Assembly: GCA_030527235.1 (NCBI GenBank)
Contig: JAUNBL010000001.1
Span: 10,294-74,293 of the forward strand
Source: Clostridia bacterium
Lineage (GTDB): Bacteria; Bacillota; Clostridia; UMGS1883
Direction of reading: 5' to 3'
Length of the DNA stretch: 64,000 nucleotides
Shown here: positions 1-64,000 of the stretch, one piece after another
Numbering within the stretch: position 1 is the first letter of the stretch
How the letters are laid out: every line of letters begins with the position of its first letter
The notes under the pieces: generated by a model
What the model saw: the letters and a program-made list of their open reading frames with translations, nothing else
Databases searched by the model: none
What the model was told of the DNA's origin: nothing
Position numbers and translations under genes: made by a program

Positions 1-707
1 TCTGTCCCCGGACGCAAGCCAAATTCTTGCTCACCGCCATAAATAATATTAGATAGAATTTCTCTGTTTTTTACACATAAGCAGCCTATACCTTTCGGGG
101 CGTGAATTTTATGTCCCGATACTGATATCATATCCACGCCAAGCTCATCTATAAATAGCTTAAAAGTACCAACTGCTTGTACACAATCTGTGTGAAATAA
201 TATCTTTTTATCCTTGCACAGCCTTGATAATGCTACAACATCATTTACCGTTCCGAGTTCATTATTAACGTACATAATTGACACCAGCCCAGTTGTTGGG
301 CGAATGGCTTTTTCGAACATCTCTATGTTCACAATACCATCAGGAACATCAATATAATCAACGTCAAATCCGAGGCTTTCCATCTTTTTCATGGCATTTA
401 ATACAGAGTGATGTTCGTATTTTGAAGTTATAATGTGATTTTTCCCGCATGACTTTAAAAAATCGGCAACTCCAATTATTGCAAGCGTGTTCGCCTCGGA
501 GCCGGAAGCGGTAAAGATTATATTATCCGGGATGGTTTGAAAAAAAGTCGAAATCAATTTTCTTGCATTGTCGATAGCTTGCTTTGATTTTCCCCCGAGG
601 GGATGCTTACTTCCGGCATTACCGTAACTCGAATAGAGGTATTCATCAATAATCTGTTTATATTTTTCAGACACTTGTGTCGTAGAGGCATTATCAAGAT
701 AAATCAT
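1..707 (-). CDS. Cysteine desulfurase (class V aminotransferase, NifS/IscS-like), 5' part only; continues past the left window edge
   Basis: Own translation of the minus strand from ATG 707-705: MIYLDNASTTQVSEKYKQIIDEY...FTASGSEANTLAI...SGHKIHAPKGIG...GGEQEFGLRPGT. It has the PLP-lysine motif SGHK and a GGxQExGxRxGT motif. The start overlaps the upstream stop (TAATG). It is absent from the ORF track because the window edge truncates it. Confidence 0.8.
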   Translation of the reverse strand, partial: MIYLDNASTTQVSEKYKQIIDEYLYSSYGNAGSKHPLGGKSKQAIDNARKLISTFFQTIPDNIIFTASGSEANTLAIIGVADFLKSCGKNHIITSKYEHHSVLNAMKKMESLGFDVDYIDVPDGIVNIEMFEKAIRPTTGLVSIMYVNNELGTVNDVVALSRLCKDKKILFHTDCVQAVGTFKLFIDELGVDMISVSGHKIHAPKGIGCLCVKNREILSNIIYGGEQEFGLRPGT

Positions 708-1465
708 TAGATATTTCCCTCTTTCATTTTCCGACTGCTCGGAGTAAAAACCGGCATTAATTCAAGTTTAAATTTGTTTTTATTGTGCAACACATCAATT
801 TTGTTTTTAATCTCAACATTCTCACATATTCCATCACGAATATATGTATCTAACGTTTCATATGTAAAACCAAGATTATCCTCATCGGTTTTTTGACACA
901 ATCCATCTGAAGGCGTTTTATATACGAGATTCTTAGGTAATCCTAATTCCAATCCTATTGCTTTAACCTCTTGAACGGTTAAGCCTCCTAATAACGAAAC
1001 ATCACCGGCACTATCCCCGTACCGTGTGGAATAACCTACATAATCCTCGGATAAATTACAGGTATTAATTACTCTGCCATTCATTGATTGCGACACTGCA
1101 TATAACACAGACATTCGTATCCTTGGTGGTAAATTAATGGTCGTCTGGCGTGAAATGTCAATACCGCAGTGTCTTAACTGACTATCTATTGCTGCTACAG
1201 CCACAGAAATCGGAACTGTAATATTTTTAATACCAAGGAATTCAACAAGCTGATAGCTATCGTTTATATCATCTTGCTTTAAATTCGGCATTAACACTCC
1301 AACAACCCTTTCTTTACCTAACGCCTCAACACATAATGCGGCACAAACCGAACTGTCTTTTCCACCAGAAATTCCTATGATTGCATTGCAATCTTTTCCG
1401 TTTGAGTCGAACCAATCACGTGTCCAATCAATCAGTTCGTCTTTTACTGTTTTTGCATCAAACAT
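707..1465 (-). CDS. nadE: NH3-dependent NAD+ synthetase-like PP-loop ATPase
   Basis: 252-aa ORF. It has the PP-loop GISGGKDSSV, then RIRMSVLY, GYSTRYGDSAGD and KTPSDGL..TDEDNLGFTYETLDTYI. These run colinear with NadE as I recall it. The gene is translationally coupled to the downstream desulfurase. Confidence 0.75.
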   Translation of the reverse strand: MFDAKTVKDELIDWTRDWFDSNGKDCNAIIGISGGKDSSVCAALCVEALGKERVVGVLMPNLKQDDINDSYQLVEFLGIKNITVPISVAVAAIDSQLRHCGIDISRQTTINLPPRIRMSVLYAVSQSMNGRVINTCNLSEDYVGYSTRYGDSAGDVSLLGGLTVQEVKAIGLELGLPKNLVYKTPSDGLCQKTDEDNLGFTYETLDTYIRDGICENVEIKNKIDVLHNKNKFKLELMPVFTPSSRKMKEGNI

Positions 1466-1475
1466 CTATTATCTC

Positions 1476-2750
1476 CTATTCATAGTTTAATTGATCCTTG
1501 TCTGTTCTTATAGAAATAAATATTGGAAACTGCAAACTTTCTGCGCGAGTACGCTTATCAGCTGATATTTCCTTATATTTTACTTCACACAGACAACCAA
1601 CAATATCTTCTTTGTGTTTCCAAAACCACTTTCTTTGATCATCGGTAAACCCCGAACCAACACTTACTTCGTTACCTTTGTAATCAAGAACAACTGCTCC
1701 AAGTGTGCCACATAATCTACCGCTACCTTCTTCACAACGTATGATTGGTAAATCCATAGTATAAAACCGTTTTATTTTTAATATTCCGTTGTGTCGATGA
1801 CATTTATATGGTGTATCTAAGTTGAGCATTAACCCTTCTTTATCTTCCGCAACCATTTTATCAAGAAACTTCGATATCATATTTTGGTCTTCGCCGGAAT
1901 ATAGTATCGGCAAAACACAAATATGTTCTTCATTTGCCAGATAATCTCTCAATGAATTTAAGTATAAACTTCTTCTGTTTTTATAACCTTTTGTACTTTC
2001 ACCGGTTTCAAACTCGCTTGTCGGCAATGCATCAAATATTGTGTAACATATTCGGCTCTTATCTTCATCTTCGGAATTAATTATACCGGTTGCAACTCTA
2101 AAAGCTTCATTATCACTAAGGCGTCCTTTGTCTTTTAAAGTTAGTTCACCATCAAATACCATTTTGTTATTATTCCATTCTAAGTGATTTGTTATATGGT
2201 CAAGCCCATCAAATGGTATTCCGCTTCTTCCGATAAGCTTGCCGTTATAATAAGTAGCTCTAACACCATTTAATTTTTCTGTTAGCGCAAACCAAGTTTC
2301 AGAATGTAATGGATACTTTTCTATTGTGTAAGCCTGTTGTACATTCCACTCCGGTATTAGATTTGGAATAATTTTATTAACTGTTCTTGCCGTAATCCCC
2401 AATTTGAGAGTTTTAGACAGAAGTTTTGTGTAGAAGGTGCGCAAATAATCTTCGTGACACTCCAAAAAGCATATAACCTGATATAAAGTTACATCATCAA
2501 TTGCTTTACGTTTGGAAAGATATTCGCACACCTCATATATATTAGTAAACGTCAATGTAATTAACGGTAAATTTCTAATTTTACGATTTAAAGTTTGTTC
2601 TGATACCTTGTATGTCAACATTGGATTTAGCGCATAATACAAATGCTTTTTAAAATGCTCATTATCTTTGTTTTTAAGGATAATTTCTTGCTTTTTAAGC
2701 ATACTTGGTTCATTTTGTAATGTAACTACTTCCTGTATAATATCAATCAC
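1476..2750 (-). CDS. ATP-dependent DNA (or RNA) ligase-like nucleotidyltransferase
   Basis: 424-aa ORF with the ligase motifs in order: I TEKLNGVRA, III FDGELT, IV EGLMLN, V LKIKRF. An N-terminal helical domain of about 150 aa precedes them. The substrate cannot be told from sequence. Confidence 0.65.
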   Translation of the reverse strand: MIDIIQEVVTLQNEPSMLKKQEIILKNKDNEHFKKHLYYALNPMLTYKVSEQTLNRKIRNLPLITLTFTNIYEVCEYLSKRKAIDDVTLYQVICFLECHEDYLRTFYTKLLSKTLKLGITARTVNKIIPNLIPEWNVQQAYTIEKYPLHSETWFALTEKLNGVRATYYNGKLIGRSGIPFDGLDHITNHLEWNNNKMVFDGELTLKDKGRLSDNEAFRVATGIINSEDEDKSRICYTIFDALPTSEFETGESTKGYKNRRSLYLNSLRDYLANEEHICVLPILYSGEDQNMISKFLDKMVAEDKEGLMLNLDTPYKCHRHNGILKIKRFYTMDLPIIRCEEGSGRLCGTLGAVVLDYKGNEVSVGSGFTDDQRKWFWKHKEDIVGCLCEVKYKEISADKRTRAESLQFPIFISIRTDKDQLNYE

Positions 2751-2754
2751 TTAT

Positions 2755-3252
2755 TCACCCACCATCATATTCGTATAGTGTAACGTCGCAATCTTTTAGA
2801 GAGGTTTCAATCATTTTTGAAACCACATTCCAGTCGCCGCCGCCTCTTACACAACCAAGTCCATATGGAATTGCTACCGTATACCCCTTAAACTGGATAT
2901 TTACGTTTTCCAAACATCTTTTTAATGCATCATAGTTAGTATAACATTTTCCGTCATAGCCGAATTTATCTTGAGAGAACATGTTTACAATCACTCTATT
3001 AGAATTATTTGTATCTCCGACAACATTATCATCAATGTATACTATTTGTATCATGCCAAGAAGGGGAGAGGTGGGAAAATGTTTTGGATTATATTCGTCA
3101 TTATCGCACCATGACTTATAATAATCATATACAATCGGATACCTTTCCCTAACTTGTTTTGCCACTCCGGAACCCATAACTCCCTGACAATTTACCTGAT
3201 GCAAAATTACATCCGCATTACTCTCAAATATATTTCCTTTTATATGTTTCAT
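2755..3252 (-). CDS. Macro-domain protein (ADP-ribose binding or hydrolysing)
   Basis: The ORF track starts at TTG 3264. I prefer ATG 3252, which has GGAGG 5 nt upstream. MKHIKGNIFESNADVILHQVNCQGVMGSGVAKQV... and ...IPYGLGCVRGGGDW are macro-domain signatures. Confidence 0.8.
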   Translation of the reverse strand: MKHIKGNIFESNADVILHQVNCQGVMGSGVAKQVRERYPIVYDYYKSWCDNDEYNPKHFPTSPLLGMIQIVYIDDNVVGDTNNSNRVIVNMFSQDKFGYDGKCYTNYDALKRCLENVNIQFKGYTVAIPYGLGCVRGGGDWNVVSKMIETSLKDCDVTLYEYDGG

Positions 3253-3264
3253 CGTTGCCTCCAA

Positions 3265-3360
3265 TCAGAATACTATTCTACGCTCTAAATCATAATACTC
3301 TCGAATAACGTATGGGATTTCATTCTGTAAATCCTTAAACATCGTTTCGAGCTCATTCAT
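3265..3360 (-). CDS. Possible 31-aa leader ORF of the macro/ligase/nadE operon
   Basis: Own translation gives MNELETMFKDLQNEIPYVIREYYDLERRIVF, with the stop directly before the macro-gene RBS. An AGGAGA lies upstream, but spacing to the first ATG is too short. There is no homology evidence. Confidence 0.25.
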   Translation of the reverse strand: MNELETMFKDLQNEIPYVIREYYDLERRIVF

Positions 3361-3380
3361 TCTCCTGCGATAATTCTCTA

Positions 3381-6300
3381 TTGTATTTTACAAGAAACAC
3401 AACTGATTATGAAAGACATTCTGTTGCGTGGGATTTATTTGAGTATGGTCAACAAACATTAACATCACTCTCCTATCCTTCCTACTCTTTCGGAGTATCT
3501 TCTGCAAACTTTATGTCTATTGAAGACTTCGTTTCTTTCGTGAGACAGTTGGAACTTGGACAAAAGATTTATCTAAACAGTGACAAAACAATTCTCGAAC
3601 CAATCTTTATTGGCGTAGAGATTGACTTTGAAAATCTTGAAGCTTTGTCATTGCAGTTTAGTGATAAGTATAGTTCGTCAGATAGTGCGTTTAGGCTTGT
3701 TGATTTGCTTGACCAAAGCATCTCCGTGGGTAAAACCGTAAATTCAAATAAGCTTACCTATTCTTCTTTCGTAGATAGTGGTGCGTCAAGCAAGGTAAAA
3801 GAATTTATGGACTCCGCCTTAGATGTGGCAAAGAACGCAATATTGTCAAGCAGCGGTCAGGGTGTTGTATGGGACAACACTGGTTTGCATTTAAGAAAGT
3901 ATATTGACACCAACAACACAGACTTAGGATATGAAGACGAACAAATCTGGATGATAAACAACAGCATCGTATTCACTGATGATAATTGGCAGACTGCTAA
4001 AATGGCGATTGGTAAAATCATTGATGAAAATATTGCTCGTTATCCAGAGACATCTGATACCACATTCAATGCGAATAAAGTTTATTACTATATAGATGAT
4101 GAGGGTGAGTATCAGGTATGGGAGGGTGACGCAGGAGATTGGGCTGATAGACCTTTGCTTTATGAAAAAGATATAACGGCCTATGGTATCGTAGCCCCTT
4201 ATATTGTTGGTACGCTTATTGCTGGTCAAAACTTAGTAATTGATACACCAGACGGTTCATTTAGAGTTGACTCGTCTGGTGTACATATTGACTCTATGAA
4301 GTTCTTTATTACGCACGATGGTGTCACAGAAGACACAGCACTTCAAGAAGAGTTGGATAAGCTGGCTGAGGAAGCAAATGATATAGCTCTTGATTTAGCA
4401 GGTGCTATAGAAAGTATTGGCGACCTTAACGATAAGGTTGAAAATACAGTAACAACATATTACCAATCTAAAATTCCAGATAACGCTCGTGAGGGTGATT
4501 TATGGTATGTTATTGATGACGAAATTGAAGATAGCCCCGAAGACAATGACGAGTATGAGATAGGAAAGTTATATAGATTTAATGGTGAGGGTTGGGACGA
4601 AATAACTGACGCTGCCGTTATTGAAGCTATAGAAAAGGCAAATAATGCACAGACAACAGCAGACGGTAAGATAACATCGTTCTATCAAAACTACATACCA
4701 CCCACCCCTTCTTTTGGTGATTTATGGTTTAATACCGCAGACTCTCAAACCGTAACAAGACCAATCGAGGTCGGAGATAATCTTGGCGGTATAACTTTAA
4801 CATTTGATACAAGAAAGATAATCACAAACGAAAGTAGCAAAGATATTATTACTGGCGGTGCGGGTTCGTCTGGTAGAATCAACCATATATTTGCATCAAA
4901 TAGGGGTGCTATGGGCAGAGGTGTTTGGTTAACCGCTAACATCAACGGGGTTTCCAAAATCATTTACAATGGAAGTTCGTGGTTGCTTCGAGCATTTACA
5001 GTACCTACAACATTCGGTGTAGTAACCGAGGTCACAAAAGACAGTGCGTTCTACGGGCGTATATATGGCACATTTACTAACAACTACTTAACAAAAAAAT
5101 GGTATAGATATAATGGCACAACTTGGGTTCTTGTTGAGGATGGAGACATCAGTACCGTTAAAAATAATATCAATAATATCACACAAACTCTCGGACAGTA
5201 TATCACCCAAGAAGGCTATCTAACTGCAAACAAACTCAAGGGTGCTATTAGCACAGCATTAACTACAATGCAAAACGGTATCGGTAATGTTGTATTTGAC
5301 GAGGGTGGTTTGTGGTTGTTAAATCAGGCAACAAAAGAAACTGCCACAACTGCGGTATGGATTAATGAAAGAGGTATTTTATTCGGCACAGGAACCAAGG
5401 GTTATATAGAAGCCGAAGATGGTGATGACAACGCTTGGACTTGGACTACGGCCATAGGACATGATGGTATTATTGCGGATGCTATGGCTACAAAAACATT
5501 AAGTGCATTTACTATTAATGGTGGCTCTATCAATATTGGTAATGGGAGGTTTGTCGTAGATAGCAATGGTAATCTCACAGCGCGGTCTGGTACATTCAGC
5601 GGTACACTTGACGCAGCAACAATCAGTGGTGATATAAAATCCAACACAGGTTCTGACTCTTGGATACTTGGTTGCGGTATTAGTATTGGTGATAACCCGA
5701 CAAATAGTTCAGGTAATTTCTATGTCGATACAGATGGCAATGTTACTATGAAAGGTAATATAAATATGTCTGAGGGTAACATCACTTGGAGTAGTAGTAA
5801 TACACCGGTGCAGGTACAGTATAGTGCTGACGGTTCAAGCTGGCATACAACTTTCAAGACGACAGATTACTATGCAAGGTATAGCTACGATGGAGGCACA
5901 ACTTGGACATCCGCCATCCCTGTTAAGGGCAAAGATGGTGAAAAGGGCGAACAAGGTGAGCAAGGTGAGCGCGGCCCGAGAGGATATGCCGGTGCTGACG
6001 GTAGTGATGCAGAAGTTACTTTTGCAAATGTAAATTCTGCACTCGGTTTATTATTTAAGACATATTCGGGTGGAACACCAACAACCATATCTGACTCGTA
6101 CATATATTCCCCACAGGTAAAAGGCGGAGAATTCTATGGTGGAACATTTTATGCAGGAACGGGTACTGGATTTTCGCAAATGTCTTCTGCCGGTTTTAAT
6201 GTGTTTGATGAAAATGGTAATAAGAAAATTGGTCTTGGATGTTATAGTGGTAATTGGTCTTATCCATATCTATCGCTCGGTGTTGGTGCTGGTACCTCTG

Positions 6301-6530
6301 CTAATGGCTCTGGTCTTGTTATGAAATTAGGAAGCGGTGTTTGGATTGGAGACTCAAGTATATTAACGGCTGGCGGTAATTATCCGGGGGGTGAGTCGTC
6401 TGCCACAAATATATCCAGTTCATATTCTAACGCAACTGGTATCTTTATAGATTTTAATAATGATATTGTTTATAGATATTACGAGGGTGTACCTTCAGAA
6501 ATCGGTAGCGGCACAGCAAAATTTGGATAA
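3381..6530 (+). CDS. Phage tail protein (Tal / minor structural protein family), apparently 5'-truncated, with a collagen-like segment
   Basis: 1049 aa. The collagen-like G-X-Y run GKDGEKGEQGEQGERGPRGYAGADG lies at nt 5928-6002. By eye the rest resembles the distal two thirds of Firmicute-phage tail-tip proteins. The frame opens only at 3339, and the start is TTG with no RBS. Confidence 0.7.
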   Translation: MYFTRNTTDYERHSVAWDLFEYGQQTLTSLSYPSYSFGVSSANFMSIEDFVSFVRQLELGQKIYLNSDKTILEPIFIGVEIDFENLEALSLQFSDKYSSSDSAFRLVDLLDQSISVGKTVNSNKLTYSSFVDSGASSKVKEFMDSALDVAKNAILSSSGQGVVWDNTGLHLRKYIDTNNTDLGYEDEQIWMINNSIVFTDDNWQTAKMAIGKIIDENIARYPETSDTTFNANKVYYYIDDEGEYQVWEGDAGDWADRPLLYEKDITAYGIVAPYIVGTLIAGQNLVIDTPDGSFRVDSSGVHIDSMKFFITHDGVTEDTALQEELDKLAEEANDIALDLAGAIESIGDLNDKVENTVTTYYQSKIPDNAREGDLWYVIDDEIEDSPEDNDEYEIGKLYRFNGEGWDEITDAAVIEAIEKANNAQTTADGKITSFYQNYIPPTPSFGDLWFNTADSQTVTRPIEVGDNLGGITLTFDTRKIITNESSKDIITGGAGSSGRINHIFASNRGAMGRGVWLTANINGVSKIIYNGSSWLLRAFTVPTTFGVVTEVTKDSAFYGRIYGTFTNNYLTKKWYRYNGTTWVLVEDGDISTVKNNINNITQTLGQYITQEGYLTANKLKGAISTALTTMQNGIGNVVFDEGGLWLLNQATKETATTAVWINERGILFGTGTKGYIEAEDGDDNAWTWTTAIGHDGIIADAMATKTLSAFTINGGSINIGNGRFVVDSNGNLTARSGTFSGTLDAATISGDIKSNTGSDSWILGCGISIGDNPTNSSGNFYVDTDGNVTMKGNINMSEGNITWSSSNTPVQVQYSADGSSWHTTFKTTDYYARYSYDGGTTWTSAIPVKGKDGEKGEQGEQGERGPRGYAGADGSDAEVTFANVNSALGLLFKTYSGGTPTTISDSYIYSPQVKGGEFYGGTFYAGTGTGFSQMSSAGFNVFDENGNKKIGLGCYSGNWSYPYLSLGVGAGTSANGSGLVMKLGSGVWIGDSSILTAGGNYPGGESSATNISSSYSNATGIFIDFNNDIVYRYYEGVPSEIGSGTAKFG

Positions 6531-6535
6531 ATATA

Positions 6536-6561
6536 AAGAGCCCTTGCTACAGGGCTCTTTA
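6536..6561 (+). terminator. Hairpin after the tail gene (weak terminator or processing site)
   Basis: AAAGAGCCC-ttgctaca-GGGCTCTTT. Only a short T tract follows. Confidence 0.35.
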
Positions 6562-6580
6562 ATAATGGAGGTGATTTGAT

Positions 6581-8314
6581 TTGTTTAAGACAAAAGGTTA
6601 TACGGGTGCAAAGAGAACAAATTGCGTAAGGAGCTCTGCGATGTGTCTCAATAAACGAAAGCAAAGTTCTGGGAGTAGCTCTGGGAGTAGCGTATATTCT
6701 GGAACTTACTTGCAAATGGATTTTTATCCTACCCGAGTTGATAAGTGTGCACTTCTAATGTCGTGGCACGATTATGCCGGGGGCGATATGTATGATATTG
6801 TTAGCATAAGAATGCTTGTTACATCTACTAATCCATCCAATATAAAATTCAATAATTCTTGGTATGTGGGCGATAGCAATCCTCTGTCTGACAGTATGAC
6901 AACAATCGAAAACCATAACATTACAACGCAGGCAGGCGAAGGGGAGCTTTTTAGAGCTTGGATTAACCCCGGTTATTATGTAATCATACTATTTCAGTAT
7001 CGCGATAGAGCTGGCGATAGGTGGGGTAGATATTGGTATACTCTATCTCGTTCATCAAGCAATGTATATTCGTCTGCTCCGTCGTTTAGTTATAATCAAA
7101 ATACAAATCAATTTATCATAGGAACATCTATGACCGGTCGCAGAATTATAGAGTTCTACAATACGGATAGGTCGTATGGGTATCCAACATCTATAAGAGA
7201 TGAGGAGACTCTAAACGAAATGTACTATGCGTCTGTCGTAGATATGGAGTGGGACTCTAACCCCTATAAAGGATATTACCATTTGAACGGTTCGAGCTTA
7301 ACGAGATGGGCACCCGGCAGATATACTGTGGGCGTACAATTCAATACATCAACAAATGAATTAGTAATCAGTTCTGGAATTGATAATGCTATCTATGAGT
7401 TAAATAATGTATTAAATGATTATGGAATATATTTTACGAGAAGCGGAACATCTGGAGATATTTCTGTTATTGTTGACTCAGAACAAAGTCTATATGATAT
7501 AGACCCCGAAGCAGATGATGTATGCGGTGGAACTTGGGAAACCGATGTAGACAGCGATGGTATTATTCACGGTGCTACTATACGGTTGGCAAATGATTAT
7601 TACGAACATATTCCGTATATGCCCTATCGTAGTGTGGCATTAGAGGAACTCGCTCAGGCTATGGGTGCAGGATATGACCAAACAGAATATCCATTTAACA
7701 CGATTCATACAGACTTTAGCTATCACAACAAACCAGACTATCTCACTACTAAGGATAAAGACATTCTTAAACTTGTTTATTCAGATTATGTAGAAGCCGG
7801 TGATGATTATACAGATATCGCTCTCAATCTTAATATTCCAAAAGGGTGTTATATGCCAAGTACATCAACCACAAACAGCCAAAGAATTGTACCAGCGTCT
7901 TTTCTACAGAGAGGATGTACATATAATGTCAGGGTGTTTATAGTTAATTCAAGTGGCAGAGTTAGTGAAACGAGCGACTGGATAAGAGTAACCATACCAG
8001 AGAAGGTAAGACCGAGCGATTTCTATTGGACTTATTCCAAGATATCTGGCAATAGTTTTAATCTCACTGCTTCTGAATGGAATTCATTTACATCGAGAAT
8101 AAATGAATTTCGAGAGTATTGCGGTTTGTCTGCGTATAGTTTCACAACCGCATATACAGGAAACGACTTCACTGCTTCGATATATAGACAGGCAAGGACG
8201 GCCATACAAGCAATAGATGGATATGGAACTTATATCCCCTATGTATCTTCCGGAGATGATATAACGGCGGATATGATGAATGTGCTTGTTAGTGAATTGA
8301 ACGCAATTCCATAA
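6581..8314 (+). CDS. Phage structural protein, function unknown
   Basis: 577-aa ORF with GGAGGTG 7 nt upstream of TTG 6581. It sits in the tail module. I recognised no motif. Confidence 0.5.
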   Translation: MFKTKGYTGAKRTNCVRSSAMCLNKRKQSSGSSSGSSVYSGTYLQMDFYPTRVDKCALLMSWHDYAGGDMYDIVSIRMLVTSTNPSNIKFNNSWYVGDSNPLSDSMTTIENHNITTQAGEGELFRAWINPGYYVIILFQYRDRAGDRWGRYWYTLSRSSSNVYSSAPSFSYNQNTNQFIIGTSMTGRRIIEFYNTDRSYGYPTSIRDEETLNEMYYASVVDMEWDSNPYKGYYHLNGSSLTRWAPGRYTVGVQFNTSTNELVISSGIDNAIYELNNVLNDYGIYFTRSGTSGDISVIVDSEQSLYDIDPEADDVCGGTWETDVDSDGIIHGATIRLANDYYEHIPYMPYRSVALEELAQAMGAGYDQTEYPFNTIHTDFSYHNKPDYLTTKDKDILKLVYSDYVEAGDDYTDIALNLNIPKGCYMPSTSTTNSQRIVPASFLQRGCTYNVRVFIVNSSGRVSETSDWIRVTIPEKVRPSDFYWTYSKISGNSFNLTASEWNSFTSRINEFREYCGLSAYSFTTAYTGNDFTASIYRQARTAIQAIDGYGTYIPYVSSGDDITADMMNVLVSELNAIP

Positions 8315-8351
8315 GGTTATATCTTATAAATAAGAATACAAGGAGAGTAAT

Positions 8352-8525
8352 ATGAAGAACGAAATGATACAAAAACTTGGTGCGGTTATTAATGCACTAA
8401 ATAATGTTTATGTCAAAGGTGAACAGAACCTTGCTAACCTTAGCGGCAGCATTACTATATTAAAAGAAGTTGCTGAGCAACTTAATATTTACGAGGTTGA
8501 AGAAAAATCAACCAACAAAGAGTAG
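8352..8525 (+). CDS. Small phage protein (57 aa)
   Basis: Own translation gives MKNEMIQKLGAVINALNNVYVKGEQNLANLSGSITILKEVAEQLNIYEVEEKSTNKE. AAGGAGAG lies upstream. It is below the ORF-track cutoff and fills an otherwise empty gap. Confidence 0.5.
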   Translation: MKNEMIQKLGAVINALNNVYVKGEQNLANLSGSITILKEVAEQLNIYEVEEKSTNKE

Positions 8526-8544
8526 AAAGTAAAGAGGTGGTTTA

Positions 8545-10047
8545 ATGGCTTTTAACGGATGCTATTTCAGCTTTGACGGAATACCTTGTACAGAGTATGG
8601 TCTTATGCTATATGACATCGGTACAAAGAGTTCTGACACAACAACAGATTTATCTGTTAATACAGAAATAGTTGAAGATAGGATTGCACGAAGATACACG
8701 CCTTTACATTATGGAACAATAACCAATGAACCGCTTGAATTTACAATGACATTCGGTGCAGATATAAACGCAATTGATAAAGGTGAGTATCTGGACAGAT
8801 GGGATTTGGAAACGATAGCTCGATGGCTAACTGCGCACAATAAATATAAATGGCTTGAGATAACACAGCCTGATATGGAGATGTTTAGATATAAATGTTT
8901 TATCACTGACTTAAAGCATATTGATGTTGCAAATCTTCCTTGGGCTTTTAGCTGTAAAGTTATTTGCGACTCCCCGTTTGCATATCAGTATCCAGAAGTA
9001 TTCAGGTATGTTGTGAATGGCACAACAGAAGTTGAGCTATTAAATAAGAGTTCTTATCGTGGGTTTTATAAACCTAAGATGGTACTATTTTTACCAAGAG
9101 GCGGTTCGGTTGATGTTAGCTTGTTAGAAACTGCATTGACACACGGATATGACGATAAACTTCTTAGAGATATAGACCATTACCCATTATTTGTTTTAGA
9201 CCACGGCGGTGGGTATAACTATTTTTCACTTAAAGAAAGTACAACTAATATCAGGAAGACAATATATGCAAGCCTGCAAGAACAATCAATGAGTCTTGTT
9301 TTCAGTGCCGGTATGGCTCTTGTGGAAACTATGGGTTTAGAAGAACACAATATGACCTTATCGGTAAGCGGAGACATAACAAGGATAATGACGCTTACAA
9401 CACCAAACCTGTCTGCTAAATTAAAGAATCAAATAAAAGCTAATATGACAAATCTATGTGAACTCATAATGAATGCCACAGGAGTTCACTGGCTTGATGG
9501 GTACTTGCACGAATATGACGACAGACTACTTTCAGATATGTATGTAACATATCCGAATATGTCTCTTGTTTCAATGTGCGACAAGGTATATATGAAGTTC
9601 TCGTTTGAACCCGAAGGACACAATATGTCACTTGATGGTAGCGCACCAGACTTTGTAACGACATCAATTATAAAGGATGCGGTTAGGTCTGTAATGCAGT
9701 TAGACTCAGGAACTTCATTTGAATACGAGGTTGTAATAGGATGTAATCCTATGGATACATCATTAAATTCATCTGAGGTATCATTAAATGTTATTGCGTA
9801 TATGTATCCAGAGGCAATCGAGACGAGCTTCTCAAACAGAACGGTACGAGATATACACACCAAGAGTGCTCTTGCTGTTACATCACAGAGTAGGCTCAAC
9901 ACTTCTGTCACAGAAGAAATAGAGATGTATTATGGACTTGGACATTTCGATAGGAATTATCTATATTATTGGGATACATATACTATCGAAGATATGTCGG
10001 CAGAAATTACCGTTAGGTCGCAAGGCGGCTCTGTAGATAATAACTAA
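8545..10047 (+). CDS. Phage tail/baseplate-associated protein (Dit-like N-terminus?)
   Basis: 500 aa with an RBS (AGAGGTGG). The N-terminus MAFNGCYFSFDGIPCTEYGLMLYDIG resembles phage tail-family proteins. The assignment is weak. Confidence 0.45.
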   Translation: MAFNGCYFSFDGIPCTEYGLMLYDIGTKSSDTTTDLSVNTEIVEDRIARRYTPLHYGTITNEPLEFTMTFGADINAIDKGEYLDRWDLETIARWLTAHNKYKWLEITQPDMEMFRYKCFITDLKHIDVANLPWAFSCKVICDSPFAYQYPEVFRYVVNGTTEVELLNKSSYRGFYKPKMVLFLPRGGSVDVSLLETALTHGYDDKLLRDIDHYPLFVLDHGGGYNYFSLKESTTNIRKTIYASLQEQSMSLVFSAGMALVETMGLEEHNMTLSVSGDITRIMTLTTPNLSAKLKNQIKANMTNLCELIMNATGVHWLDGYLHEYDDRLLSDMYVTYPNMSLVSMCDKVYMKFSFEPEGHNMSLDGSAPDFVTTSIIKDAVRSVMQLDSGTSFEYEVVIGCNPMDTSLNSSEVSLNVIAYMYPEAIETSFSNRTVRDIHTKSALAVTSQSRLNTSVTEEIEMYYGLGHFDRNYLYYWDTYTIEDMSAEITVRSQGGSVDNN

Positions 10048-10068
10048 AAGAATTGGAGGAACAAATAA

Positions 10069-11586
10069 ATGAGTTATACACCAAACATAAATTTGATGCT
10101 TACTCCCGAAGATGATACCAGCACAACATTCAAGCAGTGGCGTACTGGTATGAACGGCGAGGATAGCGATTCTAACATGATGAAAATTGATGAAGCTGTC
10201 GGTGCTCTTGATGAACACTGCGATAGACTTCAGGCTAAAGTCGATACCGTATCGAGCAAGGTATTCGGCGAGTCCCCTCAGACTTGGGCAGATGTCCAAA
10301 CTATTGTTCGTAGCGGTGCAGCGTCTCAATATTTTGATGTTGGAGACCAGTTCATCGTTGAGAGATTAACAGGCGTAACAGCTTCTGTGGGAGAAAGTGA
10401 GGGCATATCTGCTGTGACCGTTGACTCAAACACATTTGTTGATGGTATGGGCGAGGTACACGCAGGTGATTATCTTTTCACATACGACGGCGTGTCTTGG
10501 AGAAATGAGGTTGGTGAAATAGTAAACATTGAAACGCTTGGTATTACATACACAGGCACGCCAACTGCCGGAGATAACATTACTGTTACAGAAGCCTCTA
10601 CACAATTAGCTTTCGATGTTATTGGCATTGACCATGACACTCCTGCTGACGCAAACCACACTCACAGTATGACATTACAACTCCACAACTTATGGTCAAG
10701 TACTATGACATATGATGCAGCCGAGGCTATGTTCGCAGTAGATGCAGAAACATATCCCGATGGTCTTCCCGCCGGAACTTATAACTTTACTTGGAATTAT
10801 GCGACCGGTAGTATGGTAAATGGTACCTATCAGTTTACTATTGAACAACCGATACCGATTGGCGGTCAGATTGTTATTGAAACAAACTCAAGCTCTACCG
10901 CCATCACCTCTTGTAAAATTAAAACATATGCAACTGCTGGTGCAACAAAAACTATCGAAACTAATATTGCAATTATAACGGGTACAGAAGGTACAAGTCT
11001 TGGCACGATATTAAGTACAACTTCTTCTGCGACAAATCTCAACTGTGCTCAGCGTATTATGTGGGGTTCAAACAACTGGAGTGAGTCCTCTCTTCGTCAG
11101 TGGTTAAATACAGATGCGGCAGCAAACTCTTGGTGGGAACCTAAGACTGTCTTTGATAGACCCGCAAACACTGATAGTGTTGGTTTCTTAAAAGATTTAG
11201 ACCCCGCATTCCTCGATGTTATTGGAGATGTGACAAAGACAACTCAATTGAGTGTTTCTGATGACTATGGTTTAGAGACATCTACTGAACGCTTCTTCTT
11301 ACTTTCAAGACCTGAAGTTTACGCGGGTACTGAAAGAAGTGCAGACGGAACAGATGGCACAGTATACGTATACTATGGCGCTGGCTATTCTGATTTGACC
11401 GCTCCGGGTACCGGTGCAGACTCAAATAGAATTAAATACAGAAATGGCAGTGCAACATATTGGTGGTTGCGTACTCCTCATTCTACCGTCGGTGGCCATG
11501 TTCGTAATGTCCACCCAACGGGCTCCTTGAACATCTACAATGCCAACAACAGTACCGGTGTGGCTCCGGCTTGCGTAATCGTGTAA
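10069..11586 (+). CDS. Tail fibre / receptor-binding protein, the DGR target (VR at the extreme C-terminus)
   Basis: 505 aa with a tail-fibre-like N-terminus, MSYTPNINLMLTPEDD..SN.MKIDEAV. The C-terminus ...YWWLRTPHSTVGGHVRNVHPTGSLNIYNANNSTGVAPACVIV contains the VR. Confidence 0.85.
   Translation: MSYTPNINLMLTPEDDTSTTFKQWRTGMNGEDSDSNMMKIDEAVGALDEHCDRLQAKVDTVSSKVFGESPQTWADVQTIVRSGAASQYFDVGDQFIVERLTGVTASVGESEGISAVTVDSNTFVDGMGEVHAGDYLFTYDGVSWRNEVGEIVNIETLGITYTGTPTAGDNITVTEASTQLAFDVIGIDHDTPADANHTHSMTLQLHNLWSSTMTYDAAEAMFAVDAETYPDGLPAGTYNFTWNYATGSMVNGTYQFTIEQPIPIGGQIVIETNSSSTAITSCKIKTYATAGATKTIETNIAIITGTEGTSLGTILSTTSSATNLNCAQRIMWGSNNWSESSLRQWLNTDAAANSWWEPKTVFDRPANTDSVGFLKDLDPAFLDVIGDVTKTTQLSVSDDYGLETSTERFFLLSRPEVYAGTERSADGTDGTVYVYYGAGYSDLTAPGTGADSNRIKYRNGSATYWWLRTPHSTVGGHVRNVHPTGSLNIYNANNSTGVAPACVIV
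11465..11570 (+). repeat. DGR variable repeat (VR)
   Basis: It aligns without gaps over 106 nt to 12235-12340. There are 14 mismatches, and at every one TR has A. The 3' end is the invariant GC-rich GGTGTGGCTCCGG. Confidence 0.9.
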
Positions 11587-11725
11587 TAATCCAGCCGACA
11601 GGGTGATTATTATAGATTATTTTACAATGGGTACACCCCTTATGGTTATGAGCGTAGGGAGCTGTTATGTAGGTGGTGTAGTCGCAGGTGTAAAACAATC
11701 ACAAAAATCATAGGAGGTATCAAAA

Positions 11726-12184
11726 ATGAGCGTACCAGAAGGTAAGAGAAAAATAGGCAAACTCACGATTGAGACTGAGGGTGAGAAGCTTTTGCAGTAT
11801 ATTATTGATGTTACAGTTAAATATTACCTACCTCCTACGCACGAAGACAACATATCGTCACAGAGTAAAATAGTTGAATATGCAAATGCTAAATGGTTTG
11901 CCGAATGTATGAGGTCTGAAATGTTATCGTGTCTTTCTAATATTCAAGCTGCAAATAAAATTGTAGTTCTTGACGAAGAAAGCTACCACGAAAGAAGGCT
12001 TTGTCAAACACAAGCAGAACGATGTGTTGAAAAGGTGTTAACTGCTTCTACACTTATGTATCGCAAAAAGCTAATTAAAAGCAAAAGGATTAAGTTTATA
12101 GGGCAACAGATTTATCATATAAAGCGTATGCTACAAAACTGGCGTAAATCTGATAAAGCCCGATATACAAACCGCGAGCAATAA
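11726..12184 (+). CDS. avd: DGR accessory variability determinant (Avd-like helical protein)
   Basis: A 152-aa basic helical protein lying between the target gene and TR. This is the canonical Avd position. The call rests on size, position and composition only. Confidence 0.65.
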   Translation: MSVPEGKRKIGKLTIETEGEKLLQYIIDVTVKYYLPPTHEDNISSQSKIVEYANAKWFAECMRSEMLSCLSNIQAANKIVVLDEESYHERRLCQTQAERCVEKVLTASTLMYRKKLIKSKRIKFIGQQIYHIKRMLQNWRKSDKARYTNREQ

Positions 12185-12234
12185 TATTTAGGGGTAGTCG
12201 TTGTAAGAAGTTCCGTGCTGTTTTGGGGTTCCCG

Positions 12235-12340
12235 GGTTGCGTACTCCTAATTCAACCAACGGTAACAATGTTCGTAATGTCAACCCAACGGGCAACTTGA
12301 ACAACAACAATGCCAACAACAGTAACGGTGTGGCTCCGGA
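12235..12340 (+). repeat. DGR template repeat (TR)
   Basis: Non-coding copy of the VR. In the VR frame it reads LRTPNSTNGNNVRNVNPTGNLNNNNANNSNGVAPD, which is rich in AAC/AAT codons. Confidence 0.9.
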
Positions 12341-12521
12341 TTGGGTGGAAAAGTAAGTAGTAGCACTATATGTGACGAAACCGAATACCCACGCAAGGAA
12401 TGACTATCCCTGCCGTTAAAGGTGAAACTGGTGCGTCGATGCAGTCTACTCAACCAACGGTAGTAGGTACTCGCTATACACGGCGCACAAACAAAAAAAT
12501 AACAATCGAAAGAGGTGCTTA

Positions 12522-13626
12522 ATGAACACTACAAGTGCACCTGCTGTTCGTGAAACAGCTTGTGACTTTGAAAGTCTATATAACGCTATGAATGTTTGCA
12601 AAGGAGATGTTATGTGGAAAGACAGCGTTGCTGGCTGGGTTAAGAACGGAATAATCAATTGTGCCAAGCTTGAGGAACAATTAAATACTGGCACATACTC
12701 AATAGACGAGTATTCACGATTTACGATATTTGAACCGAAAAAGCGCGATATTGTAAGTACTCGTTTCAAAGACAGGGTGTTTCAAAGAAGTCTTTGTGAT
12801 ACCTATCTAACAAAACAAATCACAAAATCATTTATATATGATAATGGTGCTTGTCTTGAAGACAAAGGGACGGAGTTTGCACGAAGAAGAATTATCGCAC
12901 ATATGCAAAAGTTCTACCGTAAACACGGTCGTAACGGGTATGTATTAAAGTGTGACATAACTAATTACTTTGGTTCTACTCCTCATAGCGTTGTTAAAGA
13001 TAAAGTGAAAATGTTATGTGATGATAAGTGGGCGTATTTAGAACTATGCAGAATCATCGATAGTTTTTGGAACGCCAGACAATCCAGATGTTGGAATGGG
13101 TTTGGGTTCGCAGGTGACACAACTGTGTCAGCTTGCAGTGTTAAACGATATCGATCACGGGCTAAAAGAGCGAAAGCGAATTAAACACTATGTTAGGTAT
13201 ATGGACGATTTAATACTTATTCACCAAGACAAAGAAGTATTGAAGGATTGTCTTAATTATATCAAAACCGAGATGGCTGATATGGGGTTAAAATTAAGTG
13301 AAAAGAAAACACAAATATTCCCTATCACTCAACCAATTCATTTCCTTGGATTTTCACTTCGTCTAACAGAGACAGGCAAAGTCGTTAAGAAAGTTCTGTC
13401 CAAGAAAGTATCGCACGAGCGTCGCAAATTAAAGCGTATGGTGGGTCTTGTTGAAAATGGGAAGATGACCCGCGAGAAGGTTGATAAGTGCTTTGAGTCT
13501 TGGTTGGCGCACGCCACGGCAGAGCCATCTCCTCAAAGGAAAGGAACACCTTTTCTTTGTAGGTCAGATGATTATTTCACTATAGAAAATATGAAACGAT
13601 TTTATAAAACGATATGGGAGGTTTAG
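12522..13626 (+). pseudogene. DGR reverse transcriptase, split by a +1 frameshift in a T5 run (13064-13068)
   Basis: The ORFs 12522-13184 and 13096-13626 overlap. The second frame is open from 13042 and reads ...GTPDNPDVGMGLGSQVTQLCQLAVLNDIDH...YVRYMDDLILI, containing the DGR-type GxxxSQ motif and YMDD. Removing one T fuses them as IIDSF-GTPDNPDVGMGLGSQ. Confidence 0.85.
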
Positions 13627-13627
13627 T

Positions 13628-13801
13628 ATGCAGTATTTATCACTTAAAGACCAGCTCTTAAAAGAGCGTCAAAAAAATGCAGCTCTTACTGCTGAAGCAG
13701 ATAAGAATACAGCAGATATAGATTACATCGCAATGATGTGTGATGTTGAACTTACCGTACCCGAAAACGAGGGTATGAATAACGAAACTGAGGAGGGTTA
13801 A
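13628..13801 (+). CDS. Small phage protein (57 aa)
   Basis: Own translation gives MQYLSLKDQLLKERQKNAALTAEADKNTADIDYIAMMCDVELTVPENEGMNNETEEG. It starts 2 nt after the RT stop and is below the ORF-track cutoff. Confidence 0.5.
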   Translation: MQYLSLKDQLLKERQKNAALTAEADKNTADIDYIAMMCDVELTVPENEGMNNETEEG

Positions 13802-13804
13802 TAA

Positions 13805-13954
13805 ATGGAACACGGTGCAAAGTTTTATAAGGTGAAAAACTACTATGACCGTGGTCTTTGGGATGAAACTCGTGTAGCTAATGCAGTTCTCAAAGGCTGG
13901 ATTACCGTAGATGAATACGAGGAAATCGTAGGCAAGAAATATGAAGAAGTATAA
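13805..13954 (+). CDS. XkdX-like small phage protein (49 aa)
   Basis: Own translation gives MEHGAKFYKVKNYYDRGLWDETRVANAVLKGWITVDEYEEIVGKKYEEV. The KGWIT..EY..I pattern matches XkdX-family proteins as I recall them. Confidence 0.6.
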   Translation: MEHGAKFYKVKNYYDRGLWDETRVANAVLKGWITVDEYEEIVGKKYEEV

Positions 13955-13968
13955 TAGGAGGAGATATA

Positions 13969-14187
13969 ATGGCAATTAGTGTTTATTATTACAAAGACGA
14001 GCCTACAGCTCCACACCGTACATTCTTATGTGATTCTGACGCAGATATAGATAATCTTCCAACACAAACGAAGAAGACTGCGGATTATCCCAACGGAACA
14101 CCTACCGGTTCTACTGCGTTGGTAGTGACATCTGATGGTGTTAGTGTGTGGATTTTGAATAACATAGGGAATTGGATAAAAATATAA
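13969..14187 (+). CDS. Phage protein, unknown function (72 aa)
   Basis: ORF with GGAGGAG upstream, co-oriented in the phage late operon. Confidence 0.5.
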   Translation: MAISVYYYKDEPTAPHRTFLCDSDADIDNLPTQTKKTADYPNGTPTGSTALVVTSDGVSVWILNNIGNWIKI

Positions 14188-14198
14188 GGAGGTAGCTT

Positions 14199-14996
14199 AT
14201 GATTGATTTTATTACATATGCGGCATCCGTTACAAAGGCTACCAAGAACGCGAAAAATTATACAGATAGCGTTATATCAATGCTGCCAAACGGTATCGTG
14301 TACAAAGGTGGTGTTAGTTATTTTTCAAGCCTTCCGTCAAATCCAGATATCGGAGATGCTTATATAATTAAATATACAGGGTCAGAAGGTACAAATCCTG
14401 ACGGCAGGGAGTATGTATGGGGCGAATATGACGGCACACCGCAATGGATTTTAATTTCGGGAGTATCAGATATAATAGATTCGAGCGGAGAATCAATAGT
14501 ATCAAACGGGATAGCGGTAATACCGGACGCTATGACAACGCTTCCGAGCGAACTCTTTGGAAAGACATTCAATACTGCCGAAAGTCTTATAGCCGCTGCA
14601 AATTCTGCGTTTAGTGCAGGACATATTAAAATGTCAAATGTGTACAGAGGCGGAATTAACACAAATACAATGCTGTTAAAAAATAACGGCGATTACTTTG
14701 TGGGGAATATCGAACTGTGGCTAAGCGTAGTTCCAAATACAAGCAACAGTGCTGTTTATATATTCGAGGCTATTTCAGTTACGGATGCGCCATATCTTTG
14801 GCAGTGTTATGCCTGTGCTGACGGAAGAAACACCGATTGGATAGTTTCACCCACACGAGCAGAACTTAAACTGCATACAGACAGCAATGTAACATCGGAA
14901 GAGGGAGCTCATAATTTGAGATATCATAACAATACTTTGGAATACTTTGACGGAACTGACTGGGTGGCTTTGTCTATTGCAAATTTATTTATTTAA
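14199..14996 (+). CDS. Phage protein, unknown function (265 aa; possibly fibre-associated)
   Basis: ORF with AAGGAGG upstream. It is the last gene before a strong terminator. Confidence 0.5.
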   Translation: MIDFITYAASVTKATKNAKNYTDSVISMLPNGIVYKGGVSYFSSLPSNPDIGDAYIIKYTGSEGTNPDGREYVWGEYDGTPQWILISGVSDIIDSSGESIVSNGIAVIPDAMTTLPSELFGKTFNTAESLIAAANSAFSAGHIKMSNVYRGGINTNTMLLKNNGDYFVGNIELWLSVVPNTSNSAVYIFEAISVTDAPYLWQCYACADGRNTDWIVSPTRAELKLHTDSNVTSEEGAHNLRYHNNTLEYFDGTDWVALSIANLFI

Positions 14997-15008
14997 TTAA
15001 TTAAATAT

Positions 15009-15037
15009 ACCGCCGCCATATTCGGGCGGCGGTTTTA
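15009..15037 (+). terminator. Rho-independent terminator of the tail/DGR operon
   Basis: ACCGCCGCC-atattcg-GGCGGCGGT followed by TTTT. Confidence 0.8.
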
Positions 15038-15055
15038 TGCTATGGAGGGATAGTT

Positions 15056-15397
15056 TTGAAAAACAAAAACAATAATCCCGTTTGTAAATTGCTAAATAAT
15101 ATCAAGAAAATGATTTGTGTGATATTAGAAAAGCGGGACAAAGAATATTCAAAAAGATTACTCACTCGAATCATAAATCACTCACTTTTTATGATGTGGG
15201 CATCGTATGCTCTTGCGTGGTTTGGGCGCACTGATATTGCAGAAACATTATCTAAAACAATTGTCACTTCGGTGATAGCGGTTGTGATTGGATATCTTAC
15301 TAAATCTGTTATCGAGAACATCAGTAAAAACACGACTACCTTTGGTAAAAATATCGAAATGGAACACAATATTAATAAAGATATGCGAGATTGTTAG
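15056..15397 (+). CDS. Putative holin / small membrane protein
   Basis: 113 aa, TTG start with GGAGGGA upstream. It has two hydrophobic segments (LFMMWASYALAWFG and VTSVIAVVIGYL) and sits at the head of the lysis cassette. Confidence 0.5.
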   Translation: MKNKNNNPVCKLLNNIKKMICVILEKRDKEYSKRLLTRIINHSLFMMWASYALAWFGRTDIAETLSKTIVTSVIAVVIGYLTKSVIENISKNTTTFGKNIEMEHNINKDMRDC

Positions 15398-15408
15398 GAG
15401 GTTATAAA

Positions 15409-15573
15409 ATGGATAACAAACCTGATGTATGGGCACAGGAAGCTGTAGAATGGGCAGTCGAGAACAAGGTTTTGTTTGGAGATGAGAACGGCAATTATAA
15501 GTTGCATGATACTTGTACGAGACAGGAAATGTTAGTGTTTCTTGACAGAGTATACAATCTGATTAAAGCCTGA
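15409..15573 (+). CDS. Free-standing cell-wall-binding (SLH-like) domain protein, a paralogue of the endolysin C-terminus
   Basis: ATG 15409 with TAGGAGG upstream. MDNKPDVWAQEAVEWAVENKVLFGDENGNYKLHDTCTRQEMLVFLDRVYNLIKA aligns with endolysin residues DNVPDAWAETAVQNAIDNKIIFGDDTGDLKLHKNCTRQEMLVFLYRFYKNII. Confidence 0.6.
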   Translation: MDNKPDVWAQEAVEWAVENKVLFGDENGNYKLHDTCTRQEMLVFLDRVYNLIKA

Positions 15574-15607
15574 TTCTCTGTATTTTTTTAAAGGAGGATG
15601 TGTTAGT

Positions 15608-16516
15608 ATGACAGCACAAAAAATAATTAATATGGCAGCATCTCAGATTGGAACAAAGGAGTCCCCTGCAAATTCGAACAACGTTAAGTATAATACCGAC
15701 TATTATGGTCGGGCAGTAAGTGGCTCAAGTTACCCTTGGTGTTGTGCATTTATATGGTGGATATTTAATGCTTGCGGCGCTTCCGAGCTTTTTTATGGTG
15801 GAAAAAAAACCGCATATTGTCCTACTGTCGAAAGCTATTACAAGGCAAATGGAATGTGGTTTAATTCCGGCAAGCCGGGGGATTTGGTTTTATTTGACTT
15901 TACCGGCAAGGGAATTTCCGGACATATTGGAATTGTAGAATCCGCTAATTCCGATGGTTCATATACAACAATTGAAGGTAACACCGGTTCCGGAAATGAT
16001 GCCAATGGCGGAACAGTAATGAGAAGGACTCGTTATAAATCTTCTATTCGTGGATTTGCGAGACCTAACTATGCGAGTGATGTTATTCAGTTTACTGAGA
16101 CATCTGTAAACCTCATAGGTACAATAAATGCAAGCGTTTTAAATATAAGAAAACAACCGTCAACGGCATCTGAAATTATCGGCAAACACAGCAATGGAGA
16201 TGTTGTTAATATAACGGCAAAAACAGATAATGGTTGGTACAGAGTTGATTATCCCAATATTGGCACAGGTTATCTGTATGCCGATTATGTATCAGTGGCA
16301 GAGCCGACACCCGAACCTGTTGTGCAACAACCTTATACTCCACCGACCGAAGAAAAAGATAACGTTCCCGACGCTTGGGCGGAAACTGCCGTTCAGAATG
16401 CTATTGATAATAAAATCATTTTCGGTGATGATACCGGGGATTTAAAATTACATAAAAATTGTACAAGACAGGAGATGCTTGTATTCTTATATAGGTTTTA
16501 TAAAAACATAATTTAG
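15608..16516 (+). CDS. Endolysin: CHAP amidase/peptidase + SH3-like + SLH-like wall-binding domain
   Basis: 302 aa. The CHAP Cys is in YPWCCAFIWW and the His in GHIGIV. The middle segment NASVLNIRKQPS...GWYRV is SH3b-like. The C-terminus is an SLH-like module. Confidence 0.85.
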   Translation: MTAQKIINMAASQIGTKESPANSNNVKYNTDYYGRAVSGSSYPWCCAFIWWIFNACGASELFYGGKKTAYCPTVESYYKANGMWFNSGKPGDLVLFDFTGKGISGHIGIVESANSDGSYTTIEGNTGSGNDANGGTVMRRTRYKSSIRGFARPNYASDVIQFTETSVNLIGTINASVLNIRKQPSTASEIIGKHSNGDVVNITAKTDNGWYRVDYPNIGTGYLYADYVSVAEPTPEPVVQQPYTPPTEEKDNVPDAWAETAVQNAIDNKIIFGDDTGDLKLHKNCTRQEMLVFLYRFYKNII

Positions 16517-16531
16517 TTAGGTGGTGCATAT

Positions 16532-16927
16532 ATGAACAACATTGTAAACTTTATTTCTGCATATTGGATTGAGATTGTAAGTTGCATACTGATAGTTATT
16601 GGGACAATTACCGGAATTGTAAAATTCCTTTCACAACCTAAAGCTAAACAGATTGAACAAATCAAGGCTTGGTTGCTCGGTGCAGTAACCCTTGCCGAAG
16701 CCGAATTTGGCAGCGGCACAGGAAAAATAAAGCTTTCTGTTGTCTACGACGCTTTTGTTGAAAAGTTTCCGTGGATTGCGAAATTTCTTTCATTTACAAT
16801 TTTCGGCAAATATGTTGACGAAGCTTTGGTAGAAATGAGAAAGCTGTTATCGACAAATGAGGCTGTTGCTGCGATTGTTGAATCTCCGGACAGCATTAAA
16901 ACTGAAATCAACACTGAGGAGGGTTAA
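16532..16927 (+). CDS. Holin-like protein (LL-H-type?)
   Basis: 131 aa with an N-terminal TM segment (IEIVSCILIVIGTITGIV), lying next to the endolysin. Confidence 0.5.
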   Translation: MNNIVNFISAYWIEIVSCILIVIGTITGIVKFLSQPKAKQIEQIKAWLLGAVTLAEAEFGSGTGKIKLSVVYDAFVEKFPWIAKFLSFTIFGKYVDEALVEMRKLLSTNEAVAAIVESPDSIKTEINTEEG

Positions 16928-16930
16928 TCA

Positions 16931-17317
16931 ATGACTGAGAATGAAAAAGTATTACTGGAATGCGAGCAAAGGTCTAAGTCTAACTCCCACAGAATTGACG
17001 GTCTCGAAAAAGATATGAAGGAAATGAAAGAAGATAATAAAGCTATTTACAAAATTGCCACTTCGGTTGAAGTAATGGCAGAAAAGCTTGGAAATATTGA
17101 AGAAAAAGTTGACGAGACTAACCGCAAGGTTGACGAAACAGCTAAAGCTCAAAGAATTTCCGAGGATAGATTTTTGCAAAGAGTTGCAGATATAGAAGGT
17201 CAACCTGCAATTCAGCTTCAAAAGAATGTAAACGAGATTAAAGTTAAAGTGATTACAGCGATTATAACCTTTCTTGTAACAGGTGCGCTTGGCGCTTTGA
17301 TTTATTTTGCGAAATAA
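16931..17317 (+). CDS. XhlA-like coiled-coil protein with a C-terminal TM anchor
   Basis: 128 aa. MTENEKVLLECEQRSKSNSHRIDGLEKDMKEMKE... plus the C-terminal TM VITAIITFLVTGALGALIYF. This architecture is typical of XhlA in PBSX-type lysis cassettes. Confidence 0.55.
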   Translation: MTENEKVLLECEQRSKSNSHRIDGLEKDMKEMKEDNKAIYKIATSVEVMAEKLGNIEEKVDETNRKVDETAKAQRISEDRFLQRVADIEGQPAIQLQKNVNEIKVKVITAIITFLVTGALGALIYFAK

Positions 17318-17349
17318 TAAAACGAAAGCAATCCGAGTTTCGGTGTCGG

Positions 17350-17412
17350 TTATCGACGGACGATAACACGACGTTTCACAGTTCTTTGAACTGTTACTTT
17401 GGTTTTACCCAT
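17350..17412 (-). CDS. Micro-ORF A, 20 aa: MGKTKVTVQRTVKRRVIVRR
   Basis: GGAGGT, then 7 nt, then ATG. Its last 10 codons align to micro-ORF B with 8 identical residues, 6 of them encoded by codons differing only at the third position. Confidence 0.5.
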   Translation of the reverse strand: MGKTKVTVQRTVKRRVIVRR

Positions 17413-17549
17413 ACATAACACCTCCCTTCAATATACACCACCCTTGCCTTACGGCTCCGTTGTTTGGAACGGTGTGGGATGGTTGTGGTAGTTTACCACA
17501 CTGCATAGCAGTAAATATTGAAAGGAATAATTTTCTCGGATTGCTCTCA
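17413..17549 (-). promoter_or_regulatory. Structured 5' leader A (candidate cis-regulatory RNA)
   Basis: The closing helix pairs 17515-17525 with 17424-17434 and overlaps the SD. The internal hairpins at 17485-17499 and 17457-17472 have the same architecture as leader B, with compensatory changes. Confidence 0.45.
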
Positions 17550-17555
17550 AAGAGC

Positions 17556-17584
17556 AGTATATCATAAAAGTTTTATACATGCAA
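17556..17584 (-). promoter_or_regulatory. Promoter of unit A
   Basis: On the minus strand: TTGCAT-N17-TATACT, with a TG one base upstream of the -10 (extended -10). Confidence 0.5.
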
Positions 17585-17618
17585 GCATAAGATGAAAGCA
17601 ACCCTTTCACTACGCCGC

Positions 17619-17693
17619 TTACTTGCGAACAAATACACGGCGTTTAACGGTTACTCGAACCGTTTTCTTGATAGTCACAATGACCTTAGCCAC
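17619..17693 (-). CDS. Micro-ORF B, 24 aa: (M)AKVIVTIKKTVRVTVKRRVFVRK, GTG start
   Basis: GGAGGT, then 7 nt, then GTG. It is a paralogue of micro-ORF A, and differences between them are mostly synonymous. Confidence 0.5.
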   Translation of the reverse strand: MAKVIVTIKKTVRVTVKRRVFVRK

Positions 17694-17832
17694 AGGACAT
17701 ACCTCCTTTCAATATGCCACCCTTGACCATATAGGCTCCGTTTCGTGTGGAAACGGCGTGGGATGTGCTGTGCTTGTTAAGCACTTCTGTATGCAGAAAT
17801 ATTGAAAGATTTTTAGTGTTAGGGCTGCTTTC
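17694..17832 (-). promoter_or_regulatory. Structured 5' leader B (candidate cis-regulatory RNA)
   Basis: The closing helix pairs 17799-17809 with 17705-17715 and overlaps the SD. Internal hairpins lie at 17770-17784 (loop AAC) and 17738-17756. Confidence 0.45.
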
Positions 17833-17838
17833 TGATAC

Positions 17839-17867
17839 ATTATAACACAAAATTTTATCAAATGTAA
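17839..17867 (-). promoter_or_regulatory. Promoter of unit B
   Basis: On the minus strand: TTACAT-N17-TATAAT, preceded by TGT (extended -10, TGnTATAAT). Confidence 0.55.
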
Positions 17868-17888
17868 TTTTAAAAATGCAAAAAAAAT

Positions 17889-17924
17889 GGGACTGCCTAT
17901 GCAAAATAGGAGTCCCTGTTTTTT
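17889..17924. terminator. Bidirectional rho-independent terminator
   Basis: GGGACTGCCTAT-gcaaa-ATAGGAGTCCC, flanked by an A8 run upstream and a T6 run downstream. Confidence 0.6.
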
Positions 17925-17979
17925 ACGATTTTTAAGTATAAAATCTGTATTCTATTTTCAAAAATTCACATAATATATA

Positions 17980-18008
17980 TTGACAAATAATAGGGATGGT
18001 GGTACAAT
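17980..18008 (+). promoter_or_regulatory. Promoter of the TA pair
   Basis: TTGACA (17980-17985), 17-nt spacer, TACAAT (18003-18008). Confidence 0.55.
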
Positions 18009-18058
18009 ATATGTGTGAAGATTTAAGTAATCATAATAACTCGAAAGGAGATGTTGAT

Positions 18059-18226
18059 ATGCCGACAGCAGTAAATAAAATAGACATTGCATTAGCCGAA
18101 TTGTTAAGGAAAAATAAGGACAAAATCAAATCAATAACTCCTTCCAATCCTCCCATTTCTAAAGATGATGAATGGCGAGATGAAGATGAGTGGGATGATT
18201 TATATAAGGAGTTACAGGACAAATGA
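18059..18226 (+). CDS. Putative antitoxin (55 aa, acidic C-terminus)
   Basis: ATG 18059 with AAAGGAG 8 nt upstream: MPTAVNKIDIALAELLRKNKDK...DEWRDEDEWDDLYKELQDK. Its stop overlaps the toxin start (ATGA). Confidence 0.5.
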   Translation: MPTAVNKIDIALAELLRKNKDKIKSITPSNPPISKDDEWRDEDEWDDLYKELQDK

Positions 18227-18551
18227 GAGTTTGGGAGCTATGGTTTGCCGACTTTCCGTATGAAGAAGATAATACAATTGTTAAAAGCAGACCTGTTATC
18301 ATTCTCAACGTAGAGCCTTTAGAAGTATTGTCGGTTAAGGTTACATCACAGCAGTCGCGTAATAGTGATAAATATGATATGCCAATCGTTCATTGGCAGT
18401 ATGCGGGGTTAAAAAAGCCGTCGGTTGCTCGTATATCCAAAACAATGTTTCTGGACAAAAATAATTTCACCAAAAAATAGGAACTCCTCATGACGATGAC
18501 AAGATTGCAGTTCTTACGAAGTACACCGAATACTTAAAGGAAATTACATAA
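18223..18551 (+). pseudogene. MazF/PemK-like toxin interrupted by a frameshift at an A6 run
   Basis: MRVWELWFADFPYEEDNTIVKSRPVIILN...VKVTSQ...GLKKPSVARISKTMFLDKNNFTKK stops at 18478-18480. The -1 frame from A18477 continues IGTPHDDDKIAVLTKYTEYLKEIT, which restores a typical toxin of about 109 aa. Confidence 0.65.
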
Positions 18552-18676
18552 CAGTAAATCTTTCCGTTCCCTTTGAGAACGCATAGTCGAGGTTTTATCC
18601 GACGCAATTTATATAACGCTTGATGGCGCTGTATGTTGTGTCGGATTTTTTTGCGCCATCGGAAAGGAGAGTATTA

Positions 18677-19579
18677 TTGCCAACATTCAAGAACACGCCA
18701 AGAGGAACTTGGTTCTGCAAGTTTTACTACACCGATTGGACTGGCGAACGAAAGCAAAAGAAAAAAGAAGGCTTTGCTACCAAACGCGAAGCGCAAGAAT
18801 GGGAACGAGACTTCTTAAATAGGTGCAGTATCGAATCGGACATTACGTTTGAAAACTTCTGCATTAAGTATATGGAACATTGTAAGGCTCGCCTGAAGCC
18901 CACAACATACGAGGGTAAAAAGAATATGATAGAGACCAAATTACTGCCGTATTTTAAGCATATGAAGCTTAAAGATATAAAGGCAAGTACATTACGCACT
19001 TGGCAAGATAAATTGATTACAAGCCCAAATAACTACGCTGAGACGTATCTTAAAACTATTAATAATCAGATGTCCGCTATCTTAAATTTTGCTGTTAACA
19101 ATGACTACATTGGTTCAAACCCCATGCACAAGTGTGGCAGTATGGGAAAGAAACACGCAGAAGGCTTGCAGTTTTGGACTGTAGACGAATATAAGTTGTT
19201 CTATGAAGCTATTAAGGATAAGCCAATGTCCGCCGCTATCTTTCCATTGTTCTTTTACAGCGGTATGCGTGAGGGTGAAGTATTAGCCGTAACACTAAAT
19301 GACTTTGATTTTGAAAACAATACTGTTAATGTTAATAAGAGTTATGCCAAACACAACGGCGAGGATTTGATACAAACACCTAAAACTCCTAAGAGTAAGA
19401 GGATTATCACTTTACCTGAGCAGATAATGGAATTGATAAAAAAATATGCAGGCTCAATCTACGATTATCAGCCAACCGACAGATTGTTTGCCTGCACAAA
19501 ATATTATTTAGCTCACGAGATGAAGCGCGGATGCGAGAAGTCAGGCGTGAAGAAGATAAGAATCCATGACCTCAGACAC
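18677..19579 (+). pseudogene. Phage tyrosine integrase, 3' end replaced by the ICE insertion
   Basis: The probable start is TTG 18677, with AAAGGAGAG upstream. The N-terminus LPTFKNTPRGTWFCKFYYTDWTGERKQKKKEGFATKREAQEWE is arm-binding type. Integrase-like sequence runs through IRIHDLRH (ending at 19579). Downstream of that, the frame is antisense to the serine recombinase gene. Confidence 0.75.
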
Positions 19580-19609
19580 CCGTATGTCAAGCTAAAACTA
19601 AAAATTTTA

Positions 19610-21151
19610 TCAGCCTATTTCAGCCGCACTTTCGGCGCAAAAGTCCTTGATTTTCCACTCGATTTCAAGCCTATTATCGGGATATACACACACCTTTTCG
19701 ATAAGCATATCGGCAAGTGCCTGTGTTAAGGCGGTTTCTTTTTTTACGGCTTTCGCCGTTTGAATAATTTTTGCCCTGTTTTCAGTTTCAAGCTGTGAGC
19801 GTTCCTCCGATTTGCGGAATTTATCGTATTGAATACGGTAATTCTCGGTTTTTGTGTCATATTCCTGTTTTAAGCATTTATACTCATCAAGTGTAATTTC
19901 TTCTGTTAAAAGCTGCTCATACAAGAGTTGTTTTTTCTTTTGGCAAGCCGTTATCTGCTTTTCAATATCCGCAAGCTGCTCTGTTTTTATCTGTGCGGTA
20001 TCAACCTTTGAAACATCATCAATATTCAATATGCTTTCGGCTTGTTTTGAGATTATATCAAAAATTGCTTGGTTTAACGCACCTTCCGTAATTTCCGATT
20101 TATAGCAAGGCTCCGTTTCGTCATTCCTTGTATAGCTGCACCGATATATCGGTATTTTTTTCGGCACATAATCCATTGCGTGCTTGCAGCAGCCGCACTC
20201 AACCTTTCCACGAAGCGGATAGCTCCGCTGTTTTTTATTCGGCTGCTTAAATGTTCGCCGCACCGCATTAGCCTTTTCAAACAATTCCTCCGAAACAATC
20301 ACATCGTGGTGGTGCGGTATCTTTATCCACTCGCTTTCATCACGCTTGACCATTTTTGTGCTGCCCACATCTTGTACCCTCTGCTTCAGCATCACAAACA
20401 TCCCCATATATTGTTCGTTGACTATAATTCGGTTTATGGTGGAAATGCTCCAATATTTGCAGTTTGGAAAACGAGAGCCGTAGTTTCCTTTAATGCCCTT
20501 GTACTGTGCAGGAGTAGGGATATTTTTATCGAACAACAGCTTTGATATATATGCGGCAGACTTGCCATCGGCGGTAAGCTCGAATATCATTTTAACCGTT
20601 TCGGCGGCTTTCTCATCTATAATCTGCTCGCCGTTATCTCCGGCTTTATAGCCGTATGTATAATTCCCCGATTTATATTCGCCACGCCGCATTTTTGTAT
20701 ATTTGGCACTCTTTGTTTTAACCGATAAATCACGGCTGTAATACTCGTTTACGAGATATTTCACCGCAACGGCAATGCCACCCGTATCGCCCTTATGTTC
20801 GTCACTGTCATAGTTATCGCTGACCGATATAAACCGCACACCGAACAGAGGAAATATTTGTTGTGTAAAATACCCAACCTCTATACTGTTCCTCCCGAAA
20901 CGGGAGAAGTCCTTTACCAAAATGCAATTCACCTTATAAGCTTTAACATCATTCAAAAGCTGCTGAACGGCGGGGCGTTCAAGATTAGTCCCAGAATAGC
21001 CGTTGTCAACATATTCGATAATTTCAACATTATCGCCGAGAGCTTCCGCATATTTACGGAGCAAAAGCCTTTGTGATTCAATGCTCATACTCTCAACACG
21101 CTTATCTTCAACAGACAAACGCAGATATATGGCTATAATGTATCTATCCAT
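19610..21151 (-). CDS. Large serine recombinase (3rd of triplet)
   Basis: 513 aa. The N-terminal resolvase domain reads IAIYLRLSVEDK...SIESQR...YVDNGYSGTNLERPA...ILVKDFSRFGR. A recombinase and zinc-ribbon region and a coiled coil follow. Confidence 0.9.
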   Translation of the reverse strand: MDRYIIAIYLRLSVEDKRVESMSIESQRLLLRKYAEALGDNVEIIEYVDNGYSGTNLERPAVQQLLNDVKAYKVNCILVKDFSRFGRNSIEVGYFTQQIFPLFGVRFISVSDNYDSDEHKGDTGGIAVAVKYLVNEYYSRDLSVKTKSAKYTKMRRGEYKSGNYTYGYKAGDNGEQIIDEKAAETVKMIFELTADGKSAAYISKLLFDKNIPTPAQYKGIKGNYGSRFPNCKYWSISTINRIIVNEQYMGMFVMLKQRVQDVGSTKMVKRDESEWIKIPHHHDVIVSEELFEKANAVRRTFKQPNKKQRSYPLRGKVECGCCKHAMDYVPKKIPIYRCSYTRNDETEPCYKSEITEGALNQAIFDIISKQAESILNIDDVSKVDTAQIKTEQLADIEKQITACQKKKQLLYEQLLTEEITLDEYKCLKQEYDTKTENYRIQYDKFRKSEERSQLETENRAKIIQTAKAVKKETALTQALADMLIEKVCVYPDNRLEIEWKIKDFCAESAAEIG

Positions 21152-22787
21152 TTGCTATCGCCTCGCTTTCAAATTCGTTATCAAAACTATATGTTATCTC
21201 AACTCGTTTGCCTTTGTAAATATCTATTCTCGAAACCAGCTTGTCTATAAGCTCTTTGGTTAAAGTGTTGTTTTCAGCAATATCCGAAACGGCGTTCGAC
21301 AGGTCGCAATATCGGTTATAGCTTTTTTCAAGCTTCAAGCGGCGGTTTTCAACCTCGGTTATCTTTTTCATTGTATCGGAGATTTTATCGCCGTAGCTTT
21401 TACGCATTTCTTGATATTCCTCCTGTGTTATAATGCCGTTTACAAGATTTTCATATAAGCTGTTCAAAAAATTCCGATTTTTTGATATGTAAGCTCGTAA
21501 GTCCTTTAATTCCGCCTGTTGAGCTTCTATTTCTTTCTTATCATTCAGCGAATAGAATATCAGATTTTTTCTGTCGGCAAGTACAGACGTTTGCGATTTT
21601 ATTGCGGTTATAACCACATTGAGCAAATCTTTTTCGAGAATACTGCCGTTATCGCATCCGTCACGCTTATATCTTGTATTTGTAAGACAGTTTATATTAT
21701 ATGCAAACCCTGTTTTTACTCTTGAAAATCTTGAACGATGTAACGCTCTGCCGCACTCGCCGCAGAAAATTTTACCTTTCCATATATTTTCGGTGTAGGG
21801 TATTACGGTTAGCTTGCTGTGCTTATTTTTTAACTGCTCCATACGCTCCTGTGCTTTATCAAACATATCCTGTGAAATAATAGCCTCGTGCGTGTTCGGA
21901 ACGACTATCCATTCATCTTTGTCAACAGCGGTCTGCTTTTTAGCCAAGCTGTCACTTCTGCCCTGAACGAGCTTGCCTGTATATATTTCGTGTGTTAAGA
22001 TTTGCCGAACGGTCATAGTCTGCCATAATCCGCTGCCGATACTCTTTTTTGAGGTTATATATCCCTTTTGATAGCCGTATGCACCCGGTGTTAGGATTTG
22101 CTGTTCGTTAAGCTGCAAGCATATCTCATTTGTTGACATACCACCGTTAAAAAGCTCAAATATCAGCTTGACAACGGGTGCGGTTTCGGGATTTACGATT
22201 AGCTTATGACAGTCATTCGGATCTTTCAGATAACCGTATTTCGGTCTTGCACTCACATATTGTCCGTCACGCATTGCCTGTCGTGCCTGTGTTTTGATTT
22301 TCTTTCCGATGTCCAAAGCGTAGGCTTCATTTATAATATTTTTGATATAAAGGAGCATTTTATCACCGTTTGAGGGGGTATCCGTATCAAAGTTATCGTT
22401 TACGGCAATAAACCGCACCTTCTTTTCGGGAAAGTAGGTGTCTATATAAAAGCCTGTGTCAATACTGTTTCTGCCGAGCCTTGACAAGTCCTTTACGATT
22501 ACGCAGTCTATCTTGCCGCTTTCAATATCCTCAATCATATGCTGAAATTCAGGGCGGTGAAAGCTTGTGCCTGTCGCTCCGTTGTCGATATATACTCCTG
22601 CCAAACGCATATTTCCGTTTTGTGCGATATAATCATCGAGTATCATCTTTTGATTTTCGATGGAATTACCCTTGTTGTGGCTGTCCTCAACCGATAATCT
22701 TATATACTGTGCCGTTTTTATGTATATAGGCATATTTTCCGGCTTTGTCTGTGCAGCAGTGATATTTTTTCTGCTTTTTCTTGCCAT
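21144..22787 (-). CDS. Large serine recombinase (2nd of triplet)
   Basis: 547 aa: YIRLSVEDS...SIENQK...YIDNGATGTSFHRPE...VIVKDLSRLGR. It overlaps the next gene by 8 nt. Confidence 0.9.
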   Translation of the reverse strand: MARKSRKNITAAQTKPENMPIYIKTAQYIRLSVEDSHNKGNSIENQKMILDDYIAQNGNMRLAGVYIDNGATGTSFHRPEFQHMIEDIESGKIDCVIVKDLSRLGRNSIDTGFYIDTYFPEKKVRFIAVNDNFDTDTPSNGDKMLLYIKNIINEAYALDIGKKIKTQARQAMRDGQYVSARPKYGYLKDPNDCHKLIVNPETAPVVKLIFELFNGGMSTNEICLQLNEQQILTPGAYGYQKGYITSKKSIGSGLWQTMTVRQILTHEIYTGKLVQGRSDSLAKKQTAVDKDEWIVVPNTHEAIISQDMFDKAQERMEQLKNKHSKLTVIPYTENIWKGKIFCGECGRALHRSRFSRVKTGFAYNINCLTNTRYKRDGCDNGSILEKDLLNVVITAIKSQTSVLADRKNLIFYSLNDKKEIEAQQAELKDLRAYISKNRNFLNSLYENLVNGIITQEEYQEMRKSYGDKISDTMKKITEVENRRLKLEKSYNRYCDLSNAVSDIAENNTLTKELIDKLVSRIDIYKGKRVEITYSFDNEFESEAIANG

Positions 22788-22788
22788 A

Positions 22789-24396
22789 TCAAACCACCTC
22801 CCGATACTCGCTTAATGCAGCTAATGTCTGTTCGTATTCGTCTTTGAAATTAAATGCTATCTGTATGTGCGTTTTATCATAAATATGGATGCACTCTATA
22901 AGGCGGATAACGATGTTGCGGTCAATTTTATCAATATTTTCAAAGGCTTTGAAGCGTTCTATCCATTGCAGCTTTTTCGAGGTGTTGTTTCTGCACTCGT
23001 CAAGCTCGGTTTCAAGCTGTTTTAATGCGTCCTCCAACCGTTTCTTGTCTTTGGAGTAGGAGTTGTTAAGCGTTTTGTAATCCTCTTTATTCAGAATACC
23101 GGAAATGTAGTTTTCATAAAGGGTTGATTTGTATTCACTTGTTTTGTCAAGCTGTTTTTGTACCTCGCCGATTTGCACCGATATTTTATTGCACATATCC
23201 TTGTTTATTGCATTGTTGTTGATGCCGCCTATTAAAGCGTTCAGCGAAGCAACATTTCTTATGTGTCCCTTAATGCTGTCCGTAACACAGTTTACAAGGT
23301 CGGTTTCTTTTATCATATTACCGCCTGTGCAGCCGTTTTTCTTTCCGGTGGGGCAATAATAGTAGAAGTATTTTTCGCCGTTATGTGTAACGGTTTTGCG
23401 TGTCATACGATTTCCGCAGCAGCCGCAGATTAAAATTCCCGAAAACAAATGCAGTTCATTCTTTTTCGGTGATGTTCTTGTGTCGATACGCATAATTTTC
23501 TGCACAAGCTCAAAATCTTGTCTGCCGATTATCGCTTCGTGTGCGTTTTCGGTTACAAACATCTCATCGGCGTTGCGTTTTACATACTCCTTAACCTTGT
23601 AATTCGGCTTGCCGCATTTGCCTTGTATCAGCTTGCCCGTATAGATTTCGTCTTTGAGAATACGAATTACGGTTGTTGCCGACCATTTTGAATTTTCCTT
23701 ATCGCAGTAGCCGCCTGTGGGGAGTGAGATGTTGTTGTCCTTTTTATATTCCCTCGGCGATAGAACCGCAAGTCGGTTCAGCTCATTTGCGATTCTCTCC
23801 GCACTGTAACCGTCTGTCCGCATTTTGAATATATCCTTTACCACCTGTGCGGCATATTCATCAATTACAAGCTGATTTTTATTATCATCAGCTTTTTTGT
23901 AACCGTAAACGGGAACGGCTCCGACATAATCGCCGTTTTTCCTTTTGATATTGAGTGCCGTGCGTACCTTTACGGAAATATCACGGCAGTATTCATCATT
24001 CATTACACCCTTAAAGGATACGGAAATATCTCCCGTAACGGCTTCCTTTGCGGTGTCTATATTATCGTTTATGGCGATAAAGCGAACACCGAGAGCAGGG
24101 AAAACTCGCCGAAGATATGTAAAGGTTTCGTTGTACTCTCTGCCGAGCCTTGATAAGTCTTTCACGATTATACAGTTGATTTTTCCGCTTTTGATGTCCT
24201 CAAGCATTGCCTTAAATGCGGGCCGATCAAAAACGATTCCCGAATAACCGTCATCTACCTGTTCATTAACGATTTTGATGTCGGGGTTTCGTTTGACAAA
24301 CTCATCAATGTATTTTCTTTGGTTTGCTATGCTGTCGCTTTCGTTTGCTCTGTCGCTTGTGTAGGATAAGCGAAGATATTTTGTAGCGTTATACAT
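22789..24396 (-). CDS. Large serine recombinase (1st of triplet)
   Basis: 535 aa: YLRLSYTSD...SIANQR...DDGYSGIVFDRPA...IIVKDLSRLGR. Confidence 0.9.
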   Translation of the reverse strand: MYNATKYLRLSYTSDRANESDSIANQRKYIDEFVKRNPDIKIVNEQVDDGYSGIVFDRPAFKAMLEDIKSGKINCIIVKDLSRLGREYNETFTYLRRVFPALGVRFIAINDNIDTAKEAVTGDISVSFKGVMNDEYCRDISVKVRTALNIKRKNGDYVGAVPVYGYKKADDNKNQLVIDEYAAQVVKDIFKMRTDGYSAERIANELNRLAVLSPREYKKDNNISLPTGGYCDKENSKWSATTVIRILKDEIYTGKLIQGKCGKPNYKVKEYVKRNADEMFVTENAHEAIIGRQDFELVQKIMRIDTRTSPKKNELHLFSGILICGCCGNRMTRKTVTHNGEKYFYYYCPTGKKNGCTGGNMIKETDLVNCVTDSIKGHIRNVASLNALIGGINNNAINKDMCNKISVQIGEVQKQLDKTSEYKSTLYENYISGILNKEDYKTLNNSYSKDKKRLEDALKQLETELDECRNNTSKKLQWIERFKAFENIDKIDRNIVIRLIECIHIYDKTHIQIAFNFKDEYEQTLAALSEYREVV

Positions 24397-24517
24397 AAAT
24401 TTTTACCTCCTTGAAATTTACGGCTTGTCCGCAAAATCAAAGAGTATTGAATTTATCTTGTATTCAATTCTTTTTCCGTAATATATTTTATCACGGAACG
24501 GCGAACACCGCAAAAAA

Positions 24518-24733
24518 TTATATGATAATACTTTGCAGACAATCCTCGATGGATAAGCCTTTGTCACTGTATTTTGCCGTAACGACAAAATTTCCGCACT
24601 TAAACCGGTACGGGTTTTTAATCTGCCGTATGTATTCCTTGATACGCTCCGGCTTTGGCAAGTCCTTGTTTACGGATATATCGTTTATATCCACAAGAGT
24701 GTCAGGGTTGGTTAAATCTTTAATATCTGTCAT
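24518..24733 (-). CDS. Small conserved ICE protein upstream of the recombinase triplet (71 aa)
   Basis: AAGGAGG RBS: MTDIKDLTNPDTLVDINDISVNKDLPKPERIKEYIRQIKNPYRFKCGNFVVTAKYSD. I recall this type next to serine recombinases in Clostridia. The family name is uncertain. Confidence 0.5.
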   Translation of the reverse strand: MTDIKDLTNPDTLVDINDISVNKDLPKPERIKEYIRQIKNPYRFKCGNFVVTAKYSDKGLSIEDCLQSIII

Positions 24734-25205
24734 AATGCGACCTCCTTAAAAATTCTTTAATATCACAAATTAAAGCACTTATAAAATGCGTTAATTTCTA
24801 ATATTAAAGGTAAGCCGTACCCGTCCCGAAAGACGGGTACAACTTATTTTCTTTGTTTTGAAGCAATTTCAGACGATGTTTTGCAAAAACACTCCATAGG
24901 AATTTCACCTCTCCGCCATCCGACCGAGCTGCCCCCATTGCCTGCGACGCTTTTAACGCTCGGACTGTGGCTGGACAGAAGTATCATTGTCCCGGTAAAG
25001 AGTCATCGCCCGCAAAGCTGCCGCTTGCATTGTAACGCTGATATTTCTCGCTCTTATAGCTTTTCATCAAGAAAGAAGGATGAAGTAGAAGCAAAACTAT
25101 CGTCTTGGCGTATCCGTCACTCGGCTCGTCCGTACCGGAATGTATCCGTTTGCCGTTATTCTGCACCGCCGTTATCTTGCGTGCTTTCTTTGTAAAATGA
25201 AAGGG

Positions 25206-25550
25206 TTATGTACTCTGTTTAGACATCGCGTACTTGTTAATTATTGTCGCAATCAGATGTTGCTCGTTTTCGCAAACGGTAGGCATAAGCCTTAACAAAA
25301 GACTTTCCTCGTCTATGGACAAAGGTAAATAAAACTCTTTTCGGTACCCGCTCATTAAAAACGCTCCTCCATCTATTCCTGTTTTGGTACATATAGGTGC
25401 ATATCGGCTCAAAAACAGTATATCCCTGCGAATTGTCCTGTCTGAAACAGAATAATGAAATGCCAAGTCTTTCATAGAGCATTTATTGTTTCGCATAAGG
25501 ATAAAAAGAATTTCAAGTCTTCTTTCAAAAGAAGTTAATTGCCTATCCAA
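25206..25550 (-). CDS. HTH transcriptional regulator (114 aa)
   Basis: N-terminal winged-HTH pattern: RRLEILFILMRNNKCSMKDLAFHYSVSDRTIRRDILFL. Confidence 0.6.
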   Translation of the reverse strand: MDRQLTSFERRLEILFILMRNNKCSMKDLAFHYSVSDRTIRRDILFLSRYAPICTKTGIDGGAFLMSGYRKEFYLPLSIDEESLLLRLMPTVCENEQHLIATIINKYAMSKQST

Positions 25551-25625
25551 GCCGAATGCACCTCCTTTCGCTAACTATTCTAAATGATATTGCGGACAGT
25601 TCTTTTCCTAAATCAAAAAATAATT

Positions 25626-25784
25626 TCATAATTTCACCCTTTTGCGTAAATTTTGTTGAATTTGCACAAAAGAGAGAGGCGGAGCACGGCTATAATACGG
25701 TGGCGGTTTTCTGTGATGTTTTCCCGAAGATTTGCGGTGATGTCCTTTAGGCTTATGCTTTTTGCGCTTTGCTCTGTGCTTCAT
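25626..25784 (-). CDS. Possible 52-aa highly basic protein
   Basis: GGAGGA, then 6 nt, then ATG 25784: MKHRAKRKKHKPKGHHRKSSGKHHRKPPPYYSRAPPLSFVQIQQNLRKRVKL. Low complexity and no homology evidence. Confidence 0.3.
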   Translation of the reverse strand: MKHRAKRKKHKPKGHHRKSSGKHHRKPPPYYSRAPPLSFVQIQQNLRKRVKL

Positions 25785-25911
25785 AAAGTGTCCTCCGTGC
25801 CGCAGGGCATATCCGACAAAAAGCATAATTTTGTCCTATGCAGGGCAATTTTTTATTTATGCGATAATCGCTTTCGCTTCCTTTGCTTTGTAATATCATA
25901 TAAAAAGGCAC

Positions 25912-25959
25912 AAAAAAGCCGCCCGGCAATAAAGGCGTTTTGCCTCTATACCGGGCGGC
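25912..25959 (-). terminator. Rho-independent terminator of the 1743-aa gene
   Basis: A 9-bp GC stem, GCCGCCCGG / CCGGGCGGC, followed by T6 on the minus strand. Confidence 0.75.
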
Positions 25960-26005
25960 CTGCTATGCCGTCACCAATTTCCTGTTCGGAAAGCTTTATT
26001 TAGTG

Positions 26006-29000
26006 TTACTTTGTTTCAGCCTTTTTGATTTCGGGCTTTGTGATAATTACCTTCTTATCCTTTTCAACCCATTCGACGCTTGCACCGAGTTCTTCTGAAA
26101 TAAAGCGTATAGGTGTGTAGGTGCGGTCGTTTTCGATAAACGCAGGAGAATCAAGCTTGATTTCCTTGCCGTTTACCTTCGCTGTCGCAGCACCGATGGT
26201 AATAAGTATAGTTACATTCTCATCGGTTTTAAGGTTTTTACCCGTAATGGTTACAAGCTCTTTTTCGCCGTTCCATTCAACCTTTGCGCCAAGATTTTCC
26301 GCTACAAACCTTGCCGGAAGCATTGTGCGGTCTTTTTCGATTTTCGGAGCAACGTCGTTCGATTTTGATTTGCCGAATACCTGTGCGTCTTTTTTGCCGA
26401 TTGTTAAGATAATCTGATTTATCGAATTATCCTTTTCCGTCCATTTTGCATAGAGTGTGAAGCTCTTTGTTACCTTTGCGGAAAAATCGTACTTGGTTTT
26501 GAGTTCCTTATCCGAGTACCAACCGTCAAAATCAAAGTTTTCCTTTGTCGGCGCTGTCGGCTCTTTCATCACTGTATTTCTCGTTACACTCTGGCTTGAC
26601 ACCTTGCTTCCGCCGTTTGTTTCAAATGACACAGTATAGCGGGTTGTTCCGCCGCCACCGCCGCCACCGGAATATGTCCACTGTGCATAAACCGTTGCGT
26701 TTTCGCTAAAGACAGTATCGGTTGTAATCTTTGTTCCGCCGCTTGCCGCAGTATACCATCCCTTGAAGGAATAGCTGCCGCTGCGTGTAGCTGTCGGCAG
26801 AGTAGCGAGCTTCTGACCGGTGGTGGTCATTCCGGAAGCAGAGGGAGTACCGCCGTTGCCATCAAAAGTGATGGTGAACTCAGGAAGAACTGCATTTACC
26901 GTGATAGCCTGCGTAGCTGTCTTGGTCACGCCTCCCTCGGTGTAACTGATTGTTATGCTTGTATCACCGGTTGTCAGTGCTTCGGTAGGTGCAAATGTAT
27001 AGCTTGTTACCGCTTTTGTACTGCTGTCACTGTATGTAGCCGTTACTACCATTCCGGATGTATCGAAGTATTCTCCTGCCGTATAGGTTACCTTTGTAGG
27101 TGCTGTTGTTACTGCGATACTGCTCAATGTTTTGGTTACTGCATTCACCGTGATAGCCTGCGTAGCTGTCTTAGTCACGCCACCCTCGGTGTAACTGATT
27201 GTTATGCTTGCATCACCGGTTGTCAATGCTCCGGTAGGTGTAAATGTATAGCCTGTTACTGCTTTTGTACTACTGTCACTGTAAGTAGCAGTTACCACCA
27301 TTCCGGATGTATTGAAGTATTCTCCTGCCGTATAGGTTACCTTTGTAGGCGCTGTTGTTACTGCAATGCTGCTCAGTGTCTTGGTTGCTGCATTTACCGT
27401 GATAGCCTGCGTAGCTGTCTTAGTCACGCCACCCTCGGTGTAACTGATTGTTATACTTGTATCACCGGTTGTCAGTGCTTCGGTAGGTGCAAATGTATAG
27501 CTTGTTACCGCTTTTGTACTGCTGTCGCTGTAAGTAGCTGTTACTACCATTCCGGATGTATTGAAGTATTCTCCTGCCGTATAGGTTACCTTTGCAGGTG
27601 CCGTTGTTACAGCAATGCTGCTCAGTGTCTTGGGGGCTGTGTACGCCGCAACAGTTACTGTTTGGTTGTCAGATGCCAGAACAGTTCCGCTGTATTTTAT
27701 GCGCACATAATACGTGCCGTTTGCAAGTCCTGTTACTTCTGTACCGCCGCAATCCGTCCAGGTCGAAGTGTCCGACTTTTTATACTGCATTGCGGTGGTC
27801 ACATTTTGAAGCTTACCATCGTTATTTGCGCTTGTGGTACATGCCACGCCGGTTACACCGGTAGGTGTTGCGGCCTTTGTAACATCGATGGTCTGAATAT
27901 CGGAATCCAGCTTGGTGTTGGGATCGGATGCCGGCTTGTAGACCTTAATATCCTTGTCGGCTAATACATTGTATATTGCTTTGTAGTCATAACTGCTTGT
28001 ATTTTCCGTCCAGGTAACACCGCCGTCTACACTGTACTTCATACCTGTTGGCCAATTCATGAGGTTGCCGAAATCGGGGCCTTGGGCGTCAAAGGTAGCG
28101 GTAGGAGTAGCTTCCTTCGTTTTTGCCGTTGCCGGAGTCAATGTTATTGTCGTATTCGCAGTAGGCGTACCGGAAACCGTAATTTGAGTATAACTGTTTC
28201 TCGTCACGGTAATGCCGTTCACTGCCGATACGGAGTAATCCGTCGGGAAATAGTAGCCGTCAGCCGCTGTATATACAGTGTCTGTCATAGCGCCGCTCAA
28301 ACCGCTTTGGTTTGCATTGCCCGAAGCAAGTGTCATATTCGCACCTGCATTAATGGTCACGGTATAGATTGCAGAAGTCGTCCATGTTACTGTAAAATCG
28401 TTGCTGTAACCCCATCCGCCGGGGAACAAAACCTTGAACATAAAGGTCTTTGTAGTCGGCGAACTCTTTGCGGGAATATACATTCCGGAGGGGTATCCTG
28501 ACTTGTCGCCGCTGCCGACCTGGGTCGAATCCTCAAACCGCTGATACGAAATTGCTCCTTCCGGCCACGGAACAGTCACATCAGTCCCCACGGGAACCGT
28601 CTTATTATCAATATGAGGTACTGTGCCCGTCCCGGGCGAGGTTGCCGTCACCGCGCCGATGTCGATGGTAATAGACTTGCTGATGCCTCCCTTATCCGTC
28701 ACCTTGACTATAGCTGTGGTGGCGTCACACACGGAAGCCCGGGTGTAGACCAGCTTGTTTTCAGCGTTGATGGACAGACCGCTGGGCTTTGTGCCCTCAA
28801 ACTCGTATCTGTACTCTCCGCTACCGCCGGTAGCGGTGAGTGCAACGGTTGCCGTGTAGCCGGTGCCTTTCGTACCGGCGGGAATATCATAATCCGCCTT
28901 ATCCTCAAAGGTCAGCGGAGTGATGACCTCATACTTGTAATCTGCATATCCGAGACCGCTTTGGACAGACTGGGTGACAAGGAAGCTGTCATTTTCAAAA

Positions 29001-31207
29001 TACTGTTCGCTTCCCGCGGCATTTGTCCAATCTTCGTCTTCGATCTTACTGTCGCTCTTGGCTGCGTAGTAGGCGGAACCCATCCCATTCGTCAAACTGT
29101 AAGTGTCAGGCATATTCACGGTAATGGCAGCATTGGCGCCTACATTCAGCTTGTTGTCCCCAGAGAAACCGGACACAGACGTCCAGTTGGAAGCGCTTGG
29201 CGAACCCGAGCCGGTGTAAGTCAGGGTGATGGCAGTCTTGCCGTTCAGCGTGATGTTGCCTTTGGAACGAAGACCGTTGGCGAGACCGATGCTGGCGGAG
29301 CTCAGGGTGACGTTCAGCTCCGCGCCCTCCGCCACGGTAATGGGGCCGCCCGCTGAGACCTTTACGGTAGAAACACCGAACACTTGGGCTTCTGTGTCCG
29401 CTGCGGTAACATTCACAGTCACCTTGCCGCTCTGGAAGGTCAGGTTTTCAGCGGCGGGGGCGGATCTGTCCAGCCAAATGCCAAAGACCTGCGTTAAACC
29501 GCTTCCCGCGTTGGTGTTCACAGTCAGGGTACCGTCGCCGATGAACGTCACATTGTCTGCATTTGTAATATTGATACCGACACAGACGTTGCCGACGCCT
29601 TCTTTAGGTGCACTGGTGGTGACGGTGTTGGTTCCCGTCAGCTTGACGGTCACATCATAGGCGTTGGAGCTGCCGATGATGATGGGGCCGCTGTTATAGT
29701 TTTTCAGTTCCAGTATGCCGGTAGCCGGATCATAGTGGGCATTGTAGTCGGTGCTGTCATTGGTGGTGTCCGCACTGCCGTTTTTGTAATACAGCTTATC
29801 CGAGGCAAAACTATGGCCATTGACGGATACGGCACCGGCGTTTGTATATAGCGTGCTGTACGCCACCACGACCTGCTTGGTAGTGGAGTCCGCCTGAAAC
29901 AGCTTGCCGCCGCCTGCATTGGTGCCATCCGGAGTAGAGCGGAAGCTGCCCTCAGTTATCTTTGTGCTGCTGCCCAAGTTGAAATAACCCTGCACGGGGA
30001 AAGCGTAGTCGGTTTCCTCCGAGGATGTGCTTTTTACGGTAACGCTGCCGCCGGAGGTAAGGTTGATTTGATGAACGCGGGTGGAGGAAGTGCTTCCACC
30101 CTCCTGCACAACCAGTGCCTTATAGTCGGTGGAGGTCAGGGACACCTTGGCATCGCCGGTAATCTTCACAAGGCCGGTCTTGTTGGCGCTGTCTTGGTCG
30201 AACAGCCAGAGTGCCGAACTTGCGGTGTTAGCTGTCACCGTTCCGCCGGAGATGGTGACGCCGTTGTTCCAGGAGACGATGCCGAGGCTGTCGCTTGTGG
30301 TAGAGGTGACATTCACCGTGCCGCCGCTGATGACCACATCTGCAAAGGCTGTGTCATGTCCCTTGGTAAAGGCAGCGATGCCATAATAAGCATTCGTCAC
30401 AGTGACAGTGCCGCCGGTGACGGAGATGACGCCATCGGTGTTGCTGCTGGAGCCACGGTTAGCAATTCCGTATACCATGCCGCTCCCGGTGCTGCCGCTG
30501 TCACGTGTAATTGTCACAGTGCCTGCCAGCTCAATGTCGCCGTTATCGGTAACGCTTGCGGTGTATGCTTCGTTATAAATGCCGTACATTCCGTTGCTTC
30601 CGTTGTTGGTTACCTTGACCGCCACCTCGGCGCCGCTATCCACAGTGAGCTTGCCGGTCTTACAGTAGAGGCCGCGGCCATCGGAAGTGCCGGTGATGTT
30701 CGCAGTGAGCTTTCCGCCGGTAACGGATAAGCTGTCGTTGGCGTTGACGCCGTAAACCATTTTACTGCTGTTGGCGTTGATGGTTACCGTGCCGCTTGTC
30801 ATGGTGAAGTGCCTGCACTCAATACCATAAATCAAATTTGATCCGTTCGTAGCGTTGATGGTAAGACTGCCGCTGCCGCTGATATTGAGATTCTGATTGT
30901 TTCCAAGGGCAATACCTTTGGCATTTGTATCATCAACTGTGATGGCGTTGGTTCCCTCAAGCACCAGGTTGAGCGTATTTAACCCGGAGCCTTGGATATA
31001 GCCACCGCTGTAGCCACTCAGGGTCAAGGTCTTGGTGCTTTCTACATAGCTCCAGCCTGTGCCGCTGCTGTCGGCGGTGGAGCCTGTAATGCTGATGCCC
31101 GGCTCTGCCGCAAACGCCGTCAGGCTCATGGCAGGGAGCATTCCCAGCAACATTGCCAGCGCAATAAGCATACTGAGCAGGCTGTTTAGTTTCGTTTTTG
31201 CTTTCAT
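26006..31207 (-). CDS. Giant secreted surface protein: signal peptide, beta-helix-like G/T/N-rich repeats, Ig-like repeats, two Listeria-Bacteroides (Flg_new) repeats, two C-terminal copper-amine-oxidase-N-like wall-binding domains
   Basis: The preferred start is ATG 31207, with AAGGAGG 8 nt upstream: MKAKTKLNSLLSMLIALAMLLGMLPAMSLTAFA. The Flg_new repeats read FTITFDGNGGTPS...FKGWYT and YTVSFETNGGSKV...FDGWYS. The C-terminus reads TIGKKDAQVFGK...MLPARFVAENLGAKVEW and TIGAATAKVNGK...YTPIRFISEELGASVEW. Confidence 0.85.
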   Translation of the reverse strand: MKAKTKLNSLLSMLIALAMLLGMLPAMSLTAFAAEPGISITGSTADSSGTGWSYVESTKTLTLSGYSGGYIQGSGLNTLNLVLEGTNAITVDDTNAKGIALGNNQNLNISGSGSLTINATNGSNLIYGIECRHFTMTSGTVTINANSSKMVYGVNANDSLSVTGGKLTANITGTSDGRGLYCKTGKLTVDSGAEVAVKVTNNGSNGMYGIYNEAYTASVTDNGDIELAGTVTITRDSGSTGSGMVYGIANRGSSSNTDGVISVTGGTVTVTNAYYGIAAFTKGHDTAFADVVISGGTVNVTSTTSDSLGIVSWNNGVTISGGTVTANTASSALWLFDQDSANKTGLVKITGDAKVSLTSTDYKALVVQEGGSTSSTRVHQINLTSGGSVTVKSTSSEETDYAFPVQGYFNLGSSTKITEGSFRSTPDGTNAGGGKLFQADSTTKQVVVAYSTLYTNAGAVSVNGHSFASDKLYYKNGSADTTNDSTDYNAHYDPATGILELKNYNSGPIIIGSSNAYDVTVKLTGTNTVTTSAPKEGVGNVCVGINITNADNVTFIGDGTLTVNTNAGSGLTQVFGIWLDRSAPAAENLTFQSGKVTVNVTAADTEAQVFGVSTVKVSAGGPITVAEGAELNVTLSSASIGLANGLRSKGNITLNGKTAITLTYTGSGSPSASNWTSVSGFSGDNKLNVGANAAITVNMPDTYSLTNGMGSAYYAAKSDSKIEDEDWTNAAGSEQYFENDSFLVTQSVQSGLGYADYKYEVITPLTFEDKADYDIPAGTKGTGYTATVALTATGGSGEYRYEFEGTKPSGLSINAENKLVYTRASVCDATTAIVKVTDKGGISKSITIDIGAVTATSPGTGTVPHIDNKTVPVGTDVTVPWPEGAISYQRFEDSTQVGSGDKSGYPSGMYIPAKSSPTTKTFMFKVLFPGGWGYSNDFTVTWTTSAIYTVTINAGANMTLASGNANQSGLSGAMTDTVYTAADGYYFPTDYSVSAVNGITVTRNSYTQITVSGTPTANTTITLTPATAKTKEATPTATFDAQGPDFGNLMNWPTGMKYSVDGGVTWTENTSSYDYKAIYNVLADKDIKVYKPASDPNTKLDSDIQTIDVTKAATPTGVTGVACTTSANNDGKLQNVTTAMQYKKSDTSTWTDCGGTEVTGLANGTYYVRIKYSGTVLASDNQTVTVAAYTAPKTLSSIAVTTAPAKVTYTAGEYFNTSGMVVTATYSDSSTKAVTSYTFAPTEALTTGDTSITISYTEGGVTKTATQAITVNAATKTLSSIAVTTAPTKVTYTAGEYFNTSGMVVTATYSDSSTKAVTGYTFTPTGALTTGDASITISYTEGGVTKTATQAITVNAVTKTLSSIAVTTAPTKVTYTAGEYFDTSGMVVTATYSDSSTKAVTSYTFAPTEALTTGDTSITISYTEGGVTKTATQAITVNAVLPEFTITFDGNGGTPSASGMTTTGQKLATLPTATRSGSYSFKGWYTAASGGTKITTDTVFSENATVYAQWTYSGGGGGGGTTRYTVSFETNGGSKVSSQSVTRNTVMKEPTAPTKENFDFDGWYSDKELKTKYDFSAKVTKSFTLYAKWTEKDNSINQIILTIGKKDAQVFGKSKSNDVAPKIEKDRTMLPARFVAENLGAKVEWNGEKELVTITGKNLKTDENVTILITIGAATAKVNGKEIKLDSPAFIENDRTYTPIRFISEELGASVEWVEKDKKVIITKPEIKKAETK
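26885..27631 (-). repeat. 3 x 249-bp near-identical in-frame tandem repeats (83-aa Ig-like module)
   Basis: The anchor ACCGTGATAGCCTGCGTAGCTGTCTT recurs at 26898, 27147 and 27396, a period of 249. The unit encodes KTLSSIAVTTAP.KVTYTAGEYF.TSGMVVTATYSDSSTKAVT.YTF...ISYTEGGVTKTATQAITVNA. Confidence 0.9.
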
Positions 31208-31475
31208 AAGCATTTCCTCCTTGTTTCTTTCCGACATTCTGCCGGATAATCTGACCGTGCATATTGTTTTGTCTGCTCACCCACACGGCAAGGAGAGCCT
31301 CCGCCATTCTTCACTTTTGAGGATGGCGCATTGTTCGGTACATTCACATCATATCATCACATCACCCCTGTCCTTCTCGCAGTGCGACGAGCATTGCCTG
31401 CCGGCTCTCTCGCCACATGATGAGTATTCATTCATGCACCTGTTTTACAACATTATCCTAACAGATAAAGTGTAT

Positions 31476-31540
31476 AAAAGATATTCTCCAATGGATAATT
31501 TTTGAGCTTTTTCTGCAATATTATCATTGGATAATGTGCA
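31476..31540 (-). promoter_or_regulatory. Conserved operator/promoter block, copy A (upstream of the 1743-aa gene)
   Basis: About 57 of 66 positions are identical to 46096-46162. It contains the palindrome-like sites 31483-31499 and 31520-31535. Confidence 0.6.
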
Positions 31541-31588
31541 AAATATACAAATAATTAACATTGTATATAGACATTTTCGCCTAAAATG

Positions 31589-31831
31589 CTACTTGCTCTC
31601 CAAAGCTTTGCCGCAGTATTCGCATTTTCCGCTGCTTCCGGCACGAAGTCGTGTGGTTCCGCCGCAGATGTCACAAACCGCATTGACAAAGCCGGAGCCG
31701 TCTATGTCGGCTCTGCCGTCTGAAAGAAGGACACAGGGCTGACCGTTTTTCTGCAAAGAGCAGTTGCACAAATATCCATTTTCAACCAATCGTTCCAACT
31801 CCGAGAGAATTTGAGCGGTTGCTTTTCCCAT
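31589..31831 (-). CDS. Small Cys-rich (zinc-ribbon-like) protein, 80 aa
   Basis: AAGGAGG RBS, with CDICGG...CEYCG pairs at the C-terminus. Confidence 0.5.
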   Translation of the reverse strand: MGKATAQILSELERLVENGYLCNCSLQKNGQPCVLLSDGRADIDGSGFVNAVCDICGGTTRLRAGSSGKCEYCGKALESK

Positions 31832-31855
31832 GCTGCCCCTCCTTAATAACTGATC

Positions 31856-31885
31856 GCGGGATATCCGACAATGCAGATATCCCGC
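31856..31885 (-). other. 10-bp perfect intercistronic hairpin
   Basis: GCGGGATATC-N10-GATATCCCGC, between the 590-aa and 80-aa genes. No T tract follows. Confidence 0.4.
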
Positions 31886-31902
31886 ATCTAAATTAAAAGT
31901 TT

Positions 31903-33675
31903 TTACCTCAGCGTAATTGTTTTTCTTGCACTGCCGTCAAACATTCTTGTTAAGATTGCCGCAACCTCACTTCTGACGATATTGCTCTCCGGGTTAAAGG
32001 TTCCTTCATTATCACTGCCTACCAAAATACCCGCACGGTAAAAAGCATATATTTCTTTTGCGGATTTTGCAATTAACGAAACATCGGGAATCGCATTATT
32101 TGCAACTTCATTAATTACGGCATACTCGCTTGCAGGCAGAGCTGCGTAAAAGATTTTTACAAAATCACTTCTGGTAATTTTCTCGTCTGCAACTGCGGTC
32201 AAATCAATTTCAATAATCCCCTTTTCGAGGGCATAGCTCATATAGGTGCTGTACCATACACTGCTTCCTGCTGTCAAAGTTACTTTTTTGTCGTGATAAA
32301 GCTGGTGCATTGCACAGGCAAGCTTTACCGCCTCGGCATATGTCATATTATCGTCAGGATAGAACATGGTATCGCTTTTTCCGTTGACAAGACCGTTCTT
32401 GTGAGCAGTTTCAACGTCTTTTCTGTACCATGCACCTTCAGCAACATCGGTAAAGGGGAATTTGTAGCTTTCGTCCGGCTTTACAGAACCTGTTCCGGAT
32501 CCGGTAGAACCACTGCCTGAACCGCTGTCCACAGCATCTTTCAGTTTCGGGAAGTCATATGCCGCAATCCACATATCATCTGTTTCGGATGCCTCTGTAA
32601 CCGTAGCCACCTTACCGTTAATTGTTGCGCTTACCTCGTCAAGGTTTTTCGGCATAATGTAATCCTTATTTAATTCAAAATAAACGTGCGCGGTATAACC
32701 TTTGCCGGCTTCGAACTTGTCGGAGACACTTTTTTTGGTATCTGTATCAAACCATTTTACATAGTAAACAGAAATGCCTTCTGTGGTTGTTTTCGCAGCA
32801 TCCATTTTGGGTGCTGCATCAGCAACCGGCTCGTCAATAATGACATTGACTTCCTTGATCGTATTTACTGCCGACGCAGCTGCCACCTTATACTCGGGAG
32901 AATCGGCGATGGCATAACGATTTGAGCTTTGAACAGGACAGGAATAGTATGCCGCAGGTGCGCCGTTGAATGTTACAGGGATATCTTCTGCCGAAGGTAT
33001 CTCGTACCCGTCCTCTGCTGTCAGATACGCCTGGCAGTGATAGGTCTTGCCAGCGACGAATTTGTCGCCGACTTTATATTCATTCCAGTCCTCATCCAGC
33101 CAGTAAAAATCATAAAAGGTAACACCGGGGGTCTCAATCGTCGGCAGGACAACAGCGGCTTCCGCAGCAGGGACCGGAAGGGTCATGGCAATGCTGCTCA
33201 CGGTTGTCTTAGCCGATTCGGGGCAGGTGAAGTTAATAGTCACGGCGCGCTGCTCCGATTCTCCGTAAACGCTGACGACTTCCACCGGTTCACCGTTGAC
33301 GGTGGCCGTCATATCGCCGGCGTCAGCAAAAGTATAGCCGTCGTCGGGAAGAAAATAGAAGCTGGCTCGGTAGGTCTTTCCCCCCTGGAAGGTGCTGACG
33401 CTGTTCATCTGCAGTGAGCCGTCATGCCAGCTCATGCTTTTCAGAGTATAGCCCGTTCCCCCCAGCTGGCATGTCTCCACCGGCTTGGCACCGTCCACGG
33501 GCGCTTCAACTCCTGTCACTGTAATTTCAGAAATCTTTGTCGTTATAAGATAAGCACCTTTTCCCGGCGTAGCAGGCATCCTGTCAGCCGAAGCCGTGAA
33601 TGGCAAGGATGCTGTCATCATACACAGCGCAATCAAACAAGTGATAAATCTATTGCATTTTTTCATAAATCTCAT
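31903..33675 (-). CDS. Secreted surface protein with C-terminal SLH domains
   Basis: 590 aa. Signal peptide: CLIALCMMTASLPFTASA. The C-terminus FPFTDVAEGAWYRKDVETAHKNGLVNGKSDTMFYPDDNMTYAEAVKL plus two further modules are SLH-like. Confidence 0.75.
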   Translation of the reverse strand: MRFMKKCNRFITCLIALCMMTASLPFTASADRMPATPGKGAYLITTKISEITVTGVEAPVDGAKPVETCQLGGTGYTLKSMSWHDGSLQMNSVSTFQGGKTYRASFYFLPDDGYTFADAGDMTATVNGEPVEVVSVYGESEQRAVTINFTCPESAKTTVSSIAMTLPVPAAEAAVVLPTIETPGVTFYDFYWLDEDWNEYKVGDKFVAGKTYHCQAYLTAEDGYEIPSAEDIPVTFNGAPAAYYSCPVQSSNRYAIADSPEYKVAAASAVNTIKEVNVIIDEPVADAAPKMDAAKTTTEGISVYYVKWFDTDTKKSVSDKFEAGKGYTAHVYFELNKDYIMPKNLDEVSATINGKVATVTEASETDDMWIAAYDFPKLKDAVDSGSGSGSTGSGTGSVKPDESYKFPFTDVAEGAWYRKDVETAHKNGLVNGKSDTMFYPDDNMTYAEAVKLACAMHQLYHDKKVTLTAGSSVWYSTYMSYALEKGIIEIDLTAVADEKITRSDFVKIFYAALPASEYAVINEVANNAIPDVSLIAKSAKEIYAFYRAGILVGSDNEGTFNPESNIVRSEVAAILTRMFDGSARKTITLR

Positions 33676-33742
33676 CCTTTCTTAATGTTGGTTGTAATTT
33701 CATCTCTCCGTAAATGTTTTTCGCATATTCGTGAGCAAAAGC

Positions 33743-34918
33743 TTATTGATTCAGCTTTTCCGCCTGACTCTTGTATTTATCCTGTATATCCTTTGCATCC
33801 TTATCAGTGAGACCGTCGATAACAGCCGCTAAGGAGTCAAAGGTTTCCTTTGAACAATGGACTGCGATATTTTCTACCGCTCCGCTCCTTGCAAAACCGT
33901 TTGCATTTGTATCCTTTATAATATCCGTCATTATCTGCGCGAACTCATCTTCGCTAAAGTATGTAGCCTTTGCGCGCCATTCTTCATAATGGCTGTCGTT
34001 TTTGTTTTTCAAGCTGCCTACTGCTGTCCAGGACGGTACATCTTTTGTTCTCGGAGTTTTCTTGAAATAATCCATTGTCGCCCTATAGGCTGCCTCGCTT
34101 GTTTTCTCATGGAACGGGAAATCATACCAAAGCTTGTTTAAGCTATCAATTCCGTTTCCGTGCAGCTCGGCGTCCTCCGGATTATTCAGCATAGTTACAA
34201 TAGGCTCTATAATCTTTTCATCACCCAAACCGCCTGCATATTCATAGGCACGGCTTCGCACATCCTTATCCGAGTCGCCCATAAGCGTAATCATTGCGTC
34301 AACCGCTCCGTCAAGGCCTTTATTCCAAGAGCTGCCGATTGCCATGGCTGCCTGCTTTCTTACCTTGCTGTTTTCGTTTTTTGCTGAGTTAAGTAAAAAT
34401 GCGCCTATATCCGCATCCTTTCCGCCTTCATTTGCAAGCGCCCGCACTGCGCAGCAGATAACATAAGGATCTTTTTCGTTTTTAAGCATTTCTTTTGCAG
34501 CGGAAATATGACCGTCGCTTACCCCAAGAAGGGAACCGACATTCGATATTGCATATCCCCGAACCTGCGGAGCTTCACTTTTCAAAAGCGGCTCAACAAA
34601 TTCCTTTGCCGCCGGCAGCTTTGCTTTATTCTCTTTAAGCTTTTTTATTGCTTTGTCTGTTATATTTTCATCAAGCTCAAGCTTATCGTTGATTGTTGCA
34701 TATGAATATGTGGAAGCAAGGTTTATAAATTCGTCCAGGGTTATGTTCTGCTCATCCTTTATAAACTCTTTTATCAAATCGTCCTCCGTCATATTTGCGT
34801 AGTCAATCTTTTTAGCTCCATTGCCTTGGTTTCCGCCGCTTCCGGTCTTGTCTCCTCCGCACGATGCGAGTGTGAATATCATTCCGATTGTCAAAATCAA
34901 TGCTAATAACTTTTTCAT
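33743..34918 (-). CDS. Lipoprotein with HEAT-like repeats
   Basis: 391 aa. Lipobox: LTIGMIFTLASCGG. Repeated ...VR..A...LG... helical pairs occur (PQVRGYAISNVG, VICCAVRALANEG, SKVRKQAAMAIG, KDVRSRAYEYAG). Confidence 0.6.
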   Translation of the reverse strand: MKKLLALILTIGMIFTLASCGGDKTGSGGNQGNGAKKIDYANMTEDDLIKEFIKDEQNITLDEFINLASTYSYATINDKLELDENITDKAIKKLKENKAKLPAAKEFVEPLLKSEAPQVRGYAISNVGSLLGVSDGHISAAKEMLKNEKDPYVICCAVRALANEGGKDADIGAFLLNSAKNENSKVRKQAAMAIGSSWNKGLDGAVDAMITLMGDSDKDVRSRAYEYAGGLGDEKIIEPIVTMLNNPEDAELHGNGIDSLNKLWYDFPFHEKTSEAAYRATMDYFKKTPRTKDVPSWTAVGSLKNKNDSHYEEWRAKATYFSEDEFAQIMTDIIKDTNANGFARSGAVENIAVHCSKETFDSLAAVIDGLTDKDAKDIQDKYKSQAEKLNQ

Positions 34919-35022
34919 AATACAAAATTCCTCCTGATTCTTTTATTGTTATCATTATCACCGAATATTTTGCTGTATTCCGGCGGTGAATGCCCGGAAC
35001 AGCTCTTTTTTGTTTTAAGAAA

Positions 35023-35511
35023 TTATGTCCACGCATCCACCTTCGACGGGATCCGAATCCCGGAAAGAATACTGGAATATTCCCACAAATACCAGGAATC
35101 ACCTTTTTGTCGAAGCTTTATCGGTCGCGGAGAGTCTGCACCGGTCGTCTTTAAAAACAACCTGAGGTATCCTTCCCCGACATCCTGCGGTCTGCTATCC
35201 TCAATAACTTCGAGGGTAAGAGGATTACTCGGAACATAGTTGTTTGCCGGAGTCGCACCGCCAAAATAAGCAAGCGGAAGATAACTTTTTCCGCGCAAAC
35301 GGTCTCTTAAAAACTGAATATCATAACTGCTGAGCGGTCTCGGACCTCTCAGTGTATTAAGTGCGGCAACACCTGCATCGCTGTCTTTCAGATACAGTGC
35401 AAGCGCCAACAGGAACATTGCACAGGTATTTTCCGGCTTGGAAAGATCATTCTGCGGCAGAGCAGAAAATTCTTCCGACGTTGTCGGAACAGATGAAATT
35501 GTCATCTTCAT
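35023..35511 (-). CDS. Hypothetical protein (162 aa)
   Basis: ORF co-oriented and closely spaced with its neighbours. I recognised no motif. Confidence 0.45.
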   Translation of the reverse strand: MKMTISSVPTTSEEFSALPQNDLSKPENTCAMFLLALALYLKDSDAGVAALNTLRGPRPLSSYDIQFLRDRLRGKSYLPLAYFGGATPANNYVPSNPLTLEVIEDSRPQDVGEGYLRLFLKTTGADSPRPIKLRQKGDSWYLWEYSSILSGIRIPSKVDAWT

Positions 35512-35561
35512 TGTTACTTGCTCCTTTTCTTATTCACCACATAGTTTTTGCTGTCGCAATT

Positions 35562-43091: not shown

Positions 43092-45632
43092 TTATTTATA
43101 TCTGCATGCAAAACCAAGCGGTTTTATAGCAGACAAACCGTCCCAAATCATAATCTTTGCATATGCAGCAGAGTTAAAGTAGGTTTCAAAATTCTTAATC
43201 CGAGTTGAATTGGTAAGATTAAACATTTGGATTACTGTCATGCTGTTTTCGCCCTTCGCAAGATTATATCCGTTATTGATAAAATTGCTTATCATTCGTC
43301 CGTTTTTATTATAGAACGCAACTGCAAAGCATACGGTTTTTGCCTCAGGCGCTGTGACGGTAAAATCTACATTATTATCTTTTTTAACTTTAAATCTCGG
43401 CTCCGTTGCGGTGAACGGTGTTCTGACAATCAGTGTAGTGCTTGTATTGGTAGTGCCGCTGATATATACTCCATATTCCGTGCCGTTTATTTTCATTTTG
43501 TTATTGCCGAAAATATAATTTTCCTCTGTCTTTATGGGAACATAAAGATAATAGGTCGTCCCCTCTGTCGCAACAGTGCCTGCAGGGAGCTTGTTTGCAA
43601 CACCGTACGCTTCTGTTGGACACCAATAAAGCGTGCTTACATAGTAGTTAGCTGAGACTGTTGTAAAGTCGTCCTTCTGCGCAAGAGTGCTGCCGCCTTC
43701 GGGCGGTTCAAAGAAGATTTCTGCGTTGTTTAATACTCTTACATAAACAATCAGCTTGCTTGAACTTACACGAACCGTATCGGTCATCTGCTGATTGTTC
43801 ACCTGCAAATCAAGGTTATCCGCGGTAAAAAATCCATTCAATGTTATTTTTGCAATATAGTTTTTGCTCATATCAAATTTATCGGTTTCATTCATTGCGT
43901 TTGCGGCCGTATATGTATCGCCCTTGCACCATGAAACAGAGTCAACTGAGAAGCTGTCTTTATTAGGCGTATATACTACATCCGCGGGCGTTTCGCACTC
44001 ATACATATTCGTCATTACAAGCCTTGCCGCCTTTATTTTCTCACTTTCCCACACGGCATATGCCGTAGTTGTATCAGATACATTTACTTGCTCTCCTACA
44101 CCGTACAGCTTGCCGTCCACTCTCCAGCCCACAAAACTGTCGTCGTCTTTGGTGTAGGTACATTCCGGTAGGATAAATTGCCCGTCAGCAGTCAAAAGTT
44201 TTGACATACTTCCCGAGCCGCCATTTGAGTTAAAATGAAGAGCGCACAACGGTTCCGGCAGATCAACCGCGAAAGTATTTGAGCTGACGACATAGTGCGG
44301 TGTACATTCTCTTCCGTTAATCGTTACCGGCGGCCACGGATATTTCAATTCAAACTCCGAGCCTGGTATTGACTTAAGCGTTATTTTAAGCCGATATTCG
44401 TATCCTTTCGTAAGCTTCGAATTGGTTTTGTCAACCCATTCCGTTTCACCTATCTTTCTGCCCTGCCACTGATAGGTGTCTATAACCGCTCCTTCCGAGG
44501 GAATGTATACAACCGGTTGGAATACACCGTAGTAATAATTAGGCACAGAAAGTTCTATTTCCGGTATCGGCGCTTTGCTGGTGCCCTTGACATGATCGCA
44601 ATATTTACAGACGTCATTGACGTAGCTATGTCTTTCATAGCCGCGGAAAGCGCCGCAGCCCTTGCAGGTTTTTCTATGGTGAGTTGCGCCGTAATATATG
44701 GTATCGCTGCCGCTGGAGGTTTCGCCGTATTCATATGCCTCCTCATAGCTTGTGTTTACATGCGTTACGGTAACGGTTGCTTTATCGCTGTACACCTCTC
44801 CTGCACGGTTATATACCTTGCAGTAATATTCCACACTGCCCTGCCATGAAAAGCTGCTGTCTGTGGTAAGCTGTGCGCCGCTGCCAAGGCATACGGGGTC
44901 CTTGCCTTCAACCTGATAGTACCAAAGATACTTAAGCCCTTCCCCGGTTGCCTCGATGCTAAGTGCTACGCTTTGATTGCATTTTTTCGTAACATTTTGG
45001 GGCTGGCTTGTAATCACCGGCAGCGCATATGTTGTTTTATATCCGCAGTCGGTACACACGCCGTCCTTAAAGTAGTGTTCGTATTTAAAGCTTTCAACAT
45101 TAAATATATAGGGGCAACCCGTGACAGCGCATTTATATCCGTGATAATCCTCGTCGATGGCACCGTAGGAATTCATATCCGCTTCATGCACATGGGAACC
45201 GTCGTCAATGGCATAGCCCCTCATAATTTGGATAACTACAACATCATCCTCGTCCGCAAAAACACTATAATCAACATTTTTCGTGAGCACCTCGCCGTTT
45301 ACGGTGACCGTAACGCTTTCGGAAAACTCATATCCGTCCTTCGGCGCAATCACAAAGAGGTAACCGTATATTCCGGCGGAGGCAAAGCTTGTTATAATGC
45401 TTTCTTTTTCCAAATCACCCCAATAATGAATATCCGTGCCGTCGTAATTCTTTACCGTATAATTTGCTCCCGAGGGAATCGACAGATATTTGCAGCTGCC
45501 GTTTGCCACGGGAATAATATCTCCCGTAAGAGTAACTGTCGTAATTTCTGTTGCCGCAAACGCTGTATTAGGCAGAATCGCTAACAATATGCAGAGTGTC
45601 AAAACTGCCGACAAAATTTTTTTGCTTTTCAT
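43092..45632 (-). CDS. Large secreted protein with His/Cys modules and a Flg_new repeat
   Basis: 846 aa. Signal peptide: ILSAVLTLCILLAILPNTAFA. Modules include HVHEAD...YKCAVTGCPY, GVCTDCGYK and THHRKTCKGCG...CKYCDH. Flg_new repeat: LHFNSNGGSGS...FVGWRV. The C-terminal tail is shared with the 1083-aa protein. Confidence 0.7.
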   Translation of the reverse strand: MKSKKILSAVLTLCILLAILPNTAFAATEITTVTLTGDIIPVANGSCKYLSIPSGANYTVKNYDGTDIHYWGDLEKESIITSFASAGIYGYLFVIAPKDGYEFSESVTVTVNGEVLTKNVDYSVFADEDDVVVIQIMRGYAIDDGSHVHEADMNSYGAIDEDYHGYKCAVTGCPYIFNVESFKYEHYFKDGVCTDCGYKTTYALPVITSQPQNVTKKCNQSVALSIEATGEGLKYLWYYQVEGKDPVCLGSGAQLTTDSSFSWQGSVEYYCKVYNRAGEVYSDKATVTVTHVNTSYEEAYEYGETSSGSDTIYYGATHHRKTCKGCGAFRGYERHSYVNDVCKYCDHVKGTSKAPIPEIELSVPNYYYGVFQPVVYIPSEGAVIDTYQWQGRKIGETEWVDKTNSKLTKGYEYRLKITLKSIPGSEFELKYPWPPVTINGRECTPHYVVSSNTFAVDLPEPLCALHFNSNGGSGSMSKLLTADGQFILPECTYTKDDDSFVGWRVDGKLYGVGEQVNVSDTTTAYAVWESEKIKAARLVMTNMYECETPADVVYTPNKDSFSVDSVSWCKGDTYTAANAMNETDKFDMSKNYIAKITLNGFFTADNLDLQVNNQQMTDTVRVSSSKLIVYVRVLNNAEIFFEPPEGGSTLAQKDDFTTVSANYYVSTLYWCPTEAYGVANKLPAGTVATEGTTYYLYVPIKTEENYIFGNNKMKINGTEYGVYISGTTNTSTTLIVRTPFTATEPRFKVKKDNNVDFTVTAPEAKTVCFAVAFYNKNGRMISNFINNGYNLAKGENSMTVIQMFNLTNSTRIKNFETYFNSAAYAKIMIWDGLSAIKPLGFACRYK

Positions 45633-45660
45633 AAATCTTCCTCCTTTTTGTATTAATGGT

Positions 45661-46041
45661 TCAAAAAATCAAACTGACAGTAGTTTCTGCTATAACCGGT
45701 TTCCCCGATTCGTGCAGCCTTTCTGCACAGTTTTTGCACATCTCGATTTCATCGCATATCAAAAAGCACCGGTCACATATCAATCCATGGCATATCGGGC
45801 AAATGCTAAAATGATTTATTGCATCATCCAAAACGGCATTCCGCGCATTAATCCACTCTCTTCTGTAAAGTGCATCATAAATCACTTTTTTGTTTTTATC
45901 CGATACTCTGCTGCCAGCCTGCGAAAATGGTATTGGCTTACTGTACCACCATGTTCCGCAGGATGAACATAAGAACTTAAAGCAAAACTCATCTTCTGTC
46001 GAACAATCTTTCATGTACTTTATCAATTCGTCTTTCATCAT
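45661..46041 (-). CDS. Cys-rich small protein (126 aa)
   Basis: CSSCG...CPICHGLICDRC...CKNCAE. It is the first gene downstream of operator block B. Confidence 0.5.
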   Translation of the reverse strand: MMKDELIKYMKDCSTEDEFCFKFLCSSCGTWWYSKPIPFSQAGSRVSDKNKKVIYDALYRREWINARNAVLDDAINHFSICPICHGLICDRCFLICDEIEMCKNCAERLHESGKPVIAETTVSLIF

Positions 46042-46095
46042 AGCGATTTACTCCTTTCAACTGTATTATGATTTTATTGTAGCTGAAAAAAAGAA

Positions 46096-46162
46096 AAAAA
46101 GATATTATCTATTGGATACTTTTGGGGCTTTTTCTTAAATATTATCCATTGGATAATGTGCA
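46096..46162 (-). promoter_or_regulatory. Conserved operator/promoter block, copy B
   Basis: Perfect 17-bp palindrome ATTATCCA-T-TGGATAAT at 46141-46157. A degenerate second site lies at 46104-46120. Homologous to 31476-31540. Confidence 0.6.
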
Positions 46163-46213
46163 CATTTAACAATATAATACACCTTTATTTGTTAAAAGCG
46201 CCCAAATAGTTTG

Positions 46214-46247
46214 CAAAAAAAGAACCGACCGAATAATCAGTCAGTTC
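46214..46247 (-). terminator. Rho-independent terminator of the LuxR-type gene
   Basis: On the minus strand: GAACTGAC-N10-GTCGGTTC (one mismatch), followed by T7-8. Confidence 0.6.
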
Positions 46248-46262
46248 GATAAAATATATTCT

Positions 46263-47864
46263 TTAAATTTTTGTACTACGGCGAAGCTCGTCAAGACGTC
46301 CGCATCGTTTGAGCAAATCTATATAAAGCATTAGTTCATCTCTGGATGAAACCTCTAATTTTTCATAAATACTTCTGTTATGTCTTCTTACTGTACTCAT
46401 ACTGATATACGCGAGATTGGGTATTTCCATAATCTGATATCCTTCAATATAATATTCTAAAATATTGTATTCTGCATTTGTCAAAGTTTTTGCACGTTCG
46501 ATAAAGTTATCAAAAATTTCCTGTATCCCCTCCGGTATACCGGTGTTTTCAGATATTGTGTTTTGTTGCTGCGTATGCAGGAAATTCATAAGTTCGTCTA
46601 TTTCAGACAGTCCGGTTTTAGATTCATGCGTTAAATTCCCGTTTTGAATTGCCTCAAGCTGTTTTGCAATGGGCTGCACATATTTTCGCGAGAGAAATAC
46701 CGACATAATTATCATAATTAGTAATAATGCGGCAAATACTGTAATATAAATTACTTTCCTTTTAACGGCATACTCACGGAAATTCGACGCCGGCAAAAGA
46801 ACCGAAACCGTCCACTCTGTATCGTTTAACGGAGAAGACGATATTGAAATTTCCTTTGAAAGTCCAACATACTTTCTTTCATCTGATGTATAGTAGTTAA
46901 AATTACCCGATGGCTTTATACAAAAAATTTGCTCGGAAAATTTACCTCTGTTATCAGCACCGCATAGCCCCTTTGACAAACATAAATTTCCATTTTCGTT
47001 CGGAGACAATGCCGTAACAATTGTTCCAAACTTACTTTCAGAGGACGGATGAGCAAGCCTGAAATACAGTTCACTTATTTCAACACCGCATATACCGTAA
47101 AATTCTCCTTGGCTACCGATAATAGGAACAACAAGCAGCATTGCTTTTTCCCATGTGTCCGTAAGCGATTCCTTTTTCGCCCATAAATACGAATTTGCTG
47201 CGCGCATCGGAGAACTTTGCTGCATTTCCATGTAATAAGGAAACTTTTTTATATTAAACTCCATATTCCATCGATTATGCAGTTCAAGCTTGTTTTTTCT
47301 TGCAACCTCTTTCATACCGCGAAACAGTGCTGTTTCCGAATTGACAGGATTGCTGTCATTGACGCTCGTGCGGCGAAGATATAGTCCACAGCGTGAAAAT
47401 TCGGAGTCCTTTGCCGCAGTATTGACCGTCACATCCAAAACAACATAAGCTCCGCTGCCTTCGGATGATTCCAAAGCTGTATTAAGCAAATTATACATTG
47501 ATTGCTGCAAATCTCGGATTTGCATAGGATCATTATTTAAGCTCTCAAACGACCGATTATTTTTTTTCAGTAAATATTCTATTTCCGTGCTTATTTTACT
47601 TGAAAGCTTAATGCCTTGAGCATTGGTACGGTCAAACTGCTGCATAATTTTAGACGAAGAATTTTCAAGCGTCATTGACAGACATTGGTTTAAATGCTGC
47701 TTTGAAAACGAAAATACATCCGTCACAGAGCAAATTATAAGCAAAATGCAGATAATAGCCGAAACGATGGACAAAAAATAATACATTAGTTTTTTCTGCA
47801 TACTTGTGCTGCGATTCTTCATCTGACGGTATATCATTTTTAAATTTTCCAAGTATTTTTTCAT
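46263..47864 (-). CDS. Membrane-anchored one-component regulator: TM, extracytoplasmic sensor domain, TM, LuxR/GerE-type HTH
   Basis: 533 aa. TM1: YFLSIVSAIICILLIICSV. TM2: VIYITVFAALLLIMIIMSVFL. C-terminal HTH: NAEYNILEYYIEGYQIMEIPNLAYISMSTVRRHNRSIYEKLEV. Confidence 0.7.
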   Translation of the reverse strand: MKKYLENLKMIYRQMKNRSTSMQKKLMYYFLSIVSAIICILLIICSVTDVFSFSKQHLNQCLSMTLENSSSKIMQQFDRTNAQGIKLSSKISTEIEYLLKKNNRSFESLNNDPMQIRDLQQSMYNLLNTALESSEGSGAYVVLDVTVNTAAKDSEFSRCGLYLRRTSVNDSNPVNSETALFRGMKEVARKNKLELHNRWNMEFNIKKFPYYMEMQQSSPMRAANSYLWAKKESLTDTWEKAMLLVVPIIGSQGEFYGICGVEISELYFRLAHPSSESKFGTIVTALSPNENGNLCLSKGLCGADNRGKFSEQIFCIKPSGNFNYYTSDERKYVGLSKEISISSSPLNDTEWTVSVLLPASNFREYAVKRKVIYITVFAALLLIMIIMSVFLSRKYVQPIAKQLEAIQNGNLTHESKTGLSEIDELMNFLHTQQQNTISENTGIPEGIQEIFDNFIERAKTLTNAEYNILEYYIEGYQIMEIPNLAYISMSTVRRHNRSIYEKLEVSSRDELMLYIDLLKRCGRLDELRRSTKI

Positions 47865-47897
47865 TGAATGACCTCCTTGTTTTTTGTCTTATGAGGT

Positions 47898-49250
47898 CTA
47901 TTGAAGCTCTGATTGCAGCCTTTCAAAGTATTTGCCAGATATGTCATATACAGCCGAATCAGGATTTCCTCCCGCATCCACTATATCTATATATTCTTGT
48001 CGGGCATCTGAAAGCAGCCGCCGAACGGTGACGGTAAATGCTGTTTCAGAATCCAGATAACTGTCAAAGCGCGGAGGATATACAAATTCATAATCAGGAT
48101 TAATATCCTGTATTGTTTTATATAAATCTTTGTATTTCGGATCCGTAAGCTGCTCCGTTTCCTTGATTAAATACTTATCGTAAGCCTCGTAGCATACAGG
48201 GACATAGCCGAGAGAAGTCACGAATTTCGTGTTTTGCTCCGGAGCTGTCAGCCATTTGATAAACGTGCAGGCTGCCTTTTCCCGTTCCGGTGTCGATTTT
48301 ACCGTACAAAATCCGCTGCCTCTTTGCATAACCATCTTTTTTCCATTTTCAAAGTTCGGATAGGGCAAGGAAATAATTTCAATTTCCTCCGAGGTATTGT
48401 CCTCGTATGTAACAATATTTTCATAATACAAGACGCTTGCCGAAGAAGCAAGAGTAGCAATGGCGTCACCTGTACGCAGCGCCTCTGTGGCATAGCCCTC
48501 TCCCAGCCACACACCGCCTTTTATTGCAGCCGGCGCAAGCACATCCCAGGCTGTTTGATACGATTGGCAAAAGGAAAATTGTTCGTCACGAAAGAAATCC
48601 TCGCCAAGTGCCTGCACACCTACTTGAAAATAATGAAAGGGGTAATCGTTTGCCAAAAACGCCTTACCTCCACTCCACTCCGCGTATAATGACGCCGCTT
48701 TGTACAGTCCTTCCCATGTAGCAAGGTCATCTAATTTTGCTCCCGTTTCCTTTGCAAAACGATCAAACAAGGTTTTATTGATAAACAGAAGCTCCGTGGA
48801 CTTAGCAACCGGGAAAATGAGCAGTCGCTTGTCAAAGGTTCCCTCATCCAAAAACTCTTTTATGTAGCCTTCAAGATCCGCATCGCTAAAATAATCTCTA
48901 TAATCTACCAACATATCCGAATCCTGCATTGCGGACACAGTTTTGGGGTAACAGTTGAAAATATCCGGAAGTTCAGGTGCGCCCGGTTCATGATTTACAG
49001 CCGCCAAAACACCCTCATGTATTTTGTTGCTGTTTGATACAGACGTTACTGTAATTTGAATTCCTTCTTTTTGTCCGACCGTGCTGTTAAATTCATCAAT
49101 TAATTCATTAATGGGCGATGCCACCTGTTCTCCGTACACATGCCAAAGTGTCAGTTGTATGGGTTCTTTGTTTTTGCTTACACCGCATCCCGCCATTGAA
49201 GTAATCAGGCATATTCCGCATAAAGCGCATAGTATTTTTTTGTGTTTCAT
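47898..49250 (-). CDS. Orphan extracellular solute-binding lipoprotein (ABC SBP family 1-like)
   Basis: 450 aa with lipobox ITSMAGCG and a general SBP pattern. The window contains no permease or ATPase genes. Confidence 0.65.
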   Translation of the reverse strand: MKHKKILCALCGICLITSMAGCGVSKNKEPIQLTLWHVYGEQVASPINELIDEFNSTVGQKEGIQITVTSVSNSNKIHEGVLAAVNHEPGAPELPDIFNCYPKTVSAMQDSDMLVDYRDYFSDADLEGYIKEFLDEGTFDKRLLIFPVAKSTELLFINKTLFDRFAKETGAKLDDLATWEGLYKAASLYAEWSGGKAFLANDYPFHYFQVGVQALGEDFFRDEQFSFCQSYQTAWDVLAPAAIKGGVWLGEGYATEALRTGDAIATLASSASVLYYENIVTYEDNTSEEIEIISLPYPNFENGKKMVMQRGSGFCTVKSTPEREKAACTFIKWLTAPEQNTKFVTSLGYVPVCYEAYDKYLIKETEQLTDPKYKDLYKTIQDINPDYEFVYPPRFDSYLDSETAFTVTVRRLLSDARQEYIDIVDAGGNPDSAVYDISGKYFERLQSELQ

Positions 49251-49305
49251 ATCGTTATCCTCTCTTTATTGTTTTACGAGCTTTCTGCGGCTGCTCATTT
49301 CATTC

Positions 49306-52300
49306 TTATTTTATCGTGTATGCCTCGCAAAGCGGTTTTATAGTTTCCATGTTTTCCCAAAGGAAAATTTTATCTCCGACATACATTTCTATATCCTCTG
49401 GCTTATTTACATAATTAACTCCGGCACTATATTTTTGCGTAACCAGTTTTATATTATTTAAGACATTTCCTTCGTAATCGGCAAATACCAATGTATATTC
49501 TCCGTCTTCCGCACAGGATATGTTTGCCGATTCTCCGTTTAAATCATATAAATCAATTGAGAATACGCTTTCAGTATCGCTTACAACAACATCTGAAAAT
49601 TCTGTCACATTGAATGATACCCAGTTACCGGCTGAAGAATATGAAATATTGAAGGCTTCAGCCTCTCCGCTCTCAACTTTCGCATGCCCTGACGGATAAA
49701 AATATTCTTTTGTTCCGTCTTGTTTTATGTGAATTATTTCTTTCGGTTCCATTGTGCCGACATAGATAGAAACATTCATTAACTTACTTCCGTTAAAAGA
49801 AGAATCATCAATATTGACAGTATTTGTATCATTTATAGTCATTGTTGGGGTAAGCGAGAATGTAATGGAGGAACCTGTTCCTTCTTTTTCATTGCCCTCT
49901 ATGTAATCTGTTACCGAAATATTCACGTCTACGTCAAGTTTAACGATATTTTGTGTACTCCAGTCCTCTACATAGCCTATAAGAGTTTCGTTTATTGCCT
50001 CTTGTGTTAGCGCTTCAGACATACCCGAAATGGTAGATAAATCCACCGCTGCATTTTCCGATGCGCTAGGAGTGTCTCCTGTCAGCCTTGTAAAATCCTT
50101 CGTGGAGGACGCGTCATTTAGCGTATAATTAATGCTCTGTTCTGAATTTAGCGGGTTCGCAACCGTGCCGTTTTCCGTCATTCGGTAAAGATAGACTTTT
50201 GTTTCGGTAACAGAAGCGCCTTCATATTTTGCACCTATTCCGTTATAATAATCTTTTTCCAATATAGAGAATCTGTGCAGTCCGTCTATGCTGTAAAATC
50301 TTAAATATCCGCTTTCGGTATCAGCCCATGCTTCATTATAAACAGATTGTAAATTTACCGTTTTGTCATCGTTTAATCTTATACGGTAACCGTATTTTGC
50401 ATAAGCGTCGCCCATCCAAAAATGTCCGCCGTCGTCTGCAAGAGAAGAAACCATTCCGTCAACTGTACTCTGCAGTGAATATCGAATTTCTCCGTTATCT
50501 AAATCACTGCAATCCGCAGCAAATTCTGTCGTAAAGATAAATACGTTTTGGTCATCTGCGTCTTTATACTTAAACGTGCTGCCGTCCTCCGACATAGTTA
50601 TCGGAACGGCAGGAAGCAACGTATCGTCCGATAAGCCGCCTTTTTCACCCTTATCATCTGCGCCTACCGGAGCCACAGCATAATAACTGTCTCCGTATTG
50701 TGCAACAAGTATATACTTGTTTTGCATAACAATTTCATCTGATTTTGTTACTTTGGTAAATATCGGCATACTTTTTTCGCAATAATCACAAAAATCATCA
50801 TCGTTTTCGTCCTTTGCGCCAAGAGCAAGGATAATAAGATCATCTTTATTCCAAATTTCCGAAATACCTTCGCTGTCAGAATAGTACATATCGCATACAT
50901 TACACGTCCAATATTCCTTCATACCGTTTGTATAACAGGTCGGCGCAACTTCAGGCGAATGAATAAGACCGTCTTCATGATGACATTTTTCATAATATAC
51001 ATAAGCTTTTATATGATTTTCATCTATTGTATTTGATACTGAAAAATAAGGTTCGCCGTCATTTGTTATAAGGCAAATATATTTTTGACTGTCTGTATCA
51101 TCATTCATATAACCATATTCATATCTCCAATAGGTTGCATTTTCTTTTGTGCATACAAACTTCAGGTTTCCCGAATCGTTCTTCAGATAATTCTGACCGA
51201 TTTTTATATATTTCGGAGTATATGTGTAACCGTCACTGCTTGTTGTTGAGCTGCCGTCTTCTATGGTTGCAAATGCGGCGGTATCATTGCTTGCTTTAAA
51301 CACGCCGGTTATTTCTTCGCTGATTTCAACGGCAGCCATTCCTTTTTCGTTCGGCATACCCATTGCATAAATTTTACCATTATATTCTGCTGTGAAAATC
51401 TTTTTAGAACCGTCTCCGGTATTGTTGTAGCCAAAGTATGAAGTTACAACTTCAGCGCCGCATACACTACATTTTCCGTCTGCATAGCTATGGTTTATTG
51501 ACGGTATATCTATAGTGTTTATATCAATCTGCGTATTTGTTGAGCTTCCTTCAAAATATTTGCCGCAGTCTTCACATTTTGTATAGGCAATATTTCCGTG
51601 TTCTGTGCAGGTTGCTTCCTTCGGCGGCACAATTGTAGTATGCGCGTGCGCGGCAAGCGGCAATACCGTATCGGCAAGCTTGATTTCCGTAGTTTTATCT
51701 GCCTTTAAATATCCGCAGCAATTTGAGCAATAATAATATTCAATATTTCCTTGCTCCGAGCAGGTGCTTTCCTTTGCATCATAATGAGTCAGACCCGCTT
51801 CATCGTGCGTACATACCTCCTTGTACAAATATGTATTTACCGGTATGTTATCTTCTGTAAGGCCACCTGTTGTCAGACCGGTACCGTCAAGATCAATATT
51901 GTTGTCACTAATCAGTCCTCCGGAAAATGCCGGATTGGTCATACTGCCGCTTTGATAGTGGAAAAACCGAATATAGGAAGACTTTTCCTCTGAAATCGCT
52001 TGATTGATTTTAAACTCTTTGGTGGTTTTAAACAGCACTGTCCCGTCCACACGAAATTTCAGTTCCCATTCGCTCATTCCGTTGCTATCCATATGAACAG
52101 GCAAGCTTTTGGACTTGGTATCGGAAAAGTCAGAGGTTTGAGAAACGGTAGAATAAAAAGCGCTCAAATATTGTAATAAATTGTCCGCATTTTTAAACGT
52201 GTACTGTCCTTGAGTTCGATATGCTCCAAGCCTGACAGCGAGAGGACGTATACTATTGCTGTAATCCTCCGCCAGACTAAGTGTATCATCTGCATTTTTC

Positions 52301-52557
52301 TGCATCGGAACCGCTGACCGCCTGCCGGTGTTAAGTGTATTAGTGTCAGATACTTCATCACCAAGCGCATAATATGCTTTGGCATCCGCATCATAGCCGA
52401 CAATCAGATATTTCGCACCTACCACAAGGTCATCCGCGGAAGTAACTCGCCTAAAGCGTACTGTGCTGTCAATTGCTGCCGCCGCCGGTATACTCGGCAG
52501 CATTGCAATAAGCATTGTAATCATAGTAAAAATACAAAGAAATTTTTTGACTTTCAT
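49306..52557 (-). CDS. Large secreted protein with repeated His/Cys modules
   Basis: 1083 aa. Signal peptide: ITMLIAMLPSIPAAAA. Modules include STCSEQGNIEYYYCSNCCG, ATCTEHGNIAYTKCEDCG, GKCSVCG and PTCYTNGMKEYWTCNVCD. C-terminal tail: KIFLWENMETIKPLCEAYTIK. Confidence 0.7.
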   Translation of the reverse strand: MKVKKFLCIFTMITMLIAMLPSIPAAAAIDSTVRFRRVTSADDLVVGAKYLIVGYDADAKAYYALGDEVSDTNTLNTGRRSAVPMQKNADDTLSLAEDYSNSIRPLAVRLGAYRTQGQYTFKNADNLLQYLSAFYSTVSQTSDFSDTKSKSLPVHMDSNGMSEWELKFRVDGTVLFKTTKEFKINQAISEEKSSYIRFFHYQSGSMTNPAFSGGLISDNNIDLDGTGLTTGGLTEDNIPVNTYLYKEVCTHDEAGLTHYDAKESTCSEQGNIEYYYCSNCCGYLKADKTTEIKLADTVLPLAAHAHTTIVPPKEATCTEHGNIAYTKCEDCGKYFEGSSTNTQIDINTIDIPSINHSYADGKCSVCGAEVVTSYFGYNNTGDGSKKIFTAEYNGKIYAMGMPNEKGMAAVEISEEITGVFKASNDTAAFATIEDGSSTTSSDGYTYTPKYIKIGQNYLKNDSGNLKFVCTKENATYWRYEYGYMNDDTDSQKYICLITNDGEPYFSVSNTIDENHIKAYVYYEKCHHEDGLIHSPEVAPTCYTNGMKEYWTCNVCDMYYSDSEGISEIWNKDDLIILALGAKDENDDDFCDYCEKSMPIFTKVTKSDEIVMQNKYILVAQYGDSYYAVAPVGADDKGEKGGLSDDTLLPAVPITMSEDGSTFKYKDADDQNVFIFTTEFAADCSDLDNGEIRYSLQSTVDGMVSSLADDGGHFWMGDAYAKYGYRIRLNDDKTVNLQSVYNEAWADTESGYLRFYSIDGLHRFSILEKDYYNGIGAKYEGASVTETKVYLYRMTENGTVANPLNSEQSINYTLNDASSTKDFTRLTGDTPSASENAAVDLSTISGMSEALTQEAINETLIGYVEDWSTQNIVKLDVDVNISVTDYIEGNEKEGTGSSITFSLTPTMTINDTNTVNIDDSSFNGSKLMNVSIYVGTMEPKEIIHIKQDGTKEYFYPSGHAKVESGEAEAFNISYSSAGNWVSFNVTEFSDVVVSDTESVFSIDLYDLNGESANISCAEDGEYTLVFADYEGNVLNNIKLVTQKYSAGVNYVNKPEDIEMYVGDKIFLWENMETIKPLCEAYTIK

Positions 52558-52666
52558 AAAATATTTCTCCTTTCAGATAATACCACATTTTTGCACAGCT
52601 CTCGGCTGTGGCTGTCCGAGAGCCGCATACTTGCCTTGATTTTACCGCAGTAGCCTACGCCGCCTT

Positions 52667-53050
52667 TTACAACGTATCAACAACGGCTGATAAATACGCC
52701 GCTGAAACAGAGCTGTAAATAAAATTATCAATCAGACCGTCTTTTTTTGCCTGAAGCACACGCCGTGCCAGCGTCTTTTCAGCATTTTCATCGACAATCA
52801 GGACAATTTTACACTTCGGACTGTAACACTTTACTTCATCCCTTATTTTGAGCCGTTCTTCCAGCATCCACGGAGTATATCCGGTTACTTCGCAAAGAAG
52901 CGCATACGGCTTGAAAAGATTACAAAGCTCTGCCGTTTTGTCCGGGCTTTCCGACATTCGTACATCAAAATCGGAATCTGCTCTTTTTAAGGCTTGCACA
53001 ATTGCATCAGCAAAAAGATAGTTTTGCATATCTACAACAATCCGCTGCAT
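52667..53050 (-). CDS. Stand-alone pseudo-receiver (REC-like) protein
   Basis: 127 aa with a CheY-like alternation. At the expected phospho-acceptor position the sequence is LLCEV (Glu rather than Asp). Confidence 0.45.
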   Translation of the reverse strand: MQRIVVDMQNYLFADAIVQALKRADSDFDVRMSESPDKTAELCNLFKPYALLCEVTGYTPWMLEERLKIRDEVKCYSPKCKIVLIVDENAEKTLARRVLQAKKDGLIDNFIYSSVSAAYLSAVVDTL

Positions 53051-53170
53051 TTCCTCACCCTTCTTTCTTTAAATAGGCATACTTATATCTTCTATAATGA
53101 TATTATAAATGATTTCAAAAAAAACGCATTCCCCAAATGGGTACTTTTGCAAAAAAAAATTAAAAAATTT

Positions 53171-53211
53171 TAAAAAAATAAAAAAAGCATCCAACTTTTT
53201 TATTTGGATGC
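53171..53211 (-). terminator. Rho-independent terminator after the response-regulator gene
   Basis: GCATCCAA-N9-TTGGATGC, followed on the minus strand by a long T tract. Confidence 0.7.
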
Positions 53212-53231
53212 CGTAATATTTTGTATTTTCG

Positions 53232-53855
53232 TTAAAACCCGTTGACAATAACTCGTTTGCTCATCACCATAGCCGCAAGCTTGGTCTTGGAAGTGAAGCC
53301 TGTTTTAGACAGCATATTTCCGATATGCTTTTTCACACAATCCGATGTTACGCCGAGCTGTTCGCCCATCTCTTTATAAGTCATTCCGTCCACCAACAAA
53401 CGAAGGACATTTATTTCCGCTTCACTGAATTCATAAACAGATGCATTTCCGATTTTTACTTCCGGAGTTCTGTCAGGGTAGACAGATTCTCCGTTTACAG
53501 TCATTTCCACAACTTTCATCAGTTCCACACGGCTTATATCCTTATACCAAAGGCTGTCTGCACCGACTTCTTTTGCTCTTTTCAAATATCCGACATCCAG
53601 CATGGATGTTACAATGATAACCTTAATTCTCGGAAATTGTGCTTTTATCGCTTTTGTAGCTTCAAAGCCGCTTTCATCGTTTTCCGTGCAGACATCCATC
53701 AGCACAAGATCTACCTGCGTAGTTTTGCAGAAGGCTTTAGCAAGGCTTGCCCATGCTATAGAGCCGGCAAGCTTATACCCCTCCGTCTGATTGATGTAGT
53801 TTTCCATTGTTTCGCGCATCATACGCTGATCCTCGACTATCAATACATTTATCAT
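53232..53855 (-). CDS. NarL/LuxR-family response regulator
   Basis: 207 aa. REC domain: MINVLIVEDQ...DLVLMDV...IIVTS. HTH: SEAEINVLRLLVDGMTYKEMGEQLGVTSDCVKKHIGNMLSK. Confidence 0.85.
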   Translation of the reverse strand: MINVLIVEDQRMMRETMENYINQTEGYKLAGSIAWASLAKAFCKTTQVDLVLMDVCTENDESGFEATKAIKAQFPRIKVIIVTSMLDVGYLKRAKEVGADSLWYKDISRVELMKVVEMTVNGESVYPDRTPEVKIGNASVYEFSEAEINVLRLLVDGMTYKEMGEQLGVTSDCVKKHIGNMLSKTGFTSKTKLAAMVMSKRVIVNGF

Positions 53856-54799
53856 AGCTTTTCCTCCGTTTTAAGCGGGACTGATACCGTTAATTCAAAT
53901 TGCGGCGAGTGTTTTACCCGCATCGTTCCGCCGCACTTTTCAATGCGAAGCTTCAGTGAGGTCAAACCGCCGCCGAGCGAGATTTCGCCGTTTGGCACAG
54001 CTCCGTTATTGGTTATAACGGCAACAGCCGTATTCTCATCACCGGTAATATGCACATATAACTCTTTAGCTCCTGCATGGCGCACCGCATTGGTCATACA
54101 CTCCCGTATAGCCGCAATCAAGACTTCCCCGGCAATATCTTTCGGAAGATTTCCTTCTAAAATTATTTTAATACCTATACTGTACGCAGCGCTCATAAGC
54201 CCGGCAACGGCATCCTGTTCTTCGGAAAGCTCAATTTCATGCCTTAAAAGACTGACGACATTTTTCCATGGTATCAGATCCAATTCCTCCATTGGTCTGT
54301 TCTGTTGCAAAAAACGTCTTGCCGAAATAACGCTCCTGCCAATATCATCATGCACGCGCATTTTCATATTCAAAATTTCTTCTTCGCGTATCAGCGCTAT
54401 GGTATTTGCAAAGAGGCGGCGCATACGCTTTGCGTACTCCGCAAGGGCAATATTATCCTGTTCGAGTTCTTTTGTTTTGCTATACAATTCGGTTACATCA
54501 GAGGCTATAACCTGCGTATATATCTTATTATCCGGTGTGGTAACGGTTTCCAAAGCAAAGCGCCATGCGGTTTTGTCATCTTGTAAAAAAACTTGATTTT
54601 CTCTGCTTTTTGCAGTATTGTCATTCAAAAACTCCTGCAATTCCGACAGGCTTTGTAAATCCTTGCCCGTCAGTGCAAAGAACAAGCGATACATTTGATG
54701 ATTGCACAGCGTGAGTATGCCGTTTTTATCAAAAAAACAAATTCCGCTTGGCAGATTATCAAAGGCTTCTTTTACGGAATTTCTTATAAATCGTTTCAT
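53852..54799 (-). CDS. Soluble HisKA_3-type histidine kinase (N-terminal PAS-like domain)
   Basis: 315 aa. H-box: RVHDDIGRSV. ATPase: NAVRHAGAKELYVHI...ITNNG...GGGLTSL. There is no TM segment, and both gene ends overlap their neighbours by 4 nt. Confidence 0.8.
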   Translation of the reverse strand: MKRFIRNSVKEAFDNLPSGICFFDKNGILTLCNHQMYRLFFALTGKDLQSLSELQEFLNDNTAKSRENQVFLQDDKTAWRFALETVTTPDNKIYTQVIASDVTELYSKTKELEQDNIALAEYAKRMRRLFANTIALIREEEILNMKMRVHDDIGRSVISARRFLQQNRPMEELDLIPWKNVVSLLRHEIELSEEQDAVAGLMSAAYSIGIKIILEGNLPKDIAGEVLIAAIRECMTNAVRHAGAKELYVHITGDENTAVAVITNNGAVPNGEISLGGGLTSLKLRIEKCGGTMRVKHSPQFELTVSVPLKTEEKL

Positions 54800-56502
54800 T
54801 TGCCGTCACCTCCCGTATTCATACGAAGGGTGAGCTTCCATTCGTTATCCTCATCACGTTCCACAGTAACATTATCCGAAACAAAATCAGAAAAATCAGC
54901 GGCGGAATCCGTATTTATATTCAAAAACAAAAAACCGTCTTTTTTCCCGGCATATACGGTAATACTGCATATGTGGTCAAGAGCGCGCTCTGCGATATTT
55001 TCAAAAAAATCATACATTGCGATTATTTGATAAGCCAAAACCGGCTCTGTAAGCTCTGTGCGAAAGCCGCAGGAAAATCCGCAGACCTCCAAATTGTCCA
55101 TGGATTCTCCTATGGTCAGTACAAGCTCGTTTGCGTCAAGCGTAGAGGACTTATCTGCCAAGAAAACAAGATTGCTGCGCCGTTTTAAATAGGCGCCGAT
55201 TACCAGCATTTTTTGCAAAAGCCTTCGTTTTTCGTCACCGTCCGCTGTTTCGGCTTGCTTTATCATAGTATCCATAAGGCAAATCTGATGTGCGGTATCA
55301 TGCTGTATGATATTATAAAGCCTATCCTGCTCCATAATGTGTGCTTCTCGTTTTTTGAGCGCTTGTTCTTCTTCAAGAATTTTGTTGCTGTCCTCTAAGT
55401 TTTCTTTTGCTTCCTGCAACTCCTCCAACACTTTTAATAGCGGAGACATATCCTCTGTCCAAACCACATGACCTTTTCTTATAGGTGCGCCGGATAATCG
55501 GACGCCGCCTTGGAGCATAACCGATTCATTTTTTGTCTTTGCAAGGGTTTCCGTATCAACGTTCTTTGCCGCCACGGAGGATAGAAGTACCTGATAATCC
55601 TTATCGGTGATCTGTGCGCCTGCGGTAGAGACACAAAACAATTCCATATAGTTTGTATTCGCCTGAATAAAACCGCACTGAATGCACAGTTCAAGCGTTG
55701 CGGCATACATAAGGCAGATGACCGCCGTTACATCTCCCCAAATAACCCGCAGCCACGAAACACCGGAGTAATAGAATATCAGATACAGGAGCAAAGCGAT
55801 GATTGGAATACAAGGAACAAAAATCAGTTTTTTGCTTTCTGCAATTCTTCGCTTCTTACTCATTACATAAAGCATACTCAAAGCGCAGAAAAGCATCCAT
55901 GCAGTGACAATGTAATATCCCACACCGTAACTGTAATCATTATCCGTCCGAACTGCCGCATCTGCCGGAAATGTGAACACAAACTCATGCAGATCATTTG
56001 TGATGACCAACAGAAAAAGAAACAGTGGCGGTATGTATAAAAGCACCGCCTTCTTAGGCAAACGTGAGTCCTCTGTTTTTCCGATGGACATTGCCACATA
56101 CACTGCCAGCAGCGGAATAAAAAGCATAGAAAGGTAATACGAATACCAGAGATGCCGTACAATGCCGGGATATAGTTCTGCAGAAATGAAAAAGTATTTC
56201 AACGTTCTTATAATAAACCAGAATATCATAAGAAGTGCAATAGCAGACATATAACACCGTATCCGCGTTTGAATAATTCGATTATAGAGAGATGCACCCC
56301 ATGCGGCAAACAGTGAAATAAATATAAAGGAACGCAGAAGCCCGACTTCTGTTACATAATATCCGTTGTTGCCGATAATGCGACAGCTATAAGCTATAAG
56401 GAGCATAACTGTAACGACAAACATCATAATGGCAGTCTTATTTTTTGACTTTATCACGGCGGTCACCTCACTTTTCCGAAAATCTTTATCGCTGCCGCAC
56501 AA
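54796..56502 (-). CDS. Polytopic membrane sensor with a HisKA_3-like DHp and a degenerate ATPase domain
   Basis: 568 aa with about 8 hydrophobic segments in the first 290 aa, then a coiled coil and EQDRLYNIIQHDTAHQI (H-box-like). I saw no clear N/G boxes in the C-terminal domain. Confidence 0.6.
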   Translation of the reverse strand: MCGSDKDFRKSEVTAVIKSKNKTAIMMFVVTVMLLIAYSCRIIGNNGYYVTEVGLLRSFIFISLFAAWGASLYNRIIQTRIRCYMSAIALLMIFWFIIRTLKYFFISAELYPGIVRHLWYSYYLSMLFIPLLAVYVAMSIGKTEDSRLPKKAVLLYIPPLFLFLLVITNDLHEFVFTFPADAAVRTDNDYSYGVGYYIVTAWMLFCALSMLYVMSKKRRIAESKKLIFVPCIPIIALLLYLIFYYSGVSWLRVIWGDVTAVICLMYAATLELCIQCGFIQANTNYMELFCVSTAGAQITDKDYQVLLSSVAAKNVDTETLAKTKNESVMLQGGVRLSGAPIRKGHVVWTEDMSPLLKVLEELQEAKENLEDSNKILEEEQALKKREAHIMEQDRLYNIIQHDTAHQICLMDTMIKQAETADGDEKRRLLQKMLVIGAYLKRRSNLVFLADKSSTLDANELVLTIGESMDNLEVCGFSCGFRTELTEPVLAYQIIAMYDFFENIAERALDHICSITVYAGKKDGFLFLNINTDSAADFSDFVSDNVTVERDEDNEWKLTLRMNTGGDGK

Positions 56503-56830
56503 TTATTCATTTTAGGCTGTGCCGAAAAATAGTTAACTATAATTATTATATCATTAATTTCTCAATTTGTCCATTGACGGAATATGAGAAATTTATTATG
56601 CTTTTTTATGCACTATCGGCGATACGAATAAATTTCATTTTCGGAGTAAGATAACTTGACGTTGTCTGTTAAAGCAACAGCGGCTCGGTTTTTTTATTGT
56701 ATTTTTTAATCATGGATTGCAGCGTTTGCAAGATTCATACTGCCGGCGAAACGTCTGCTTCTTCGATAGGCTCTACCGACTTACTCGTGCAGGATATTTA
56801 TATAGAGTCAAAGGAATTAAATTGACTTAC

Positions 56831-56879
56831 AAAATGAAAAGGCAGCGAAAAGCATTGTAAAAATGCCAATCGCTGCCTT
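56831..56879 (-). terminator. Rho-independent terminator after the hydrolase gene
   Basis: AAGGCAGCG...CGCTGCCTT long hairpin, followed on the minus strand by TTTTCATTTT. Confidence 0.7.
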
Positions 56880-56884
56880 GTCTT

Positions 56885-59278
56885 TTAATACGCACTCGGT
56901 CGTGCCGCAAAGCCGAAACCGCTGTTTGTGGTTATGACAACATTGTTGTTGCTGCTTGAACAATGGATAACAAGAATATTGCCGTTTGTATCTTTTCCGG
57001 CTATAATTCCGACGTGGGATAAATCGCCGTAAAAGGCTAAATCTCCGGCTTGAGCGTTGCTCCAAGAGATACGGCTGCACTTTGCAATTTGCCCTTGCGT
57101 TCCGTGTCCGATAGAATTTGCGGAGAAACCGGAATTGATAAAGCTCCAAGTAACAAAACCCGAACAGTCAAGTCCGAAAGGTCTTTTTGTCCCGGTTGTT
57201 TTACTGCCCTCCGCCGATACTGTTTTCAGCTTGCCCCATTCTGAGTCCCAGCCGATAGCAGACGATTTACCGCCCCAAAAGTAATTCACCTTGCCTACAA
57301 GCGAGCAGGCGGCTTTTATAATTTTCTTTCGCTCCGTTGATAAACTGTCGGGTAAGTTTTTCAAAATATCCTGTGCGGTAGCGTCTGACACTGCGAGCGA
57401 CTGCGCTGCGGAAATCAGCACCTCATCTTGTTCCAAAAGCGTATCGAGCGCTTCCTGCTGCTTGCGTGTAAAATTATACTGTGAAATCATATCCTCTTTT
57501 GTTTTCACCGTAATTGTGATATACACGACTTTTTCAGACTTATCACCGCTTGCAACCGTTTCTGTGCGTGAGGTTATTTCGTGCATATCCCAAAACACAT
57601 TTTTGAGCTTTTGTTTTTTATTCTCCGTGATAACGACAACATCTTCGACCGTATCATCTTCCGCACCCGCAACCTTTGTTGCAAATACGGCGAGTACCAA
57701 GTCCCAATTTGCCTGTTCGCCGATAATTTCGCTGCGGTCGGCGGCTGCGGCATTTTCTATGTCATCGAGCTTATTTGAAAGCTCCATATTGCACTCTGCG
57801 ACAATAGCGGAAATGGGGATACTGTCATTATCCGCCGCTTCATCGGAAATGAAGATACCGAAAGGACTTGCAGCTATCGCCGCAACCACGATTACAACAA
57901 TTAAAGCGACTAACAGTACCGCCCATCCACCGAGTGCGGCAAGTGCGGAAACAATGGCTTTTGCCGCTGCCGCTACCATTTGAGCGACTTTAACTGTGAT
58001 TTTAACAGCCGCTTTTGCGGTTGCCTTTGCGGCTTGTGCAGATTTCTGAGCAACCTCTTTCGCTTGCTTGGCAGCTTGCTTTGCCGCTTTTTTCGTGATT
58101 TCCTTCTGCGTCTTTGCCGCCCGTTTAGCAGATTTAACAGCTTTTTTCTTTGCAGCTTTGCCGACATAGGAATTGCCTGTTTTTACGGCCTTATTTGTGC
58201 TTTTCAAAAGACAGTCTTTTGTTTTAACCGCCTTTTTTGTCCCGGTCGATACATTTCGGGTAACGGTATGAGTATTTTGCTTCGGCATTGTTTTTGCTCT
58301 GTGCGGTGTTTTTATGAGGTCGGACGGAGCTTTGCCGTGTGAGCGTATGTAGCTTTCCTTTGTTTTCGGCATAGATTTTGAGGGTAAAGAAGTATCAAGC
58401 ATATTTTCGAAATTGACATTTGGTGCTGACATATCACTTTTGATAAGCTCCGCATTTGTTTTTGGCAAATTCCCGTTATGTATCGGCATATCCGAAGTAT
58501 GATTTTGCCGTGCTGCTTTTTCAGCTTCAGCTTTTGTTTTCAGTTTCTCCGAAACATATTTTTTCCGTGCGTCCTTTATGGCTTGCTCTTTGGTTTTTGG
58601 AGTGGGAGCAGAGGAAAATGCGGTGTTTTCTCTTGTTTTCGGTGCAATTTCGCTCAGTTTTTGCTTGATACCGTCCTTAACTTCGGCGGTTTTGTGCTGT
58701 TTTATGTAATTAGCCTTTGTTTTAACCGTATCCGCTGATTTTTCCGGCATATCCGCTTTCTGCGACTTTATATATGCTTCTTTGGTCTTAACCTGTGCGG
58801 TAGGCTTGTTTTGCACCTTTGGAGCATTTTCGTGTGCAGATGTTTTATGCTCCGCTTGTATGCTCTCTTTTGCTTTCGGAGCATTATTAGGCTGCTTGGG
58901 TGTGTTCTGCACCTCTGAAACATTGTCATTTTGAGGTGTATGCGGTGTATCTGCGTTTTGATTTTGCCGTGTTTTCACTTGCTGACGGTGCTGCTTCAAC
59001 TTATTTTCCGCAAAATGCTTACCTTTTTGGTAAACAGTATCGACGGCGGAATAGTAGGTGTTTTCAACCTGTTCGGTTGCTTCAACTTCGGCTCGCTGCG
59101 GCTGTTCCGACTGCCGTGTATCAAGCCGCTTATCTACGATATTTTTGATAAACACATCTTTTGACACGGTTTTTATATCCTTGATAGCTTCTTTTGCAAA
59201 GCGGTCTGCGGCTTTCGGAGCGTTCTGAACAGCCTTAGTGGTTGTTTTCGGCTTTGTCTTTATATCTTTTTCGCTCAA
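56885..59278 (-). CDS. Conjugation cell-wall hydrolase (Lys/Ala-rich N-terminal region, TM segment, NlpC/P60 C-terminal domain)
   Basis: 797 aa. TM: GGWAVLLVALIVVIVVAAIAASPFGIF. C-terminus: YFWGGKS...GLDCSGFVTWSF...HVGII, which is an NlpC/P60 Cys/His pattern. Confidence 0.8.
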   Translation of the reverse strand: MSEKDIKTKPKTTTKAVQNAPKAADRFAKEAIKDIKTVSKDVFIKNIVDKRLDTRQSEQPQRAEVEATEQVENTYYSAVDTVYQKGKHFAENKLKQHRQQVKTRQNQNADTPHTPQNDNVSEVQNTPKQPNNAPKAKESIQAEHKTSAHENAPKVQNKPTAQVKTKEAYIKSQKADMPEKSADTVKTKANYIKQHKTAEVKDGIKQKLSEIAPKTRENTAFSSAPTPKTKEQAIKDARKKYVSEKLKTKAEAEKAARQNHTSDMPIHNGNLPKTNAELIKSDMSAPNVNFENMLDTSLPSKSMPKTKESYIRSHGKAPSDLIKTPHRAKTMPKQNTHTVTRNVSTGTKKAVKTKDCLLKSTNKAVKTGNSYVGKAAKKKAVKSAKRAAKTQKEITKKAAKQAAKQAKEVAQKSAQAAKATAKAAVKITVKVAQMVAAAAKAIVSALAALGGWAVLLVALIVVIVVAAIAASPFGIFISDEAADNDSIPISAIVAECNMELSNKLDDIENAAAADRSEIIGEQANWDLVLAVFATKVAGAEDDTVEDVVVITENKKQKLKNVFWDMHEITSRTETVASGDKSEKVVYITITVKTKEDMISQYNFTRKQQEALDTLLEQDEVLISAAQSLAVSDATAQDILKNLPDSLSTERKKIIKAACSLVGKVNYFWGGKSSAIGWDSEWGKLKTVSAEGSKTTGTKRPFGLDCSGFVTWSFINSGFSANSIGHGTQGQIAKCSRISWSNAQAGDLAFYGDLSHVGIIAGKDTNGNILVIHCSSSNNNVVITTNSGFGFAARPSAY

Positions 59279-59296
59279 AGTATATCACCTCCGGCG

Positions 59297-59782
59297 TTAT
59301 TTTTTACTCTTTTTATCCTTATACATTTTCTCATCGGCACGACAGATTATATCGTCAATGCTTTTACTGTATTTTTCGTGGAATCTTGAATACCCTATCG
59401 AAACAGACAGGTTATACAGCTTTTCATTGTTGATAAAGTATATCGTGTCCTTAAATTGCGATATATACGGCAGCACATTGCTTTCGGATATGCAGACAAA
59501 TTCATCACCGCCGATACGGAAAATGTCAGCCTTTAATCCGATAGTATCCCGGAGAGCCTTTGCAACGGTCTTTATTGCGTCATCACCGCAAAAATGCCCG
59601 TAGTTGTCGTTTATCTCTTTCAAGCCGTTTACATCGACAACAATAACCGTAATGCGTGAAATGTTTGCGTTAGGCTTTCGGAGCTTTTTTAAGCGTTCCT
59701 CATAAGCGTTGCGATTTTGCACTTCGGTCATACTGTCGGTATAGGCAAGCTCAAATAATTTTTCTGTCATTTTATTTTTCAT
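59297..59782 (-). CDS. Stand-alone GGDEF-domain protein (putative diguanylate cyclase)
   Basis: I prefer ATG 59782, which has AAGGAGG upstream. DSMTEVQNRNAYEERL...VIVVDVNGLKEINDNYGHFCGDDAIK...RIGGDEFVCI. There is no sensor domain, and I saw no RxxD I-site 5 residues upstream of GGDEF. Confidence 0.75.
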   Translation of the reverse strand: MKNKMTEKLFELAYTDSMTEVQNRNAYEERLKKLRKPNANISRITVIVVDVNGLKEINDNYGHFCGDDAIKTVAKALRDTIGLKADIFRIGGDEFVCISESNVLPYISQFKDTIYFINNEKLYNLSVSIGYSRFHEKYSKSIDDIICRADEKMYKDKKSKK

Positions 59783-59840
59783 AGCGTCCTCCTTGCAAAA
59801 ATTCAGCGGCGGAGTTTTTTCTGCTCCGCCGCATATAATA

Positions 59841-62186
59841 TTACTGCTCATTAATTTTTGTCGACATCAGTTTATAGAGTTCCGTATCGGTCGGAAACTC
59901 ATTGATAAACGGCACAATGGAACCGCCGACCTTGATAAGTCCCCGTCCTGCTCCGGCATTGGTGATGTAGCTCATCTGCGTATCGGATATGGATAAAAGC
60001 TCCGACAGGTCTTTTCTGTCGGACGGCGCTTGATTTAAGAGCAGCAGAAATTCGCTGTTTGAAAGCATACCTCTTGCCGTTTCGTTTAACAGGCAGTCGG
60101 AAATGTTCTGTGTGATACCTGTCAAGAGTCCGCCATATTTTCTAAACCGCTTCCAACACTTCAAAAGAAAATCTGCACTGTACGGATTTTTGAAATACAA
60201 ATGTGCTTCATCGACATAAACACGGGTGTATTTGCCACGCCGTCTGTTTGCCATAACACGGTTGAAAATATTATCGAGCATAATCAAAAGTCCGATAGAC
60301 TTCATCTGTTCGCCAAGCTCCAAAATGTCATAAGCAACAATGCGGTTATTGGTGTTAACATCGCTCTGATGTGCAAATGCGTCAAGCGAGCCTGTTGTAA
60401 ATATTTCAAGCGACAGAGCAAGGTCTTGTGCTTCGTCCTCCGGCTGACGGAGTAATTCGTTGCGGAAGTCAACCAAAGTAGGCATATATTCCAATTTGCC
60501 GCTTAAATATTCGCCGTAAACCTTAATGGCACAACGGTCAATGATAGATTTGTCCTTTGCACCTACACCGCCGCCGAGTCTTGAATCATTGCTTTTGAGT
60601 AATTGGTCAAACAAAGAAATCAAAAACTCCGATTTTATCGACACGGGGTTTTCGTCCATATCAATATCATTATTTATTTCAAGTGCATTGATATGGTTTT
60701 TTGACGATGCGGAAAGTGTGATAACCTCACCGCCGAGATTTCGTATGAGTGAGCCGTATTCACGCTCAACATCTATGACGATAATATCATCATTTGAAAA
60801 CAGAGCCGACATCAGAATTTCCATTTTTGCCGCAAATGATTTACCCGATCCGGACACACCGAGAATAAAGCCGTTTCCGTTCAGCAGTAATTTTCTGTTG
60901 CACATCAAAAGGTTATGGGAAATAGCGTTAATGCCGTAATACAAACCGCCCTTGTCGATTATTTCTTGTGTTTTGTACGGTGATAAAACCGCCGTACTTT
61001 CGGTCGTGAGTGTTCGCATTGCCTTTATATTCAGAGTTCCGAAAGGTAATACCGTCTGCATACCGTCCTCCTGCTGATATTTCAGCGTTGCAAAATTGCA
61101 GAGGTGTTTTCTGCCTATTGACATCAGCGTTTCGGTATCGTTATCGAGCTGCTCCAAGCTGTCGGCAATGTGCAATAGCGTAACCGTTACAAACATCATT
61201 CGCTGGTCACGGGTAGTTAAATCGTCAAGAAATTCTTTGATTTCTTTTCGCATTTGCTCCATTTCATACGGAATGTTTGCGGAAAAGTTATTGTTTTCGT
61301 TCTGCTTCTGCTGCCATTTGGTTATATCCGTTTCAATGGCGAGCAGTTTTTTCTGAACTATCTTAACCGCCTCATCAGTCGGTATCGGCTGAATTGTGAT
61401 AGAGAGCATCATACTCCGTGAAAAGTCGGTTAATTCTGAAATCATACTGTCTTTTAGGAAAGAGGGATATTCCTTTAAGAAAACCGTTCTTGCGTATTTA
61501 TCGCCGATTTTTATATAGTCTTTCTTAAATTCCAAGCTGTCGGGTGCAATGTAGTCTTTGAAATCCGCACCTTTCGCCATAGCTTTTTTGAGGTCAAAAT
61601 CAAATTCTTCATTTTCGCCTGTTTTGAAGAAGTCATTAAAAATGCGAAGCCTGTCCTTGTAACCAAGCTCCGCTATTTTTGACGATATTTTCGCATAATC
61701 GGCTGTGAGGTCATTTCCCACACGGGTGAAAAATGTCCGAGCCTCCTCGATGTTTTTCTTTTCGGTTGCAACCGTAATATATTTCTCGTGTACGATATTG
61801 TTGCTTTCCGACATCTTATCACAGAGTATGCCGTTGAGTTCTTTTGTGTATTTTCTGTAATTCGGGTTATCGGACGGTGTTGTGATTTGCTCAAATACCT
61901 TGTTGTGAAGCTGTCGGTTATATATCGTGATTTCAGCCATAGCGTCTGTCGGAAGTCCGTTAAGAATTGCAGAGTGGGCAAGGAACATTTGCAGCTGGTC
62001 ATCATCTGAAGCTACGGCATAGTTTATGTCCGAGAATTTCCACGACTTTGAAAACAGCCGTCCCGTCCGAAAAATGCCGTCTTTGTATATCGCATCAATG
62101 GGTATCGACTGCTGAACCGTCCTTGCAATTTTTCTTTTTTGCTTTTTTATTCGGTTTTTTCTTCCGAACAGATTTAGCATTGCCAT
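59841..62186 (-). CDS. VirB4/TcpF-type conjugation ATPase
   Basis: 781 aa. Walker A: GVSGSGKSF. Walker B-like: RVYVDEAH. Confidence 0.85.
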   Translation of the reverse strand: MAMLNLFGRKNRIKKQKRKIARTVQQSIPIDAIYKDGIFRTGRLFSKSWKFSDINYAVASDDDQLQMFLAHSAILNGLPTDAMAEITIYNRQLHNKVFEQITTPSDNPNYRKYTKELNGILCDKMSESNNIVHEKYITVATEKKNIEEARTFFTRVGNDLTADYAKISSKIAELGYKDRLRIFNDFFKTGENEEFDFDLKKAMAKGADFKDYIAPDSLEFKKDYIKIGDKYARTVFLKEYPSFLKDSMISELTDFSRSMMLSITIQPIPTDEAVKIVQKKLLAIETDITKWQQKQNENNNFSANIPYEMEQMRKEIKEFLDDLTTRDQRMMFVTVTLLHIADSLEQLDNDTETLMSIGRKHLCNFATLKYQQEDGMQTVLPFGTLNIKAMRTLTTESTAVLSPYKTQEIIDKGGLYYGINAISHNLLMCNRKLLLNGNGFILGVSGSGKSFAAKMEILMSALFSNDDIIVIDVEREYGSLIRNLGGEVITLSASSKNHINALEINNDIDMDENPVSIKSEFLISLFDQLLKSNDSRLGGGVGAKDKSIIDRCAIKVYGEYLSGKLEYMPTLVDFRNELLRQPEDEAQDLALSLEIFTTGSLDAFAHQSDVNTNNRIVAYDILELGEQMKSIGLLIMLDNIFNRVMANRRRGKYTRVYVDEAHLYFKNPYSADFLLKCWKRFRKYGGLLTGITQNISDCLLNETARGMLSNSEFLLLLNQAPSDRKDLSELLSISDTQMSYITNAGAGRGLIKVGGSIVPFINEFPTDTELYKLMSTKINEQ

Positions 62187-62517
62187 TGTTAAGTTCCTCC
62201 TTTATCATTTCATAAAGATAATTCGTGCTTTCAAATTTTCGCACTCCGGCAGCGAGAAATTCGGACCTAAACCACGCTCCGACAAATTCTTCAAAGTTCA
62301 TACCGTTGTATTTGAAAAAGCCGGTAACAGCAATAGGTGCTGCCGCCACAATACAAAGCCAAGATACCGTTTCCTTGTCGATATAGTTTTTAAGTCCGAA
62401 ATATATCCCGACAGCGGCTCCGACCGCTGCTACCGAACAGATAAACTGCCTTGTGGACAGTCCGAAAAACAGGCTTTCGTGATAGTCTTTAATTTCCTTA
62501 TTGATTCTTATCTCCAA
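62095..62517 (-). CDS. PrgI-like small conjugation membrane protein
   Basis: 140 aa. IKDYHESLFFGLSTRQFICSVAAVGAAVGIYF plus a second TM segment. The basic tail overlaps the VirB4 ORF by 92 nt. Confidence 0.6.
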   Translation of the reverse strand: MEIRINKEIKDYHESLFFGLSTRQFICSVAAVGAAVGIYFGLKNYIDKETVSWLCIVAAAPIAVTGFFKYNGMNFEEFVGAWFRSEFLAAGVRKFESTNYLYEMIKEELNNGNAKSVRKKKPNKKAKKKNCKDGSAVDTH

Positions 62518-63475
62518 AATTGATTACCTCCGTTTCATTGGTCAGTTGTAAAATGCGTTCCCGTGCCGTTTTGCAGTATTCGGGGTTAATGTCTATGCCG
62601 ATAAATTTTCGGCTGTTTTTCACTGCAACAATGCCTGTTGTACCGCTGCCGAAAAATGGATCGAGGACAACACCGCCGACAGCTGACCCTGCCATAATGC
62701 ACGGCTCAATTAGTTTTTCGGGATATATCGCAAAATGCCCCGGAATATGCGACGCATTTATCGCCACGCTCCACACATCGCGCCTGTTTCGCATATCCGA
62801 AAAATCCGTTTTATCCCTCGGCATAAATATACCTTGCTTTCTGTCCCTATACTTTGTTTTATCCGACACCCCACGGCTGTATCTTAATATACTGCTCTGT
62901 GCCGCAGGCTCTTTTACTGCGTCATAATCATAATAATACTTTGATGATTTTGAAAGCAGAAATATATGCTCATAGCACTTTGAGGGGCGGTCTTTGACAG
63001 ACTCCGGCATACAGTTTTTCTTGTGCCATATAATGTCCGAGCGTAAATACCAGCCGTTTTCACGCAAGGAAAAGGCAAGCAGCCACGGAACACCTATCAT
63101 ATCCTTTGCTTTTATTCCGTGCCAAATCTTGGGCATATTATAACAAGACGGGTTGTGTTGAGGATTAAGATTTTTATTGCTCCATTCGGATATTTGTTTG
63201 TTCCAGCCGCCTTTACCGTTTCCGGCATAACTGTCAGCAATGTTTAGCCAAAGTGTACCGTCAGCCCTTAACACACGCTTTACCTCATTAAAAACAAGTA
63301 GTAAATTCTGTATGTATTCATACGGCGTTTGCTCGTTTCCGATTTGTGCCTCTATGCCGTAATCACGCAAGCAGTAATACGGCGGACTGGTTACGCACAT
63401 ATTTACGCTTTCCGCAGGGAACGAACGCAATACATCAACTGCGTTTCCGCAAAAAATTTTATTCACATAGAACAC
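62498..63475 (-). CDS. Orphan N6/N4 DNA methyltransferase (beta class)
   Basis: 325 aa with SPPY (CVTSPPYYCLRDY) near the N-terminus and DPFFGSGTT near the C-terminus. No adjacent endonuclease gene. Confidence 0.8.
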   Translation of the reverse strand: MFYVNKIFCGNAVDVLRSFPAESVNMCVTSPPYYCLRDYGIEAQIGNEQTPYEYIQNLLLVFNEVKRVLRADGTLWLNIADSYAGNGKGGWNKQISEWSNKNLNPQHNPSCYNMPKIWHGIKAKDMIGVPWLLAFSLRENGWYLRSDIIWHKKNCMPESVKDRPSKCYEHIFLLSKSSKYYYDYDAVKEPAAQSSILRYSRGVSDKTKYRDRKQGIFMPRDKTDFSDMRNRRDVWSVAINASHIPGHFAIYPEKLIEPCIMAGSAVGGVVLDPFFGSGTTGIVAVKNSRKFIGIDINPEYCKTARERILQLTNETEVINFGDKNQ

Positions 63476-63476
63476 C

Positions 63477-63998
63477 TCATCTTTCCGGCACTGTCTTTCT
63501 CGGTGCTTTCGGCTGCAAGTCGGTCGGTTTTTCGCCGCTTTCGGGTTTTATGAAATCTATTCGATTTGCCGCATAAAAGGCGTTATGATTAAGCTGCCTT
63601 TGCCAAGCCTTATCGCTCGGTGCCCAGCGAAAACCATTAGACTTTAATATCGTTCTTTGTTCTTCGCTCGGTTTGTCATCAAATATTAGCTGCAAACGGT
63701 TTTTATCTTCGTTTATGACCGCTTCGCCGCCGTTAAATTTCCAACCGACAAACTCCGTATTCTGCGTTGCCGTAAGGCTTTCGATACGCTTTTTCAGTCT
63801 GCGTATTTCGGCATTGTTATTTGTAAGGCGGTACGACGGAAACGGCTGCTTATCCCACGAATACGCCTGTTTTATATTTTCATCAAGTTTTGCCGCAAGC
63901 TCGTCCGAAATGCCATCGCAGCCTTTCGTTGTGCCGTTTTTCTTATAATAGGCGTTTACATTTTTCATAAATTCCTGTTCTTTTTCACATTTTTGCAA
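63477..63998 (-). CDS. Conjugative-element protein with a C-terminal GFRWAP module (DUF3560-like?); start uncertain or off the window
   Basis: The frame is open to the window edge (TTG at 63998). A possible ATG lies at 63968. ...LQLIFDDKPSEEQRTILKSNGFRWAPSDKAWQRQLN. Confidence 0.4.
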   Translation of the reverse strand: MQKCEKEQEFMKNVNAYYKKNGTTKGCDGISDELAAKLDENIKQAYSWDKQPFPSYRLTNNNAEIRRLKKRIESLTATQNTEFVGWKFNGGEAVINEDKNRLQLIFDDKPSEEQRTILKSNGFRWAPSDKAWQRQLNHNAFYAANRIDFIKPESGEKPTDLQPKAPRKTVPER

Positions 63999-64000
63999 TT

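Follow-up and report, generated by a model that had tools for sequence, protein, structure and literature searches.

At the left end of the window, a 64,000-nucleotide stretch of a MAG contig, four intact and tightly packed genes on the minus strand encode a macro-domain protein, an ATP-dependent DNA ligase, a NadE and a NifS. The features discussed below are as follows.

707..<1, minus strand: class I cysteine desulfurase of the NifS/IscS type (235 of 388 codons inside the window, the rest past the left edge)
1465..707, minus strand: predicted single-domain, ammonia-type NAD+ synthetase NadE, 252 aa (Pfam, TIGR00552, PHROG_11189, PDB, motifs)
2750..1476, minus strand: ATP-dependent DNA ligase, 424 aa, GTG start (PHROG_114, Pfam, PDB)
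3252..2755, minus strand: stand-alone macro-domain protein, 165 aa (PHROG_335, NCBIfam DarG macro model, AlphaFold/Foldseek)
3381..3265, minus strand: 3' remnant of a gene of about 183 codons (a 31-codon ORF at 3360..3265 plus seven homologous codons upstream of its ATG)
3381..3382, no strand: rearrangement breakpoint between two diverging genes, each without its 5' part

The minus-strand ORFs confirmed the layout described in an earlier note on this DNA, and profile and structure searches bore out the four family names given there (macro, ligase, NadE-like, cysteine desulfurase). Successive ORFs are separated by 12, 4, and 10 nt, whereas NadE and NifS share a single base within TAATG (709..705). 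The start codons of the macro, NadE, and NifS genes each follow a Shine-Dalgarno-like motif. The macro gene begins at ATG 3252, with GGAGG 5 nt upstream, and the NCBI annotation likewise gives 165 aa; a start at TTG 3264 was considered and is probably wrong. The packing is indeed tight, but same-strand packing of this kind is ordinary in phage DNA and does not in itself point to a functional unit; these genes most likely encode separate enzymes and not one pathway.

The short ORF upstream of the macro gene, previously proposed as a possible 31-codon leader, is by homology the stump of a longer gene. It shares 49% identity over 37 aa with residues 146–182 of a 183-aa protein encoded upstream of the macro gene in a related locus (L009), and 38% identity with a 182-aa protein encoded directly upstream of that gene in another (L006); this homology stops at ~3381. 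On the other side, the plus-strand tail gene that begins at the breakpoint has a TTG start lacking a Shine-Dalgarno motif. Residues 15–313 of its product align to 542–805 of a 1056-aa homolog, and the match to PHROG_6211 begins at profile position 432 of 1168. Because the gene stump abuts this 5'-truncated tail gene at 3381, the upstream end of the cassette is a breakpoint, whether by inversion or misassembly, and the cassette is joined to tail genes there instead of lying next to the prophage, as had been thought. The breakpoint took the native upstream region, and expression of the cassette in this genome is therefore uncertain. The only promoter-like site present is weak (9/12, at 3413..3385), no minus-strand ORF of ≥90 aa occurs within 6 kb upstream, and from there to the recombinases at 19.6 kb the minus-strand ORFs are short and unannotated. 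A 1752-bp Logan contig, which was the sole independent assembly found, stops short of spanning the junction. Farther along, the window passes from a prophage end with three serine recombinases to host chromosome and a fragment of a conjugative element, and is not phage throughout.

The earlier note had held that a phage, host, or islet origin could not be decided. Matches of all four proteins to PHROG families, together with homologs in IMG/VR viral contigs (31–97 kb) and metagenome contigs (59–225 kb), identify the cassette as phage DNA. Uncultured gut phages repeatedly carry a larger accessory region, and the cassette corresponds to its downstream portion. Identities to the relatives are 76–80% for NadE, 60% for the ligase, 56–67% for the macro protein, and 54–63% for NifS, and the cassette has a GC content of 35.7%, whereas GC in the host portion of the window reaches 51%. 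A survey of gene neighborhoods, which the note had suggested, revealed a conserved phage gene order and surroundings rich in NAD genes. In many uncultured gut phage contigs, the homologous blocks adjoin NARP1-like (Adps/Namat), nicotinamidase, NADAR, and tRNA-repair genes, and NAD genes surround the NadE and macro homologs in all of the related loci. These comprise a nicotinamidase, a PRS/Adps-like gene, and a NAMPT/Namat-like phosphoribosyltransferase, at times together with NADAR. For instance, MT835544 carries PRS-like, NAMPT-like, macro, NadE, and nicotinamidase genes in one compact run, and phage Phass-1 carries nicotinamidase, PRS, NAMPT, one unknown gene, and NadE. The PRS/Adps-like protein of the relatives shares 40% identity with a protein from SPbetaL1, the phage that supplied the experimentally tested NARP1. 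As no homolog of Adps, Namat, NAMPT, or nicotinamidase was found in the window, the partners of the macro protein and NadE would be host enzymes or products of left-flank genes.

A search of the 252-aa protein against HMMs and structures, also suggested earlier, found every NadE motif retained. The protein matches Pfam NAD_synthase (2.2e-50, model positions 5–229 of 242), TIGR00552 (173.7 bits; cut-off 63.65), and PHROG_11189 (1e-59), and its top PDB matches are 3fiu (3e-33) and 2e18. The SGGKDS, NxxxRxR, NTxNxSE, and GYxTxxGD motifs are all invariant in the family alignment, and we predict from sequence a canonical, full-length, ammonia-type NadE. It falls in the same length class as single-domain enzymes including the 249-aa 3fiu, which we take to be the Francisella tularensis enzyme, and like them has no glutaminase domain and all of the PP-loop and substrate-loop motifs. 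The F. tularensis NadE homolog prefers NaMN and works as an NMN synthetase (PMC3376133). In cyanophage S-SSM7 and pelagiphage HTVC008M, NadE homologs lie within sugar-modification clusters, so the family name does not guarantee NAD synthesis.

The macro protein had no Pfam match at 0.01, but matched PHROG_335 (6.3e-43) and, as its best curated model, the NCBIfam DarG macro model (1.2e-21), although its 77 bits fall far below the DarG cut-off of 250. Its AlphaFold model (pLDDT 89; TM 0.72–0.79 to macro domains) has 2afc, DarG 5m3e, and Poa1p 6lfr as top Foldseek matches, placing the predicted fold in the DarG/Poa1p/TARG1 structural class. With the DarG macrodomain (PDB 5m31, 5m3e, 5m3i, 7omu) it shares this fold class and the GVMGxGxA ADP-ribose-binding loop. 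Unlike DarG, however, it has neither a C-terminal DarT-binding domain nor a DarT neighbor, and the position of the catalytic Lys80 is occupied by an invariant Gln94 (Asp95 in one of three DarG alignments), while the nearby Lys96 is not conserved across the family; at the catalytic lysine, the likeness to DarG proposed earlier is not supported. The top structural matches (TM 0.72–0.78) are the yeast phosphatase Poa1p (6lfq–6lfu) and Bacteroides BT1257 (2afc, 2fg1). His18 pairs with Poa1p His23, where DarG has Asn, and BT1257 likewise has Gln at the DarG-lysine position; the Poa1p Ser30 equivalent, in contrast, is Val, and identity to these proteins is only 22–24%. The protein probably hydrolyzes a soluble derivative of ADP-ribose.

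The ligase matches PHROG_114 (2.1e-71) and Pfam DNA_ligase_A_M and DNA_ligase_OB_2, and its residues 10–415 align to PDB 6rau, 6rar, and 6ras (E 7.5e-21). It comprises an N-terminal DNA-binding domain, a nucleotidyltransferase domain, and an OB domain, and its motif I reads KLNG.

NifS matches Pfam Aminotran_5 (1.9e-55), as well as the NifS, IscS, and DndA models (each ~1e-71, all under equivalog cut-offs), and in the PDB it comes closest to IscS and NFS1 (1e-66 to 1e-68). In the full protein (P0001; NCBI MDO4562212.1), both the PLP lysine (SGHK) and the cysteine loop used in catalysis (SAGSACSS) are intact. A search of 185,579 species genomes yielded a NifS at 58% identity on three contigs only, with the same phage gene order wherever the contig is long enough, and the next-best matches reach at most 42%. 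Four of six of these more distant genes that were checked have NifU just downstream (one also has Rrf2 upstream, another MnmA downstream). Such housekeeping IscS/NifS–NifU clusters, which occur in Clostridia and archaea and in some cases include Rrf2 or MnmA, contain the closest cellular homologs (38–42% identity), and these share the catalytic motifs; the phage NifS, in contrast, has no NifU, MnmA, or Rrf2 neighbor and forms its own phage clade, set apart by the gap from 58% to 42%. The macro–NadE–NifS order is constant across one whole clade extending to 51% NifS identity (L102), usually with the genes adjacent or a few genes apart, and this conservation makes a functional link between NadE and NifS possible. 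The two genes lie side by side in six or more distinct relatives, whereas one to three genes intervene between them in L004/L009, L006, and L017. NifS also occurs without NadE within 10 kb in nine other kinds of phage locus, most of them with PemK-MrpR and/or RlaP, kinase, or Thg1 genes. A scan of 15 phage loci bearing NifS located tRNA genes no more than 10 kb away in eight, often directly upstream, with Lys-UUU, Gln-UUG, and Glu-UUC among them; no sulfur acceptor adjoins NifS in any locus examined. NifS belongs to the neighboring module, and its role in the phage is putative.

Among the closest known systems are NARP1 and NARP1-AP (Osterman et al., bioRxiv 10.1101/2024.02.11.579819, 10.64898/2026.01.28.702374), whose components are Adps, Namat, and Adpp, a macro phosphatase. 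Adpp, tested as phage Gary gp137, converts ADPR-1''P to ADPR, and NARP1-attached macro phosphatases have been shown experimentally to act in counter-defense (preprint 10.64898/2026.01.28.702374). Like the cassette, these systems combine phage-borne NAD+-rebuilding enzymes with a Poa1p-like macro domain, and relatives of the cassette carry Adps-like and Namat/NAMPT-like genes a few genes from the macro gene. The window, however, has neither Adps nor Namat, its macro protein keeps the equivalent of Poa1p His23 but not Ser30, and NARP1 as presented in the 2024 preprint (10.1101/2024.02.11.579819) contains no NadE or nicotinamidase, the text making no mention of NadE, PncA, or nicotinic acid. Gut "NAD-jumbo" phages carry Preiss-Handler/salvage NAD clusters, pncB-nadD-nadE (Li et al. 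2024, PMC11662467), and resemble the cassette in having nadE clustered with NAD genes in gut phages, where it is proposed to offset NAD+ depletion. The cassette, in contrast, lacks pncB and nadD, resides in a Clostridia prophage and not a jumbo phage, and has different partners (macro domain, ATP-dependent ligase, and NifS); the jumbo phages mostly have NAD+-dependent ligases (PMC11662467).

On balance, we favor as the best explanation of the whole a trimmed phage accessory block, whose most likely role would be to keep NAD+ available when the host destroys it. The cassette may instead be inactive here, either a stranded, promoter-less fragment of a defective prophage or, at 3381, an assembly chimera with another phage. 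The loss of 5' parts from both genes at the junction, the weak promoter-like site, the scarcity of upstream minus-strand ORFs, and the origin of the sequence as a MAG contig whose junction the Logan contig does not bridge are consistent with this, but the four frames are intact and full length relative to their families, ribosome-binding sites are kept, a single inversion within one prophage accounts exactly for the junction, and chimeric joins normally require a shared repeat, of which none is evident there; we consider it rather unlikely. Somewhat less probable still is a DNA-repair cassette, in which an orphan DarG-like antitoxin would clear DarT-type ADP-ribose from phage DNA, the ligase would seal lesions, and NadE would only refill NAD+. 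The DarG model and structures (5m3e, 5m3i, and 7omu rank near the top of the fold and sequence comparisons) agree with such a role, as do the adjacency of macro and ligase genes in the window, L004, and L009, the NADAR genes of several related loci, and the orphan DarG-like and NADAR antitoxins that phages are known to bear. Nevertheless, the substituted lysine, the Poa1p-type His, the low DarG score, and the missing C-terminal domain argue against it, the ligase is absent from this position in most relatives (L001, L006, L012–L016), and in MT835544 the macro gene sits between the NAMPT-like and NadE genes.

Two further alternatives involve NifS. It could rebuild the oxygen-labile [4Fe-4S] cluster of host quinolinate synthase NadA and so increase the de novo supply of NaMN, which host NadD and phage NadE would convert to NAD+. 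Bacillus subtilis requires a dedicated NifS for NAD synthesis, a precedent that, by analogy, would fit the NadE–NifS order conserved in one phage clade. We regard this as improbable: no NadA, NadB, or NadC gene was found among the Pfam-annotated related loci, which leaves the earlier suggestion that NifS matures NadA without support, the nearest cellular NifS genes adjoin NifU (Rrf2 or MnmA in single loci) and not nad operons, and many phages have NifS without NadE. Very improbable, finally, is thiolation, also raised in the earlier note, in which the PP-loop ATPase would adenylate a nucleic acid or nucleotide and NifS would give persulfide sulfur, as in ThiI/MnmA–IscS or DndC–DndA, or, in a variant, a LarE-like thiocarboxylation of the nicotinate ring would occur. 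The TAATG overlap, the recurrent adjacency, and the intact cysteine loop of NifS would suit it, and adenylation of the nicotinate carboxylate by NadE corresponds formally to the opening reaction of LarE chemistry, a parallel by analogy. The PP-loop protein, however, is a full-length NadE above its curated cut-off, which the MnmA, LarE, and QueC models match in the P-loop region only (residues ~27–107, E 4e-5 to 8e-3); the wider NadE alignment has no invariant cysteine (C190 and C41 are missing in L001, L002, and L008); NifS is separated from NadE in some relatives and occurs without it in the nine other kinds of locus; and DndCDE, ThiI, MnmA, TusA, and rhodanese genes were not found nearby.

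The NAD-gene context of the relatives broadly supports the outline of NAD+/ADP-ribose counter-defense put forward earlier, though not its DarG likeness or its NifS–NadA step. In the favored accessory-block reading, a rearrangement at base 3381 would have cut the accessory region of the prophage, with loss of upstream genes that in relatives are nicotinamidase, Adps-like, Namat/NAMPT-like, and Thg1-like. The macro protein, we infer, would hydrolyze a soluble ADP-ribose derivative produced by NAD+-destroying host defenses, the best candidate being conversion of ADP-ribose-1''-phosphate to ADP-ribose. NadE, with ATP and ammonia, would form NAD+ by amidating nicotinate adenine dinucleotide, or NMN by amidating nicotinate mononucleotide, closing the deamidated branch of NAD+ resynthesis. 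The ATP-dependent ligase could seal nicks in phage DNA without NAD+, on which the host ligase depends. NifS may move cysteine sulfur to host acceptors, as part of the next downstream module (tRNA arrays and tRNA repair); given that membership, tRNA thiolation or Fe-S supply is likelier for it than NAD chemistry. The cassette differs modestly from phage NAD systems that are already known.

The gene set described in the earlier note was confirmed: four minus-strand genes and a short ORF occupy positions 1-3360 of the window, with gaps of 12, 4 and 10 nt and a one-base overlap (TAATG) between the NadE and NifS genes. Each of the four genes is ordinary on its own, and the cassette is a truncated copy of a widespread accessory block of gut phages whose NAD part resembles an extended NARP1, the phage Adps and Namat pathway that rebuilds NAD+. 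Tight packing is usual in phage DNA and tells little about joint function.

Features of the cassette
3360..3265, minus strand: 31-codon ORF, the 3' remnant of a gene
3252..2755, minus strand: macro-domain gene (165 aa; ATG at 3252, GGAGG 5 nt before the start; the same 165 aa as NCBI MDO4562215.1)
2750..1476, minus strand: predicted ATP-dependent DNA ligase gene (GTG start)
1465..707, minus strand: NadE gene (252 aa)
707 to beyond the window edge, minus strand: predicted cysteine desulfurase (NifS) gene, with P0001 as the full protein

The ligase matches Pfam DNA_ligase_A_M and OB_2 as well as PHROG_114, carries KLNG as its motif I, and aligns end to end with a three-domain ATP-dependent enzyme (PDB 6rau, residues 10-415); it is predicted to be an ATP-dependent DNA ligase with N-terminal DNA-binding, nucleotidyltransferase and OB domains. 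NadE matches both Pfam NAD_synthase (PF02540; 171.5 bits against a cut-off of 21, E = 2e-50, model positions 5-229 of 242) and TIGR00552 (173.7 bits, cut-off 63.65). In an alignment of 23 NadE sequences, SGGKDS, N111/R115/R117, N134-T135-x-N137-x-x-E140, G144-x-x-T147-x-x-G150-D151, K183/P185/D187 and D194-E195 are invariant, and the PP-loop SGGxDS, Mg/ATP and nicotinate-loop motifs are all kept in the cassette protein. No fused or neighbouring glutaminase was found: the protein is a single domain of 252 aa, and neither the cassette nor the related loci contain a nitrilase-like gene. By family, the cassette NadE is predicted to be an NH3-dependent (ammonia-type) NAD+ synthetase. Its top solved relative is PDB 3fiu, the Francisella enzyme, which prefers NaMN; the substrate of the cassette enzyme may be either NaAD or NaMN. 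The earlier note had also offered a reading of NadE and NifS as a PP-loop ATPase and desulfurase acting in thiolation. This reading was not supported: the models for MnmA, LarE and QueC match the P-loop region of NadE alone (E from 4e-5 to 8e-3, against 4e-51 as NadE), placing the protein outside these thiolase families, and no cysteine is invariant across the 23 sequences.

In a set of 5.8 billion proteins, no relative of NadE is closer than 80% identity, and the 119 best relatives listed all fall at 72-80%. Two marine phages, Synechococcus phage S-SSM7 (L111, 3986-4747) and Pelagibacter phage HTVC008M (L112, 3986-4744), encode proteins annotated 'NAD synthetase' that are approximately 30% identical to the cassette NadE; their neighbours are UDP-glucose dehydrogenase, glycosyltransferase, methyltransferase and carbamoyltransferase genes, and these two proteins may serve sugar-acid amidation instead of NAD+ synthesis.

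The macro protein has no Pfam match at 0.01, and is recognized by PHROG_335 (6e-43) and by a DarG macro model (1e-21). Its predicted structure (pLDDT 89) superposes on BT1257, DarG, Poa1p and TARG1 with TM scores of 0.7-0.8 (0.73-0.74 for Poa1p, 6lfr), and the ADP-ribose-binding glycine loops GVMGSGVA and GGGDW are conserved. Several features separate it from DarG. The catalytic Lys80 of the PTK motif in Thermus aquaticus DarG is replaced by an invariant Gln94 (Asp95 in one of three alignments), and the nearby Lys96 is not conserved in the family; the C-terminal DarT-binding domain is absent, the 165-aa protein covering DarG model positions 2-147 of 338; and there is no adjacent DarT gene, the neighbours being the ligase gene and the gene remnant. 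Of the two residues mutated in the Poa1p structures, His23 corresponds to an invariant His18, where DarG has Asn, while Ser30 corresponds to Val25. Because DarG Lys80 is replaced by Gln and His18 matches Poa1p His23, we infer that the macro protein is a Poa1p/Adpp-like hydrolase of soluble ADP-ribose derivatives, and not a DNA glycohydrolase. Its closest match in the 5.8-billion-protein set is 67% identical. The nearest annotated phage homologue is carried by SPbetaL8, where all neighbouring genes are annotated as hypothetical.

Whether the cassette belonged to a phage, to the host or to a separate islet had been considered undecidable from the window; the wider searches show it to be phage-derived. 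All four proteins fall in PHROG families, and the same genes occur in the same order in IMG/VR viral contigs and long metagenome contigs. In a pattern scan of 185,579 species genomes, NifS at 58% identity turned up on three contigs only, all of which keep the phage gene order as far as the contig extends, and the next matches were at or below 42%. The searches gave no operon of this make-up at a fixed chromosomal position. At the DNA level, similarity to known phages is confined to a single 77-bp match. An exact look-up of NadE returned only a 1752-bp Logan contig, and scans with P0001 of the species-genome and JGI metagenome collections recovered no sequence spanning the left flank of the window.

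Features of the rest of the window
3381-11586, first ORF on the plus strand: tail-fibre-like genes (PHROG)
3381-6530, plus strand: tail-fibre-like ORF, 1049 aa, with a TTG start and no ribosome-binding site
15608-16516: endolysin with CHAP and SH3 domains (Pfam)
19610-24396, minus strand: three tandem ORFs of 513, 547 and 535 aa, most likely large serine recombinases, at the probable end of the prophage
26-56.5 kb: host chromosome, with surface, SLH, regulatory and transport genes and an IS110 transposase
56885-64000, minus strand: conjugative-element-like fragment, encoding a 797-aa NlpC/P60 protein, a 781-aa TraG/VirB4-like P-loop ATPase and an N6/N4 DNA methylase

A pooled Pfam scan detected three window proteins with Resolvase, Recombinase and Zn_ribbon_recom domains, which are most likely the products of the three tandem ORFs; all three of these are approximately 24% identical to a 524-aa hypothetical protein of SPbetaL8. 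The host region has a GC content of 48-51% at 27-36 kb. Its segments 26006-38622 and 39035-40198 encode a 1743-aa surface protein (Cu_amine_oxidN1, Flg_new, Big_3) and two SLH-domain proteins, followed by the IS110-family transposase. The PHROG label of the 781-aa ATPase, 'terminase large subunit' (1.4e-21), probably misleads; viral contigs searched with this protein gave no match. The PHROG labels 'terminase' and 'minor tail' might suggest that the whole window is phage, a view ruled out by the Pfam serine recombinases, the host genes, the IS110 element and the TraG/VirB4-like ATPase. No prophage head or packaging genes are present in the window; these presumably lie to the left, which would put the cassette inside the prophage.

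The boundary between the cassette and the tail-fibre-like genes is a breakpoint. The 31-codon ORF, which the earlier note had taken for a possible leader, proved to be a gene remnant: together with the seven codons before its ATG, it shares 49% identity over 37 residues with the C-terminal end of a 183-aa protein encoded upstream of the macro gene in the related locus L009, and 38% identity with a 182-aa protein whose gene immediately precedes the macro gene in L006. This C-terminal homology rules out a leader peptide. On the other side, the tail-fibre-like ORF of 1049 aa has apparently lost its 5' part: residues 15-313 of the protein correspond to residues 542-805 in a homologue of 1056 aa, and the PHROG match begins at profile position 432 of 1168. 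Because the homology of the remnant ends at approximately 3381, where the tail ORF starts, two genes lacking their 5' ends diverge from one point. A single inversion within one prophage that broke each of the two genes once would fit this junction exactly; the alternative is a chimeric assembly. A Mu G-type invertible segment for tail fibres was rejected, since no constant 5' gene part lies where it could be fused. Given the truncated tail ORF, with its TTG start and no ribosome-binding site, the prophage may be defective. The native upstream region of the cassette is lost, leaving a weak promoter-like site, and no homologue of the relatives' upstream NAD genes was found anywhere in the window.

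In the related loci, the order begins with genes for nicotinamidase, a PRS/Adps-like protein, a NAMPT/Namat-like protein, in some loci NADAR, and a Thg1-like protein. The macro gene comes next, sometimes with the ligase gene after it, and then NadE; NifS follows, in certain variants after an insert of one to three additional genes. Beyond NifS lie a stretch of unknown genes, the PemK and MrpR genes, and finally those for RlaP, a P-loop kinase, a metallophosphatase and an RNA ligase. The GenBank record MT835544 (L001, 2083-7333) carries PRS-like, NAMPT-like, macro, NadE and nicotinamidase genes in one compact run; in phage Phass-1 (L002, 4480-8918), the nicotinamidase, PRS and NAMPT genes are followed by NadE after a single unknown gene. 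SPbetaL1, the source of the NARP1 used experimentally, encodes a protein to which the PRS-like protein is 40% identical. A NARP1-attached macro phosphatase turns ADPR-1''P into ADPR and overcomes aRES defence (10.64898/2026.01.28.702374). These NARP1-like neighbours and the NARP1-attached phosphatase therefore support, in outline, the view of the cassette as an NAD+/ADP-ribose counter-defence; the accompanying proposal that NifS matures NadA found no support. The gene arrangement of NARP1 or NARP1-AP, the version with the macro phosphatase, differs in that it recurs only with wider spacing (in MT835544, L006, L012 and L015) and is absent from the window; no Adps or Namat homologue occurs in these 64 kb, the left flank lying beyond them.

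Gut phages, such as those of L001, L002 and L012 (2246-11927), join NARP1-like PRS/Adps- and NAMPT/Namat-like genes with nicotinamidase and NadE. The company of nicotinamidase and NadE with NARP1-like genes points to a possible deamidated route for reconstituting NAD+. Along it, the nicotinamide set free by defence NADases would be deamidated to nicotinate; the Namat-like enzyme would then join nicotinate and ADPR-pyrophosphate directly into NaAD, which NadE would amidate to NAD+. The 2024 NARP preprint does not mention such a route (10.1101/2024.02.11.579819), and phage nadE in the literature we found is bioinformatic only, in pncB-nadD-nadE clusters of gut jumbo phages (PMC11662467). The fullest form of the proposal, that nicotinamidase, Adps-like, Namat-like, macro phosphatase and NadE proteins constitute an uncharacterised deamidated NAD+ branch, and that the pairing of NadE with NifS marks a further, unrecognised sulfur- or Fe-S-dependent need, we regard as unlikely. 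The window retains only the macro-NadE end of this block.

P0001 (388 aa) resembles IscS and NFS1, and is predicted to be a class-I cysteine desulfurase (NifS/IscS); its PLP lysine motif (SGHK, 197-200) and catalytic cysteine loop (SAGSACSS, 324-331) are invariant or nearly so among 16 phage homologues. NadE and NifS are adjacent in one clade (the window and loci L012/L013, L014, L015/L016 and L102), and in L004/L009, L006 and L017 one to three genes lie between them. Phage NifS genes at a greater distance (37-48% identity) were also seen in nine other locus types, none of which has NadE within 10 kb; in most of these types, PemK-MrpR and/or RlaP, kinase or Thg1 genes are still close by. GenBank 'phage' records with NifS at or below 39% identity, mostly fragmentary assemblies, were left out. 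Conversely, NadE homologues of lower identity, in MT835544, Phass-1 and L008, keep nicotinamidase and lack NifS, and the first two keep PRS- and NAMPT-like genes as well. As NifS thus occurs without NadE near tRNA and repair genes, and NadE without NifS, the best reading of the pair is that two modules meet there, with NifS on the side of tRNA maintenance.

Many of the phage NifS genes at 37-48% identity lie directly downstream of tRNA arrays that include Lys-UUU, Gln-UUG and Glu-UUC, in which 2-thiolation of the wobble base is the norm. In L104 (1-6500), L105 (1-9200) and L109 (1-9500), arrays of 11-20 tRNA genes end approximately 0.5-0.8 kb upstream of NifS; for three tRNAs of these arrays ARAGORN gave a two-base anticodon. 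A PemK-toxin and MrpR-like pair travels with phage NifS (14.1-20.7 kb in both L009 and L012, and downstream of NifS in L104, L105 and L109), as does, across distant loci, a putative tRNA-repair set of Thg1-like protein, RlaP, KTI12/AAA_33 kinase, metallophosphatase and RNA ligase. No NifU/IscU, MnmA or ThiI gene was found beside NifS in any phage locus, and no sulfur acceptor or scaffold was detected by PHROG and Pfam among 20 neighbour proteins from three locus types, nor on reading the small neighbours. By comparison, among six cellular NifS homologues checked, at or below 42% identity, NifU lies just downstream in four, one of these with Rrf2 upstream and another with MnmA downstream. Only one of the locus variants covered (L015 and L016, 4933-5745) encodes a 270-aa radical-SAM protein, approximately 5 kb upstream of the NadE-NifS pair; the phage may thus bring its own Fe-S client for NifS. 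We favor sulfur supply for tRNA thiolation or for Fe-S assembly as the putative role of NifS. The literature we found does not mention NifS in the setting of phage nadE.

Bacterial anti-phage defences commonly end in NAD+ depletion; three phage pathways for rebuilding NAD+ (NARP1, NARP2 and NARP3) and a macro-phosphatase add-on have been demonstrated in experiments. The block described here is abundant in uncultured gut phages, in which NARP1-like genes are combined with nicotinamidase and NadE; relative to the literature found, the roles of its NadE/nicotinamidase branch and of the phage NifS are putative. For the window itself, the practical message is that tight packing is no demonstration of joint function. 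The phage NifS clade, well apart from cellular genes, is an unexplained, testable lead toward phage control of tRNA thiolation or Fe-S supply. If true, the deamidated route would be a fourth way of rebuilding NAD+, and would explain why phages carry NadE.

Follow-up and report, generated by a model that had tools for sequence, protein, structure and literature searches.

Diversity-generating retroelements (DGRs) with DUF6273 targets occur in prophages of gut Clostridia, and location of the VR at the C-terminus of DUF6273 has already been described for these gut prophage elements (PMC11792537; PMC10743442). In phage DGR targets, a hairpin with the loop consensus 5'-GRNA is found in a position range of 4-34 bp (PMC3240598). 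Among the RNA motifs named for reverse transcriptase (RT) genes, others besides RT-10 may likewise serve DGRs, as Weinberg et al. (2017) speculated (PMC5737381).

The locus described here lies within a stretch of 64,000 nucleotides from a Clostridia bacterium, analyzed as a whole and referred to below as the window, and it is almost certainly a DGR. We favor, with a probability of about 0.85, the reading that it is a canonical prophage DGR that formerly diversified its target and is most likely unable to do so now because its RT gene is split. Its component parts are as follows.

10069-11586, plus strand: DGR target gene of 505 aa (MDO4562220.1), from the ORF and Pfam PF19789
11465-11556, plus strand: mutagenized part of VR, with 13 adenine-templated substitutions relative to TR (residues 467-497)
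11557-11583, plus strand: IMH region, with the GC-rich core GGTGTGGCTCCGG at 11557-11569 followed by CTTGCGTAATCGTG
11584-11612, plus strand: inverted repeat (hairpin or cruciform) starting at the target stop codon
11726-12184, plus strand: avd-like accessory variability determinant gene of 152 aa (MDO4562221.1), from PHROG 3206 and fold
12235-12339, plus strand: TR, with 34 adenines and 14 AAY codons in the VR frame
12327-12348, plus strand: IMH*, the 3' end of TR, GGTGTGGCTCCGG then ATTGGGTGG
12335-12490, plus strand: structured spacer RNA, from covariance analysis and a sub-threshold Rfam RT-2 match
12522-13067, plus strand: 5' part of the RT gene in frame 0, residues 1-182, with the fingers and the first catalytic Asp, D145
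13064-13068, plus strand: T5 run with a single-base insertion, from comparison with relatives
13069-13626, plus strand: 3' part of the RT gene in frame +1, residues 183-367, with the LGSQVTQ motif, the YMDD box and the thumb

The order target-avd-TR-RT, called canonical in the preliminary description, is indeed common to relatives. Tail genes begin at 3381, directly beside minus-strand NAD-synthase and DNA-ligase genes, and the closest homologs of the target, Avd and RT come from uncultured Clostridia and gut metagenome contigs. Comparison of the cassette with 50,697 phage records by megablast returned no match, and a scan of positions 11400-13800 for promoters and terminators found no more sites than in shuffled sequences.

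Ungapped comparison of TR (12235-12340) with VR (11465-11570), at an offset of 770, gave 14 mismatches over 106 nt. In all 14, TR has A and VR has C, G or T, and no C, G or T position of TR differs from VR within the alignment (hypergeometric p = 2.2e-8, with 35 A in the 106-nt TR). The programmatic alignment thus agrees with the preliminary description and is free, inside the repeat, of the non-adenine mismatches named there as grounds for refutation. The peptide readings proposed for VR and for TR in the VR frame also proved correct on retranslation, and VR does lie at the extreme C-terminus, comprising residues 467-501 of the 505-aa ORF, in the last 39 codons of the target gene. An independent repeat search of the window recovered the same pair (D1, 112 nt, 87%), and a pattern in which each A of TR was replaced by N had exactly two matches in the window, TR and VR themselves, and none in 100 shuffles, indicating a single VR in the window. 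No second target for co-diversification was found in the window.

The bare existence of a repeat, and nothing more, would also fit drift after a simple duplication of the gene's 3' end, with no retroelement involved. However, all in-repeat differences fall on TR adenines (p about 2e-8), independent relatives show the same pattern, some of them with differing VRs beside identical TRs, and Avd, RT and a structured spacer adjoin the repeat. The adenine specificity here and in relatives effectively refutes simple drift, to which we assign next to no probability. In particular, loci L002 and L092, identical in TR, differ in VR, and in each VR all 18 changes lie at adenines. Because relatives with an intact RT combine identical TRs with VRs that differ at adenines only, the clade is active in nature.

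The similarity between TR and VR runs for six further bases, with one non-adenine difference (G12344 vs C11574) that is expected, since IMH* and IMH diverge there. The 14th mismatch, TR A12340 (GAT, Asp) vs VR C11570 (GCT, Ala), recurs in all three relatives in which the position is readable, and Ala occupies this residue in 69 of 71 homologs. As judged from these alignments, it is a fixed difference between IMH* and IMH and not a product of mutagenesis, leaving 13 mutagenic mismatches instead of 14; the original count therefore stands, although the mutagenic origin of one member does not. We suggest that a terminal 'A-to-N' mismatch beside the IMH should be left out of mutagenesis counts. Across the 71 homologs, the residues with an entropy of approximately 3 bits are precisely those templated by AAY codons of TR, and the flanking scaffold residues have values near zero; the family is thus hypervariable at adenine-templated codons. 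No substitution of A in TR can create a stop codon, and the number of peptides possible from TR was computed as about 7.5e18.

The core GGTGTGGCTCCGG is identical in the TR and VR copies, bearing out the claim that an invariant GC-rich sequence closes both repeats. Directly after it, VR reads CTTGCGTAATCG and TR reads ATTGGGTGG, and the IMH sequence CTTGCGTAATCGTG on the VR side differs from ATTGGGTGG of TR. The same TR-vs-VR difference, GATTGGGTGG vs GCTTGCGTAATCG, is present in loci L002 and L006 and, by eye, in L001 despite an indel. As is typical of DGRs, the 3' ends of VR and TR thus bear an IMH and a divergent IMH*, respectively. Within IMH*, TTGGGTGG (12341-12348) is one strand of a predicted TR:spacer duplex.

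The inverted repeat at the target stop codon has an outer stem, TAATAATC/GATTATTA, an inner stem, A-G-C-C/G-G-G-T, in which 11594/11603 form a single G.G mismatch, and a 4-nt loop, GACA (11597-11600), with a DNA folding energy of -6.0 kcal/mol (z -3.9). Relatives keep the hairpin with a perfect inner stem (-9 to -9.8 kcal/mol). Both the GACA loop and the position of the hairpin fit the GRNA consensus and the 4-34 bp range (PMC3240598).

The target protein matches Pfam PF19789 (DUF6273) above the gathering threshold (E 1.2e-18, 67.9 bits; cut-off 23.5), with the domain occupying the C-terminal aa 333-504 (nt 11065-11580). In an AF2 model (pLDDT 90.3), a strand and a long helix form the N-terminus, beta domains the center and DUF6273 the C-terminus. 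Foldseek and HMM searches matched DUF6273 proteins of gut Caudoviricetes as well as 9qa6, through its N-terminal DUF6273 domain, and the nearest homolog is 75% identical. No lectin-fold structures were among the Foldseek matches of the full-length model in PDB and BFVD, and neither sequence nor Foldseek comparison matched the protein to Mtd. The gene is flanked by XkdX and by a gene for a DUF6558 phage tail protein; this position, together with weak family matches, suggests that the product is probably a tail-fiber or receptor-binding protein.

The 152-aa protein encoded beside TR matches PHROG 3206, 'Avd protein of DGR', over its full length (E 4.7e-8), and its AF2 model (pLDDT 87) is a four-helix bundle, in line with the proposal of an avd-like gene at this place. 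The best Foldseek matches of the model (2gsc, 2rld and 4dwl; TM 0.77-0.81 on target) belong to the PF05635/Avd family, and 4dwl is the Avd of the Bordetella phage DGR. Searches of the protein against Pfam, including PF05635, and NCBIfam gave no match even at E up to 10; the gene is recognized only by PHROGs and fold.

Comparative analysis pointed to a structured RNA between TR and the RT gene. Its elements are the TR:spacer duplex, in which 12341-12348 pair with 12389-12396, two hairpins, one short and one nested, and a long-range helix. A purpose-built covariance model found this motif directly upstream of RT in 22 loci, plus a 23rd, weak match elsewhere in locus L038. Among the 22 distinct sequences, pairing holds in 92% of cells and compensatory changes occur at 28 of the 30 pairs, with a covariation score of 0.605 vs 0.20 for shuffles and 0.06-0.12 for slid controls, although these values are biased toward the structure because the alignment was itself fitted to the model. 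The single-sequence MFE fold gave no structure signal (z +1.15), and comparative analysis alone showed structure. Upstream sequence of approximately 3.7 kb was available for 12 loci, and in 11 of them the motif is immediately preceded by a TR whose VR differs from it at adenines only. The spacer of this locus thus probably forms a structured RNA that pairs with the 3' end of TR as a template:primer duplex.

Rfam RF03077 (RT-2) matches positions 12343-12508 with 23.3 bits (E 0.001-0.005), below the gathering score of 40, as do two relatives with higher scores (L012, 33.3 bits; L013, 29.5 bits). A conserved 28-nt word of the spacer occurs in only four viral contigs and one metagenome contig, all sampled lineages or truncated. 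From these comparisons, the structure of the TR-RT spacer of the clade is well supported and appears related to the orphan motif RT-2, of which the spacer here would be at best a divergent relative. The adjacency of such an RNA to the 3' end of TR supports the earlier speculation that RT-10 is not the only RT motif to act as a template/primer RNA of DGRs.

A single RT ORF had been assumed downstream of the spacer. The locus does encode a DGR-type RT, but an extra T splits it into two frames. The two halves match consecutive parts of one profile, PHROG 1423 (model positions 104-273 for the 5' part and 277-422 for the 3' part), and Pfam gives RVT_1 only (E 4.2e-14, 3' part). As found, the frame-0 ORF, annotated by NCBI as 'hypothetical' (MDO4562222.1), continues out of frame to a stop at 13184; the frame +1 ORF spans 13042/13096-13626 and is annotated from an internal ATG at 13096 (MDO4562223.1). 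At the junction, relatives read GAT AGC TTC/TTT GGC/AGC (D-S-F-G/S) and lack the extra T, whereas the window reads GAT AGT TTT T GGA. Removal of one T yields an RT of 367 aa, collinear with intact 367-aa homologs (82% identity to the nearest), that keeps all residues invariant among 12 homologs; the ten closest homologs are single ORFs of 365-367 aa.

The best PDB relative of the repaired protein is the Bordetella phage DGR RT, 8ub7_A (E 7.4e-24), with D145, L194-G195, Q200 and the YMDD box aligned to D138, I181-G182, Q187 and D215/D216 of bRT. DGR RTs are defined by a catalytic YxDD and the motif-4 signature [LIV]GxxxSQ; YMDD is present here, and motif 4 is LGSQVTQ, a Ser-to-Thr variant invariant in the clade, which we accept as the DGR-RT signature. 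An intact ORF is needed for present activity, not for this classification, and this copy lacks one, with D145 and the YMDD Asps (D228/D229) in different reading frames.

That the RT is otherwise undamaged would fit a very recent lesion as well as an artifact. The DGR could be fully functional if the extra T arose by error in sequencing or consensus building, or is a minority allele that the assembler fixed; the repaired RT shows no other defect, has exactly 367 aa and retains the invariant columns of the 12 homologs, and Avd, TR, spacer RNA and target are all intact. Nevertheless, the NCBI MAG contig shares this base with an independent k-mer assembly of SRR24915838: a stretch of 11,213 nt including the frameshift is 100% identical in the separate Logan assembly, although the two contigs may share reads, so that their agreement excludes an assembler artifact and not systematic read error. 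In addition, a T5 run is short for systematic homopolymer error, and long ORFs (up to 1743 aa) are uninterrupted elsewhere in the window, which argues against a generally indel-ridden assembly. We therefore regard a functional element with an erroneous T as unlikely, and a real, disabling frameshift as likely.

The frameshift might instead be regulatory, with programmed +1 ribosomal frameshifting on UUU-U or on/off slippage in the T run. The P-site tRNA-Phe on UUU could re-pair with the overlapping UUU at +1, and the RT halves are otherwise undamaged. Against this, none of the relatives has the T run or a frame change (AGC TTC GGC, AGC TTT AGC, AGT TTC GGC), the ten closest RT homologs being the single ORFs described above. 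Moreover, five T's are too few for typical phase-variable tracts. A regulatory role thus seems highly implausible. The related proposal that the single T is a reversible off-switch, operated by slippage or by +1 frameshifting, is very improbable; if true, a lysogen or phage population would keep its hypermutation machinery silent and only rarely reactivated.

It is likewise extremely improbable that the two fragments, of 220 and 176 aa, cooperate as a split enzyme. Both ORFs are open and annotated as separate proteins, but the first fragment ends with approximately 39 out-of-frame residues, and translation of the second would have to begin at the internal ATG at 13096, for which no ribosome-binding site is evident, and would omit the conserved FGTPDNPDVG stretch. 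The catalytic Asps would be divided between the fragments, and no such split occurs among the best 120 homolog matches. As all relatives are single-frame and lack the T run, we rejected both the programmed frameshift and the split enzyme.

The favored reading is an RT gene probably broken by a genuine insertion. No second RT able to complement it was found in the window. The extra T at 13064-13068 splits the RT and the VR hairpin stem is mismatched; therefore the element is most likely inactive now, except if some members of the population lack the frameshift. All sequence parts are present and differences are confined to adenines; the conclusion that the fiber tip was diversified at least in the past was right. 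If the element worked as BPP-1 does, a transcript covering the 3' end of avd, TR and the spacer would have folded, with the 3' end of TR pairing with the spacer. An RT-Avd complex would then have primed cDNA from the spacer, copied TR and misincorporated opposite adenines. This cDNA would have taken the place of VR in the final codons of the gene for the DUF6273 target, with the IMH and the GRNA-loop hairpin beyond the stop codon determining the direction. Such priming and retrohoming, modeled on BPP-1, could generate from the 14 AAY codons up to about 7.5e18 tip sequences, never with a stop codon.

Thousands of DGRs have been catalogued, and this element joins a class (DUF6273 targets, prophages of gut Clostridia) that has already been described. 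DGR finders and annotators would list either an RT-bearing DGR or two unrelated ORFs, and neither flags the interrupted enzyme, so that 'DGR present' is not the same as 'DGR active'.

Among described systems, the Faecalibacterium prophages Lelie, CP11, Roos and Pioen and the 'tentaclin' phages nd4 and nd12 likewise have a DUF6273 target with a C-terminal VR. Unlike tentaclins, which carry DUF6273 N-terminally, the domain here is C-terminal in a 505-aa fiber-like protein. With respect to the DUF6273 DGRs of gut Firmicutes, this locus is set apart by the absence of close nucleotide relatives among the 50,697 phage records, by the distance to its nearest RT (82% identical) and target (75%), and by the broken RT of this copy. 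The spacer resembles Rfam RF03077 RT-2 in lying directly upstream of the RT gene and in its AGUAG...GAAA hairpin, CAAGGA stretch and long-range helix enclosing a hairpin, but neither the window (23.3 bits) nor its relatives (29.5-33.3 bits) reach the gathering score of 40.

Unlike in the DGR of Bordetella phage BPP-1 (mtd-avd-TR-brt), the target domain here is DUF6273 instead of Mtd, RT motif 4 is LGSQVTQ, with Thr and not Ser before Gln, and the RT gene is frameshifted. Avd has 152 aa, compared with 107 residues in the solved chain 4dwl_D, and escapes PF05635; the outer hairpin stem is AT-rich; and the spacer RNA resembles RT-2, whereas that of BPP-1 is assigned to RT-10 (PMC5737381). Like BPP-1, however, the locus has the order target-avd-TR-spacer-RT, a VR at the extreme C-terminus of a tail-associated protein of receptor-binding type, an AAY-rich TR with differences from VR confined to adenines, a GC-rich IMH core followed by IMH/IMH* divergence, a GRNA-loop hairpin just past the stop codon (PMC3240598), an Avd that forms a four-helix bundle (4dwl) and an RT homologous to bRT with aligned catalytic residues (8ub7).

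The preliminary description had proposed a diversity-generating retroelement (DGR) with a template region (TR, 12235-12340) and a variable region (VR, 11465-11570), and a repeat search of the window indeed returned a direct repeat of 112 nt with 87% identity (11465-11576 and 12235-12346). Base-by-base comparison at an offset of 770 yielded 14 mismatches in 106 nt and, as proposed, all 14 opposed an A in the TR to a C, G or T in the VR, with no C, G or T of the TR differing. With 35 adenines among the 106 TR positions, the chance of 14 random mismatches all occurring at adenines is 2.2e-8. A TR pattern with every A replaced by N had exactly two matches in the window, the TR and VR themselves (0 matches in 100 shuffles), indicating that the window contains a single VR. 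The peptides previously read from both repeats were also correct: the VR encodes residues 467-501 of a 505-aa ORF (10069-11586), and 13 of the 14 changes occur at codon positions 1 or 2. The TR contains 14 AAY codons and could specify approximately 7.5e18 peptides, with no adenine substitution leading to a stop codon.

Although all mismatches are at TR adenines, only 13 are considered mutagenic. The last one opposes A12340 of the TR (GAT, Asp) to C11570 of the VR (GCT, Ala); after it, the TR continues with ATTGGGTGG and the VR with CTTGCGTAATCG. The related DGR loci L002 and L006 show precisely this difference, as does L001 by eye, where an indel disturbs the ungapped comparison; besides, Ala is found at this position in 69 of 71 target homologues. 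This recurrence identifies A12340/C11570 as the fixed boundary between the initiation of mutagenic homing region of the VR (IMH) and its TR counterpart (IMH*), and not as a product of mutagenesis. The GC-rich GGTGTGGCTCCGG, common to TR and VR, is the IMH core.

The target contains a DUF6273 domain (Pfam, residues 333-504, E 1.2e-18), and its AlphaFold model, built from 71 homologues, is confident (pLDDT 90.3). Fold and profile searches returned a sole significant PDB match, the DUF6273 N-terminal domain of 9qa6, an IgA peptidase from Thomasclavelia ramosa (PMC12402451), whereas matches in BFVD were to DUF6273 proteins from uncultured gut Caudoviricetes; no C-type-lectin structure appeared among the PDB and BFVD matches of this model. 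Across the 71 homologues, entropy was around 3 bits at positions 471, 474, 476, 477, 480, 482, 486, 488-491, 493, 494 and 496, which correspond to the Asn codons of the TR, and near zero at the interleaved scaffold residues R468, V478, R479, G485, A492 and P500. We infer the previously used label of tail fibre for this protein; its gene lies 3' of a gene with a DUF6558 phage tail protein N-terminal domain (8545-10047) and 5' of XkdX, a holin-like XhlA gene and a CHAP/SH3 endolysin, and one of its PHROG matches is labelled otherwise, as Hoc-like head decoration.

An inverted repeat (11584-11612) starts at the target stop codon and forms a hairpin with outer stem TAATAATC/GATTATTA, a short GC-rich inner stem and a GACA loop. 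In the DGR of Bordetella phage BPP-1 efficient retrohoming requires such a hairpin/cruciform, and phage DGRs generally contain stems with 4-nt 5'-GRNA loops 4-34 bp past the VR (Guo et al., PMC3240598); the GACA loop is consistent with this consensus. The hairpins of relatives show a perfect inner stem, CACCC(C)/(G)GGGTG, with -9 to -9.8 kcal/mol, whereas the window contains a G at 11594 instead of their C, creating a G.G mismatch and reducing stability to -6.0 kcal/mol. Judging from the sequence, this mismatch appears to be a second, milder sign of decay, besides that in the reverse transcriptase (RT) described below.

The 152-aa ORF at 11726-12184 had no match in Pfam or NCBIfam; its full length matched PHROG 3206, annotated as the accessory protein (Avd) of DGRs (E 4.7e-8). 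Its model is a four-helix bundle (pLDDT 87) whose best fold matches were 2gsc and 2rld, followed by 4dwl, the Avd of the Bordetella phage DGR (target-normalised TM 0.77-0.81).

The spacer following the TR matched the Rfam family RT-2 (RF03077) at 12343-12508, with a score below threshold (23.3 bits versus 40; E 0.001-0.005), and the same position scored 33.3 and 29.5 bits in the related loci L012 and L013. RT-10 is located between TR and brt in BPP-1, and other RT motifs were speculated to serve other DGRs (Weinberg et al., PMC5737381). With a covariance model built from six lineages, the spacer RNA was found in 22 loci, where it lies immediately upstream of the RT; their sources are MAGs of Clostridia, Saccharibacteria, Atopobiaceae and others. 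A further candidate, L038, was discarded as probably spurious, being a weak match (E 0.0067) not located upstream of an RT. In the alignment, 92% of cells were paired and 28 of 30 pairs showed compensatory changes; the covariation score, from an alignment that was fitted to the model, was 0.605, as compared with 0.20 in shuffles (0/500 reaching 0.605) and 0.06-0.12 when partners were slid by 1-3 columns. One helix pairs the TR 3' end, TTGGGTGG (12341-12348), with CCACGCAA of the spacer (12389-12396), and is the analogue of the template:primer duplex (TR:Sp) that positions the priming adenosine in BPP-1 (Handa et al., bioRxiv 10.1101/2023.10.23.563531). Of the 12 loci that include about 3.7 kb upstream, 11 have a TR in the 60 nt directly 5' of the spacer motif, with a VR 600-700 nt upstream showing 6-16 differences at adenines and none at other bases. 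These results indicate that one class of structured template/primer RNA serves a broad DGR clade. An RT-2-like RNA lies directly 3' of the TR in L012-L023, L033 and L058 (about 3767-3984 in each), from MAGs labelled Saccharibacteria, Atopobiaceae, Ornithomonoglobus, Christensenellaceae and others. Additionally, metagenome contig L096 (8147-8241, minus strand) resembles a truncated remnant of this clade: its TR is partial, and its spacer RNA breaks off after the 5' part, giving way to unrelated sequence.

Contrary to the preliminary description, the RT is not a single gene, but two ORFs in different frames, 12522-13184 (220 aa) and 13096-13626 (176 aa), annotated by NCBI in the MAG ('Clostridia bacterium', 154,953-nt contig) as MDO4562222.1 ('hypothetical') and MDO4562223.1. 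They cover consecutive parts of one profile, PHROG 1423 (positions 104-273 and 277-422), and positions 35-157 and 176-299 of TIGR04416. Removal of one T from the run at 13064-13068 restores a 367-aa protein with 79-82% identity to its ten closest homologues, all intact single ORFs of 365-367 aa, and gap-free and collinear with the five of them, each of 367 aa, that were aligned. The junction reads GAT AGC TTC GGC, GAT AGC TTT AGC or GAC AGT TTC GGC in relatives, and GAT AGT TTT T GGA in the window. The best solved relative of the repaired RT was 8ub7_A (E 7.4e-24), which its residue numbering (D138, I181, G182, Q187, D215, D216) identifies as the bRT of BPP-1 (Handa et al., bioRxiv 10.1101/2023.10.23.563531); in the present RT these correspond to D145, L194, G195, Q200, D228 and D229. 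In motif 4 (LGSQVTQ), a Thr, invariant across the clade, replaces the usual Ser. Since D145 and D228/D229 fall in the first and second frame, respectively, neither fragment contains a full catalytic centre. No second RT or second target was found in the window.

We consider that the frameshift is a real, disabling mutation, with a probability of about 0.7. The repaired RT retains every column invariant among 12 homologues, indicating that the lesion is either recent or artefactual. A Logan contig, assembled separately from run SRR24915838, was 100% identical to window 8414-19626 over 11,213 nt, T5 run included, which excludes an assembler artefact and leaves a systematic read error if both assemblies share reads; also, the rest of the window contains ORFs that run without interruption for up to 1743 aa, which disfavours a noisy assembly. 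That the extra T is an artefact or a minority allele is unlikely. Regulatory frameshifting and a split enzyme are, even jointly, very improbable, since the relatives all lack a T run and stay in one frame at this site. The Logan contig ends at window 8414, within a small ORF (8352-8525), and this k-mer assembly break possibly reflects variation or a repeat between tail genes.

Loci L001-L009 and L092-L095, with intact RTs, share the order DUF6273 target, ~153-aa gene, TR, spacer, 367-aa RT and XkdX. Mismatches occur at adenines in 18 of 18 cases in L002 and 17 of 19 in L006. Moreover, L002 and L092 contain an identical 106-nt TR and two different VRs, each with 18/18 changes at adenines, which is the hallmark of mutagenic homing having occurred repeatedly in nature. 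In L001 (4950-5062 versus 5714-5826) the ungapped TR/VR register is lost after ~70 nt, with 37 mismatches, many of them non-adenine, suggesting a short TR/VR indel that is unusual for a DGR pair. By extrapolation from BPP-1, the avd-TR-spacer region would be transcribed and the RNA would fold into a ribonucleoprotein with Avd and the RT; adenine-mutagenic cDNA synthesis would be primed in cis from the spacer, and the IMH and hairpin would direct VR replacement. Our results demonstrate the components of the element and their conservation, the interruption of the RT, and adenine-specific transfer, past in this copy and present in its relatives, and we conclude that diversification happened in this copy and cannot now proceed from the consensus sequence.

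The DGR lies within a phage-like block that begins with tail genes at 3381 and ends with a tyrosine integrase (18620-19729); features of the block and its surroundings are given below.

Features within and around the phage-like block (window positions)
1-3264, minus strand: block adjoining the first tail gene (3381)
within 1-3264, minus strand: NifS-like cysteine desulfurase fragment, cut by the window start
707-1465, minus strand: NAD-synthase-family PP-loop protein
1476-2750, minus strand: ATP-dependent DNA ligase
within 1-3264, minus strand: 169-aa ORF
about 18223-18480 (L011 9810-10067), plus strand: small gene between lysis genes and integrase, weak PemK_toxin Pfam match
19610-21151, minus strand: large serine recombinase (Resolvase, Recombinase and Zn_ribbon_recom domains), overlapping the end of the integrase gene
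21144-22787 and 22789-24396, minus strand: two further ORFs of similar size
24894-24990, minus strand: full-length pemK RNA (Rfam RF02913; 62.5 bits, gathering score 34.8)
26006-31237, minus strand: 1743-aa ORF, G+C raised (0.47-0.54 versus ~0.40 elsewhere)

No head or packaging genes were visible in the 1-3264 block, to the left of the tail genes; the prophage may be truncated there, or the genes of this block may be phage auxiliary genes, and the DGR may lie in a complete prophage or in a remnant. A second mobile element may abut the prophage at 19610-24396. The pemK RNA was the sole above-threshold Rfam match in the window.

By all classificatory features tested, the locus is a DGR, closest in kind to the already published DUF6273-targeting DGRs of gut Clostridia prophages, and the frameshift, the corrected mismatch count and the RT-2 link add useful details with no surprises. 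It differs from BPP-1 in the target domain, in the Ser to Thr replacement in RT motif 4, in a longer Avd that is missed by Pfam, and in a spacer RNA that is RT-2-like, instead of RT-10.

Follow-up and report, generated by a model that had tools for sequence, protein, structure and literature searches.

Two paralogous units, A and B, lie in tandem on the minus strand of a 64,000-nucleotide stretch of a Clostridia bacterium genome (hereafter the window), at positions 17318-17876. Each is composed of an extended -10 promoter, a structured leader of about 136 nt and a micro-ORF. The tandem mini-gene in the window is real and conserved, and the comparisons reported here support the view that promoter, leader and micro-ORF together constitute a previously undescribed phage mini-gene. 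An original prediction, made from the sequence alone, had proposed an undescribed self-contained module at 17350-17867, and this is borne out by the lack of a family match in Rfam, Pfam, PHROGs, PADLOC, PDB and the GenBank phages. The location it gave stands and the sequences it quoted are found at their positions, but the real span is slightly wider on both sides.

The units provide comparative evidence that a very small peptide really is under protein-level selection, in a size range (20-26 aa) which gene callers never report and which is therefore a blind spot of annotation. They also add a new structured RNA, a riboswitch-sized covarying domain without a described relative, combined with a helix which closes the molecule end to end. 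If the peptide is toxic, type I-like modules would be extended to a cationic beta-strand effector, as opposed to a membrane helix, and to phages of gut Clostridia. A leader that sensed a ligand or bound its own product would represent a new class of regulatory RNA with a compact and tractable read-out. At about 250 nt, the unit is small enough for whole synthesis.

Units, promoters and genomic context

Units A and B are 79% identical on alignment, and a three-block motif occurs twice in the window versus never in 100 shuffles. The two extended -10 promoters originally proposed are present (Table 1), and the TG-extended -10 box is kept at an equal relative position in 6/6 distinct units; in L004 and L013 the homology starts at the TGcTATAAT box itself. 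The promoter would be of the -35-independent, extended -10 type, and transcription is predicted to start from it. On the antisense strand, weak promoter-like sites (8-9 of 12) occur near P1/P2 in units A and B, L010 and L018, without a TG extension and at positions which are not conserved; promoter-site scoring found no conserved antisense promoter across the six units.

Table 1. Features of units A and B and of the adjoining hairpin, in window coordinates
Feature	Position	Strand	Basis or remark
Terminator-like hairpin, bidirectional, GGGACUCCUAU..AUAGGCAGUCCC	17889..17916	.	Read from sequence; flanked by A-run and T-run
Unit B promoter TTACAT-N17-TGtTATAAT, extended -10	17839..17867	-	Sequence match
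Unit B P0 5' strand GAAAGCAGCCCU	17821..17832	-	Full-transcript MFE fold; begins at about predicted +1
Unit B leader P1-P6	17685..17811	-	Covariance-model match, 129 bits, E = 5e-32
Unit B P1	17809-17799 with 17715-17705	-	Fold
Unit B Shine-Dalgarno GGAGG	17706-17702	-	
Unit B micro-ORF (M)AKVIVTIKKTVRVTVKRRVFVRK and stop, GTG start	17619..17693	-	ORF translation
Unit B in-ORF hairpin P7	17646-17664	-	
Unit B P0 3' strand AGGGUUGCUUUC	17594..17605	-	Followed by U-rich tail to about 17588
Unit A promoter TTGCAT-N17-TGaTATACT, extended -10	17556..17584	-	Sequence match
Unit A P0 5' strand GAGAGCAAUCCGAG	17535..17548	-	MFE fold
Unit A leader P1-P6	17404..17527	-	Covariance-model match, 120 bits, E = 2e-29; fold z-score -5.5
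Unit A P1	17526-17515 with 17434-17423	-	Fold
Unit A Shine-Dalgarno GGAGG	17425-17421	-	
Unit A micro-ORF MGKTKVTVQRTVKRRVIVRR and stop	17350..17412	-	ORF translation
Unit A in-ORF hairpin P7	17378-17394	-	
Unit A P0 3' strand CUCGGAUUGCUUUC	17324..17337	-	Followed by GUUUUAUUAUUU

Pattern scans recovered four further distinct copies on five contigs (L004, L013, L016, L010 and L018), the copies in L013 and L016 being identical to each other. The metagenome scan returned 13 loci, among which only L004, L010, L013 and L016 are real; L015 lies in the 5' part of a long ORF for a membrane protein, read as FtsK-like, and is not a copy. Scanning IMG/VR with peptide-codon patterns yielded L018 only. 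In viral and genome contigs, the second and third RNA patterns gave only chance matches (L001 and probably L017), and the first DNA pattern, CATCCCACRCCGTT..AACGGAGCC, gave none. With exact patterns, which divergent members would escape, the family appears to be very rare. Exact-protein look-ups of the neighbouring genes in the window retrieved only one identical contig, and no relatives of the XhlA-like neighbour were found in IMG/VR.

All copies are located in phage late-gene regions, convergent with the late genes, and at every locus the unit abuts the stop codon of the convergent late gene. In the window this is the XhlA-like gene, whose stop codon at 17317 lies a few nucleotides from the end of unit A. 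In four loci this late neighbour closes the lysis cassette; in L010 it is a capsid-like gene, and in L018 it is a tail-like gene of 929 aa. Of the position originally assigned, between the lysis cassette and the TA/integrase genes, the adjacency to the lysis cassette holds in four loci, but the specific lysis/integrase junction is not general, as L010 and L018 differ. Likewise, the tandem pair had been taken as the unit, but this arrangement is found in the window only and every other locus carries a single copy. The L010 unit sits between two co-oriented structural genes, so that late transcripts must cross it. Moreover, the unit is absent from 28/28 loci with homologues of the lysis-cassette protein which adjoins the L016 unit, which indicates a sporadic insert rather than a part of the lysis module. 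Directly upstream of the unit B promoter lies the terminator-like hairpin of Table 1, missed by a simple terminator scan because its stem is bulged; it is the first strong plus-strand terminator in the window and is placed past both units.

Searches for known families were negative within their scope. Rfam 15 (4227 families) gave no match on the units of the window, either at the gathering score or with E relaxed to 10, nor on L004, L010 and L018 with E relaxed to 5, in agreement with the original prediction, in which the leader could not be matched to a riboswitch or leader class. No match was obtained with blastn and tblastn against 50,697 GenBank phages; the peptide had none in Pfam, PADLOC or PDB, and none in PHROGs but one at E = 0.43. 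A collection of 15 billion proteins contains none of the exact peptide sequences, and spurious antisense ORFs searched against 5.8 billion proteins found nothing.

Other element types were considered and rejected. A tmRNA or tRNA-like molecule does not fit: ARAGORN reports no such gene in the window, the ORF starts with ATG or GTG behind a Shine-Dalgarno of its own, and there is no T-arm or CCA. A MITE with terminal inverted repeats is contradicted by 'repeats' which covary between copies, by a conserved interior and by a promoter outside the repeats. As for a retron msr-msd, the sole reverse transcriptase in the vicinity is that of a DGR, located about 4 kb off on the other strand.

Structure of the leader and of the transcript ends

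The leader is formed by six helices with 40 pairs. Over the six distinct sequences, 92.2% of the cells are paired against 38-54% in slid controls, and 16 pairs are changed on both sides, a value matched by 0/500 shuffles; these covariation statistics are supportive rather than rigorous, because L004 and L013 are near-identical among only six distinct sequences and the covariance-model alignment used is fitted to the model (the MAFFT alignments of leader and P0 are not structure-consistent). The same helices were recovered independently by RNAalifold, and the covariance model retrieves the true copies alone at E <= 1e-11 in about 181 kb.

The closing helix, the hairpin with the AAC loop and the CCGUU/AACGG hairpin of the original prediction are all present in the minimum-free-energy (MFE) folds, with z-scores of -5.5 for A and -3.05 for B. 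Conversely, the segments CAUCC, GGGUG and GCC, previously read as single-stranded, are in fact engaged in helices P4 (CAUCC/GGGUG) and P6 (GCC paired with GGC or GGU), and hairpin P2 had been overlooked. P4 is invariant, includes a U.G wobble and takes part in an invariant P4/P5/P6 three-way junction together with CAC, CCGU/ACGG, GGA and AAGGG. Elsewhere the domain tolerates change: P3 is cleanly deleted in L010, and P1 of L018 reads CGGUC/GACCG in place of CAAUAU/AUAUUG.

P1 measures 11-13 bp across units (12 bp in A, 11 bp in B), and its 3' strand runs into or fully covers the GGAGG Shine-Dalgarno, whose mean unpaired probability is 0.004-0.38. No conserved alternative pairing to either P1 strand was found across the units, and 5' or 3' truncation in silico did not consistently release the Shine-Dalgarno. 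Pairing of the P5 loop with the region of the start codon, as a conserved pseudoknot, was also discarded, the complementarity being inconsistent among homologues when assessed by eye.

The predicted transcript is further closed by a terminal helix, P0, not included in the original description, in which the first 12-15 nt pair with the last 12-15 nt. P0 is found in the MFE fold of every full-length transcript. Its duplex energy is -26.3 kcal/mol in unit B and -25.0 kcal/mol in unit A, against shuffled means of -9.1 and -7.4 respectively; across all units, cognate duplexes range from -22.5 to -30.5 kcal/mol and shuffled means from -7 to -16, with 0/500 shuffles as good in each case. P0 covaries strongly: counted on a hand register, 9/15 positions show at least two pair types, position 11 by a C-G/G-C flip only. 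In L018 the P0 sequence is unrelated and the pairing is still perfect. Since removal of either transcript end in silico leaves the Shine-Dalgarno buried, P0 does not behave as a translational lock of the hok or aapA1 kind, and hok-style unlocking was rejected.

The micro-ORF and its peptide

Both micro-ORFs are as originally quoted, and the reading frame is open in 6/6 distinct units, with lengths of 20, 24, 24, 24, 26 and 24 aa; L004 and L013 encode one and the same 24-aa peptide. The start codon follows the GGAGG Shine-Dalgarno by 7-9 nt. Among the six distinct sequences, indels within the ORF are multiples of 3, and the variable columns number 5, 4 and 15 of 17 at the three codon positions. 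Furthermore, synonymous codon differences exceed non-synonymous ones in every pairwise comparison. Taken as comparative sequence evidence, this pattern directly supports protein-level purifying selection on the micro-ORF.

The peptide has the consensus MAKVxVT[VI]KVTV[RK]xTVKRRVxVRK, with a C-terminal TVKRRVxVR[KR] which is invariant in 6/6 units. Its net charge is +8 to +10 and its GRAVY -0.64 to +0.22, and there is no hydrophobic stretch. The hydrophobic moment is 1.3-2.1 when calculated as a beta-strand versus 0.2-0.8 as a helix, in direct support of a predicted amphipathic beta-strand in which Val alternates with Lys, Arg and Thr.

At the RNA level, the ORF region folds as two hairpins, one of which contains the stop codon; in unit B, the codons from RRV to the stop are paired with the 3' UTR. 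The compensatory third-position hairpin noticed earlier within the ORFs is real and recurs in all homologues, as ACA..ACU or ACG..ACC. A joint constraint on RNA and peptide had been suggested from the two copies in the window, and the homologues agree with it, combining the codon periodicity described above with helices that covary.

Possible functions and comparison with known systems

The reading which is tentatively preferred, with a little less than an even chance, is that of a self-contained accessory gene ('moron') expressed as an end-closed mRNA with leader-gated translation, similar to a type I toxin mRNA provided with a riboswitch-like lock. The promoter would direct the synthesis of an RNA of about 230-250 nt with both ends buried in P0, giving a stable mRNA whose translation would be OFF by default and whose leader would gate peptide synthesis. 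The invariant P4/P5/P6 junction is a putative recognition site for a trans factor deciding the opening of P1, and the A/U-rich linker 5' of P1 may act as a ribosome standby site. The peptide would be the effector, most likely harming the cell via membrane or nucleic acid binding, with putative roles in lysogen maintenance, phage exclusion or lysis. Counted against this reading are a peptide devoid of the hydrophobic or transmembrane segment usual in type I toxins, the failure to find a conserved antisense promoter, a P0 which is no translational lock in silico, and the lack of a conserved competitor of P1, a helix which is long for a ligand-operated switch.

Possible, if somewhat unlikely, is a new kind of RNA-peptide module in which a structured RNA, sensing a ligand or factor and unrelated to the described classes, gates, and may be bound by, its own ultra-short cationic beta-strand peptide. 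It would act as a conditional phage effector, either triggering abortive infection or exclusion or assisting lysis, with no antisense antitoxin, and would fall outside both type I toxin-antitoxin systems and conventional riboswitch operons.

The P1-P6 domain might also be a true riboswitch or sensor, serving as an aptamer for an ion or small molecule (perhaps a nucleotide linked to infection or stress) whose binding would stabilise P1 and shut off translation, leaving P0 as a stabiliser or terminator only. The multi-helix junction, with its invariant nucleotides, U.G wobble and covarying surrounding stems, is consistent with such a role, and the overlap between the P1 3' strand and the Shine-Dalgarno is the classic translational-OFF layout. 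However, P1 is stable by itself at 11-13 bp and has no conserved anti-P1 pairing, no Rfam class emerges even at E of 5-10, and the family is very rare with a 20-26-aa peptide as its sole cargo; a riboswitch is rated rather unlikely. In another reading, the unit would primarily be a regulator of the antisense or non-coding type. Its stable, end-closed RNA, complementary to late transcripts that read through, would control the fate of late or lysis mRNA in the manner of lambda OOP, or insulate by convergent transcription, with the peptide as a secondary or dual-function add-on. In its favour are the convergent position next to a late-gene stop codon at every locus, the need for late transcripts to cross the unit in L010, and a first strong plus-strand terminator which in the window is past both units. 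Such a role is nevertheless decidedly unlikely: simple antisense action would not account for variation that follows codon position, for indels that stay in frame, for the retention of Shine-Dalgarno and start codon or for the invariant junction, and there is no overlap between the predicted transcript and the coding sequence next to it.

The joint presence of an invariant RNA core and an invariant TVKRRVxVR[KR] in 6/6 units, while the rest drifts, would suit an autoregulatory RNA-peptide pair, in which the peptide binds the P4/P5/P6 junction of its own mRNA, clamps P1 and limits its own synthesis, or a ribonucleoprotein in which the complex is the active species. The charge of the peptide agrees with this, and there are precedents for RNA binding among ribosomal-protein leaders and arginine-rich-motif peptides: BIV Tat binds TAR as a beta-hairpin, and lambda N binds boxB. 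The argument is, however, purely inferential, and separate causes could explain each invariance; this option is rated very doubtful. Finally, a classical type I toxin-antitoxin locus with an unrecognised antisense antitoxin is highly improbable. In its favour are a small ORF with a sequestered Shine-Dalgarno, pairing of the 5' and 3' ends, duplication in tandem and location in a prophage (PMC8594479), together with the weak antisense promoter-like sites near P1/P2 in 4/6 units. However, these sites lack the TG extension and positional conservation, the peptide shows no hydrophobic character, and outside the window copies the in-ORF hairpins make poor plus-strand terminators.

Among described systems, type I toxin mRNAs resemble the preferred accessory gene. 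In T1TAdb, SD/anti-SD pairing and a 5'-3' long-distance interaction are presented as key determinants of toxin mRNAs, and tandem repeats and hydrophobicity are cited there as features by which Fozo et al. 2010 characterised loci (PMC8594479); the mRNA determinants are also given in PMC5416894. As with hok/Sok of plasmid R1 and aapA1/IsoA1 of Helicobacter pylori, the units consist of a short dedicated transcript with its own promoter and a micro-ORF, bury the Shine-Dalgarno under a cis anti-SD strand, pair their 5' and 3' ends, and occur in tandem duplication on a mobile element or prophage. Unlike them, they encode a cationic amphipathic beta-strand peptide that lacks a hydrophobic helix, and the search for the promoter of an antisense antitoxin was negative. 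In addition, access to the Shine-Dalgarno is not governed by the 5'-3' helix in silico, and a conserved six-helix junction with invariant nucleotides replaces simple sequestering hairpins. With translational OFF riboswitches the units have in common a covarying, multi-helix, aptamer-like domain with an invariant junction and a P1 3' strand over the Shine-Dalgarno; they differ in having no match among the 4227 Rfam families, an unusually long P1, no expression-platform pairing, and a regulated gene which is a mere 20-26-codon ORF in an end-closed RNA.

Lambda OOP RNA and comparable convergent antisense RNAs of temperate phages are also small transcripts, which run from a constitutive promoter against a phage gene and end at its 3' end. 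OOP is non-coding and overlaps the cII coding sequence, whereas the units stop before the neighbouring ORF and encode a conserved peptide. At the peptide level, gp28 ('disruptin') of phage phiKT is a cationic lysis peptide, encoded late and in the same orientation as the lysis genes by a phage of a Gram-negative host, and MAX1 is a designed beta-hairpin peptide of alternating Val and Lys. The unit peptide has no sequence similarity to either, but is equally short, highly cationic and amphipathic, and four of the loci adjoin the lysis cassette; unlike gp28, it would be the product of a convergent gene with its own promoter, apparently masked at the level of translation. Dual-function small RNAs which encode peptides include RNAIII/delta-hemolysin of S. 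aureus, SgrS/SgrT and SR1/SR1P of B. subtilis. They show no sequence or structural similarity to the units and their peptides belong to an unrelated class, but they too are highly structured and carry a conserved micro-ORF, with overlapping constraints on RNA and protein.

Genomic setting of the tandem units

The gene annotation of the window, taken from an identical contig, confirmed the setting given in the original prediction: a CHAP/SH3 endolysin, a 131-aa protein and an XhlA-like protein are followed by units A and B, which lie on the other strand, and then by a PemK-like toxin-antitoxin (TA) pair and a tyrosine integrase. Reading of the region 17200-18000 recovered the two paralogous minus-strand units as they had been described. 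They are 79% identical. In each, an extended -10 promoter is followed by a ~136-nt leader, a GGAGG Shine-Dalgarno and a micro-ORF. The window contains the three-block leader motif twice, 100 shuffles gave no occurrence, and the leaders fold far better than shuffled sequences (z = -5.5 for A and -3.05 for B).

Features of the units and of the surrounding prophage region (window coordinates)
Feature	Position	Strand	Detail
Variable repeat	11465-11576		112-nt direct repeat
Template repeat	12235-12346		112-nt direct repeat
RVT_1 reverse-transcriptase ORFs	~12931-13626		just downstream of the repeats
Weak hairpin	17281-17297		
XhlA-like protein	ends 17317		
Unit A micro-ORF	17412-17350	-	MGKTKVTVQRTVKRRVIVRR, 20 aa
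Unit A promoter	17584-17556	-	TTGCAT-N17-TGaTATACT
Unit B micro-ORF	17693-17619	-	GTG start; MAKVIVTIKKTVRVTVKRRVFVRK, 24 aa
Unit B promoter	17867-17839	-	TTACAT-N17-TGtTATAAT
Strong bidirectional terminator-like hairpin	17889-17916		A-run and T-run flanks; just upstream of unit B
TA operon promoter	17980-18008		TTGACA-17-TACAAT
PemK-like toxin	18223-18480		
Tyrosine integrase ORF	18620-19729	+	3' end overlaps first serine recombinase
Large serine recombinase ORF, first	19610-21151	-	
Large serine recombinase ORF, second	21144-22787	-	
Large serine recombinase ORF, third	22789-24396	-	
pemK RNA motif RF02913	24894-24990	-	62.5 bits

The unit and a late gene converge at all loci, a few nucleotides separating the end of the unit from the stop codon of that gene. 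This neighbour is the last lysis-cassette gene in the window and in contigs L004, L013 and L016, a capsid-like gene with a further co-oriented gene beyond it in L010, and a 929-aa tail-like gene in L018. Homology between L004 and L013 starts at the TGcTATAAT box and stops at the U-rich tail; the mobile unit therefore spans the -10 box to the terminator. The strong hairpin between unit B and the TA operon promoter was missed by a simple terminator scan because of a bulge in its stem.

The prophage tail region also carries a diversity-generating retroelement, whose repeats are 87% identical; of the 15 mismatches in the matching core (~11476-11581), 14 have A in the template repeat opposite another base in the variable repeat, and the remaining one is C/G. 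Beyond the TA genes, the integrase directly precedes three consecutive serine recombinases, an unusual stack (18620-24396) which suggests nested mobile elements. The pemK motif downstream of the third recombinase is the only Rfam match in the window above gathering score.

Leader fold and terminal helix

The leader fold departs from the original prediction: CAUCC and GGGUG, previously considered single-stranded, pair as helix P4, and the GCC block, likewise considered unpaired, pairs with GGC or GGU in helix P6. P1 is separated from P3, the AAC-loop hairpin, by an additional hairpin, P2. In the alignment derived from the leader covariance model R1 (6 distinct rows, 40 pairs), standard pairs occupy 92.2% of cells, compared with 38-54% after a shift of the partners by 1-3 columns, both sides change at 16 pairs, and 0 of 500 shuffles reach any observed pairing measure. 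With few and related sequences, and an alignment itself derived by fitting to the model, the figures for the leader and for P0 (below) support a real structure, short of proof. RNAalifold on its own yields identical helices. Covariation is found in P2, P3, P6 and the distal halves of P1 and P5, and the L010 copy features a clean deletion of P3. Invariant elements are, at P4, the five inner pairs (one a U.G wobble) and the CAC that follows the helix, at P5, the basal CCGU/ACGG and the A after it, and further AAGGG and GAARGGAGGU. The Shine-Dalgarno is buried in P1, with a computed mean unpaired probability of 0.004-0.38.

The transcript is predicted to open with nucleotides complementary to those just ahead of the U-rich tail (GAGAGCAAUCCGAG with CUCGGAUUGCUUUC in A, GAAAGCAGCCCU with AGGGUUGCUUUC in B), and this terminal helix, P0, is present in the minimum-free-energy fold of all full-length transcripts. 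Cognate duplexes reach -22.5 to -30.5 kcal/mol; shuffled sequences average -7 to -16, and none of 500 was as good. Cognate pairs also outdo non-cognate ones, except between unit A and L010, which are closely related. At least two pair types occur at 9 of 15 positions, and the 13-bp P0 of L018 is perfectly complementary in a sequence unrelated to that of the other copies. A hok- or aapA1-type lock was ruled out, since in-silico removal of either RNA end leaves the Shine-Dalgarno unexposed; more likely, P0 would shield both RNA ends or, with the U-tract, form a long-range terminator stem.

Micro-ORF, peptide and occurrence

The further peptides are MAKVSVTIKVTVRKTVKRRVVVRK (24 aa, L004 and L013), MAKVKVTVKVKVTVHKTVKRRVIVRK (26 aa, L010) and MAKVHVTVKVAVKTTVKRRVVVRK (24 aa, L018). 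We take the micro-ORF to be truly coding. Among the six distinct sequences, ORF length differences (12 and 6 nt) are in frame, unlike leader indels, which are not multiples of 3. Variable columns at codon positions 1/2/3 number 5/4/15 over 17 alignable codons, every sequence pair has more synonymous than non-synonymous codon differences, and GGAGG stands 7-9 nt upstream of an ATG or GTG start in all six. Within the ORF, hairpin P7 is kept via paired third-position changes (Thr codons ACA..ACU or ACG..ACC) and a further paired change from GUU..A to GUC..G. The 3' UTR pairs with the RRVxVR-stop codons in every copy, in varying register. Overall, the feature is real, conserved and, as originally proposed, subject to joint constraint on RNA and protein. 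The peptide is cationic (net charge +8 to +10), with a GRAVY near zero. Its hydrophobic moment is 1.3-2.1 at 180 degrees and 0.2-0.8 at 100 degrees, which marks it as an amphipathic beta-strand with a Val face and a Lys/Arg/Thr face.

No peptide match was found in Pfam, PADLOC or PDB, the best in PHROGs had only E = 0.43, and a collection of 15 billion proteins contains none of the exact sequences. The units had no Rfam match, whether gathering thresholds or E values up to 10 were applied, GenBank phages gave no blastn or tblastn match, and searches of the literature yielded none either; the predicted undescribed system is without counterpart in all libraries searched. A metagenome scan with the pattern CATCCCAC..GGAGCC..AAGGGTGG returned 13 loci, four of them real (L004, L010, and the identical L013 and L016), while the higher-GC L018 was found in IMG/VR by a codon-level pattern for TVKRRVxVRx*; the remaining pattern scans gave only L018 or chance matches. 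Model R1 recovers exactly these copies (E 1e-11 to 1e-34) in ~181 kb and no other. Its sole weak extra match, in L015, was judged a chance one; directly downstream of it comes a long membrane-protein ORF read as FtsK-like. Two copies occur only in the window, single ones elsewhere. The unit is lacking from all 28 loci that encode relatives of the lysis-cassette protein found next to it in L016, and unrelated sequence fills the equivalent intergenic space. The unit, a rare one, is therefore a sporadic accessory insert.

Phages related to those of L004/L016 carry other elements after this lysis cassette. In L019-L026 (e.g. L020, 3144-4450) a small XRE-like gene comes first, and then several ORFs with Hint/PT-HINT (intein-like) domains, encoded on the other strand. 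L027 features, at the intergenic position held by the unit in L016, a ~60-nt tandem duplication, ttcgcccggtcattttttattttaccga.g.gtcagaaccgtcac (~2640-2760, minus strand).

Putative mechanism and comparison with known systems

Each unit combines an autonomous promoter, an end-closed structured RNA, a buried Shine-Dalgarno and a coding micro-ORF, components which are observed or directly supported. The RNA would be a stable mRNA, OFF by default. Its invariant three-way junction could be the site recognised by a ligand, by the peptide itself or by a factor from host or phage, and would govern the opening of P1; the A/U-rich linker 5' of P1 is a possible ribosome standby site, and the cationic peptide would be the effector. 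At ~250 nt the unit is compact and synthesisable, and offers a new structured RNA and a new micropeptide class from gut phages. That it is a truly new RNA-peptide module is considered rather unlikely.

A true riboswitch is the most credible of the rival explanations, with an OOP-like antisense or dual-function RNA next; plus-strand late transcripts passing the weak hairpin would cross both units antisense, because the strong hairpin lies only beyond them. An autoregulatory RNA-peptide pair is considered less probable again, and a type I system whose antitoxin escaped notice the least probable.

According to T1TAdb, hallmarks of type I toxin mRNAs are SD/anti-SD pairing and a 5'-3' long-distance interaction, with tandem repeats and hydrophobicity also cited as locus characteristics (PMC8594479). 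The unit shares this pairing and this interaction, but differs from classical type I systems in that its peptide is not hydrophobic and no conserved antisense promoter was found, and from hok and aapA1 in that its Shine-Dalgarno stays buried when either RNA end is removed in silico. We would file the unit as one that works in the manner of type I toxin mRNAs or translational riboswitches but lies outside every described family.

Follow-up and report, generated by a model that had tools for sequence, protein, structure and literature searches.

We find that a 77,963-bp conjugative element (ICE) with three tandem large serine recombinase (LSR) genes is integrated in the tyrosine integrase gene of a prophage at guaA, and that targeting of the DNA encoding the catalytic box of such integrases is the norm for its family; we put the probability of this reading at roughly 0.9. 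Both halves of the split integrase gene and both ICE ends lie on one contig (C16), and related ICEs recur at the same position of many different tyrosine recombinase genes.

The prophage integrase gene is split at its catalytic box

The N-terminal part of the integrase gene (300 codons plus the dinucleotide CA) occupies positions 18677..19578 on the plus strand of the window, the whole 64,000-nucleotide stretch of DNA analysed here; in contig coordinates it is C16:28970-29871. The gene starts at a TTG codon at 18677, with the ribosome-binding site AAGGAG upstream, and this half shares 83% identity with intact phage integrases of 352 aa. Based on Pfam, it contains Arm-DNA-bind_4, Phage_int_SAM_3 and PF00589, the last up to the Arg of H-D-L-R (profile positions 4-133/134 of 172, 42.5 bits). 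The final integrase-like stretch, ...KKIRIHDLR, ends with the Arg codon at 19574-19576, followed by the CA of the next His codon at 19577-19578; past this junction, the frame continues for 49 further codons of unrelated sequence that are antisense to a recombinase gene. An earlier note on this DNA had read the integrase from its arm-binding N-terminus through IRIHDLRH, in agreement with these domains and with ...IRIHDLR-(H) as the last integrase residues, and had placed the stop codon of a minus-strand LSR gene beside the break; this stop is at 19610-19612, 31 nt after 19579.

The remainder of the gene is found on the same strand of the same contig, outside the window. A whole-genome scan with PF00589 located the missing piece of the domain (profile 134-170) at C16:107833-107946, and the entire C-terminal half (C16:107833-107991), of the form HSHASLL...LGH...YSHLY, reads HSHASLLIELGFQPLLVSERLGHENIETTLQTYSHLYPNKQREVADKLRSIV up to its stop codon and thus carries both LGH and YSHLY. 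The halves are separated by 77,963 bp. When joined, they yield an intact 352-aa integrase that is colinear with uninterrupted phage orthologues (83% identity) and matches PF00589 from profile position 4 to 170 with 81.8 bits, compared to 42.5 bits for the truncated gene; a complete tyrosine recombinase catalytic domain (R...HxxR...H...Y) is present only once the halves are joined. The intact 352-aa relatives read IRIHDLRHSHASLLIELGF... through the box, and those in phage contigs lie behind the same DGR-lysis block. The proposal that an ICE is inserted inside the prophage integrase gene is thus borne out, in that both halves were found, the reconstituted ORF is seamless and the crossover is defined as CA. 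Similarly, the second His and the catalytic Tyr, which had been placed more than 44 kb away, are displaced by 77,963 bp; past the far ICE end, the flank extends the integrase ORF without a frame change and includes LGH and the Y.H tyrosine; and orthologues do not end near HDLRH.

The truncated integrase retains its DNA-binding domains and both catalytic arginines, while the last His and the tyrosine nucleophile are split off and now lie ~78 kb away. Since these two residues are lost, the split integrase must be inactive.

The ICE ends share only the dinucleotide CA

The crossover dinucleotide of attL, CA (TG on the recombinase strand), is at 19577..19578, where it forms bases one and two of the codon for the second His of H-D-L-R-H. 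Nothing but CA is common to attL (AGA-CA-CCCG) and attR (GGGG-CA-TTCG, C16:107833-4), and attL/attR pairs from other genomes likewise share only CA. The only repeat at the ends, which are at C16:29872 and C16:107834, is the 2-bp CA, with no target duplication beyond these two bases. The conserved left end of the ICE (19579..19609), which constitutes one arm of attP, reads CCCGTATGTCAAGCTAAAACTAAAAATTTTATC; it hardly varies among 15 genome loci, and its exact 23-mer occurs on 29 contigs from metagenomes and on one from IMG/VR. The attP of the ICE family, ...TATACCATAGGGG-CA-CCCGTATGTCAAGC..., is also nearly invariant and is an imperfect inverted repeat, in which the arms agree at 7 of the first 8 positions and at 17/36 overall. 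The 2-nt crossover and imperfect inverted-repeat attP are those of attP x attB recombination by large serine recombinases.

In SRR24915838, an independent run, the attL junction recurs with 100% identity over 5.1 kb, and four more assemblies have it at ~92% identity; it is thus not an assembly artefact. A natural empty site was found for a related insertion: the joined flanks of genome G002 align with a phage contig (L004) without a break across the junction (98.3% identity over 1,265 bp). The empty alleles are phage contigs. A search of 60 relatives with the joined 300-nt flank yielded no empty site, a split copy in G059 (suggested by contig number and coordinates to be the same genome as G002) and one partial match in G040.

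We propose that integration occurred by conservative site-specific recombination at CA, in which attP recombines with attB sites that consist of the DNA encoding H-x-[LFI]-R-H-[ST] in a wide variety of tyrosine recombinase genes. Insertion is always in one orientation. Integration is presumably catalysed by at least one of the three LSRs, and excision of the ICE would restore the integrase precisely. The predicted excision products are ...GACCTCAGA-CA-TTCGCACGC, the restored integrase, and ...CCATAGGGG-CA-CCCGTATGTC, the circular attP.

The inserted element carries an LSR triplet and a conjugation module

The ICE extends to C16:107834 (window position 97541), and the part inside the window (19579..64000) contains cargo and then the first conjugation genes. 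The integration module is at one end, with the LSR triplet 31 nt from the left end. All three genes are on the minus strand: LSR1 (19610..21151, 513 aa), the external recombinase, contains the Pfam domains Resolvase, Recombinase and Zn_ribbon_recom; LSR2 (21144..22787, 547 aa), in the middle, overlaps LSR1 by 8 nt; and LSR3 (22789..24396, 535 aa), also assigned by Pfam, is internal. LSR2 shares ~31% identity with LSR1 and with LSR3, and relatives keep the order of the triplet. Three tandem co-oriented LSR genes at one end, a 2-bp repeat and insertion in a coding gene together correspond to a triplet-serine-integrase module.

Within the window, the ICE encodes surface-protein cargo, IS110, regulators, an NlpC/P60 hydrolase, a VirB4-like ATPase and a methylase. 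The cell-wall hydrolase (NlpC/P60 / CHAP, annotated by domains) is at 56885..59278 on the minus strand; NlpC/P60-type cell-wall hydrolases are typical of Gram-positive conjugation modules. The VirB4-like conjugation ATPase (Pfam TraG P-loop, DUF87, AAA_10) follows at 59841..62186, also on the minus strand. Beyond the window are a type IV coupling protein (T4SS-DNA_transf/TraG-D_C, C16:76386-78275), a MobA/VirD2 relaxase with DUF3801 (C16:87901-89926), RepA_N/DUF6017 (C16:106555-107571), a TrbL/VirB6-like protein, ToxN, a group II intron RT, a HipA-like kinase, a 2875-aa SNF2/methylase protein, ParB and ParA. A relaxase, a type IV coupling protein and a VirB4-type ATPase thus reside on one integrated element, as is characteristic of an ICE. 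The earlier note had assigned the remainder of the window to a conjugative element; the ICE is confirmed, but 24-56 kb is mostly cargo, and the conjugation genes begin at ~56.9 kb, with most of them past the window.

The host prophage is probably defective

The host element is a prophage of 29,565 bp (~29.6 kb) at the 3' end of guaA. Its core, ATTCCCACTC, is present at C16:579-588 and at C16:108097-108106, the latter being the last codons of guaA, and an arm repeat, AGTACGCTTTTAGTACGC, is found at both prophage ends and in phage attP regions. The late region (3381..17317, plus strand) encodes tail, tail-fibre, DGR (Avd, RT), endolysin and holin-like genes, based on PHROGs, and a PemK/MazF-like toxin gene (18223..18480, plus strand), with a 76-aa upstream partner at 17996-18226, is just upstream of the integrase. 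Structural and lysis genes are thus located between att repeats at a bacterial gene, as in a temperate prophage. Terminase, portal and major capsid genes were not recognized by PHROGs among prophage ORFs of at least 250 aa, and the prophage is probably either defective or possessed of virion genes too divergent to recognize. The 578 bp to the left of the prophage attL encode no other integrase, and hence no tandem second element is present there.

As the insertion removes the tyrosine nucleophile, excision of the resident prophage, ICE or IME should stop until the ICE leaves, which represents a new form of conflict or dependence between mobile elements. In this prophage, which had been described as locked in place by the ICE, the nucleophile is indeed displaced, but the locking itself would follow only by inference and the prophage may have been defective anyway.

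Because serine-recombinase insertion is conservative, excision would restore the ORF exactly. Insertion might therefore act as a regulated switch, like those of comK/A118 or sigK/skin, in which signalled excision of the ICE re-arms the integrase of its host element and the two elements are functionally coupled; a similar idea has been put forward for IMEs with serine recombinases that reside within the conjugation genes of ICEs (PMC5357655). We consider this unlikely, as the very diverse target elements described below argue against co-adaptation with any one host element, and the host prophage here looks defective.

Related ICEs are inserted at one position in diverse tyrosine recombinase genes

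We examined 46 other junctions of related ICEs (15 genome loci, 30 from metagenomes and one from IMG/VR), a sample that was defined by the exact 23-mer and LSR1 homology and that covers one ICE lineage. LSR1 homologues of 44-99% identity occupy the same kind of junction, and the conserved ICE end abuts a different flank every time, with 38 distinct 24-nt flanks among the 46 junctions. At the 15 genome loci, where the LSR1 homologues are 45-98% identical, the same ICE end is joined to differing flanks that read x-H-x-x-R-(H); 8/10 of the genome flank ORFs are tyrosine recombinases, every one ending at PF00589 position 133. In the metagenomes, there were 30 junctions on 29 contigs, 29/30 of which have H-x-x-R-(H), and all flank ORFs of at least 120 aa match PF00589 (20/20). 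The scan of IMG/VR with the left-end 23-mer gave one match, with a junction that reads IRLHDLR(H), while the right-end 25-mer had no match in IMG/VR.

The in-frame continuation H-[ST]-x-[AT]-[ST]...LGH...Y.H is present at 7/8 of the other ICE right ends, and the joined halves from three other genomes form full PF00589 domains. The recurrent cut at one profile position in diverse integrases therefore indicates that this family targets tyrosine recombinase catalytic-box DNA. Insertion in an integrase gene, which the earlier note treated as unfamiliar for an ICE, is the rule for this ICE family rather than peculiar to this genome.

If these LSRs were instead low-specificity serine transposases like TndX/TnpX, the integrase hits would reflect chance or a short dinucleotide preference. 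The use of many target gene clusters by one LSR cluster would indeed count as multi-targeting by the operational definition of Durrant et al. 2022 (PMC10083194), and a few non-integrase sites are used. However, H-x-x-R-(H) is encoded on the opposite strand in 35/38 distinct flanks, in one frame and one orientation, and of the 32 flank ORFs examined with Pfam, 29 are tyrosine recombinases that are all interrupted at a single profile position. The information in the flanks is highest at first and second codon positions, with G at -2 in 38/38, although part of the conservation of attB is bound to stem from constraint on the protein and not from contacts with the recombinase. Moreover, DUF4368, the marker of the multi-targeting clade (PMC10083194), is absent from all three LSRs, based on Pfam. 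With a single motif, frame and orientation and no DUF4368, we rejected non-specific transposition, which we regard as very improbable. Five junctions (L008/L031, L011, L013, L014 and L016) have no verified tyrosine recombinase gene in the flank; at L008/L031 there is clearly no intact integrase, and the ICEs thus also use secondary sites that resemble the motif. In this genome, three H-x-L-R-H boxes in further tyrosine recombinase genes are unoccupied, and therefore the box alone does not predict use.

The truncated integrase could in principle be a decayed, fixed component of the ICE end, as an integrase fragment is always beside the recombinase triplet, but this is refuted to near certainty by the diversity of the flanks (the target integrases are mutually 19-86% identical while the ICE end is nearly invariant up to CA), by matching C-terminal halves at the opposite ICE end, 30-78 kb away, and by uninterrupted alleles in phage contigs that yield a seamless empty-site alignment. 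An assembly chimera, in which the assembler joined ICE and prophage at a short shared sequence, might be suspected in a MAG of 100 contigs and 82% completeness, but its likelihood is negligible and we rejected it, given that both junctions are within one 155-kb contig and fit to the base, that five further assemblies, made independently, contain this attL and that analogous junctions occur at the 46 other places, one of them on a closed MAG chromosome (CP091729.1).

Comparison with known elements

The arrangement resembles that of streptococcal ICEs with triplet serine integrases, of the Tn1806 / ICESp1108 type (Ambroset et al. 2016, PMC4701971; Yi et al. 2026, PMC12942858). In both, three paralogous LSR genes in tandem at one end face the junction, the end repeats are very short (2-8 bp there, CA here), and insertion is site-specific within protein-coding genes, which are disrupted. 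The targets can be genes of other ICEs (traG and snf2 in streptococci), resulting in nested elements. RepA_N and the giant SNF2/methylase protein are also features of the Tn5252 superfamily. Reported targets of triplet ICEs are mutT, hsdM, traG and snf2, and a tyrosine integrase gene is not among them (PMC4701971, PMC12942858). Here, in contrast, the target is a catalytic motif common to a whole enzyme superfamily, and a single element lineage therefore has dozens of unrelated genes as targets. The hosts also differ, being uncultured gut Clostridia, and the likeness is one of gene arrangement and ends. A possible cultured carrier is Otoolea muris DSM 111138 (locus L022).

Serine-integrase IMEs insert in the ICE genes maff2, traG and snf2 (Coluzzi et al. 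2017, PMC5357655), and thus also home into conserved genes of other mobile elements, probably disabling these until excision. Those IMEs are small and mobilisable, with one recombinase and conjugation-gene targets, whereas the element described here is large, targets a recombination gene and, from its gene content, is predicted to be self-transmissible. Conservative insertion in an ORF that is reconstituted by precise excision (predicted here) is known for A118 in comK, SPbeta in spsM, skin in sigK and gin in gerE (PMC5595907), but each of these uses one host gene and its excision is tied to host development, while this lineage uses many mobile-element genes. The multi-targeting DUF4368 LSRs of the TndX/TnpX clade (Durrant et al. 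2022) similarly place one recombinase lineage in many different target genes, but at AT-rich degenerate sites rather than at one protein-coding motif in a single frame and orientation. We found no report of a serine-recombinase element that targets tyrosine integrase genes in the literature, including PMC4701971, PMC5357655, PMC12942858, PMC10083194 (with supplements), PMC6814731 and bioRxiv 10.1101/114819, although absence is not proven thereby.

Implications for mobile elements and their annotation

The ICEs of gut Clostridia are a large, poorly studied group, and for one lineage we now have a precise target rule: attP, the CA crossover, orientation and an attB logo from 38 distinct sites. 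Rather than depending on one host gene, this ICE exploits the most highly conserved codons of the gene family that is commonest in mobile elements, one that the cell can do without and that nearly all genomes contain. This is an unusual answer to the host-range problem of site-specific integration. The adaptive reason may be that such genes offer a ubiquitous landing pad, dispensable to the host and found wherever other mobile elements live; immobilisation of the resident elements would then be a side effect of landing-pad use.

It is possible, if somewhat short of probable, that a widespread lineage of gut-Clostridia ICEs has universal H-x-L-R-H box DNA as its attB, that its insertions reversibly disarm competitors and that homing of mobile elements into each other's recombinase active-site codons is a general strategy. 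If so, the integrase genes of all prophages, ICEs and IMEs in a recipient would be potential landing pads, and mobile elements would build Russian-doll nests. For annotation, many of the 'truncated integrase' pseudogenes that Clostridia MAGs show beside serine recombinases probably represent the attL of an element of this kind. Integrase engineering may also benefit from interest in a serine recombinase system that tolerates numerous synonymous forms of one coding motif.

Two minor observations concern the surroundings of these elements. The 85 ORFs near other targeted integrases mostly encode Cro/CI-type HTH regulators and unrelated genes, based on Pfam, and are too unspecific to distinguish prophages from ICEs or IMEs. 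Among the relatives, we also noted that a second element family splits the ICE's own serine recombinase gene at the conserved ERP region.

A conjugative element splits the prophage integrase gene

The observation of the earlier note is confirmed: the prophage integrase gene is recognizable as far as its catalytic H-D-L-R-H box (IRIHDLRH), and is followed closely by a minus-strand large serine recombinase (LSR) gene. The 5′ part of the integrase is a plus-strand ORF that starts with TTG at 18677 and reads ...KKIRIHDLR, then CA at 19577-19578; the stop codon of a 513-aa LSR lies 31 nt past this junction. In the N-terminal part lie the arm-binding and SAM-like domains and a catalytic domain whose PF00589 match covers only profile positions 4-134 of 172 (42.5 bits, Pfam). 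A whole-genome PF00589 scan of the source assembly, a 2.09-Mb MAG of 100 contigs in which the window corresponds to C16:10294-74293, located the missing piece (profile positions 134-170) on the same contig, C16, and the same strand at C16:107833-107946, with the sequence HSHASLLIELGFQPLLVSERLGHENIETTLQTYSHLYPNKQREVADKLRSIV and then the stop. Joining C16:28970-29871 to C16:107835-107991 yields a 352-aa ORF that matches PF00589 positions 4-170 with 81.8 bits, compared to 42.5 for the truncated gene. This ORF is colinear with intact 352-aa orthologues (≤83% identity), which read IRIHDLRHSHASLLIELGF... and continue past the box rather than ending near it. Thus, the C-terminal part is displaced, as had been claimed, by more than 44 kb, the insert being 77,963 bp long, and the reading as a nested insertion is supported.

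The element ends are AGA-CA-CCCGTATG (attL) and CCATAGGGG-CA-TTCGCACG (attR), and CA, the only sequence common to both, defines the crossover dinucleotide. When attP is reconstructed, its two arms form an imperfect inverted repeat about CA, with matches at 7 of the first 8 positions; such inverted-repeat attP sites are usual for serine integrases. In the integrase frame, 49 codons remain open past the junction (19579-19729), antisense to the 3′ end of the first LSR gene, and gene callers therefore report a seemingly full-length ‘integrase’ of 350-369 aa with a foreign tail. Such a fusion protein is present in public protein sets (the cluster of P0001, 5 members). Four loci from other assemblies (L076-L079), compared over 19050-22700, have the same integrase-element junction at ∼92% identity and diverge upstream of 19050, which makes the integrase genes mosaics that combine a shared catalytic-domain segment with N-terminal halves that differ.

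Gene content of the insert

Judged from its gene content, the insert is an integrative and conjugative element (ICE), with one copy in the source genome. Three LSR genes lie at its left end, where two paralogues (547 and 535 aa) follow the 513-aa LSR; Resolvase, Recombinase and zinc-ribbon domains occur in each of them, and DUF4368 is absent from the lineage (Pfam). The recombination module is of the ‘triplet of serine integrases’ type, as in streptococcal ICEs (PMC4701971). Conjugation and maintenance genes encode an NlpC/P60 hydrolase, VirB4-like ATPase, DNA methylase, VirB6-like protein, VirD4-type coupling protein, MobA/VirD2 relaxase with DUF3801, a 2875-aa SNF2/Eco57I-methylase protein, ParB and ParA, and, at the right end, a RepA_N/DUF6017 initiator. 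The cargo includes surface proteins of SLH, copper-amine-oxidase-N and Listeria-Bacteroides-repeat types, LuxR-type regulators, a solute-binding protein and an IS110 transposase (39035-40198). Beyond the window, in contig stretch L001, are a ToxN-type toxin of a type III toxin-antitoxin system (L001:1293-1778, C16:75293-75778), a group II intron reverse transcriptase (L001:8024-9877) and a HipA-like kinase (L001:17097-18005). The earlier statement that almost every gene to the window end belongs to a conjugative element holds for membership in the element but not for conjugation functions, which form roughly one block in the window.

The host prophage

Left of the integrase are tail and tail-fibre genes, a diversity-generating retroelement (DGR), an endolysin, a holin-like gene and a MazF-like toxin pair (PHROGs, Pfam). 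Phage contigs of 41-97 kb carry intact orthologous integrases behind the same DGR-lysis block, followed 3′ by attP and then minus-strand early genes. In C16, the guaA 3′ end adjoins the integrase stop on the right. A 10-bp core, ATTCCCACTC, which contains the last guaA codons, marks the prophage attL and attR outside the window (C16:579-588 and C16:108097-108106), and the arm-type repeat AGTACGCTTTTAGTACGC occurs at both prophage ends and in phage attP regions. The att sites and integrase halves therefore give the order bacterial DNA, attL, 29.3 kb of phage DNA, integrase N-terminal part, 78-kb ICE, integrase C-terminal part and attR/guaA.

The prophage proper amounts to only 29,565 bp (C16:579-108106 minus the ICE), and no terminase, portal or capsid genes were recognized in it (PHROGs). 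The DGR (11726-13626; Avd 11726-12184) has its reverse transcriptase in two overlapping ORFs (12522-13184 and 13096-13626), compared to a single protein of 367-378 aa in relatives; either a frameshift or an error in sequencing accounts for the split. As the prophage is probably defective, the claim that the ICE locks it in place is correct as a description of structure, while its biological weight here is uncertain.

The same insertion recurs in different integrase genes

We examined 15 loci, in one isolate and in MAGs other than the source assembly, that encode external-LSR homologues at 45-98% identity. The element end ...TTAGCTTGACATACGGG-TG is common to all 15, and the flanks past it differ at every locus, the opposite strand reading x-H-x-[LFI]-R-(H). 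Pfam identifies eight of 10 flank ORFs as tyrosine recombinases, each ending at PF00589 position 133, and two more were recognized by tblastn; in flanks L011, L013, L014 and L016 no tyrosine recombinase gene could be verified. In metagenomes, 29 contigs contain an exact match to 23 nt of the element end, at 30 junctions; 29 of these junctions read H-x-x-R-(H), and each of the 20 flank ORFs that are 120 aa or longer matches PF00589. One IMG/VR contig has an LSR triplet at 44-50% identity and the junction IRLHDLR(H).

Excluding the IMG/VR junction and including our own, the 46 junctions, sampled from one ICE lineage, comprise 38 distinct 24-nt flanks, 35 of which encode both His and Arg. Conserved bases are C-12 (37/38), A-11 (36/38), T-5 (35/38) and G-2 (38/38); the information lies in first and second codon positions, with wobble positions free, and the targeted integrases share 19-86% pairwise identity. 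The L050 flank lacks the His, and L008/L031 has a motif-like site with no intact integrase.

The right end, ...TATACCATAGGGG-CA, was located in 9 of 14 genomes with LSR homologues, and 7 of 8 readable right ends continue in frame as H-[ST]-x-[AT]-[ST]...LGH...Y.H. When the halves are joined, the PF00589 domain is complete in three other genomes as well, and the joined flanks of one other genome align unbroken to phage contig L004 (98.3% over 1,265 bp), which by this alignment is a natural empty site. ICE size varies (about 30, about 67 and 78 kb). On this comparative evidence, the single nested insertion widens to a target rule for one ICE lineage. Three other tyrosine recombinase genes in the source genome have unoccupied H-x-[LF]-R-H boxes. 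Metagenome contig L063 has two left ends 4.7 kb apart (L063:3587 and L063:8334) with different H-x-L-R-(H) flanks, which suggests tandem or nested insertions, and genome G010 has two right ends adjoining different integrase C-terminal parts (L029, L038).

Triplet-serine-integrase ICEs are reported to target mutT, hsdM and traG (PMC4701971) or snf2 of another ICE (PMC12942858), and serine-integrase IMEs target maff2, traG and snf2 (PMC5357655). The LSR survey of Durrant et al. stresses a Mg-chelatase-like gene, prolyl isomerase and competence genes, and tyrosine recombinases are unmentioned in its text and the supplements consulted (PMC10083194). By the operational rule given there, the present lineage would look ‘multi-targeting’, but unlike the DUF4368 multi-targeting LSRs it lacks DUF4368 and is motif-specific. 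Among integrase motifs, the octamer H-D-L-R-H-T-F-A was noted in a survey of prophages as the most strongly conserved (10.1101/114819). We found no literature report of a serine-recombinase element that targets tyrosine integrase genes.

A proposed mechanism of insertion

As read from the junctions, insertion is conservative and oriented at CA, with a nearly invariant attP and variable attB sites that have a coding motif in common. From established knowledge of LSRs, one or more of the three would synapse attP with attB and cut at CA/TG with a 2-nt stagger before strand exchange, the non-palindromic dinucleotide setting orientation. Excision, for which a directionality factor is presumably needed, would regenerate the intact integrase gene precisely. 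CAY codons are the only His codons, and CA is thus invariant wherever the box exists; further fixed bases in attB come from the Arg, Leu and His codons. The likely advantage of the box is that it offers a site in nearly every recipient at no cost to the cell; inactivation of the resident element is, at a minimum, a by-product.

A second insertion site in LSR genes

In ICE relatives, an insertion interrupts the external LSR gene in its turn, past residue ∼57 (...YSGTNF / ERPAVQQLL...; L023:3131-3301 with L017:∼5001, URAN01000009.1; also L041 and L045). This insert of about 43 kb encodes, in the opposite direction, a further large serine recombinase. A different contig, L045, is broken at the same point. 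The ERP region conserved in serine recombinase genes may thus be the target of a second element family.
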